This document shows positions 1-64,000 of a stretch of DNA of 64,000 bases, one piece after another (within the stretch, counting starts at the first letter, position 1; each line of letters opens with the position of its first letter). This DNA is from Paraspadella gotoi (lineage: Eukaryota; Animalia; Chaetognatha). The DNA lies in the NCBI GenBank assembly GCA_051294375.1, contig CM119269.1, positions 15,015,918 through 15,079,917 of the forward strand. Direction: 5' to 3'. The translations under genes were made by a program, and so were the position numbers. Below the pieces are notes generated by a model, which saw only the letters and a list, made by a program, of their open reading frames with translations, did no database searches and had not been told where the DNA came from.

Positions 1-444
1 ATGCGCGAACAAAAAGTATCCTTTATAAAAACCAGCGAGTGTGGAGGAAAAAATTGAATAAAAATCGGAAGGAAAAAGAAGATATTGGAAAAAGATGTGG
101 AAACGGGGTGGGGGAGAGGAAATGGAAAAAATAATAGGGGGAATGGAAAAAAATTGAAACGGGACAGAAATGGAAAAACGGAAACCGAACGAAAAAAAAA
201 AAAAAAGAATTCGAAACAGAGAAAAAAAAAAAGAACAAACGGAGAGAATGTAAACAGTGGGGAACCTTTGAAAAAAAGATAGAAAATATAGAAAATAAAT
301 AGAAAATATGACGAAGTTACTTTTTAAAAAAATAGAAGCATTAGTAAATAAACAACCAGACAAACCAGACATATTCCATGTTAGTTCCTTTCGTAAAAAC
401 CGACCGCACGTCCGACAAAAAAGGTCAGCAAGATCGGGGCCGGT

Positions 445-454
445 CAGAGAGAGA

Positions 455-531
<77 letters not shown>
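445..531. repeat. (GA)n microsatellite
   Basis: Near-pure GA dinucleotide run. Similar runs lie at ~6207-6269, 17543-17617, 36007-36128 and 54001-54035. Confidence 0.95.
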
Positions 532-533
<2 letters not shown>

Positions 534-1797
534 TTTTCTCTTTCTTCTGCCGAACCCAGTGGGGTAAGGGTCAGAGCTTTTTTTACAGTGGGACATGACG
601 AATACAAAATAACGAACCGGATTTCCATCGGCGATGTCCTTTATGTATAGAATTTTGGGCAGAGTGGAAATCTCATGACCCTCTTTTTTTGGTGACCTCT
701 TTTTACCGATTCTGGTTCAGTGCGAAAGGTCAAACTCAAATCCCGGCTGATTTATCAATATCCTCAATATGATTTATCAATATCCTCAATATGATTTATC
801 AATATCCTCAACATCCTCAATTTATGAAAATTACAAAATTACTTGTTTCACTATTTTAAGTATTAGATTTTATAATATTCATTAAAAAATATCTATTATA
901 AATTCTATATTTTTTTAATTATTATTATTTTGTATTAAATTTGGTTTTTGATAAACTAAGTCTGAAAATATTATATTATTAATGGGAGAGGGTTAGTATT
1001 AGTGTTAGTTTTTTTTTTTATGTGGAATCCAAAATATATCTGTTTATTATCTATTTTTATCTGTCCAACGAATCTCTAAAGATACCGGAAACCATATTGA
1101 GCTTTCATTTCCCTTCTCAATACATTATCTGCCATTGGGCGCAAACTCGAATCGAAAAAGAAAAAGAGCCATCGCGCCCCGACGCCAATGATCCGCAGCA
1201 GCAGTGGAGGCTGTTTCGCGCCGCTACGCAGTTAACGTTCCAATAACGAAAAGCAATAATTCCGTATCATCCACATCGGAATTTTCAAAAGGCCCCCACC
1301 TCCCATTAATCTCCGTTTCCCCTCCCTCTTCGTCAACAATCCCCTAATCTCCGTTTAATCCCCGGATTCGCAGTCCCCTTCAATCCCTCACTCATCCCCC
1401 CCTTTCTTCCCCTTCATACTCGCGTTCCCCCTCATCTCGACGCTGGAACGAAACGACAAAGACATATGCATCGGTCGCTGTTTCCCAGAGCAGAGAACCA
1501 CTTTCACTTTTATTGGGTTAAGAGATGGAAAAACCAACATATAAACACGAATAACTGCGAAGATGGGAAAAAATGGGGAAAAAAAAAAAAAAGAAAGATC
1601 AAATTGGAAATACGTACTATAAAAATAAAGAACGTGGGGAGGTTTTTTTAATTGCTAACGATTTAACACGGTTTGTCAATATTCTATTTATTTTTTTTTC
1701 CCTTTCTTTTATTTATTCATATTTGTTTATTTATTTTTGATTATTATTCTATTCATGTTTATTTGTTCATATTTTCTTTGTTTTTTTTTTGTTTTTT

Positions 1798-1861
<64 letters not shown>

Positions 1862-2039
1862 TCCTCCAAGACCTCTCTCAAAACCCCGCCATCCATTCAA
1901 CAAGGTCAATTTGCTCTGGCTGCCTTTTCCCCTCCGAGGTCATTTGGCAAAACTGCGACGATTAAATAAGTCAACGTTTCTTTCTTTAAAACTATTTCCT
2001 TTTTTTAGTGTCTCTGTTTTATTCGTTGGCAAGGTTTTG

Positions 2040-2340
2040 CTCGAGCCACGGGCGCCTGTTTAACAATCGGGACTTCTTTAACATCCGGGTTTTTGCTCGA
2101 GATGCGGACGCCTCTTAATCATCCAAGTTTTAACCTAAGATACGGTTTCCTCTTTATCTAAGTATAAATTAGCGCCTTTTTAACAGCGAGGTTTTGGCGG
2201 GCGCCTCTGGAACAACCGGGCTATTTCCCGGGTCGGAGGTGCCTTTTTAACATCCGGGTTTTTGCCCGAGATACTATGGGCGCCTCTTTAACATCCGGGC
2301 GAGAGACCCGGGCTACTCTTTAACATCCGGGTTTTTGGCA
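2040..2340. repeat. Degenerate minisatellite, core (GCGCC)TCTTTAACATCCGGGTTTTTGC
   Basis: TTTAACATCCGGG recurs at ~2077, 2246, 2287 and 2319, with decayed copies in between. Confidence 0.75.
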
Positions 2341-2730
2341 TCATTTTTCCCTCGAGGTTCCGGTTTCGCTCTCGCGAGAAGGACGTAAAAACGAGAATGC
2401 GCTATAAAGAGTTAAAGACTTTCGGCTAAAACGAGATGGAAGAAAGTTGTTTCCGGCTAAAAAAAAAAAGAAACAAAAAGGGTATACACATGCCATTGTC
2501 AACGGCATTAACTTTCCTCCTTTCCAGAGAAATCTGGCAACCAAATATTTGTGCAATATGCATAGAGCGGTGGTGGAACAAAATGTTGAAATAAAAATGC
2601 CTTTCCACGAAAAAAAACTTGAGAGGATCGAACCAGGAACCCAAAAGCAAGGGGGCGAACGATCTTACAAGAACGCCAAGGAGTCTCAGCCTAATCTGGT
2701 TAAAGTAAGTCCCTCAGGTTTTAAACTCAC

Positions 2731-3344
2731 TTCCTTTGGCTTCGTCCCATCCTGCGGCGGTCGTTCCTGCCGCAACCGTTTGCGCTGCGGACGTCTTCTC
2801 CGCCGCAAGTTTTTCCGATTCGTTTGCCGCAACTTCTCTTCGATGTTTGACGCGAACGTATAATTGAGATCTCGATGAATCTGGAAACGATTCATGTTGT
2901 TGTTATTGTCGTTGTTTTCAAAACTTTTTTAATCATTTATCTCGTTGATAGTTGATCATTTATCACAAATTGTCCCGTGGTGAGACTTCGGTTGCTCCTT
3001 TTTCATTAATTTTATATTATTTCATATCATTTTTATCTGTAACTCCTCCAAGTCGAACGTCCATGTTTTATTTTGAATGGCAACAACCTAATCATTTCAC
3101 ATTTTTCATCCAAACAAAGCATCACAACGAAACTTTTTCACATCCTTCGATTTAAATATGATTCTTACCCTCGTCACCCTTCACTCGACTCACCTAATCC
3201 GGCGCCAATGACGTTCACGTCCAAAAGAATGATCATCAACGCGAGTGGCGCCGCCAAACGGCGACGGAATGAGATAAAAGAGCATCGCGACGTCGGACTC
3301 TTCCTCGCAGTCGTCGACGTCGTTGAAGTCGTTTTCATATCCAT
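2731..3344 (-). CDS. 5' exons of an unidentified secreted or membrane protein; downstream exons not resolved
   Basis: Exon 3344-3194 reads MDMKTTSTTSTTARKSPTSRCSFISFRRRLAAPLALMIILLDVNVIGAGL then GTGAGT. It joins in phase via ttccag to exon 2880-2731 (DSSRSQLYVRVKHRREVAANESEKLAAEKTS...WDEAKG, GTGAGT). There is a hydrophobic signal-like segment and a basic KHRR site. Confidence 0.4.
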
Positions 3345-4036
3345 CGCTGAGAATCACAAACAATTCACGATAAACCGGAAATTTGTGGGCGTGGCTTCAG
3401 CTGAAAGCTATAAAACTGAAGCTATAGTGGTAATAACTGAAGCTATAAAACGGAGCAGTTTGGCTCCGTCTTGTTATCAAACCCATTTTAACTTACCTTT
3501 CTATTCCTCATGACTCGTTCAGCTGTCGTAAAGCGAATTTGGCGAAGTTGAAAAAAATTTTTTGATCGTATTAAATCAATACGAACTTCATCCTGAACGT
3601 TTTATTGTTTTTTTTTAGTTTTTCTTTTCATTGTTTATAGTTTTTCTTTTCATTAATTGAAATTTTTTTCTCGTTTTTGAAGATTCGATTGATAATATTA
3701 TACTGGAAAATAAAAAAAAGATACTTCCATGTTATTTCGCGCCGCATCTGCCAAAAATCGTCAGCATCAATCTGAATTTGAGAAAAAAGCCTCCGAGGCA
3801 AGGGACTTTGGTTTTGATTCGATTCCGAACGCTCAGCCGATTCCTCTACTTTCCCCCCCTGCCCCTTTTTTCAACGTTTCTTTATAAGCTTTTATTTACT
3901 TAAAAGTTTCAACATACTTCTGAACAAACATCCGACACTTAGCAAAATCTTCCGTGCCTTTTTTTTCCAGCTGATATCGATCGCTTTTCCACTAGACTTT
4001 GAAGTATCGACAAATTTTTTCTCACTCATCCATGTC

Positions 4037-4520
4037 GTTTTTAGTCACGGAGCAACTCTATAAGTCACTTTTCGGTCGGTCTGTCTGTCGATTGTCAGTC
4101 GGTTAGTCAGTATGTCTGTCTGTTGGTCTGTCTCACTTTCGTTAAAATTGCAATAATTCTCCTATAGTTAGTTGCTCATTTGTTAAGACAGAAAAAACCT
4201 CAAATATACGCAACTGCTAGCGACACCTTCAGGAAATCCTAAAACTATAAAAAATAAAAGACTGAACTCCGATACAGTGCATGTCATAAATACACGGCTA
4301 GGATTTATTTTAGTTAATACTTGGCAGACTAGTAAGTCATTACTAAATGCTTCTCGTGCATATGTTTTATACTTGTATAGTCACGTGGTAGTCACGCAAA
4401 ATAAGGTAAATTGGGCATATTTCGTGTAATATCTGGTTGTTTGAAATGAAATTTTGCATAGCAGTGATCAACCTTAAAATGTTTGTTATAAATAAATTTT
4501 ATAGTCATGTAGTCATGTTA
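4037..4520 (+). mobile_element. Helentron/DINE-1-like non-autonomous interspersed element (HINE-like)
   Basis: Begins TTTTTAGTCACGGAGCAACTCTATAAGTCACTTTTCGGTCGGTCTGTCTGTC with a (GTCY)n tract. Shares blocks with 38975-39320 (e.g. TTAGTTAATWCTTGGCAGACTRGTAAGT). Right boundary is approximate. Confidence 0.55.
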
Positions 4521-5853
4521 TAACAGGAAAATTAACAGAAATTCATTGCGGTGCAACACATTGGATGGACCGATCTTGTTTTCCCCCCCAAAAAAACTTT
4601 TTTCACCATCGCACTTTTCCTCTTGTCTCTTTCCGGTTCTCTCCGACTTTTTTTTCGGCTCCATTCGTTATTCAAGGATTCAATTCGCGAATTCGTTGAT
4701 CATTTGTCTCAATTTCGCCGATTTTACCGCTAGAGGCGTTGGTAGGGAATAGGGAGATAACGATTTGCTACATTTGTCGATAAGAATGGTCTTCCATTTG
4801 TCGCCAAGATGGTTACATAGTTAGTCGCATGGAAACATGGTTGATAATGTAAACTAAATCATAAATAAAAACGCTTAATTCTAAATTAATTTTCAAAAAG
4901 TAAAGTAAAACTCAGGGTACAAGTCGAAGACACAAAACTTAAAAGATTAGAATGAATGGGGTATGACAAATTCAAAAAAAATCTTGCCGATTTTAAGCCC
5001 TAAAATTTCTTAGTCTTAATCTGAATCAAACTTAATCTAAATCAAAAGAAATCGTCACATAAACGAATTCGTAAGATCAAGAATTTGGATTCTTCTATCG
5101 TGATTGAAAAACGAAGGGCTTTGTGAATGGAAACGATCAGAAAACGATCAGGACCGAAGCGAATAAATTAGAGGTAGTATCGGTGAGAACGGAACTTTAA
5201 ACGTGGCTGTCCCATTTAAAAATTGAAAAAAAAGGATTAAGAATGAGCAAATCAGATGAAGCCTGTTTTGACAACGAAGTAGTTTTTAGTAATGTAATGT
5301 TATACTAAAAATCATAGATTTTGTAATTTTACCGTAATGACGAATTATTTAGATTAAGTTTCTATCTTAACTTTTAAAAAAACTGTTTAAAAAAAAAATA
5401 TATATATACTTTGCGGAAAAAAAAATGTAAAAAAGAAAAAATTTCATTCAATTTTAAATCCTTGAAAGGCCAGTGAAAGTGATTTCTCCGGATGGGTGAG
5501 AATGTCTCCTCGCAAAGGCCGTGTTTACGATGTCACATTTTGTGAGAGAACGTTCATATTTGGTCATCGTCCGCCAATGGTTTCGCTTTTGATAAAAATT
5601 AATTTTAGGTTCACAAAATTCCTAGGGACTGCGGGCAGAGAGTCACTAAAATGTTTCAAAGTAAGAATGCATTTATTCAACTAGTTAATAACGATAACAG
5701 TCAAAAGGCGACAGTTCTTTTACCATTGTTTGCAAACAATTCTTTTGATGGAGAAAAAAAATAACAAAAATTTGCGTGACATTTCGCCTTATTAACGACA
5801 AATGAAACTGAATGTAGAACGCAGCTCGCTCATCTCTCTCTCTTTCTCATTCC

Positions 5854-5889
<36 letters not shown>

Positions 5890-6204
5890 TAATGCCGTTT
5901 TTAACTAAGAATTGTAACCAATCAATATTTTTTTTCAACAAAAAAGGGAAAGGTGTTTAAAATGTACAACGAAAATCCCGGTCGTAATATATGTCCGTGT
6001 CGATTGATACAAAACAGCTTTGCCTTTTTGGGTTGAAACTTAAGATAAAAAAGTGAGAATTGCGAACATCGAAAGAAAAATAAATGAGAGATGGAAAAAA
6101 GAAAACATTAAACGAGAGAGAAGCTCCGCTGCTTTGGACTCGGCGCACGACGGGTTCTGCCGAGGAGAGAAAGGAAATCCAGGGCGGGAGGGAGAGGGAG
6201 AACG

Positions 6205-6280
<76 letters not shown>

Positions 6281-7039
6281 GGTCGGAGTCTGGTGGAGGA
6301 AAAAGGAGGAGAGAAAAAGGAGGAGGAGTAGAGGAAAAAGAGGAGGAGGAGGAGGAGGAGGAGGAGGAGGAGGAGGAAAATGGATGGGATGAACGTTCTC
6401 CGCTAAAGGGTTGTACCGAGTGCAACGGGATGAAAACGGTTCGGTTGAGGGGATTAAACTATCCCGTTCTGGGACGCCAACGAGACAGACGCGGAGACCG
6501 GGAGAGAGCGCGAGACGAGAGAGAGAAAGAGAGAGCGTTGCTTGGCAACACAAAAGTAAACACTCACGGAGCAATGAGCATCGAGCTGCAAAGAGCGAAA
6601 CGAAAAGTTAACTTTTTTCCCACGAAAAACTGAAAAAATGAACAACTCCCGATTTCGGAGTAAGCATTTCTATTTTGCAAATATATTTATAAATATACAT
6701 ACTAATTTACATATTCGGTTGTATCAGGCATTGGCCACTGTAAATGAAAATGTATTGTAGGAAGGGAGAAATTTAAATCAAAATAATAAATATATTTTGG
6801 AAGAGGTAAAGAAATAAAAACTTTTTCATAAGTATTTGTTGCGTGAGCTAAAAAATAAACAGGCAAGAATTTTTTTTTTTTTTTTTTTTGTAGATTTGCT
6901 TTTTTTACTTTTCATGGGCAATACTAATTCCCATAGCAATAAAAGTTGTCACTCCACTAATTAAAAGAAAATAACATCCGCCGTCTCAAAAGTAATACAG
7001 TGTAGTAACAAAGAACAACCACGCCCCCTTTTTTTCGAT

Positions 7040-10000
7040 TTAAACTTTGACGTCTCCGTCGGGATCGAATCCCGGATTCTTTTCCCCTCCGTTCATAGCG
7101 ACTTCGTTGGGTTTCACTTTCGAAGCCATGAGACAAGCCTCCGCCTCCACCTGTCGGACGAGGAAAAAAAAAACAAAAGGGCCATCAACGAAAATATGAA
7201 ATTGGTACAACCGTGATAAAATTTTAAAAATCATTTGAATGAAGAAGCTATCTTGACACTGACTTCGGTCGGGCTATCCATTTTTTGACAGGGGTAATCT
7301 CATATTGTCTCTCTAGGACTGAGTGTGTCTGTCTCGCTCGTTTTTCTTTTTCTCTCTTTCTCTCTCTTTCTCTCCCAAACCTGCAACGCCACTCCCGGAT
7401 AGAAAAAAAATGACGCCAAAAAGTCTTCGACGACGTTGCCCGGAATCCCACTCAGTCGTCGCGCCTGCAATCTGACCGTCGCGACAACGAGGGCGAAGGC
7501 GATGTAGAAGACCCAAGCGAGCGCCCAGATGCCGGGCACCGCCAACACGCAGATGTGCAGCACGATGAAGAGAAGGAGAAAGATGGCGAGGGGGACGACG
7601 AGAAATCGGCGACGCGGGCAGCCGGACATCTTTCCGGCGGCCAAACCGATGGTCGCCGGAGCCGCGAAGATGTTGAGGAACATCTCGGCCGTCAGCCGAG
7701 GATTCCAGGTGTCGACGGGATCGAGAAGTTGCACCTGAAATCGTCGATCGTTGAAGAGATCAATGATGCCGAATTCGTGTTGTAGCAGACGATAAATGGA
7801 GACGCAGACGAAGCAGACGACGATCGTGTAAGGCAGACCCATGACGATCGAGACGGTCTGCAGCGCCGTGAGGCCGTCGGATCCGCCGGCGACGAGCAGC
7901 GCAGTAGCGGTGGCGCCTTCGATCAAAGCCCAGACGGCACGCTGCACCCGAGGCGGCTCGGGGTCGCCGTTGGCCGAGAGAGAATCTATGACGAGAGAGC
8001 CAGAGTCAGAGGATGTGACAAAGTAGAGGATGATGCCGATGATGGAGATGACGGCCAAGAATCTTCCCACTCCTTCGTAAGAGAACATGAGTCCGAACCA
8101 CATTCCCTCCACCCCAGAACAAGAGAGTCGCTTGTAGATCCGTTCGTCCGCCTTCACTTTCTTCTCGTCAACTTTCCACTTTTCTCCCGCGACGCTCTCC
8201 ACGAATTTCGCCAAGCTGTCGTTGTAGACGCCTTCGCCTCGAATACGATCCCACGCCGTCTGGGTGCATCTCCCGCACCTGGAGACGCCCTTTTTGTCCA
8301 ACAGACAGACGGCGCCGTCGAAGTGGTCCGTCCACTTGGGTCCCATGGGCGCGTCGGGTTTGCCCTCGAGAGCGGCGCTCATTTTGGTAGCGTTGAGGCC
8401 GTGGTCGCAGCAGAGACCTTGCGACGCCGCTTGACGCTCGAGACGAATACCGGCGCCGCCGAAGACGACGATCCAGAGGAAAGCGAAGACGCAGGGCGCC
8501 GTCATCGTGCCGTTGATGAATTCCCGAATTGTGCGACCCTGTTTGGGTAAACTGACTGATAAAAATTATTACGAGACCTTTAAAAATGTTTTCAAAAGAA
8601 ATTATAAAATTTCAAATTTTTTATTAGATATCGAAAAATATTATTAAAAACTGGTTAAATCCTTTTTTGAAGATACATATCAAGATGATAATCTTCATTT
8701 TAGTTTTTTGATACACATGTTAAAAAACATAACTTTTTATTATTTTAGAAATACTAAGTATAATGTAAAATATTTTTATGGAATTTTGCACTTTTAATTT
8801 TTTTTTTCTTTTAAGGTTTTGACCAACCCAATTGACCTAATTAGAGAGTCTTTACCTTCGAGATGCGAGCGATGAACATCCCCACAAAGGGACACCAGGC
8901 AATCCACCAACCCCAGTAGAACATGGTCCATCCGTCCATCCAATTGTCTGGCCCGTCCATCTTCCCGTCGTCGTAGTCTCGACCGCGGTCGCGCCCGCCA
9001 GACGAGACCCCGATCTGCTCGAAGGCGTCGGTGTGCCAGCCCAACTGGAGAATCCACTGGAAGTAGAAGCCGACGCTCTGACAGAAGAGATTCATCAAGT
9101 AACAAGTGTTGTCGAGGAAGAGGACGAGGAGGAGGAGGAAGAGGCCGAAGACGAAGCAGATCTCGGACAGGCGCCGAATGCCGAGGCCGATGCCGGAGAT
9201 GGTGGAACAGGTGGCGACGACGGTGATGCACCAGATGATTATAAGCTGGAGATGGGTTGAGGTGGGATGGGGGAATATATATTTACTGACCTTGACTTTG
9301 ACCTTGAAGGTTTTCAGTATTTTGCGTCAGTAACCACATGCAACCTTCAACCATTCTTATATATATATATATCATATAATATCATTCAATTTTCATTCAA
9401 TTTTTCTTCAAGACAGTGACAAATGGAAAAGACAGTTTCTTCACTATTCATTGTCACATTAATAAAAATTGCAAAATTACTTGTTTCCCTACTTTATCTT
9501 TATAGATTCTACAATATTTAATGATATTTTGTTATTTTTGAGTCTTAAATCCGCAACTCTAGTTTTTTCTTCTTAATTTCCCTTCACTTCTTTTTTTTTT
9601 TGCTACCTGCAATCCTCTTTGCTCTCTGCAATCCTCTTTGCTCTCTGCAATCCTCTTTGCTTTTTGCAATCTTCATTGCTTTCTCAAATCTTCATTACTT
9701 TCTGCAATCTTCATTGTTTTCTGCAATCCTCTTTGCTTTCAGCAATCTTCATTGCTTGATGGACCTCGTATTTCTCTTTTTCCTTTTCTCGTCTCATTTT
9801 CCTTTCTAATTTTTCTCTCTACTTCTCCTTGCCTTGCTTTTCCTATGGCCTTTTTTCTTTTCCTTTTTTCTTTCGTAATCACCGGACATCGAGATCTGAG
9901 ATTCAATTCGCGAAGAAGTAAATGAGAAGGAAGATGTAAGAACTCCTTTGAGTCTTAAACTGGGAACAAACAATATATATATAATTATTTTTCTTCTGTT

Positions 10001-11659
10001 TAAGATTAATATAATATAAATAGATTTTTTTATAAATAGATTAATATAAAATATTATTATAAAATTATCCATTCATTTAACAAGCAAGGTATTTTGTTCC
10101 TTACTTTATCCAGGTTATGGTAGGTTAAAGCATAAATTTCTTCTCGGTTATTAATTAATTAATTAATTACAAAATCATTGAAGCAGACATTAGGTTCCTC
10201 TTCAAAAAAAAAAAAAAAATTGTAAATTATAATAATTAGTATAATAATAATTTTATTTAATTATGATATTATTTGTAAATTAATCCCATCCCAGACCTGA
10301 GCCGCCAATCCGATCGGAACTCCCGTCGGATCGAAGAAATTGATTCCCCTGTTGATCTGCAGGGCGCCGAGGCCCAGGGAGGTGCAGACCCCGAAGAGCG
10401 TCGTGAAGATGCTGAGGGTGTCGATAAAGTCGCCGACCCACCCGAAGATCTTGTCGCCGATCAGGGGCCAGAAGCAGCTCTTGATGGTCATGGGAAGGTC
10501 CTTGCGGAAGGCTGTGAGACCGAGGATGATCCCCATCACGCAGTAGACGATCCAGGCGTGAATTCCCCAGTGATACAGGGTCACGTTCATTGCGATTTGA
10601 GCCAGGGTGTTGTCCGGCATTGTGAAGTCGGCTTGGTAGCTATGAGGAAAGGATTAGATTATTTAATACCTTAATTTGAAAAAATAAATATAATTTATTA
10701 TGGATTTTTACGGTAGTAGATCATTGATATATACGCTTTTTGTGCATATATTTATAAATATAAATATGAAAAATAAGTAGAAAACAAATGATAAATGCTA
10801 TAAACCTTGATATCAAAGATAACACTTGAAAAAGCTAAAAAAACAATGAAGTTTACTAATTTATATATATATGCCACAGAGAATAACATACAGTACCGAT
10901 TGGAGAACGCGTAGTGAAAGATGGGTTCTCCGACTCCGTAAAAGAAAAGGCCGACTCCGATTCCGCAAGAGAAAAACATGAAGAACCACGTGAAGTCGTT
11001 GAATTCTGGTTCGTCGTCGTCTTTGCCCAGTTTCATTTGTGAATATTTGGAAAAGTAGAGCCAAATCACGAAGATCGCCCAAACGTCCTGTGGGTAACGT
11101 TTTGGACCTTTTCAAAAAAAATTGAGTCGTTTCTTGCTATGTAATTGGTACAAGCGACCCGAGCGAGGACAGAAGAATTGAAAAATTTGGCTTAAATACG
11201 TCACTTGTTTTTTATTTGTTTTTTTGGTTTTTTTGGTTTGTTTATTTGTTTAAATTTAGAGGTTGAAAAAATGTTTTTGTTTAAACATTAATGCTAATTT
11301 TTCGTCTCTAATCGCAAGCCTCCATGAGCGCGAAACAGATTGCGTATGATATTTAAAAAAAAAAAAAAACTTACCTGTGAACCGATGTAAAACCAAGTGA
11401 AGGTATTGGTGATCCAAGTCTTGGCGACGGCGAAGTGAACCTTGGCGTCGTCATCCGCGCAACAATAAGCGACGAAGGCGACGATGATGATTAGCGCTGA
11501 GATCGTGACGATCGGGTTGAAGCGAAGTCCGCAGAATCGAACCCAGCGACTTTGATCCTCGATCTTTTCCGTTTCGTCGCCGCGGCGTCGCCGAATCGGA
11601 CCGTCGGGCGGCGGCTGCGGCGGCGGCTGCGGCGGCGATGTTGAAGGATGAAGCGTCAT
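7040..11659 (-). CDS. BCCT-family (betaine/carnitine/choline) transporter, 6 exons, with C-terminal PLAC8-like extension
   Basis: Approximate exons 11659-11375, 11087-10896, 10640-10297, 9246-8856, ~8540-7381, 7152-7040, with GT-AG boundaries. BCCT motifs: PEFNDFTWFFMFFSCGIGVGLFFYGVGEP, HWGIHAW, FGVCTSLGLG, WTMFYWGWWIAWCPFVGMFIARIS, YFVTSSDSGSLV, LQTVSIVMGLPY. Confidence 0.93.
9597..9760. repeat. ~18-19 bp intronic minisatellite (CTGCAATCCTCTTTGCTCT)
   Basis: About 8 decaying tandem copies inside a BCCT intron. Confidence 0.85.
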
Positions 11660-12473
11660 GGGCGTAGGCGGTAGAGGCGTCGAAAATGGCGACTTTTGAA
11701 AATTGGAATTTTTTTTTTTTTTCAGATTATGATTATTGACGAGTTATTAAAGTTGAAAACACTTTTAATCTTATTTTCTTAACTTTCTTGTTAAGGAATT
11801 TTATTTAATATTTTTTTACCCAAGCTCCTAAAATTAGTGAATTTATAGTTTATTTAAGTGATCCATTAACATTGCATTGAGAATGTATGTTCTGAATAAG
11901 AATTAAAATTTTGTAGTAATTATATGGCATCTTGAAGAATGGGTTCTAATTTTAATCGCAGAAACCTCAAAAGTTTTAACACGAGAAAGAAAAAGTAAGT
12001 CGCGACGTCTCCCCACTCTTTCAAAGGTAGGGCAAAGAATAAAATAATGGGGAAGAGGAAGAGCAAAATTTTATGGCGTAAAAAGTTTGATGGTGTAGTA
12101 AATAGTCCCTATTGTTTCTATTTCGCTATAAATGAAAAAAAAAAAGGATTTTAAAAGTCAAAATTTTAAATATAATAGACCTTTATCAAAAATTTAAAGG
12201 TGTTTGGGAGTTGAAATAATCAAGTAATCAATTAACAAGAACGGTAATTTCAATGTGTTGCGCCGCAGTGACTTTATTTTAATGTGTATTTTCTTTTGAT
12301 CACATATGTTATGATATGTCATAATATTACATTATATATAATATAACTTTCTTTGCCTGTTTATTTATGATATTGTACTGCATCAAAATTACGTCTTTTA
12401 TTACTTATAGTTTTAGGAATTCCCAAAGGCGGCGCAAGCATTCCCTTAGATTTAAGATTTTTTTCTGTCTTAA

Positions 12474-12497
12474 NNNNNNNNNNNNNNNNNNNNNNNN
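12474..12497. other. Assembly gap (N run); a second gap lies at ~60670-60694
   Basis: Run of n characters. Confidence 0.99.
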
Positions 12498-13665
12498 CTC
12501 CGCAATGGTCAGTGGACAGTGGTAAGTTGGTCACTTAAGCCCTGTGATAGCTGATCTGGTGATTTGTCTCAAGGAAAGATCGACTCTTAGGGTCACCAAA
12601 ACCCGTTAGCGACGACGATGACGACGATTTTGGTCTTTTTGTCGTTTTCGTCTTCGTCTTCGGGCTGCAACTGGGATTAGGACGTTGACATGAGGTTGTC
12701 GGCACCAAACAATCTCGAGGCAGACGATCTAAAAATCGTCCTGAGAATCAAGTTCTTATGTGGCCTGATTAATTGGCAGAATACAGAAAATTGAGCGGGG
12801 AGAAGAAAGAGGTAGAAAGAAATGAAAAAAAAAAATAGAGAAGTAGAATAAAAGAAAAAAATGAAAAATTGAAAGAATTAAAAACTAACACTAAAACTAA
12901 AAGAGAGACAGAGAGGCTAAAAGAAAGAAAGAAGAAAAGAACCAAGGAGATAAATTAGGAAGTATACTGAGTGATGAAGATTCCGAAATAATATATTTTG
13001 CAAAAATTCAGGGCTGTCTTTTGTTTAATTTTTCAACTTTTCTCCACGTCCGTATATTTGAAAATCGTGCGCGAAATCCGAACCCATAAGGCAAACATAG
13101 GATCATCGGTTTGAAATAACCATGGTTACGATCTAAATTAGGAACATTACCTGTTTTTCTCTTTTTAAAAATTAGCTTCACATAATTCTGATAAGTCTTT
13201 ATTATTAACTTTTTTTATTTTAAAGAGGAGAAAAAATGCTACATGTTTCTTAGCTCATTTTTATTTTCGCTTTAATTTTAAGTAGTTTTTAATCATCAGA
13301 AAGAAATTGGAAAATTGAATTGATGTAGGTTCAAGTTGACTTCCTCTTCATAGACAGTCACTAAATAAAGAAGACTCATACAAATCTGTTATATTATACA
13401 TCATAGGAAATGCTAATCCGAGACCTTCAAAATCATTATTCATTATCATTAATATCTTTAAATTTTACTGTTGCATAGATATAATGTCACGAAATGTTAC
13501 AAACGAAAAAAATCATACTGAAGTTTATTTCTTTCCTTTATTTTCGTTGCGCTCGAAAAATGTAACGAATATATATACAGTTTTATTTGGTAACAACAAC
13601 AAAACAATAAACATTGAATGTTTAATTTTTATAGATAACTATTTCTAATTGTATCAAATCTCAAA

Positions 13666-16600
13666 ATGGAATCGCCTGCTCCCCCTCTTGGCGTCGATGC
13701 CGGCAATCGAGGATCCAGCGTCGACAGTCCAGGTGCGGCCGACGCCGGGGTCGGCAGCGGTGCAGGCGGCGAGCCCGGCGCAGGTGCCGTTTCCGGTGCC
13801 GGAGTCGAGGATCGGCTCCGCACAACGGCGTCCGCGAAATTCGTTCTCCTTCCCTCTGGACAAGTATTATGCCATCTCATTTAGCCTCGAATTGAACTTT
13901 ATTATGCCATCTCATTTAGCCTAGAATTGAACTTTATTATGCCATCTCATTTAGCCTCGAATTGAACTTCGTAAATTGAAAAAGTTGTTTTTTCACCAAA
14001 CAGCTTGACGAATATACTCTTAATTGACTTTCCAGGTGGCGACCCTATCGTGCCTCATTGGAATGACGATCTCGCAAATAAAAGAACAATTCGCGAAAGA
14101 GCTGCGTTTTCATTCTTCCTTGCTCCACGTCTTTCAAGACGGGCGTCCACTGCACAACGACGACACGCTCGGTATCCCCTCGATTCATGAATACTAGACT
14201 AAAAAGCTTGAGTCAATGTTTTAGCCTCCGAGTTCGTACGTGCAAATTAGATTAATACGTTAATAAACTCAATGTGACATGCTTAAGAAAGTCTTTCGGT
14301 GCCCTTTAAATATTTTGTTTCCCCCTTAAAATGTATATGGGTTACATTGGTAAAAGTTAGCCCTCCCTTTTCAGCTTCGCTCGGCGTTGGTCCGAACGGC
14401 ACGATCCAATTGGAACTCCAATCCACGGATCCGACGGCGCATCCGCTGCCCGCCTACAAACCGAGAGACGCCAATTACGTCATGCCCGACGTCATCACAG
14501 TCAAGGTTTTACGAGTGCTCGATTGCTCACCAATTCGGCGATAGATCTACTAGGCAATATGCAAATTGATTTTTACGGCACATTATTTGTCTAAATCCCA
14601 GGTTGAAGCCTCTGACGGCGACATCAAAGACGTCGTTGTCGAAGTCGAACGTCAGTACAAGAGAAAGATTTTCGTCGGCGGGTGAATATTGATTTTATTT
14701 TATTTTATTTTTTTTTTATTACTAAATTTTTATATTTTTATGGAATTTTTTTATACTTTTATTTTTATATTATTTTTTTTCCGCTCTGAGCCAATTCTTT
14801 TTCGAAATGCGGTGATACTAAGAATTCAGGATCAGTAATTCAATCGTGCCCTATTTTTCAGATACCGCAACAAAAGAACGGGAATTGAGTATCACCACGC
14901 GGCGGCGCAGACTCTGCCGAAAAGACCGCCGGACAGCGGGATCGAAAAGTTTTGCCGGTTAAAAATTATTTAAATAAATAAATAGATAAATATATAAATA
15001 AGTAAATCGTTCTAAGGGTAATTTGTCGTACCGATGAATCATTGCCGATAATTAATGACAGAGATTCAATGACAGTGACACCCAGACGGTCGACCAACGA
15101 AATCAGCGTCAGCAGACGACGGAGGAAACGAGCGTCCAGATGACGAAGATCGGAGTTTACGTTTCCAACATGCAGGTGAAGGGAAAGAGAGTAATTACGT
15201 ACCTTTTAAAAGTAATAATTAATTCAATACTACAAAAAATATTTAGCGAGAAAAATGGCTTGAAGGAAGCTCTCATTTTTCAAATCGATTTTTAAGTATC
15301 GCCTTTTACATCCGGATTTTACGTAGAAAAATTAAATGAGCTCAAATGCAAATTTCAGGATCGCCTCTTACATCCGGGTCCCTACATGACGGCCGACGAC
15401 TACCACGCCCTCCTCCTCTCCAAAATCATCATCCTCCAAAAATATTGGCGGCGCTGGTTGTCGCAAAGACGCGTGGCGCGCCTGCGCGGGGAAAAGGGAA
15501 AGAGGTCGGTTTGGGTCAGTTTGGGTTAAGGAAATGATTGAAAAAAAAAAAATAATAATAATAAAAGGAATTTAAAAAATGAATATATATACGAATGTGT
15601 TAAATCCAGACTGGAGTGGGAACGGAACGAGGAATTGAGAAAGAAGAGAGAGAAAGAAGACAGGATTCGTCGCGGATTCGAGCGACGAATGAATCCAAAG
15701 AACAAAGACGATTTCGATCTTCTCTTCCACGCGCTCGAATCGTGGCGTCTCGAGGAACTCGCGGTCATTAACTCCACCATGACTGGTTGGTGGTGTTGTA
15801 TTGATAATACAAATAGTACTAATGAGCAATGATCAAAATAATAATAATAATGATAATCAGTATAAAAGGAGATAGACCGACGCGGGTCTATCACCCCTCT
15901 CCTTCACCTCCTCTTCATCCTCCTCCCAGGGATTCGGGGCCGCGTTCACGAGATTCAGTTCAACTTCTCTCTCTTCTCCTACTAGTTTTCTCACCTTTTT
16001 AATAATAATAATAATAATAATAGATGGTCTTTATCATAAAATTATCTTCATTATTCTGACTCGATGCTTCATTTAAGTAAGGCCATATTAGCTGAGGGCC
16101 ATTAGGCACCGAAATCGTGATCACGTGACTGCACCAGTATGAGACATATGCACTTTAAGCATCTCATACCCGACCTTTCTACAAAGCATTCTCCAAAATG
16201 TTTCAATAAAAAAGAATACTTTCCCCTTTGTTTAGGCGCTGAACGCAAGGCGGAACTGTGCCGCCTGTTGGAACAAGAGACGGAACTCATCGCTTCTATC
16301 GGGAGACACAAAAACGATTCGGACAAAGAGAACAAACTCTTGACCGTCAAGCGATTCCTCGACAGGGGGGCCGCGCCGAAACGGTGGCGAGGACCGGGTT
16401 AGTTTTAGAATCTGGGTGTGTCCGAAGGTTTACAAAACGGCACTGTTTTTCGAAGGTGGCTCGTTTCTGTTCCTAAGCTGTGAACTCAATTTTAACCTTA
16501 ATATTTTACCAAATACTTCATTCAGTCCTTAACCTTAATTCTTAACCCCTTAGTTAATCTTTAATCAATTTCTTTACCTTATTAGTTTAATTTTTAATGA

Positions 16601-17539
16601 AAACTTACCCAATCTCCCTCTGACTCCAAGACGGAAAGGTGACCCAAATGGACACGCCCTACACCATCCGCGCCCGAGAGCTCAAGGACATCTACAACTC
16701 CATCAACATGAAGTATTTGACTCAGGACGAGCGACTCGACGTCCTCCTCACCCTCAAGCACACCGTCAAGGAGCACGACTGTCGACTCACTCAGGACATC
16801 GTCGAACTCGTCGACAGAGAAGCTGATTTGCTTATGAGAGGTGAGCTCTCTCTCTTTCTCATTCTATCTCTCACTTTCTATCTTTTTACCTCTCTTTCTA
16901 TCTATTCTATTTGGCGAGCTCTCTCTTTCTCATTCTATCTCTCACTTTCTATCTTTTTACCTCTCTTTCTATCTATTCTATTTGGCGAGCTCTCTCTTTC
17001 TCTCTCTTTCTCATTCTATCTCTCACTTTCTATCTTTTTACCTCTCTTTCTATCTCTACAGCTTGGATGATACATAGTCTTTCATTTATTGATAGTAATT
17101 CGATCAATAATTCCGCAAACCAAGAATTTATTCAAAGAAATAATTCATTATCAATCTCCTCAAAACCCTCAGGCATGAAGGAGGTCAACTTAGACGGTCT
17201 GCGCAAGCGCATATCGACTCTTTTCCTTCAGTACATCAAGACGCCGACCTTCAACCCGGAAGCGGCCCGTCTGCTCAAGGTGCCGCAAGATCCTTCTACT
17301 CTGCGCAACAACATCTACTACTGTCCTTCGTGCAGCAGATATTTGCCTTCGACCGGTGAGTTTTGTCGCGAGACATTTTTATATGGGTTATTAGTACAAC
17401 ATTTGCTATTTTATGAATTTTAGGTTTTTTATCAATCAGCCTTTGGTTTTGTATCATTTCTCTATTTCTTTCATTTTTAAGTTTTTTACTTTTTTCCCCC
17501 TTGATTTCACTCTCTTCCATATCTTTCTCTCTCGGCAAA

Positions 17540-17619
<80 letters not shown>

Positions 17620-18568
17620 TCAGAATTCCCTCTGGCCTCCAACTCTCGCCTGACGGGTCGATGCCAGAATTGTCTCAAGACCGACAACGACGGACGAAAC
17701 CGTCAGGACTTCAGCCACTACAGATTCATGTTGCGGAATCTGAGGAAGTCGGAAGAGGCCTTCAACGACAACTCTAGGATTTGCTACTTGGTGAGCCGTG
17801 TTACACAGACAAATACACAGAGACATACCGACAGACTGATACACTGACATACAGAGGGATATAGTAAATAGATATAGAAACATGAAGAACATTAAAGACG
17901 AAAAATTGTACTCACTGTAGAACTGACAGAGAGTCTGACAGGAATGAATCTTATAAAACAACTATCATTACAAAAATCCTTCTTACTCGTTTGTTAAATT
18001 TCTAGCAATAGTTATTATAGTTATTTAAAGCAATAACAACGCCCATAAAATTTGCTCATTTATAATTTTCAGGTTCAAGAGAGCGACATCCGGTTCCTGG
18101 TTGACCGGATCTGGAAGGCGCAGAGCGCATTGAGCGCCTGGGACGACATGTACGACTTGGTGTTGATCAGATGGGACAGGTCCGAGGAATGGTCTCCTTG
18201 GAACACCGCTCTGCTGACCAAGGTGGGGATTATTCGATGACAAGTGACAAGTAGAGATAAGCCTATATAATATATATATTATATACATAGTATATATTCA
18301 AACCTCACTCCTCATCCCGCCCTCGATTCAGGACGAGGCGAGTTCCCACAATCGACTGATCAACATGGAGGAAGGCTACGAGTCCACCTTCCTCCAACGA
18401 GTCTACCACCAACACACCGTCGCCAAGAATTACTTCCTCCGCCTTCCCGCGATGTCCGATTACTTGAAGACAAAAACGGCCAATGAGAAGGTGGCCATGG
18501 CGGTCGAGGGCAGGCACGTCGCGACCCGAGAGGCCGGAGAGGAAGGGGATGAGCCAGTCGGGCTGTGA
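13666..18568 (+). CDS. IQUB: IQ motif and ubiquitin-like domain-containing protein (motile cilia radial spoke component)
   Basis: Multi-exon model. Ubl region [10 protein letters not shown]|[23 protein letters not shown]...[13 protein letters not shown]; GG|[17 protein letters not shown]; IQ motif [17 protein letters not shown]; [22 protein letters not shown]; [18 protein letters not shown]; [21 protein letters not shown]; [18 protein letters not shown]; stop at 18568. Confidence 0.93.
13866..13969. repeat. 35-bp tandem repeat x3 in IQUB intron 1
   Basis: ATTATGCCATCTCATTTAGCCTCGAATTGAACTTT occurs three times. Confidence 0.9.
16843..17055. repeat. ~70-bp pyrimidine-rich tandem repeat x3 in an IQUB intron
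   Basis: GAGCTCTCTCTTTCTCATTCTATCTCTCACTTTCTATCTTTTTACCTCTCTTTCTATC repeated. Confidence 0.85.
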
Positions 18569-18970
18569 AGGGGTACGAGGAAGAGAAAGAGGAGGAATTA
18601 AACTTCTAAATTTGTAAATAGTAGTCAATTTAATTTTTCGCGAAGTAGCGGTCACTACTACATTGATTTGTCAGGCCCGACCAGCTGTTTCCCCTCTCGC
18701 ATTATGTATTGATTAAATTTTCAGATAACTTTCACTCTAGCATGCAAGAAACCATGTTGTAAGGCATGCGGCGAACAAAAGAAAATCACACAATAAAAGT
18801 TGACTGATCTCTTCCCCTGAATCTCTCTTGAGACAAATTAACTAAAAGATCGCTCAATAAACTTTCTTCGATCAGTTCGACGTTCAAAAACAAAAGACCT
18901 TTAGGGTTTAGCGCCGATTAAAAACGCTTTGCCGAAAAATAAAAGAACAAAAACTTAACTTCAAAGCGTC

Positions 18971-19197
18971 ATGAATCGAAACGGCGAACTTCAGCAAAAA
19001 CTGAACGAGATTATCGATTCGGTATTTTTCTCGTTTTTAATTATAATTATATCTATGATTGGTTAAATTAAATTGTTTATGTCATTAAAAGGTGAGAAAT
19101 AAACTCCCGAGCATCGAAGATTATGACGCCGACGACGACGACGACGTTGAGGGCGACGAATTGAATATCGTTCAACATCCCGTCTCAATGAATGGGT

Positions 19198-19233
<36 letters not shown>

Positions 19234-19306
19234 AGACGACGACGACGACGTTGAGGCGACGAATTGAATATCGTTCAACATCCCGTCTCAATGAATGGGT
19301 GAGTGA

Positions 19307-19359
<53 letters not shown>

Positions 19360-19428
19360 GAGACGACGACGTTGGGGCGACGAATTGAATATCGTTCAAC
19401 ATCCCGTCTCAATGAATGGTGTGAGTGA

Positions 19429-19465
<37 letters not shown>

Positions 19466-19525
19466 GACGACGACGACGTTGAGGGCGAAGAATTGAATAT
19501 CGTTCAACATCCCGTCTCAATGAAT

Positions 19526-19568
<43 letters not shown>

Positions 19569-19650
19569 GACGACGACGACGACGAGTTGAGGGCGACAGA
19601 ATTGAATATCGTTCAACATCCCGTCTCAATGAATGGGTGAGTGAGAGAGT

Positions 19651-19689
<39 letters not shown>

Positions 19690-19759
19690 CGAGACGACGA
19701 CGTTGAGGGCGACGAATTGAATATCGTTCAACATCCCGTCTCAATGAATGGGTGAGTGA

Positions 19760-19800
<41 letters not shown>

Positions 19801-19859
19801 GACGACGACGATTGAGGGCGACAGAATTGAATATCGTTCAACATCCCGTCTCAATGAAT

Positions 19860-19899
<40 letters not shown>

Positions 19900-19962
19900 C
19901 GACGACGACGACGACGTTGAGGGCGAAAATTGAATATCGTTCAACATCCCGTCTCAATGAAT

Positions 19963-20009
<47 letters not shown>

Positions 20010-20079
20010 GACGACGACGACGACGACGTTGAGGGCGAAGAATTGAATATCGTTCAACATCCCGTCTCAATGAATGGGT

Positions 20080-20125
<46 letters not shown>

Positions 20126-20191
20126 GACGACGACGACGACGACGTTGAGGGCGAAGAATTGAATATCGTTCAACATCCCGTCTCAATGAAT

Positions 20192-20228
<37 letters not shown>

Positions 20229-20291
20229 GACGACGACGACGTTGAGGCGAAGAATTGAATATCGTTCAACATCCCGTCTCAATGAATGGGT

Positions 20292-20336
<45 letters not shown>

Positions 20337-20420
20337 CAGACGAGAGACGACGACGACGTTGAGGGCGACGAATTGAATATCGATTCAAACATCCCTCTCA
20401 ATGAATGGGTGAGTGAGAGT

Positions 20421-20457
<37 letters not shown>

Positions 20458-20530
20458 GACGACGACGCTTGAGGGCGACGAATTGAATATCGTTCAACAT
20501 CCCTCTCAATGAATGGGTGAGTGAGAGTGA

Positions 20531-20566
<36 letters not shown>

Positions 20567-23500
20567 GACGACGTTGAGGGCGAGAATTGAATATCGTTCA
20601 ACATCCCGTCTCAATGAATGGGTGAGTGAGAGGAGTCATATACTCAGGCTGCTCGCCGGACAGCAGGCCGTCCACCGGAGCAGCGGCGCGCGGCTGGCCG
20701 AGCAGACTCACTTCTCCTTCCTGGCGCTTCCTTCCGCCTCGGAATCGGGGAGATTTTCTCTCTCTCGATGGTGAGTCGGGCTTCTTCCGGTCGAAGTCCG
20801 AGCGGATCGGGGCCAGGATGCTCTATCTCTCTCTCTCTCCCTCTTGAGCTCTGCTTGGCCATGCACACTCTCTATTTCTAAATCTTTTTTTCTATTAAGT
20901 ATTATTTTTGTCATTCCCTCTCTGCTTTAAGGAGTATCTGTTACATTCCAGGTGCAATAGAAAGCGGCTATTCAAATCAAACAATTCTCTCTTTAATTTC
21001 TCAACCAATTTCGCTAGGCATTAAAAAATAAAAGTTATATACCATTCTTTGTAGAGCTTATAATTTTTGATATCTACTTGATTATTAAAATTACTAGCTA
21101 TTTACTCTTCATATGTCCGCGCGGTAACAAAATATTGAAATTATAATTTATAATCTTAATTTGTTGATCATTTTCTCATTTATCATATTTTTCAATTGTT
21201 TTCAGACATATTTAATCATTATTGTTAAGATTTATATAGCCATTTTATAATATTTTATTTTTAGCTCAAAATCTTAAAATTATTTATTATTTATTTATTA
21301 TTTATTTTGTTGTCGTCAATTTTTATATCATTTTTTTTCATTCTTTTTTCTTTCTTTGCTTTCTGCTCGTTTTTTCTTTCTTTCTTTGCTGCTTTTTTTC
21401 TTTCTTTATTTCTTTTTTTTTCTTTCTTTCTTTCTACATAGTGAAATAACCCTAGCAATAAATGTAATATTAATATTATAATTATTATTATTATTATTAA
21501 AATATAATATTATAAGTCAAAAAAAGACTGCCCTGAACGCCATAATCGAACCCCTCGGAGGCAGAGAGAAGAGACTCGGACGGTGACGAGGGTAAGAGAG
21601 AGAGACTAAAAGAGTAAGTTATCCACTGCGGCTACAGACCGGATCGACTTTGCAGTCCGGCGGATCGGCGGGAGATACAGGGAAGGAAGAGGAAAGAGGA
21701 GTAAGAAGAGGCGAGCGAAGTTAGTCGAAGGTAGGGAGAAGCCGCTCGTGGCCGCTGCGCATGCTGCTCCCGGACGCTGCGCTGATACGAGGTTTCTGAG
21801 TATAGCCATGGAGTCATATACTCAGCTGCTCCCGACGCAGCCGTCCACCGGAGCAGCGGCGCGCGGCTGCCGGAGCGACTCACTTCTCCTTCCGGGCTTC
21901 TCCGCTCGCGATCGGGGAGATTTTCTCTCTCCGATGGTGAGTCGGGCTTCTTCCGGTCGAAGTCCGAGGGATGGGCCGGATCTCTATCTCTCTCTCTCTC
22001 TCTCTACTCTCTTGCCATCACACTCTCTATTTCTATCTTTTTTTTTCTATTAATGTATTATTTTGTCATTCCCTGCTCTCTTTAAGGAGTGTCTGTACAT
22101 TCCAGGTGCAATAGAACCTATTCAAATCAAAAATCTCTCTTTAATTTCTCAACAAATTTCGCTAGGCATTAAAAAAATATAAAGTATATACCACTTTGTA
22201 GAGCTTATAATTTTGATTCTACTTGATTTTAAAAATTACTACTATTTACTCTTTCATATTGTCCTCGCGTAACAAAAATTGAAAATTATATTTATAATCT
22301 TTATTTGTGATCATTTTTCTCATTATCAATTTCAATTGTTTTCAGCATATTTAATCATTATTGTTAGTTTATATCATTTTTAGTAATTATTATTATTTTT
22401 AGCTCAAAAATCTTATAAATTATTATATTATTTATTTATTTATTTATTTTGTTGTCTCAATTTTATAATATTTTTTTCATTCTTTTCTTTCTTTCTTCTC
22501 CGTTTTTTCTTTCTTTTTTCGTTTTTTCTTTCTTGTTATTTTCTTTTTTTTCTTTCTTTCTTGCTACATAGTGAAATAACCCTATCAATGAATGTAATAA
22601 TTAATATTATATTATTATTATTATTATTCAATATATGAAATATTATTATCAAAAAAGACTCCCGAACCCATAATCGAACCCCTCGAGGCAGAGAGAAGAG
22701 ACTCGGCGGTGACGAGGGTAAGAGAGAGAGAAAAGAGTAAGTTATCCACTGCGGCTCAGACCGGATCGACTTTGCAGTCGCGCGGATCCGGGAGATAAGG
22801 AGAAGGAAGAGGAAGAGGAGTAAGAAGAGCCGAGCGAAGTTAGTCGAAGGTAGGGAGAAGCCGCTCGGCCGCTGCGCTGCTGCTCCGGACGCTGCGCTGA
22901 TACGAGGTTTCTGAGTATAGCCATGAGTGAGAGTGAGAGAGAGAGAGAGAGAGAGAGAAGAAGAAAAGAAGAAACAATGAAGCAATGACAATGAGCCCTT
23001 CCCTCCTCCCTCAGGACTTCGACAATGCCCGTTGTCGAGGACGGCTACGACGAAGAGGAAGAAGCAGCCTTCTTCCGAGATCTTGACGAGCGATTCGGGC
23101 CGCCGAAGGAGAAGAACATCGAGGGAAATGGTGAGACGGTTCAGTCTTTTCTTTCTTTGTTTTTTTTTTTAAACTTTTCCTAAAACATTTCCCTCTTCTG
23201 GAAAAAGTATTAAAAGTCATTTCAAACTTAAAGATATAAGTTTTTACCGTCAAGTTGCAAATGCTCTTGGGTTGTTGATAATGAGGATACAGATAACTTA
23301 TTTGAGTTAAGTTGTGGAAGGTAATATTTTTTTTATTTTGCGATCTTTATTTTAAAAAATAGCTTGTCACATCAGTTTGTTTGTTTGTTTGTTTCCTTTA
23401 AAACCCCTTGGCATTTTTCACCGGAGATAAATTGAGTCGATCCTTGTCGGTCAATGTTTAGCCAATTCGATTCGAAATACCCCCCCCTACAGTCCCGGAT

Positions 23501-25552
23501 TGGAATGCGTCGGATTGGGAGCCGCCGACGCCGCCGACGCTGGATCTCCGCGGGCGCTTCTCTCAAATCATGGCGCAGCAGAGCGGCGGGACCGGCAGCG
23601 CCAGCGGCAGACGGCTCCCCTGCGTGGCCGTGGCGGCAGCGGCTGAGTCCGACAGGAGAAGAAGAGAACTGAACGAAAGGTGGGCGTTGGCCGGGGACGA
23701 TGAAGACGACGACGTCGACGACGATGACGGAGCTTGGGAGAGAGAGAGAACGAGGAACGAGCGACGTCGATCACCGGCCGAAGAAGACAACAGCAACAAC
23801 GCCAACAACAACATCGAAAGCAACGAGAACGACGACAGAGACGCTCAAGCCGTCGACGACGACGACAATCGCAACGAAGACGACGACGACGAAGGCGACG
23901 ACAGCGACCGCTTTCCTCCCGGTCAAATCTTTCGCGGTCACAGTCCGCACACGCTGAGAATGGTGGAGATCATCCGCGCCTTTCACGAGACCTACGACCT
24001 CCAGTGCAACGACGAGACGACCAATCCCGGCGGCGTGCTCTCTCAGAACTTCGCCGCCAGGTGGGCGATTGGCTGCAGCGGCGGCGGGAGGGCTGCTGCT
24101 GTTTCCGCAGCTCTTGTCTTTTTAGTTGCGGCTTGGCGCCATTCAATAAGATCTGTTTGTCTGCGTAATAAATATAAATATAAATATGAAATAAACTGCT
24201 TTAATATTTTTATAATGAAATCAGAGAGAGTCGCTATTGATTGAGCGTCCGTATTGAGCTTCCCTCCCTTTTCTTTCCCTCCTGCGGCGCAGAGTCTGCA
24301 GCAACCTCTTCCAACCGACCCCCGCCAACTCGTCCGTCGACGTCGATGCGGACGCTTTTCGCGACGACCCCGTCGTCCAAGCAGCTCGTCGAGTCAGGGA
24401 CGCCGCCGTCGCCGAGAGGGAGGCAGGGGAGGAGAAAGGAGAGAGAGAGAGGAAGGAGGAGGAGGAGAGGAAAGAGAGGGAGGAGAGGAGGAAAAAGGAG
24501 GAAGAGGAAAGGAATGAATCGAGGAGAAAAGAGGAGGAGGAAAACAGGAAGAAGGACGAGGAGGTGAGATGATATATGATAGATTCCTTGCTCGATTGAT
24601 AAATCGTAAAACTTTATTTATTTATTTATCTATTTTTTTTTATTTATTCATTCGAAAAGTATAACAGATTCATTGATTGACTCATTAATTAATTGGTTGA
24701 TTGATCGATTAAACAGATGCGCGCGGCGGGAGAACGCGAGTGGGCCGAGACAAGGAGTCGCTATTTGGCGCTGGCGAAGCGAAACCCGGACAAATACGGA
24801 GACGGAAAACCGAAGCCGCTTCCGGGAAAGACTCTCGCCCAGTGCTTGGAAGAGAGGGTGGGTGATTGGAGGGACATGTGTGATGCCCGGGGTGTGAGGC
24901 ATCTCCCGACAGCTGGCGCTCAGGGCTTTGGACCTTTCTTTTTTTATTTTTTTCTATCATTCCGCTTTTTTTTTTTTTGTTCTTTATTTTCTTCTTCCTC
25001 TCTCTCCCTCCCTCCACCCTTCCCCCCTTCCCTCCCACAGATCGGCCCGGGCGTGCTTGAAGACGCGCTGGAATCTCTCCGCGCCCGAGGCGACACCTCC
25101 TGTCCTTGGATGGACGAGATCGACAGGAAAATCCTCTACGCGGAGGAAATGGATCCCAAGGATCTCGACGACGGGTCGGTCGAGGCCTCGAGGGGGTAAG
25201 GGGCGAGAAGGGGAGGGCGAGGTTTCACGATCGCGCAACTGGCCGTCCTGGGAAGAAAAAGGATGGAAAACGAGAATAGGAGAACGAGAAGGAAAGGAGA
25301 ACCAAGTGGATTCGATTTCGTAATTTGGTCATTAATACTTTTAACATAAAATTGTTATTTTCCTGACTACAGAGAGGAAGAACCGGAAGGTACGAGCGAG
25401 GCTGGAATTTCGTGGCGTCGATACAAGCAAATCAGGGAAGAGCAGGATCGAGACCAAGCTAGGGTAAGCAGAGGCGATTTGATTTAACTGGCTTTTCCGG
25501 CTCTACGATTTTAAGCGTAATATCCTCATTTCTCAATTCCGGATTTGTTTTA

Positions 25553-25603
<51 letters not shown>

Positions 25604-26724
25604 TCCTTCCCAGACGATCCTTCGCCGTCACGAAGAATTGACTGGCGAGCGACTCTCGATGTCTCAATTGGGATACGACGACGACAACGACGACGATAAC
25701 GACGACGACGGCAAGGAGAAGCCGGAGACGTCCGCTTATAATCCCTTCAAGCCGAAACCGCCGCCGATTCCTGCGGGAAACAAGGTTTACTTCTTGATTT
25801 GATCGATTGATTTGATCGATTGGTTGATTTATTTATTGAATAATAAAATGACGGTTTGATTTATCTTTTTTTTTTTTAACGATCAAGGCGTCGAGTCCCG
25901 ACAAAACGAAACAAACGCGAGGTAAACAAAGTCTGCAGCTGCAGCCACATAAGCAGCAGAAGCCACAGCAGCAGCAGCGAAGCTCAAAAACGCCCGCGTT
26001 CGTCAATCGGCGCCACAAATTACCGACGTCGCGCCGTTCCGACGCAGCCGTCGACGCCACGGCGCCGCCGCTTCACCGGAAGTCGGTGGGCGTGGGATCG
26101 GATTTGAGACGATACGCGCTGCTTCGCGAGACGCTGGAAGGACGATCGTCCGTCGGCGAAGATAGTCGTCGTCATTCCCGTCGTCGTCAAGAAATGGGTG
26201 AGGGTGTCCGAGTGGTTGTGGGTGTGGGGGGGGGTGGAGAAACGGCGGGAAGTTTCTCAAGTTAGTTGTACTTAAAATTCTCGTGGGCTAAATCATACAC
26301 GCGACATCTTTCCAACGAAATTTCCCGCCCGCTCTTTCTATCAGAGACTCCAGAATCTCTGTCAATCAACGATGCGGATTTGTCGCAAGACGCGCGCTCC
26401 ATGGAACTATCGGATCGCGTGGAGAATGGAGATTGCGTCGCTTCCTCCGTGGACGCTGCCGACGGCGCCGCCGCTCCCACCGTCGCTGCGGACGCCGGCA
26501 AATCGGCGGCGGATTCCTCGTCGCCATTTTGGAAACTGGAGGCGGAACGCCAACACTTCGAGGCGGTCAAGAGGATTCTGGGTCTTGGGCGTGGAGATGA
26601 GGAGGAGGAGGAGGAGGAAGATGAGGAGGACGAGGAGGAGGAAGATTGGGGTGCGTTAAGGCAGGAGATGAAAGTAGGCGTAGGGTGGGGTCGATTTAGA
26701 GCTGAAGGTGGGGAAGATGGGTGA
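18971..26724 (+). CDS. Acidic, low-complexity multi-exon protein, possibly DNAAF8/C16orf71-like (dynein assembly factor)
   Basis: Phase-consistent exons 18971-19021 (MNRNGELQQKLNEIIDS), 19092-~19195 (VRNKLPSIEDYDADDDDDVEGDELNIVQHPVSMNG), 23015-23130 and 23493-24060, then further GC-rich exons to ~26.7 kb. IIDSVRNKLPSIE...ELNIVQ resembles the recalled C16orf71 N-terminal motif (IL.AV..QLPSLD...EELFIFQ). The 3' end is uncertain. Confidence 0.5.
19125..20630 (+). repeat. Tandem array of ~14 units (~100-120 bp): (GAC)n + ~55-bp constant core + GT donor + (GA)n
   Basis: Core GTTGAGGGCGACGAATTGAATATCGTTCAACATCCCGTCTCAATGAATGGGTGAG is repeated about 14 times. Confidence 0.95.
20632..22925. mobile_element. 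Two head-to-tail copies (~1.15 kb each) of a MITE/foldback-like element with GC-rich imperfect inverted ends and an AT-rich core
   Basis: Copy 1 is ~20632-21809 and copy 2 ~21810-22925. Ends TATACTCAG...CTGAGTATA, with a further ~60-80 bp of imperfect inverted similarity. Confidence 0.6.
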
Positions 26725-27075
26725 GGTAATGAAAGGGAAGAGGAGGAGGAGGAGGAGGTAGAAAGTAGTTCTTTCTCATCGGAGCCTCTTTAAATATTTT
26801 TTGAATGTCGTGTTGAAATCGTTTTTAATATATCTGATGTGACCATAACGTTTTATTTTTTTACCGTATCTTTACGGTTTTGTGCAATCTTAACACAAAT
26901 GATTTCGATTAAAGAAATCAATTACCTACATTTATGTAAATTTTCTGTCACATTTTATAACTAATAGTCGAGGCTCAAAAGGTTCATAAAAGTTACATAG
27001 GGAAAAAAGGTTGTTTTTTTTTTTGCCCAGTGTTTCCGGAGTTTATATTTTAACAATCGTGTAAAGGAATATTAA

Positions 27076-44133: not shown

Positions 44134-47100
44134 TCAAGTGATTGAGAAAACGGGATTGTCTTGGCCGTCAGCGTTGTCTTCGGGTTTCTAGGAAAGAAAA
44201 GATAAATAAGGAGGATTAGTGGATTACTCAATAAAGTAAACAAGGACTTCTCGCTGTAGTGGAAGTTAAAAGAAAACACTAGGCCTAAAACACAGAGTCA
44301 TATTATTGACAACATTCAAACTTACATCCTCTTTCTTCTCTGTTGTAACTTGGTTGGAAAACCCGTGCTTTTTACTGAAAAAAGAAAGTCGATAAGTAAA
44401 GAGGGATTATTAAAAATACAACCTTATAGCTGTTACACTAATGAATTACGAACTTAATAAGTCCCAAAAGACATCGTAAATTTTTATCGGTATCTCTATA
44501 TAAGATAGAGAAAAATCCTGTTTCTCGTGTTTTTTTCACTTTCTCTGTTATAGAAATTATAAACTTCAAAAGCGCAAATAAATTGACGAATGACCAATCG
44601 CCCAACGGTCCCCTTCAGTTGTGCTTCATCTAACTCTCACCAGTAGAGATACCAGGCGAGAGCGAAAGAGAGACACACGACCAATTTGAAGCACGAGGTG
44701 AGGGCCGTGATTGAAGTGGCCAAACCTTCCTTGTCGTAGAAAATGCAGAATCGCTCTTGGTCGTCCTCAATGTCCCCGGCTTCGTCTTCGTCCTCTGCAG
44801 AATGTGAATATTGAGAGCAACGTTATTAATGGATGCGGCGTTGCTTCCATTGCAACGCGATACCAACGCTAGTTTCTTATTACAGAAATTTCTTTCTTTA
44901 TTTCTATCTTTTCTCTTCCTTCCTTTCTTTCACATCTTTCTTTGACTTTTTTTTTTTTAGAACTCACCCGGATGTGACCAAGCCAAGCAGTTGACGTCAA
45001 AGATGTAACCAAAGAGCGGAGGTCCGGGAATCGTGCCAAATAAGCGACCGAACACCAACTGACAATAAAGTAATCGGCAACGTAATTCACAACATCAGCG
45101 GACACTTTTAAAATTAACAACAAACAAACAGATGCAAAAGCCCAAACCTGAATGCCGACGCCGACTGAGGTCATTTCGCTTTGAACGCATCTCAAGGTGG
45201 CGCTCATCGCCGGCATCGTGACGAAAGACATTGGGAATAACGTTGCCGCAAGGAGAAAGAGTATTACGTAGATCTAAAAGAAAAAATATTGAAAAAATTT
45301 AAAAACTGTATTCCATTCGTGGTTTTTAGATAAACATTTAAGCCTCACATTTCACATTTCACATCTAATATTTAAGGTAAAAAAGACGCTCAAACACTGT
45401 CATTGTAGCGTCGTAGCTAAAAAAAACATCTCACCATGTAATCAGGGCAATCCGAGTCGCATCTCTTTGACTCCACAACTGTGTCTGTGCATCTGCAATT
45501 CTTATTCGCGTCCAAATCTTTCTTTTGACATCCTGAAAACCAAAAAAAAAGGAAAAATTTGATAAAACATCAGAATAGCAGCTGATGAGCTACTTCGTTT
45601 CGGCGGTTGGTCGGTCGGTCTGTTGGCCAGTCCGTCGGTCTGTTTCGCCTACGTTTAAAGGCGATTATCTCACGGAACGCAGACGTTTAGAATAATACTT
45701 AGATATTAAGTGAAGTATCATAAGACCCGCCTTGTTTTGTACACAATCGAGTGAAGAGAAAGTTTATGCGCCACAATTTGCCGTTCCTCGTTCAGATACA
45801 AATAAAGTTTAAGTTTTCGCACTTTCACTCTCAACTTTTTACTTACCCTTCTCCCCCTTTACACTCACTGTCAGCACCTATTTTCTCCTTTTATTTGAAA
45901 TCTTTGCTTTCTCTCAACGACCCATACCAGCTCATCCCTTGCCCTGCCCTCATCCACGCACCCGCGTGACAGGCGCTGAACCACATAACGTCTCCCGAGC
46001 AAATCGGTTGAAAGTCTGAATCGTCGCATTTGCTGCAGATGGACCGCGCCTCATCGCAATAACGGAGCGTCTCGTTGGGTTGCTGCAGGGAAAGGTTGGT
46101 GCGGGAGTCGTAGTTGACCCCTTGGAATTTCACGTCGGAGCATCTGAGGAAGGGGGGGGGGAAGGCGAAGGTTCGTTAGAGGATCGGCGTTGTGTTTTAG
46201 ATAGGTAGCTCTTGAAATGTCGAACCTCAGCAGCAGCGCGAAGGTCTGAGGAATAGTGAAGAAGGAGATGATGGTGCACATGAGCAGAATCTGGCGACAA
46301 TTGAGGTCGAATCTGTTAACCACGAAACCACCCAGCACCATGCCTGAAAAGGAATTAGATCGTTGGACGTCTAGGTTCAAGAATACCGTTCGTTATCTCA
46401 TTTTGATTGTCCACGAAAAAATTTATTTGGCCTATATAAACCAAATGAAACCTAAAAGAACATATGGATAGACGACTTAGTTTATAATTGGATACGCAAA
46501 GAGTAGGTAATGAAATTGGTATAACCAATATAAAAAGTATCCATTAATTTAATAAATGAGCTATCTTGCCCCTGACTTTGGACAGGCTTTGGTAGTTTAA
46601 GGCCTCCATCATTCTTACAAGAAAATGACATGGCAGGTCCCTTCAAGCTTTCAATCAAGACTCTCTCACAGTCTTGTTTATTAACTCCCAGAGTACCTGG
46701 CTTCCATATCAAAGAAGTGGTATGCATGTTACTATCAAATTGGATTAGATTTGAAGAAAATATTTTTGTACGGTCCTTAAGGTAATCATCGATCATTCAT
46801 ACATTAATTCAGCAGTTCAGAAATTCACAAATAAACTAATTTACTCATTCAATAATTAATTAATACATAAATTCATTCATTAATTTACTCATTAAATTCA
46901 TTCAGTCCCTCTATTTACCCAAACTCCCAAATATGACAAGTATCGCTCCAAGCGACGTGGTGGCTTCGGCGGGCGAGAGTCCGATCTGCGACTCGAGGAA
47001 CTTGGGAAGGAAAGCGGCGAAGCCGGCGAGGACGAAGCCTTCGGCGGAGGCGCAGATCGTGATGAGGAGCCACACCGGATTCGAGATCAGCGTCCACAGG

Positions 47101-50100
47101 TCGCGGAGGAACGCCGTCAGCGACCTCCGCGTCCGACGCAGCAGCGAGATCAACTTCCGCAGCAGTTTGGCCACGACGCCGCGTCGTCGCGGAGAAGGCG
47201 TCATCGGCGCCGTAGATGAGTAGCTAGCGTCGAGCGAGGGCGCCGGTTTGGGGGAAGGGGGCGGGGACTGTTTGGCGGGCGGGGATTTTGGTTCTGACGG
47301 TGGCGGGGAGGATGGGTTGAAGGGTTTGAGGGGCGTGGAATGGGACGTGGTTTGAGGGGTGGGGTCCGGGGCGGCGACGTCCGAAGACGCCGTCGATTCG
47401 CTCGTCCGAGAGGCGTCTTTGTCGGAGGGATCGACGGGCGGAGATGAATTGTCGTTGTTGTTAATAGCGGGGGCGGCGCCGGCGCCACGCAAAGCGCGCG
47501 TTCGATAACTCTCGTCGGGACGATTGGCGCGTTTCTCTTCGTAGTCGGGAAGATGCTTAGGGAATCCGCAGATGACGAATCCGACGACGAAGCAAAGGAT
47601 GAAGTTGATGAGGAATCCCAACCACCAAACGCCGACCTTAAGGGGCGAGTGGAGTAGTATGTCTTTTAACCAACTAGAGATTGAGGGGTTTATCGTGAAA
47701 ATCAAACTGGATTTTACCAAGTTTCGAAAAGTTAAATTTATTTTTTAAATTGAATGAAGTTGCTAAAACGAAATATATATATAATATTCATTCATTTAAG
47801 TGCTTCCATCCCTCTAGTGAGATAATTACATTGCAGGACCTCTCACAGTCTCGTTTATTCACTCTTACGTCTTAGAGTACTTTACTTCCCTATTAATGAG
47901 GTGGTATGTTTCAAAGTTTCAATGGTCCATTAGCTTGACAGTTTAATTCATTTTTAAATCTTTAAACTTGTATTTCCTTATATCCTTAGTTATATCGATT
48001 AAGTTTCCTAATTTGGCTCAAATTAAGTAAAAACTCGCGTGATTCTCACTCACTGGAAGTTTCACGAATTTGTAATCAATCCTTGCCAAAGTTCGCTTGA
48101 AGACAAATCGTATTTGTTTTCCCTTTCACTTTCTTACAACATTCTTGGGACACTCATCGGGAAAGCGAATGGCACGTAGAATAAATTATTAAGATAAACA
48201 AGTTGGAAAGTAGTTATCACGAGATAACTTCGCGCCTAAGGCTCAGACTAAGTGGTTTATTTACTGGGCCCAATTAGGGTTGAACTCGAGGTATTTCTAT
48301 AAGCTTTCGAGCATAATTTAATTAAAGATTATTTAAAAAGGTTAACCAAGATTTACAGTTTTACGAGTTTTTTAATGTTTTTTAAGTAATGCAAAAAGAT
48401 AATATTTCTGTTATAACATCTCTTCCCCCTTTTACATAGTAAAAGAAAAGCATGACTCTCTTTCCCATCATCATCATCATCATAATCATTAAAAACTAAA
48501 AACAACAAAAACATCAACGATGACGAAAAAACTAAAACAACAACAACAATAATAATATTAACGCCGACAGCGACAACGACGAAACAAAAACAAGCCCCCC
48601 CCAAAAAAAAACAACAACAACAACTCCCTCCCTGGCCTCCCTTCCGCTCACGAAATTGGGATGCGACGGCTCCAGCGTGAACGAAAAATCGGCGCCCAGA
48701 TCCGTGGGTAAGTTAAGCAGCTGCCCGCCGCCCATGTAGCCGATCGCCGGCCCCACCGCCGCCGCTGCGTAGTAGACCCCGATGAAAAGGGCGCTCTGGG
48801 CCGGCAAGAGATTTTCGTCCAAGTAGGTTACACCCAGGATCCACATGGGACAGGCGCCGATCCCGTGGAGAACTTGACCGTAGACGAACATTCCGATGTA
48901 GTCGTGGAGTGGGATGGAGATTGAGGGATCGAGGGAAGGGCTGAGAAAAAAGTGGGGGGGGGGTTGGTAAAATAGCTCCCTTTGTCTCTCTCTCTCTTTG
49001 TCTATCCTTCTCGTTCTCTCTCTTTCTGTCCCTCTCTGTCTCAGCATATCTTTGTCTCCCTTTCTCTCTATCTCTCTTTCTTTATTTCTTTATTTCATTA
49101 TTTCATTCTCTTTTCAAAGTGTAAATGCTTTTCCGTTCAAATCATTAAGTTACAACAAAAAAAAAACTCGGGAACTATCGGGGGGAAAAACCTGTTCCGT
49201 CACATTCCGTAGTCGTCAAATTAAAGAAAGAAAGATATCAAGATATCAAGATATCAAGAAATCAAGAAAGAAAGAAATCAAGAAATCAAGAAATCAAGAA
49301 AGAAAGAAAGAAAGAAAGAAATTTATGACCAGAGAAAAAAAAGAAATAGCAGAAAACAGTAAAAGAAAGGCTAATAAGTAAATCAATCAATCCATTAATT
49401 GGAAAAAAATAAATATAACGTACAATGCATCTAACGTCAAGTAAGAGTTATTTATTTTATTTTATTTTTTTTAATTTATTTTACTTTGACGTCTGTGACT
49501 CACTCTGATTGGTTGCCTGGCCGGACGAGACAGGGCACCTCCTCTGCCCCGAGCTCCTGGTGGTTGGGGATGTAGTGTTCCGTCGTGAAGTGAGGTAAGG
49601 CAAACATGAGCGACCCTACCCCAATGAACATAATGCCGATCCCGGTCACCAGTGGCTTTCGAGCTTTCGAGCCTGCAATATTTAAAAAAAATAGAATTTT
49701 CATCTCTTTAAATCAATTTTAAAAGTACAGTAGACTGTAAAGAAACATTGTTCATCTGCCTTTTTCATAAGCCGTTCTTTACACAGGGGCATTTAATGAA
49801 TCAACCAGGATTCGATTTCCATATTGTAGTACAAAATAAGAAGTTAATAAAGTTGCGCTTTCAAATGTAACTGTATTAAATTGATAGAACTGACATATAT
49901 TTAAGGAAGCTCACTATAGACTGAGAGTCCGAGACGCAACAGGCAGAGATTTAAACAGACAATGATGTAGAATTGAAGGAAAATTTGAAGGCGGAACAAA
50001 TCAATGACTTACCCCCGTAATAACTGATGGGTAAGGAAGCGAGGAGAGAGGCGATGTCGTAGGACGAAGGGATGAAGCCCGACTTGGTTGAGGTGAGGTG

Positions 50101-53100
50101 GAACCGGCGCTCGAGGGTCGTGATGACGACGTTGACGAGGCCGTTGACGGCGAAGCCTTGGAAGATCGCCGCCAGGGACAACATCGCCAGGACCCATTTG
50201 GGAGATCTGATAAGAATCCGGTTTCGATTAAAGGCTTGACGGAAGAGAGTTGCGACCTAATTTGTCCTTTGTCACGAGAAATTAATCATGTTTGAAGCAT
50301 GTTTACTGTTTAATGTTAGATAAATTTTATAGATAAATGTATTACTTAGAAACTACAAAACATAAATTAAATCATAATACGTCATTAGATAGACAATTCA
50401 TGAACGTTATTCAAAGTCACGAAATTATTCATAATATTAACTGGTTTAAAAACCAAGCGATGGTTGAACTTTCCTCTTTCATTAAACCTGAATCTGTTGC
50501 AATTTTCGCAGGCAAAGCATCCCCAACCGCAAGTGTAGTCCTTCGTTGCCAACACCATCGCCTGAAAGAAACGAGAGAAAAAGGTCTCGTCGCAAGCGGA
50601 ACAAAATCGGGAGAGAGTCCCACCCGCCGGGCCAGGTCGTAAAGAATTTCGGAGAGAAAAAAAAAAAAAGAATTACCGGGTCCAAGCCCGGATTTTTTCC
50701 CCCTCGACTCTTCAGCAAATAAAGATCTTTAAATAAAAAAAAAAAAAAGAAAAGCTGAGAGAGTTTTCTTTGGGAGAGAAACGTAACGAACCGGGGTTTT
50801 TTTGTTTGTTTGTTTTTGTTTTCACCTAATTTAAGGAAATCTAGTATGATTTAACGTGTAATTATGAATTTATTTTTATCACGTTATTATACTTACGCCG
50901 AATTGAAAACCGCGGTGCCCTGCAGTTGAACTGTGTGCCACGGGCACGCGGGCACGGCGTTGATAGGGGACAGTTTGAATTTAACTAGTAACTGTAGAAA
51001 GAAAGCAATTGCTTTAGAAATAAAATCAATAGAAAGTAGGGGTATAAAAACAAAAAAAGAAAGGGTAGATTTTCAGAGGAAGAAATTACTATCAGACCGA
51101 ATTGCAAATCAAAGTTCGTTAAAAATTATTACGTTCTCTGTAATTAACATTATCCCATAAATATTTGGTAGCGCTGAAAACATTCAGTCGTTAAAACTAT
51201 TAAGAGCACATATTCCCGGATCAGTTTATTCAGTAAATAGACAAACATATTTACATATGCGCATTAAAAAACTGCTCGCCCCCCTCTCCCCCGGCTTTAA
51301 AATATTCATTTTAAAAGAAAAAGGGACCAAGATGAGGTTTTGATTAAACAAACATTCGGCAAACGAGTTCTTGACAAACATACGATACGATAAAAACGAA
51401 AATTCGTAAAAACGATAAAGTCATCCGTCTTAAACGAGCGAGTTAAACGTAAAAATAGATTGACAAGAGCGATAGCCGGCAAAATAATGTTTGTTATATA
51501 TAGGACACTTCGCATCAGATGTGAGCTGACTGTCTGGGATCGACCCGAGTTTTTTATAACTAATTTCTCTCTTTTTTTTTATATTTAAACGAAAAAGTTT
51601 CGTCGGATCGGATCGCTCGGTTTTTTCGAGGCAAAACACAAAAATATCGAAAGGAAATAAAACTTTTGGGGCCACAAAAAAAAAAGGAAGGATGAAAGTT
51701 AAAAATTATTTTTTTTGGCGGAGAATGTTGTGGACGATTCGCACCATACGTTGTTCACGTGATTCGATTCATCAGTTTCTTTTTGATTTATTTACTTTGT
51801 TTGTTTTCCTTTCTTTTTCTTTGCGTTATTAGTTTGAGGTAGAAAATGATTGTTTTTTAATATACAACGACTTTTATTATGAAACTCAATTTCGGACATG
51901 GTTTAATTTATTTACTTGAACTTATTTAGTTTAGTTAGTTTAAGATGAAAAAAAAAACAATTCGGGAGAAAAGATAAATTTTGTTTATTTTTGCCCTTTA
52001 GTCAAAATATGAACAAAATTTATTCTTCAGGAAAACAAAATTAAAAAGCATTAATTTGTTTTCTCTTTTTTCCCTATGAAAAAGTTTCATAAAAGTGAAA
52101 CGCTAGTTTTAAAATGAACTTATAAAATGGAAAAAAAGTTGAATATAAACGGACTCTGAGTACAGCTTGAATCGATAAAGAAGGCAAACTGGAAAAAATA
52201 AATCAAACCGTTTGAACTTTTAAAATCCAAATATTTTACAATTATTGACAGTTTAATAAAAGTAACCATAATAGAAAAAAAAAAGAAAAGGAAAAAAATA
52301 TAAAGTCTTATTAAAAATACAATTGTTAATGAAAGTTACTATTCCAAACCTTTTGACTAAAACTAAAATTAAAATTCTTGAACGACGTTTCTCTAGATAT
52401 TACAACTAATTGTGAAATAAGTACATTCAACAGTTTCATTCCATCCGAGTCTGAACGACGCTCAGTAAGAATAATTTCTAAAGTAATCATATTAGCCGGT
52501 AAAATTCTCGGCTTTATGTTCGTATGAACATTGAACAGGATATATTTTTTTAAAAATAAGTAAAAAAAACAAAAAAATCCAAGAGAATTTTTTTTTTGAG
52601 CGTCGCGTTAATGAGCGAAGGGCATCCACCTTCGAACGAAGCTCACAACTGATTTCGATGTTTCTCCCTTTCGACCGCTCGAAGTTCGACCGACGTCCCT
52701 CCGTTAATTTCGGGGCTAAAATGTGTCCCTAGGCCCTAGGTTAAGGGTGATTGATTCGGAGATGAGGTTTCTCATTCTTTTCGTGTATCAGTGCAGACGA
52801 AATGAAACTTTTTTTTTTTAAATTTAATGACATTTTTGATGATATATTGGTTGTACCGATTTTATATAACTTTTTCAGCTAGTTTTTTTTTTCTAATTTA
52901 TTTTATTTAATAAGGCAAATGAGTTCAGACGTTTAGTGGACCAAAAACTACTATCAAGGTCAACAAACATTATTTAATTGCATTGAAAATATTATTTTGG
53001 ATATTGAAAATTACAGATTAGCTCGTCATTACGAATTCGCAAGTCTACTACAACCTGAAAGAGATTACTTTCAATTTAACCACACCGTCTGCTTTCTCTT

Positions 53101-53998
53101 TCTCTTAATACCATCTGACAAAACTTTAACTTACGCCAGGCATTTGGACAACTTTCCAGGAGAACGACAAGAGTGCGTGACACGTTTAACTTCCCACGCA
53201 ACTTGTTTTTTTACGATTCGCGGTGGTACAAATTTTTAATTTATGGTATTTAGCTTTCCATATACGAAAAAATATTGTAATGAAACTTGAGGCTGGTTTT
53301 GTGTTTCGGCAATAGTTCTGTTTGAGAAGCGTTTGAAAACGCGCTATGGGTTTGGAAGTCCTCCGAAAAAAAATTAGAAGTATTACGGTACCTAACCCCG
53401 TCAGAATAGATGAAATAAATAGAATAGATAGAAAGTGTTGTGCTACGAACGTCATCGTTCAAAAGGTGGCGACAAACGGGGGGAAAAATATTCTTTGAGT
53501 AAAAAGAAAGCTGACGTTGGCAACCAATCGCTGCTTCTTTTTTTTCTTCAGTTCTTCAGTCCTTTTAGCTCCTTTTATTTATTTCTGTTTTGAATTTTCT
53601 CTGAAACAAAAAATATTTTTTTTTGGTCTTTCGCGTGACGAAGACAATCAGGCACGAAAAGGCACGAAAGTGGGGGGGCTTGGGGGGGATGGCCGGTAAC
53701 TTTTTTGAAATGGCGCCGAAACTAGGAACGGATTCCGGAAAAGGATTTTGAAAACCTTAGGTCAAGGACCCGGCTTCTGGAATCTAAGGAGGGTGGGAGG
53801 GGGGGACTGGAGAGTTGGATTTGGGCCGGGCACACGAGGCTAAATGTCCAGGGGCCAATGGCCTGACGACGGGAACGGAACTGGCAACGGCTTTCGTGTC
53901 GGGCACCTAAATTGAAGGGACGGGTGGATGGCACGAACTCTGGATTTATTTTGGGAAGTGGAGGAAGTAAATCGGGAAAACGGACGCAACACTGGGTT

Positions 53999-54037
<39 letters not shown>

Positions 54038-55290
54038 ACATATGTGTCCAAGTGATAAACACACAAGTATTTATCGATTCGTTTTGTTATATTTTTCACT
54101 TCCATGAATCGGTCATCTTTTTTTATGAAATTCGTACGACCAATTTCAGGATGTACCTTTTACAACTCAGTGTAATGTGACCGACCGACCGATCGAAGAC
54201 CCTCTTCAGTTAGTTTTTTTTCCTGAGCACATGGATTATAGTTTTGTTATTAGTAATTTTTATGGTATGTCCTTAAATTGCGCCGCAACCAGAAGCGGCC
54301 CAGATGTTTCAGTGCAGGTATGAGTATCAGGAAAAAAAATTAAATTCCAAGAAAGTTATTTTAAGATTGGCGGAAAAGTTTTGTATAATGAGTTTTTTTC
54401 AAATCTCTTTTAATTTTAAAGCCTTCAAAGAATGGATAACGAGGGAGAATGTGTTTTTATTTTTAACATTAACAAAGTTTGATTTTATTTTTGCAACGAA
54501 TTTTATTTTAAAAGAGCAGACAAGTTTCGGCTCACAATACGAGCCTTCATCAGCGCACATGAGTTATGTGAGTTATGTGAGCCGAAACATGTCTGCTCTT
54601 TTAAAATAAAATTCGTTGCAAAATAAAATCAAACTTTGTTAATCTCTCAAACAACGAAAAAGAAAGGATAATTACCATGAATACCTATTTTTAACATGAA
54701 AATCTATCGTTCGTCAGAAAATACTTATCATTTCTAGTTAGCGAGTGTAAAAACTGCAGGTAACTAGCTATAACATCATGTATGTCAGAAAATACGATTC
54801 TTAGGTAGTCTTATCCTTTACTTAAAGATTAAAGCAATCATAATATAACCTTAATAACCCAAAAAATTATCCATTCCCCCTTTTTGACGGCCTTGTAGAT
54901 ATCATGAGTTTCTCATTATTGTAATTATTTTCCAAGAGGAATGATGTACGATATCTATTATAAAACTGGCACAGAAAGTAATCTAACAATGTGTTTCCAG
55001 AAGACAACACTAACGTCCTCATCTCAAACAGATAAACAATATCAAATTTAAATATTTAACGCAAAAAAAAATATTTTAATAAATAAAATAAAATGATTAG
55101 TAATAGTTATTTTTTAAATCTATATACAATATCATCGCAGGAGAATCAATGATATATACAATTATTACAATATACACAATACCCAGCTCCCTGTAAATCG
55201 AGTTATCCTCACCTTCTTGTCGACATTATCCTCCTTGTTGTTGTTCTCCTCCTCGTTATTGTTTTCCTCGACGTCTCCTTCGGCGGCCAT
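44134..55290 (-). CDS. Organic anion transporting polypeptide (OATP/SLCO, closest to the SLCO4 type)
   Basis: Exon 55290-55213 (MAAEGDVEE...DKK) joins in frame to AMVLATKDYTCGWGCF...SPKWVL. Motifs: ITTLERRFHLTSTKSGFIPSSYD, LPHF, GVTYLDEN, GPAIGY, VGVWWLGF, FLPKFLESQ, Kazal-like CSKCDDSDFQPICSGD..FSACHAG, GTIPGPPLFG. Stop at 44136-44134. Confidence 0.92.
46500..46715 (-). mobile_element. Dispersed repeat (copies at ~59165-59365 + and partial ~47835-47910), possibly a Penelope GIY-YIG C-terminal remnant
   Basis: Shared GGAAGCCAGGTACTCTGGGAGT...GAGAGAGTCTTGATTGAAAGCTTG. Translates to CERVLIESL...KNDGGLKLP. Confidence 0.5.
54458..54697 (-). mobile_element. Penelope-like palindromic insertion with minimal hammerhead ribozyme motif (SLCO intron 1)
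   Basis: ~67-bp inverted arms. Minus strand GCG-CTGATGA-AGGCTC-GTATTGT-GAGCC-GAAAC-TTGTC-TGC; tail CAACGAAAAAGAAAGGA; flanking direct repeat TATTTTTAACAT. Confidence 0.8.
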
Positions 55291-56547
55291 TTTTGGATCT
55301 TTCCTTTCCGCTTTTCTCGCGCGAAGTTTTGTTTATTTTGCATAGACGCCGACGAAGTTGACGGCGAGTTTTTCCGGCGATCGCAGATTTAATTCTCGCC
55401 GAGGCAACCGTGGCTTTCCTTTCCAGTCGTACGCAGTTCCTAACATTATCTCTCCTTGTCTTTATGAAGCCTGAAGGATCTAAAGCGGAACTGGTTTTTC
55501 CACTTTCCAAAAATAGAAAATTCGAAGAAGGAAAAAAAAAAAATTAAACGTCGAGGGCGGATTTTTGAATCTTGTCTCCCTCTTTCGGTGACGATTTATG
55601 ACGTCGGCGTTTTTAATTCGAGGTCCTGTTTCAGTACTGTTTGAACTACTATTGAACAGTTTTTACTGGTGGAAAAATTGAACGGATTTTTTTGATGAAG
55701 GGATATTAAAATAATAAATATATAACATTATCAATATATACATAGTTCTTCATGTTACGTAGCTTGGAAAGGGCGTACATTTTATAACGTAAGATAAATA
55801 TTTAACTGGGTCTTAACTTCTCTTTTTCTTTTATCAAGAACCGGTTCTTTTTTTTTTTCCTATTTGCACAAGTGTAAATATGTATTTAAAAAAAAAAGGA
55901 TCATCTTCCTTAGCTTCATAACGAGAAAAAATACCGCAACCAGCACTTACCATTTCCGGTTATATTTACCTGAATTGCGGTAACGTTGCTTTTTGCCTTA
56001 ATGCAAAAAAAAAAAAAAAAAAAAAACCTCATTTTTGTTCTAAAAAAACATTGGTTCAGAAAAGGTACAGTCGTAAATATCTCATGGTCTCAAACCCGAA
56101 GACTGATTTCGCAGAACCAACACACTTTATCGTCGTCGTCGTCGTCGTTTTTTCATGACTTATCCAACACGAGGTGCGAAAGAAAAATAAGAAAAGACGA
56201 AATCTCGACGAAACAAAATTCTATCTTTAAAAAACTGGTTAAATAGAACTTAGAAGATCAGGCTTGAGACTCATTCCCAAACTTAGAACTCATTATAGGT
56301 CGAGGGTTTAATCATCAGGCCGTTTGGTTCCTCCGTCTCTACCTCCGTTTGCACTTGTGCATTGTGCAGAATCCAAACTAAAATACATTGTCTTTCCTCC
56401 AACGTAAAATTTATTCTTAAAACTATGAAAGACGTCAATTCTCCTTGGGCTTAAATCTACAATAGAGTGATGTGAAAATGATAAAATTTTAGAAAATTAA
56501 AATTTAGCATATAAAACATGAATATAAATAGAGCCAAACTTCAGCAA

Positions 56548-57698
56548 TGGGGTGGGTCAGAAGTTTGATTTGGGAACCTTTCTAAATGAAACTTCATACA
56601 TTTCTGAGAAAACTTTCAATGGAGCAAATTTTTTTTAAAATGGCAAGAAGCATTAGTAATTATTTTTTTAATATTTATTTATAGATAGGAAATGTCAAAA
56701 TTTTTTTTTGAATTTTTTATTTTTAAAAGCAGATTCAAATAGCTTATGAAAAGTTATCTGCACAAAGTATAATTCTTTTTTCAATATTTTGATGATAAAT
56801 GGGTTTAAATTGAGAAAAACCTTAAAAAATCATCATCATCATCATCATCCGATGATTTTAGCAGTTTTTACTCATTTTTAGTAATAAAACATCAAAATTT
56901 TCAAAAGTTGTAATTATATTTTTGTTTAACTATCAGTTGTAATTATATTTTGTGTTTAACTATCAGAATCAATTAAAAAAAAATATCAAATATCAAATAT
57001 CAAAAAAAAATTTTTGACATTATATAGCAATATAATAATATTAATTAGCGAATTACTCATGGTTAAAAACATTTTTGCAAAAAAATATTTTAACACAATA
57101 ATTAGTTTAATGCTGTTCCCATTAAAATTTGAATTTGGTAGCTACCGCTAATATAAAAACCAATAAAAATAATTTAATAAATTTATTTTTTAATTTTAAA
57201 CATTAGTGGGCACCAGTGAGCTATATTTTTATATAGTAATAAGTATATAATAGGCTAAAATTTCAAATTGCAAATTTTTAAATTTTAAGACCGGATTTGG
57301 ATTTCTTGCAAAAAGTTGATTAAGAAAATATAATTCTTTTTAAAAAATTGTTTTATTAAGTTGGTTAAAAATGTAAAAAACTATATTTAAAATGCCAATT
57401 TCATTTTCAAAGTTAAAAATATAGTTTTTTATCATTTTAACCTATTTAATAACATAATTTTTGAAAAACATTTATATTTTTTTAACAACTTTTTATGAGA
57501 AATCTGAAACTGTTTTTAGAATTAAAAAAAACATTTTGAAATTTTTACATTATATAAGGGTAGTACTAAATGCAAAATAAGCTGACTGGGCTACTATATT
57601 TATTTTAAAAAAATAACTACAGATTAGTATTCACTAATATGATAGTTTTCAAGATATAACTGTTAAATTTTAATTCCAAACTTTCACTTCACCCTACT
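56548..57698. mobile_element. Possible AT-rich foldback/MITE
   Basis: Weak terminal inverted similarity (GGGTGGGTCAGAAGTTTG vs reverse complement GGGTGAAGTGAAAGTTTG) and an internal inverted repeat at ~57280-57390 / 57415-57530. Confidence 0.4.
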
Positions 57699-58589
57699 AA
57701 ACAGGGTTGGATGTTGCGAGAAGGAAAAACGAGATAGTATTGGTAGGCATGGAAGAATGTTCAATTGTTCATAGAGAGATTATTAAGGGAAGGAGTCCAA
57801 CAGCCGCAATATTCTCGGCAAGCATTTTTGCATTTGTGATTCCTTCAACAACCTAAAGAACTGCTCTGGACGACTTCGCTTCCACAGTAGAACTGAAAGG
57901 CCACACGGTCTTCATCGACCACATTTCTTCGATCAGAGTCTTTAAGTGATTCATCCAATCAGTGATTTCAGTCCAATCAGTGATTTCATCCGAGTCTCTG
58001 ATCCGGTTTGATTCCGATAAGAATCCGATTCGATTCCTTGGTTTAGATTCCACCTTTGATGGTAGGGTCACCTCAAGTCATCAAAACCCTCTCGGCTTTA
58101 AGTTCTAATAGCCTCTCCCAGCGACGCTAAAACCACTCTCTCAAAACAAACATTTTCACTCGTTCAGGTATGTATGTTTCTGCCTTTTTATTATTGCTAT
58201 CGTTACATTTTATGTATGAGTTGTTGTATTCCGTCCCATACGACCCTGACACAGCAATTCCTAGAATTCTTCTATACCGCTACAATGCTACATCTTTCCT
58301 ACAATCTGAAAGAATTAATTTTTATCATGAAGAGATATGTTATGAAGTTTATTCCTTCTTCTCCAACGGTGCGTCTGAGATGCATGGACTCATATTTTTG
58401 GACTTAACTAACTTATTTCATAGACACTTTAAATTTTGACTGTGAGCTTACGGAGTTACGGTACCTGTGTGGCGGTATATTCACACCGCCTCACGTCCTC
58501 CATCGTTCATCCAAATCCATAGGCTCAGAGGGGGAACACACCATCCCAGGCGTAGTGTTCCATCCGCAGTCCTAACGACTTCCCTCTGC

Positions 58590-58670
58590 GTTGGCAAAGC
58601 GAGACCGTCCTAGGGTAACCGCGCCAGTGACTGGAGGCGTCACTGAGGGTCGGAAGCCCCCAAAGCCAAC
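58590..58670 (+). ncRNA. Twister ribozyme motif, type-P5 circular permutation
   Basis: GTTGGC-AAA-GCGA-GA-CCGT-CCTAGG-G-TAA-CCGC-GC-CAGTGAC-tggaggc-GTCACTG-A-GGG-TCGG-AA-GC-CCC-CAAA-GCCAAC maps onto P5/P2'/GA/T1'/P1/UAA/P2/T2/P3/P4/P5'. Confidence 0.75.
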
Positions 58671-59100
58671 AGTGAGATGCCCCATCCCAATGGGCATCAC
58701 AGGCAACCCGGCTGTTGCCATACCTGAACCTTTTTTCCGCATTGCATTCCAACAAGAATCGTCCGTCAGATGGCCCTTTAAAGTAGGCAAAGGTAAAACA
58801 AAAGAGAAGGAGTATTTTGCGGAACATTCAACCTCAATCAGGTTTAACTTCTTCAAACCGGTTCTTTAGCGAAATCGTAACTAAAGAAGTAATTCATTCC
58901 TTTGAAAAAATTAAGGCTAAAATTAAAAAAAAAAAAAATCCCTGCTTTTTACTTCCGCCTTCAAATTAATGACATTTGTACTTTTTTACTTTTCTGTGGA
59001 AGGGGCGGTTTATTATAAAAAATAAACTCACGCCAAACTACATAAGAGTATTCGAGCATTGGTAATTTACAATTGGCTATGGTCAAACTGGTCGTCGACG

Positions 59101-62100
59101 ATGACGCGAAGTGTTTTTATGGTAAGTAAAATGAATTTATCTTTATATGATTCATATTTAGTAATCAGTTCCCATTGATAGGGAAGCCAGGTACTCTGGG
59201 AGTGAATAAACGAGACTGTGAGAGAGTCTTGATTGAAAGCTTGCAGGGACCTGCTATGTCATTATTTTGTAAGAGTGATGGAGGCCTTAAACCACCAAAG
59301 CCTGTCCAAAGTCAGCTTATTTATTAAATTAATGGATAATTGTTATATTGGTTGTACCAATTTCATAAATGTAAATACTTCGAAAACCTAAATTGAAATT
59401 TAGAAAACAAAATTTTTGATTTTTCACAACGAATTTATTCATTTTTCGTGTTTCGAACTTTGTTCTGTTCTTCATCAATGCAATAATACATTTTGAATTA
59501 CAAAATTTTGGTAAGTTAAAAGTTGAGAGAGAGTGGGAGAGAGAGACACAAAGAGTGAGGGAGAGGGAGAGAGAGACACAAAGAGTAAGGGAGAGAGAGA
59601 GAGAATCAAAGGATTGAGGGAAAGGTAACAATTAGAGGGTGAGGACAGTTGACGTTTTAGCTCAGAGGGAAAAAGAAATGAAAGGTCAAAGGAGGAAAAT
59701 GCAGAGGTAATAAATTAGACTTTACATCGTTATAAACTAAAATGAAAGTAAATGTAAATTAAAATTAAATTAATATTGATAACAATAACAATTCAAATAA
59801 GTTAGTTTTAGTTTTTTGAAAAATTAAAGATTAATTTATTACCTCTGCATTTTCCTCCTGTGACCTTTAATTTTTTTTTCTCCTGTATCTATCTATCTGT
59901 CCTCACCCTCTAATTTTTAACTTTCCATCAATCCTTTGTTAGAAGCTTTATCTCTCTGATTCACTCTCTCTCTCCCTCACTCTGTGTCTCTCTCTCCCCC
60001 CCTCTCTCTCTCCATCACAACTTTTAAGTTACCAAAATTTTATAATTCAAAATATATTATTGCACTGATGAAGAATTGAACAATGTTCGAAACATGTCTG
60101 CTCATAAATAAATAAATTCGTTGTGAAAAATCAAAAATTTTGTTTTCTAAATCTTTTACCAACGGAACGAAAGGAAAACAAACACATTAGTTGAAATTAA
60201 AAAAAAAATTTTAGGCTTTTTGTGAATTGAAGACTTTGTTTATATTCGCGAACTTAATCATCTTGGGATCGACTATAACAATTTCAACCAACTTAACGTT
60301 AAAGGAAGAATCATCAACATCCGTTCTTGCTACATGGAATAATCCAAGTGAAAACATATCAAATTATCATATATTCATTGAGCCTGCTGATATTCAAGTT
60401 CCGAAAGTAGTTGAAAGCAATAAAACATTTATTCGATTACAAAACTTGATATCTGGCCGAATTTATAACATTTCTTTACAATATAATGTGACAAAAAATG
60501 AAACAACAGAGCTAATCGTTGAAAAAATAAGCATTACTCTTTCTCCACACCGACCAGAAAATTTAGAATTGACGAAACTGTCAACGACTTCTATTAGAGT
60601 CTCGTGGGAGAAACCTGATGCTACAGACCTAAATTCATATAAAATCTCATTTACACCCAATGATCCAGGNNNNNNNNNNNNNNNNNNNNNNNNNAGGTCC
60701 TTTTACAGTTGACTCAGGTGCTCTTTCAGAAGAAGTTTCTGGTTTGACTCCAGGTAGAGAATATAATGTTTCAATTATATCAAAATCAGGAACAGAAAAT
60801 AGCATTGAAGTACAGAGTTCCATTCGTTTGAATCCTATACCACCTGAAAACATCACATTAACAAAGCTGTCAACAACATCCATTAGAGTCTCATGGAACA
60901 AGTCCGTCACAGATTTAGATTCATATAAAATCTCATTTACACCTAATGATCCATCAGGTCCTTTTACAGTTGACTCAGTGCTCTTTCAGAAAAAGTTACT
61001 GGTTTGAATCCAGGTAGAGAATATAATGTTTCAATTATATCAAAATCAGGAACAGAAAAAAGCATTGAAGCACAGAGTTCCATTCGTTTGAATCCTATAC
61101 CACCTGAAAACATCACATTAACAAAGCTGTCAATAACATCCATTAGAGTCTCATGGAACAAGTCCGTCACAGATTTAGATTCATATAAAATCTCATTTAC
61201 ACCCAATGATCCAGGAGGTCCTTTACAGTTGACTCTGGTGCTTCTTCAAAAGAAGTTTCTGGTTTGACTCCAGGTAGAGAATATAATGTTACAATTATAT
61301 CAAAATCAGGAACAGAAAATAGCATTGAAGCACAGACTACCATTCGTTTGAATCCTAAGCCACCTGAAGAAGTCACATTGACAAAGCTTTCAACAACATC
61401 CATTAGAGTCTCATGGAATAAGTCGCTCACAGATTTAGATTCATATGAAATCTCATTTACACCCAATGATCCATCAGGTCCTTTGACAGTTGACTCCAGT
61501 GCTTCTTCAAAAGAAGTTTCTGGTTTGATTCCAGGTAGAGAATATAATGTTACAATTATATCAAAATCAGGAACAGAAAATAGCATTGAAGCACAGACTA
61601 CCATTCGTTTGAATCCTAAGCCACCTGAAAAAATCACATTAACAAAGCTGTCAACAACATCCATTAGAGTCTCATGGAATAAGTCGGTCACAGATTTAGA
61701 TTCATATGAAATCTCATTTACACCCAATGATCCATCAGGTCCTTTTACAGTTGACTCAGGTGCTCTTTCAGAAGAAGTTACTGGTTTTGACTCCAGGTAG
61801 AGAATATAATGTTTCAATTATATCAAAATCAGGAACAGATAATAGCATTGAAACACAGAGTTCCATTCGTTTGAATCCTAAGCCACCTGAAAAAATCACA
61901 TTAACAAAGCTGTCAACAACATCCATTAGAGTCTCATGGAATAAGTCGGTCACAGATTTAGATTCATATGAAATCTCATTTACACCAATGATCCATCAGG
62001 TCCTTTTACAGTTGACTCTTCTGCTCTTTCAGAAGAAGTTACTGGTTTGACTCCAGGTAGAGAATATAATGTTTCAATTATATCAAAATCAGGAACAGAT

Positions 62101-64000
62101 AATAGCATTGAAACACAGAGTTCCATTCGTTGAATCCTAAGCCACCTGAAAAAATCACATTAACAAAGCTGTCAACAACATCTATTAGAGTCTCATGGAA
62201 TAAGTCGGTCACAGATTTAGATTCATATGAAATCTCATTTACACCCAATGATCCATCAGGTCCTTTGACAGTTGACTCAGGTGCTCTTTCAAAGAAGTTA
62301 CTGGTTTGACTCCAGGTAGAGAATATAATGTTTCAATTATATCAAAATCAGGAACAGAAAAAAGCATTGAAGCACAGAGTTCCATTCGTTTGAATCCTAT
62401 ACCACCTGAAAACATCACATTAACAAAGCTGTCAACAACATCCATTAGAGTCTCATGGAACAAGTCCGTCACAGATTTAGATTCATATAAAATCTCATTT
62501 ACACCCAATGATCCAGGAGTCCTTTTACAGTTGACTCTGGTGCTTCTTCAAAAGAAGTTTCTGGTTTGACTCCAGGTAGAGAATATAATTTTACAATTAT
62601 ATCAAAATCAGGAATAGAAAATAGCATTGAAGCACAGAGTTCCATTCGTTTGAATCCTATACCACCTGAAAACATCACATTAACAAAGCTGTCAACAACA
62701 TCCATTAGAGTCTCATGGAACAAGTCCGTCACAGATTTAGATTCATATAAAATCTCATTTACACCTAATGATCCATCAGGTCCTTTTACAGTTGACTCAG
62801 GTGCTCTTTCAGAAAAAGTTACTGGTTTGAATCCAGGTAGAGAATATAATGTTTTCAATTATATCAAAATCAGGAACAGAAAATAGCATTGAAGCACAGA
62901 GTTCCATTCGTTTGAATCCTATACCACCTAAAAACATCACATTAACAAAGCTGTCAACAACATCCATTAGAGTCTCATGGAACAAGTCCGTCACAGATTT
63001 AGATTCATATAAAATCTCATTTACACCTAATGATCCATCAGGTCCTTTTACAGTTGACTCAGGTGCTCTTTCAGAAGAAGTTACTGGTTTGACTCAGGTA
63101 GAGAATATAATGTTTCAATTATATCAAAATCAGGAACAGAAAAAAGCATTGAAGCACAGAGTTCCATTCATTTGAATCCTATACCACCTGAAAAACATCA
63201 CATTAACAAAGCTGTCAACAACATCCATTAGAGTCTCATGGAACAAGTCCGTCACAGATTTAGATTCATATAAAATCTCATTTACACCCAATGATCCAGG
63301 AGGTCCTTTTACAGTTGACTCTGGTGCTCTCTTCAAAAGAAGTTTCTGGTTTGACTCCAGGTAGAGAATATAATTTTACATTATATCAAAATCAGGAATA
63401 GAAATAGCATTGAAGCACAGAGTTCCATTCGTTTGAATCCTATACCACCTGAAAACATCACATTAACAAAGCTGTCAACAACATCCATTAGAGTCTCATG
63501 GAACAAGTCCGTCACAGATTTAGATTCATATAAAATCTCATTTACACCCAATGATCCAGGAGGTCCTTTTACAGTTGACTCTGGTGCTTCTTCAAAAGAA
63601 GTTTCTGGTTTGACTCCAGGTAGAGAATATAATGTTACAATTATATCAAAATCAGGAACAGAAAATAGCATTGAAGCACAGACTACCATTCGTTTGAATC
63701 CTAAGCCACCTGAAGAAGTCACATTGACAAAGCTTTCAACAACATCCATTAGAGTCTCATGGAATAAGTCGCTCACAGATTTAGATTCATATGAAATCTC
63801 ATTTACACCCAATGATCCATCAGGTCCTTTGACAGTTGACTCCGGTGCTTCTTCAAAGAAGTTTCTGTTTGATTCCAGTAAGAGAAATATAATGTTACAA
63901 TTATATCAAAATCAGGAACAGAAATAGCATTGAAGCACAGACTACCATTCGTTTGAATCCTAAGCCACCTCAAGAAGTCACATTGACAAAGCTTTCAACA
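59101..64000 (+). CDS. Signal-peptide protein with tandem fibronectin type III repeats (R3 receptor-PTP-like or tenascin-like ectodomain), incomplete at 3' end
   Basis: MTRSVFM|gtaagt...ag|AFCELKTLFIFANLIILGSTITIS, then one divergent FN3 and ~14 near-identical ~261-bp (87 aa) units PPENITLTKLSTTSIRVSWNKSVTDLDSYKISF...VSGLTPGREYNVSIISKSG. Scattered 1-bp frameshifts and an N gap. Confidence 0.85.
59393..60198 (+). mobile_element. Large Penelope-like inverted-repeat insertion with hammerhead motif (FN3 gene intron 1)
   Basis: Imperfect ~320-bp inverted arms (~59399-59720 / 59832-60152). Plus strand GCA-CTGATGA-AGAAT-TGAACAAT-GTTC-GAAAC-ATGTC-TGC at 60062-60101; tail CAACGGAACGAAAGGA; flanking TTGAAATT direct repeat. 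Confidence 0.78.

What the first reader, a model, noticed from the sequence alone, without database searches (positions are those of the whole stretch)
58590..58670. Circularly permuted (type-P5) twister ribozyme in an animal intergenic region
Seen: every twister module is present in P5-permuted order. P5 GTTGGC(58590)/GCCAAC(58665); P2 CCGC/GCGA (one C.A mismatch); conserved GA; T1 pseudoknot CGG/CCG; a minimal palindromic P1 (CCTAGG); UAA at 58616-18; T2 GC/GC; perfect 7-bp P3 CAGTGAC/GTCACTG; and P4 A-GGG-UCGG-AA-GC-CCC. Established: this matches the env22 and Osa-1-4 twister architecture, P5-type twisters are the less common permutation, and P1 is partly dispensable. Inference: cleavage would fall between U58616 and A58617, and the palindromic P1 might allow dimer-assisted folding.
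Basis: partly seen in the sequence, partly recalled or inferred. Interest (0 to 1): 0.88.

Follow-up and report, generated by a model that had tools for sequence, protein, structure and literature searches.

The report
Twister ribozyme inside animal retrotransposon LTR
An 81-base RNA fold predicted to cut itself (a twister ribozyme) sits inside a 255-base, many-copy repeat that is likely the leftover end-repeat (LTR) of a small jumping gene in this animal, where it would cut the element's RNA into a unit likely able to close into a circle, a strategy that the papers searched describe only for plant elements with a different ribozyme.

Summary
The twister modules are present at 58590-58670 in type-P5 order, with the catalytic G and A and both pseudoknots intact. 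A descriptor finds this full anatomy in 0 of 600 control windows, but no Rfam twister model scores it significantly.

The motif lies in a 255-bp high-copy repeat, 58468-58722, with sharp TGT...ATA ends and a 4-bp target duplication. In two independent studies the repeat runs into a tRNA-Trp-type primer site. These are the published marks of CsRn1-clade gypsy LTRs, so this is likely a solo LTR. Common variants spare the twister core, but no compensatory pair change was shown.

Best reading: a non-coding mini-LTR element (animal LTR retrozyme) that uses a twister, with a possible tRNA-type Pol III promoter. Cleavage, transcription and circles are untested. The palindromic-P1 dimer idea is not needed. 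This scan has reported the same design before on other DNA of this genome (4 notes); I did not find it in print. New variant of a known kind.

The parts
58464..58467 (.). Left copy of the 4-bp target-site duplication (CCTG)
   Evidence: Sequence. Population ends at 58468/58722 favour the 4-bp reading over a 6-bp one
58468..58722 (+). 255-bp high-copy repeat, ends TGT...ATA, 58% GC; inferred solo LTR of a small gypsy-dependent element
   Evidence: Contigs laid: X1 10664, X2 7607, X7 2555, X8 1922, with sharp ends; ends, TSD and PBS fit CsRn1-clade LTRs
58471..58490 (+). Predicted hairpin at the 5' end of the LTR
   Evidence: Predicted fold
58521..58531 (+). Box-A-like Pol III promoter motif (8 of 10 consensus positions; this copy differs from most copies at 58521)
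   Evidence: variant table
58553..58569 (+). T-arm-like hairpin with a weak box B (6 of 9; lacks GGTTC); this copy differs from most copies at 58566
58590..58595 (+). Twister P5, upstream strand (pairs with 58665-58670)
58599..58607 (+). P2 strand 58599-602, conserved GA 58603-04 (G58603 = predicted general base), T1 strand CCG 58605-07
   Evidence: roles from PMC5408937 and PMC11662667
58608..58615 (+). Minimal closed P1 (2 bp and a 4-nt loop), palindromic core
58616..58624 (+). UAA with predicted cut U58616|A58617 (A58617 = predicted general acid), P2 strand 58619-22, T2 strand GC 58623-24
58625..58645 (+). P3 hairpin, 7 bp; its loop 58632-38 holds the common family variants and the indels of a diverged relative
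58646..58661 (+). P4 and L4 (U, T1 strand CGG, AA, T2 strand GC)
58665..58670 (+). Twister P5, downstream strand
58676..58719 (+). Two predicted hairpins at the LTR 3' end (58676-98, 58702-19), about as conserved among copies as the twister
58723..58726 (.). Right copy of the 4-bp target-site duplication (CCTG)
58731..58736 (+). T6 run in the flank, a possible Pol III terminator for this copy; the LTR itself has no T4 run

Best explanation
This 255-bp repeat is likely a solo LTR of a small, likely non-coding retrotransposon (TRIM, LTR-retrozyme type) whose LTR carries a type-P5 twister fold predicted to self-cleave at U58616|A58617, so that a full element would be cut once in each LTR into a unit RNA that would likely be circularised and copied by a helper gypsy element. 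Shown: the twister anatomy; a high-copy dispersed repeat with sharp ends; TGT...ATA termini; a 4-bp duplication; a tRNA-Trp-type primer site 2 nt behind the LTR in two independent studies; common variants outside the twister core. Inferred: transcription, probably by Pol III from a tRNA-like box A/B starting near 58514; cleavage; a unit of roughly 480 nt (LTR plus about 230 nt of internal sequence) with no terminal repeat; end-joining helped by P5, P2 and both pseudoknots holding the two cut ends together; tRNA-Trp priming and integration by a CsRn1-clade gypsy RT and integrase; LTR-LTR recombination leaving this solo copy. This copy cannot propagate alone (no PBS follows it), although its twister core is like that of most copies.
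For: Anatomy and controls: (descriptor recovers 5 of 5 Rfam-positive viral loci; full anatomy in 0 of 600 controls). T1 is fully paired with 2 of 3 pairs flipped against the CCC/GGG of the viral examples. Repeat: 10664, 7607, 2555 and 1922 contigs laid in four DNA runs; loose ends pile up at 58468 and 58722 (X1: 117 and 179 contigs), flank consensus ATAT on both sides. TSD CCTG. X9 (study P3) and X12 (study P5) both continue behind 58722 with the same 21 nt, which match 10 nt of the published CsRn1-clade PBS; that clade also has 4-bp TSDs and TGT...ATA ends (PMC2582038 section 6). The single X12 contig has about 233 nt before the LTR and the PBS after it, as a collapsed or cyclic internal+LTR unit would. 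Selection: variants at >=4% hit 12 of 122 upstream positions and 1 of 70 non-loop twister positions (Fisher p 0.034), and that one turns the P4 A.C into a standard pair; all 8 X12 substitutions lie in 58521-76 and its indels lie in the P3 loop. Twisters tolerate P1, P2 and P4 flaws (PMC11662667). Precedent: plant LTR retrozymes (PMC4918200) and animal Helenus TRIMs (PMC10886601).
Against: No significant Rfam twister hit. No compensatory double change within the family was shown, and variants cannot be phased. Two low-level CpG-type variants break end pairs of P5 and P3; 33 of 73 variant rows were not shown; the 4% cut was chosen after seeing the data; the LTR 3' end is as conserved as the twister. 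The folding model, which has no pseudoknots, gives P2, P4 and P1 <=0.02 in the isolated motif; in the whole LTR it replaces P3 and P5 by a rival helix, and the twister secondary structure costs 13.6 kcal/mol. I did not see a full two-LTR copy, a polypurine tract or the internal sequence, so non-coding status and unit length are inferred. The PBS match is 10 nt, in 2 contigs, neither from a run of organism A. Box B is weak, and an A+B pair this good occurs in 331 of 4000 controls. This copy also fits a 6-bp TSD with TG...CA ends. Summed contig depth is not a copy number.
Confidence: 0.65

Rival explanations
1. Solo LTR of an autonomous CsRn1-clade gypsy element; the twister trims or ends its RNA, or frees it from read-through transcripts, with no circular intermediate.
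For: Ends, TSD and PBS match the autonomous CsRn1 clade, and LTR lengths shown in its table run 146-383 bp. Twister variants process the 5' end of the LINE Perere-3 (PMC8501958 abstract).
Against: A cut inside both LTRs removes the R repeat needed for strand transfer unless the RNA circularises (reasoning as in PMC4918200). No AATAAA/ATTAAA signal in the LTR. The X12 contig fits a short internal part. Unchecked scan notes report full non-coding copies of 647-742 nt in this genome.
Confidence: 0.12
2. The twister is a passenger: a TRIM picked it up and spread by ordinary linear reverse transcription; the ribozyme is slow, switched off by the rival helix, or dead.
For: No Rfam hit; rival fold in the whole LTR; no covariation shown; the LTR 3' end is as conserved as the twister; a young family varies little anyway.
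Against: The catalytic residues and both pseudoknots are intact, common variants fall in loops, and a diverged relative keeps the core unchanged while it loses 4 nt of the P3 loop.
Confidence: 0.13
3. One reading: the ribozyme works only as a dimer through the palindromic P1 (for example between the two LTRs), which would restrict cleavage to full-length transcripts.
For: P1 hairpin is unstable (+2.7 kcal/mol) and the self-duplex is -11.0; most copies keep the palindrome; minimal hammerheads of other retroelements act as dimers (PMC7761336 passages).
Against: P1 is dispensable in twisters; variants at 58611 and 58612 exist, and one at 58612 has no mirror partner at >=1% in X1.
Confidence: 0.06
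4. A SINE, a MITE (Ginger-like) or a non-LTR retrozyme monomer rather than an LTR.
For: Short, dispersed, with a tRNA-like head; Ginger2 elements have TGT ends, 4-bp TSDs and AT-rich targets (PMC2836005 passages).
Against: Terminal inverted repeat is only 5 of 6 bp, against about 40-270 bp for Ginger; no tail; both ends sharp; single copy here, not tandem; PBS behind the 3' end in two studies.
Confidence: 0.04

Closest known systems
Plant LTR retrozymes (Cervera, Urbina, de la Pena 2016, PMC4918200; parts 1-2 of 7 read)
   Same: Self-cleaving ribozyme inside a short LTR, 4-bp TSD, gypsy-type PBS, solo LTRs, GC above 55%
   Different: Animal host; twister instead of type III hammerhead; tRNA-Trp-type instead of tRNA-Met PBS; 255-bp instead of about 350-bp LTR; possible tRNA-type promoter; circles not shown here
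Animal Helenus TRIMs, above all Helenus-2_SyJa and Helenus-2_SyUm of gall wasps (Kojima 2024, PMC10886601; parts 1-4 of 6, passages and supplement searches)
   Same: Short gypsy-dependent LTR element, 4-bp TSD, tRNA-like stretch in the LTR. Helenus-2_SyJa has a tRNA-Trp PBS; its LTR and that of Helenus-2_SyUm show a hammerhead-like CTGATGA...GAAAC motif behind the tRNA part (read by eye)
   Different: Twister instead of hammerhead; box B here lacks GGTTC. The paper's main text has 'ribozyme' only in a reference, and four L4-motif searches found no twister in its LTR consensus set
CsRn1-clade Ty3/gypsy elements (PwRn1, AgCR; PMC2582038, section 6 and passages read)
   Same: TGT...ATA termini, 4-bp TSD, tRNA-Trp PBS
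   Different: Those are autonomous, and the passages read mention no ribozyme; no target preference there, AT-rich symmetric preference here
Type-P5 twister ribozymes (Rfam RF02684; viral loci L021-L023, L025, L026)
   Same: Same module order, all core residues, both pseudoknots
   Different: P1 cut to 2 bp, P3 inserted, T1 flipped at 2 of 3 pairs, real P5 stem; no score against the model
Schistosoma twister variants in Perere-3 (PMC8501958, abstract) and animal non-LTR retrozymes (PMC7229834 passages; bioRxiv 2026.07.22.740005 part 1 of 5)
   Same: Ribozymes tied to retrotransposition in animals
   Different: Those sit at the 5' end of a LINE or in tandem repeats with type I hammerheads, without LTR or PBS

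Membership tests
Twister ribozyme, type P5 | Conserved core: GA, N-A-A at the cut, GC, U...AA-GC in L4 | tested here: met
Twister ribozyme, type P5 | Pseudoknots T1 (3 bp plus A.A) and T2 (2 bp) | tested here: met
   T1 3 of 3 and T2 2 of 2 Watson-Crick; A58604 and A58654 in place
Twister ribozyme, type P5 | Stems P1, P2, P4 | tested here: inconclusive
   P2 3 of 4, P4 3 of 4, P1 only 2 bp; not favoured by pseudoknot-free folding; such flaws are tolerated in P1-type twisters
Twister ribozyme, type P5 | Termini in P5, with P1 and P3 closed by loops | tested here: met
   definition in PMC5408937
Rfam RF02684 / RF03160 / P3 model | Score at or above the gathering threshold | tested here: not met
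   5 of 6 viral control loci pass RF02684
Twister ribozyme, type P5 | Compensatory changes among relatives | tested here: inconclusive
   T1 is flipped against viral examples; within the family only single changes, unphased
Twister ribozyme, type P5 | Site-specific self-cleavage | not testable with these tools
   Only contigs were available
Gypsy LTR (CsRn1 clade type) | TGT...ATA or AAA termini and 4-bp TSD | tested here: met
Gypsy LTR (CsRn1 clade type) | tRNA-Trp PBS directly behind the 5' LTR | tested here: met
   10-nt match in X9 and X12, 2 contigs from 2 studies; absent at this locus, as expected for a solo LTR
Gypsy LTR (CsRn1 clade type) | PPT before the 3' LTR; gag-pol with CHCC motif | not testable with these tools
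   No genome held; internal sequence not displayed
LTR retrozyme (plant definition) | Self-cleaving ribozyme in the LTR | tested here: met
   Twister fold inside the LTR; activity untested
LTR retrozyme (plant definition) | Hammerhead ribozyme and tRNA-Met PBS | tested here: not met
   No hammerhead core on either strand; PBS is Trp-type. It works like a retrozyme but is not a member as defined
LTR retrozyme (plant definition) | Two LTRs around a short non-coding region | tested here: inconclusive
   X12 contig layout fits about 230 nt internal; no full copy seen
LTR retrozyme (plant definition) | Circular RNA accumulates | not testable with these tools
   No raw RNA reads offered
Helenus / TRIMp3 | tRNA-like box A (TRGCY...YGG) | tested here: inconclusive
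   8 of 10 here, better in most copies; an A+B pair occurs in 331 of 4000 controls at this copy's score, 31 of 4000 at one match more
Helenus / TRIMp3 | Box B with GGTTC | tested here: not met
   6 of 9, no GGTTC; no tRNA by ARAGORN or Rfam
Helenus / TRIMp3 | 4-bp TSD in animals, gypsy-type PBS | tested here: met
Non-LTR retrozyme | Tandem repeats with type I hammerhead, no LTR or PBS | tested here: not met
Ginger-type MITE | Terminal inverted repeats of about 40-270 bp | tested here: not met
   Only 5 of 6 bp

The most novel reading that the evidence does not exclude
Animals have their own LTR retrozymes: Pol III-driven, tRNA-Trp-primed mini-LTR elements that replicate through ribozyme-made circular RNA and have recruited the ribozyme more than once, a permuted twister with a shrunken P1 here and a hammerhead in wasp Helenus-2. 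The P5 permutation keeps the two cut ends paired for ligation, and a rival helix just behind P5 switches the ribozyme off once the U3 part is present.
Probability: 0.45. Interest if true: 0.8.

Novelty: new variant of a known kind. Interest (0 to 1): 0.66.

Why it matters
The reviews and papers read place LTR retrozymes in plants (type III hammerhead) and give animals only non-LTR retrozymes; twister's known retrotransposon role is at the 5' end of LINEs. A twister in the LTR of a high-copy animal element would extend the circle-based retrotransposition strategy to animals and to a second ribozyme class, and would give a concrete job to eukaryotic twisters. It also shows a class of twister that current Rfam models miss (2-bp P1, P3 plus P5, flipped T1); the large CHiTA survey covered type-P1 forms only. 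It is directly testable with one cleavage assay and one divergent RT-PCR. A lone P5 twister would be routine; the element context carries the interest.

Tried and rejected
No whole genome is held, so there was no genome-wide copy count and no full-length copy. No second copy in the window. Family pattern: 0 matches in viral contigs and 0 in prokaryote genomes. A looser pattern in metagenomes gave 20 matches; none is related (best BLAST E 0.096) and the 10 of 20 scanned had no Rfam hit. No RNA holder was listed on record; X9 and X10 are guessed RNA, so expression, strand and cut ends could not be read, and I did not use the depth profile of X10. No joint showing an empty site or an internal bridge was among the rows shown (30 and 81 joint rows not shown). 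MAFFT misaligned the motif with the viral twisters, so no pair counts or covariance model were made from it; a first module regex missed the window copy and was replaced. A U6-type upstream promoter was considered by eye and dropped once the repeat ends were known. A relaxed ARAGORN hit was an artefact with a 140-nt intron. The OATP homologue search did not identify the lineage (3 hits, best named one 41%). The exact PBS motif was not found in papers; the clade was found by name. The CHiTA supplement could not be read, and bioRxiv supplements are closed; either could list related sequences.

Full report
1. Observation. The sequence at 58590-58670 holds all twister modules in the order P5 - P2 - GA - T1 - closed P1 - UAA - P2 - GC - P3 - P4/L4 - P5. 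Pairing is P5 6 of 6, P3 7 of 7, T1 3 of 3, T2 2 of 2, P2 3 of 4 and P4 3 of 4; P1 is 2 bp with a 4-nt loop. G58603 and A58617 sit where the general base and acid sit in solved twisters (PMC5408937: parts 1-2 of 7 and passages; PMC11662667: abstract, results parts 2-4 of 5 and passages). Residue-level numbering of env22 and Osa is partly recalled; Roth et al. 2014 was not read.

2. Chance and Rfam. Rfam gives only U6 at gathering level in the window. Around the locus the best twister signal is a partial twister-P1 match, 15.2 bits, E 4 in 701 nt and 0.63 in 111 nt; Twister-P5 gives nothing at E<=10. As a control I fetched 6 viral loci with a generic permuted-twister pattern; 5 of 6 pass Twister-P5 at 44-59 bits, and the model shown has an 8-bp P1, no P3 and no P5 stem, all unlike this motif. 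My descriptor recovers those 5 loci (two are identical at the motif) and the window copy, and shows T1 as CGG/CCG against their CCC/GGG. It gave 51 core hits in 600 control windows and none with both side stems. A looser version gave 4 hits in the real window and 5.25 per control window. So the core alone is weak evidence and the full anatomy is strong; the descriptor was written after seeing the locus.

3. Context. No genome is held and the window has no second copy. Public runs hold the stretch (12 listed, 5 studies); I laid 8 of the 12. A sharply bounded repeat appeared at 58468-58722: 1922 contigs in X8 and 453 in X10, 10664 in X1, 7607 in X2 and 2555 in X7. Loose ends in X1 lie at 58468 (117 contigs), 58467 (36), 58722 (179), 58723 (57) and 58721 (24). 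That is at least a few hundred junctions; summed depth is thousands of times that of the flank but is not a copy number. The flank consensus is ATAT on both sides, a symmetric target preference. This copy has CCTG on both sides; a 6-bp duplication with TG...CA ends also fits this copy alone, but the population end at 58722 favours 4 bp and TGT...ATA.

4. It is likely an LTR. The single contig in X9 (organism B, study P3; 2 differences in 191 nt) and the single contig in X12 (biofilm metagenome, study P5; 8 substitutions, 4 gap letters) both continue behind 58722 with the same 21 nt: a 2-nt spacer, then 10 nt matching the PBS published for CsRn1-clade gypsy elements. That clade has a tRNA-Trp PBS, 4-bp TSDs and ends changed to TGT...AAA or TGT...ATA (PMC2582038: passages and section 6). 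The X12 contig is 506 nt, with 58517-58722 at record 284-485; that leaves about 233 nt before the LTR start. If the contig is a collapsed internal+LTR cycle, the unit is about 476-485 nt. I could not see those letters, so this is inference. At this locus no PBS follows the LTR and the TSD flanks it directly, as for a solo LTR.

5. Variation among copies. One search showed 40 of 73 variant rows. I tabulated 37 of them, leaving out 3 that are specific to X12. This copy differs from nearly all others at 58499, 58510, 58521 and 58566, none in the twister. Variants at >=4% in X1 or X2 hit 12 of 122 upstream positions and 3 of 81 twister positions: two in the P3 loop and one at 58661 that makes the outer P4 pair standard (1 of 70 non-loop positions; Fisher p 0.034, threshold chosen afterwards). 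No catalytic or T2 residue is among the rows shown. Smaller variants (1.5-3.2% in X1 and X2) give wobbles in T1 and P5, alter the P1 loop, or, at two CpG sites, break an end pair of P5 or P3. All 8 X12 substitutions lie in 58521-58576; for the 6 not private to this copy, p = 0.0017 for all falling upstream and 0.048 for none in the twister. Its indels lie in the P3 loop. The 3' 52 nt are equally conserved, and no compensatory double change could be shown.

6. Promoter and folding. After reading Kojima 2024 (PMC10886601: parts 1-4 of 6, passages, supplement part 1 of 11 and term searches) and the scan's notes, I looked for a tRNA-like promoter. There is a box-A-like motif at 58521-31 (8 of 10) and a T-arm-like hairpin at 58553-69 with a weak box B (6 of 9, no GGTTC). 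Such a pair occurs in 331 of 4000 controls, or 31 of 4000 with one more box A match: suggestive only. The LTR has no poly(A) signal and no T4 run. Pseudoknot-free folding gives P3 and P5 at 0.9 or more for RNA starting at 58514, but for RNA starting at 58468 a rival helix between the P3 3' strand and 58670-75 takes over (0.99); P1 and P4 are not favoured in either, and P2 only in the longer RNA. This may be a switch, an artefact, or an effect of this copy's private changes.

7. Mechanism. Shown: the fold, the repeat, its ends, the duplication, the PBS link and the variation pattern. Inferred: a full element is transcribed from the 5' LTR and cut at U|A in both LTRs. The product runs from A58617-equivalent through the internal part to U58616-equivalent and has no terminal repeat, so it needs to circularise before a helper gypsy RT, primed by tRNA-Trp, can make a two-LTR copy. 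This is the cycle proposed for plant retrozymes (PMC4918200: parts 1-2 of 7; PMC7761336 passages; PMC5680766 passages; PMC6765202 passages). In the P5 permutation the two cut ends stay paired through P5, P2, T1 and T2, which would suit ligation. My odds: solo LTR about 0.9, active twister about 0.8, circle route in a non-coding element about 0.65.

8. Comparison and novelty. It works like an LTR retrozyme but fails the plant definition (no hammerhead, Trp-type PBS). It resembles Helenus but fails the box B feature. Helenus-2_SyJa of gall wasps has a tRNA-Trp PBS, and its LTR and that of Helenus-2_SyUm show a hammerhead-like motif that the paper's main text does not mention (read by eye). The papers read assign LTR retrozymes to plants and non-LTR ones to animals (bioRxiv 2026.07.22.740005 part 1 of 5; PMC7229834 passages). 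Ten searches (listings and abstract starts only, apart from the papers named) showed no twister in an LTR. The library lacks most subscription journals, and two supplements of interest could not be seen.

9. Earlier scan notes. I had the LTR, CsRn1 and PBS reading. The notes then reported the same design on four other pieces of this genome, including full copies of 647, 663 and 742 nt; the last, with a 488-nt unit, implies a 254-nt LTR and 234-nt internal part, close to my X12 estimate. They are unchecked AI notes, and sequence look-ups did not link them to this copy. One note suggests an arrow worm; I did not test that.

10. Verdict. Observation confirmed; interpretation partly supported; new variant of a known kind; interest 0.66.

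Noticed in passing
window 27688-27791 (-): U6 snRNA gene, 119 bits, with a TATA-like run about 25-30 nt upstream.
   Followed up: partly
window about 44900-50300 (-): Multi-exon OATP/SLCO transporter gene; one exon matches SLCO2A1 at E 1e-10.
   Followed up: partly
window 60695-64000 (+): 12.7 tandem 260-bp units encoding repeats that look like fibronectin type III (recalled, not tested); many frameshifts, possibly sequencing errors.
   Followed up: no
window 7300-11743 (-): Intron-containing gene that looks like a BCCT-family betaine/choline transporter (motif recalled, not tested), a family I recall mainly from bacteria.
   Followed up: no
window 46510-46712 and 59175-59366; 37945-38172 and 40812-41033: Two other dispersed repeat pairs, about 88% identical; no twister descriptor hit in them.
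   Followed up: partly
window 58670-58676: CAGTGAG right after P5 nearly repeats the P3 5' strand and can pair with the P3 3' strand; a possible off-switch.
   Followed up: partly
PMC10886601 supplement, Helenus-2_SyJa-LTR and Helenus-2_SyUm-LTR: Hammerhead-like motif behind the tRNA-like part, not mentioned in the paper's main text; an earlier scan note named these two families.
   Followed up: partly
L021-L023, L025, L026: Five phage-contig loci with Rfam type-P5 twisters, used as controls; L024 matches the pattern but not Rfam.
   Followed up: partly
window 19131-20632: Tandem array of a unit built from GA and GAC microsatellites plus a fixed spacer.
   Followed up: no
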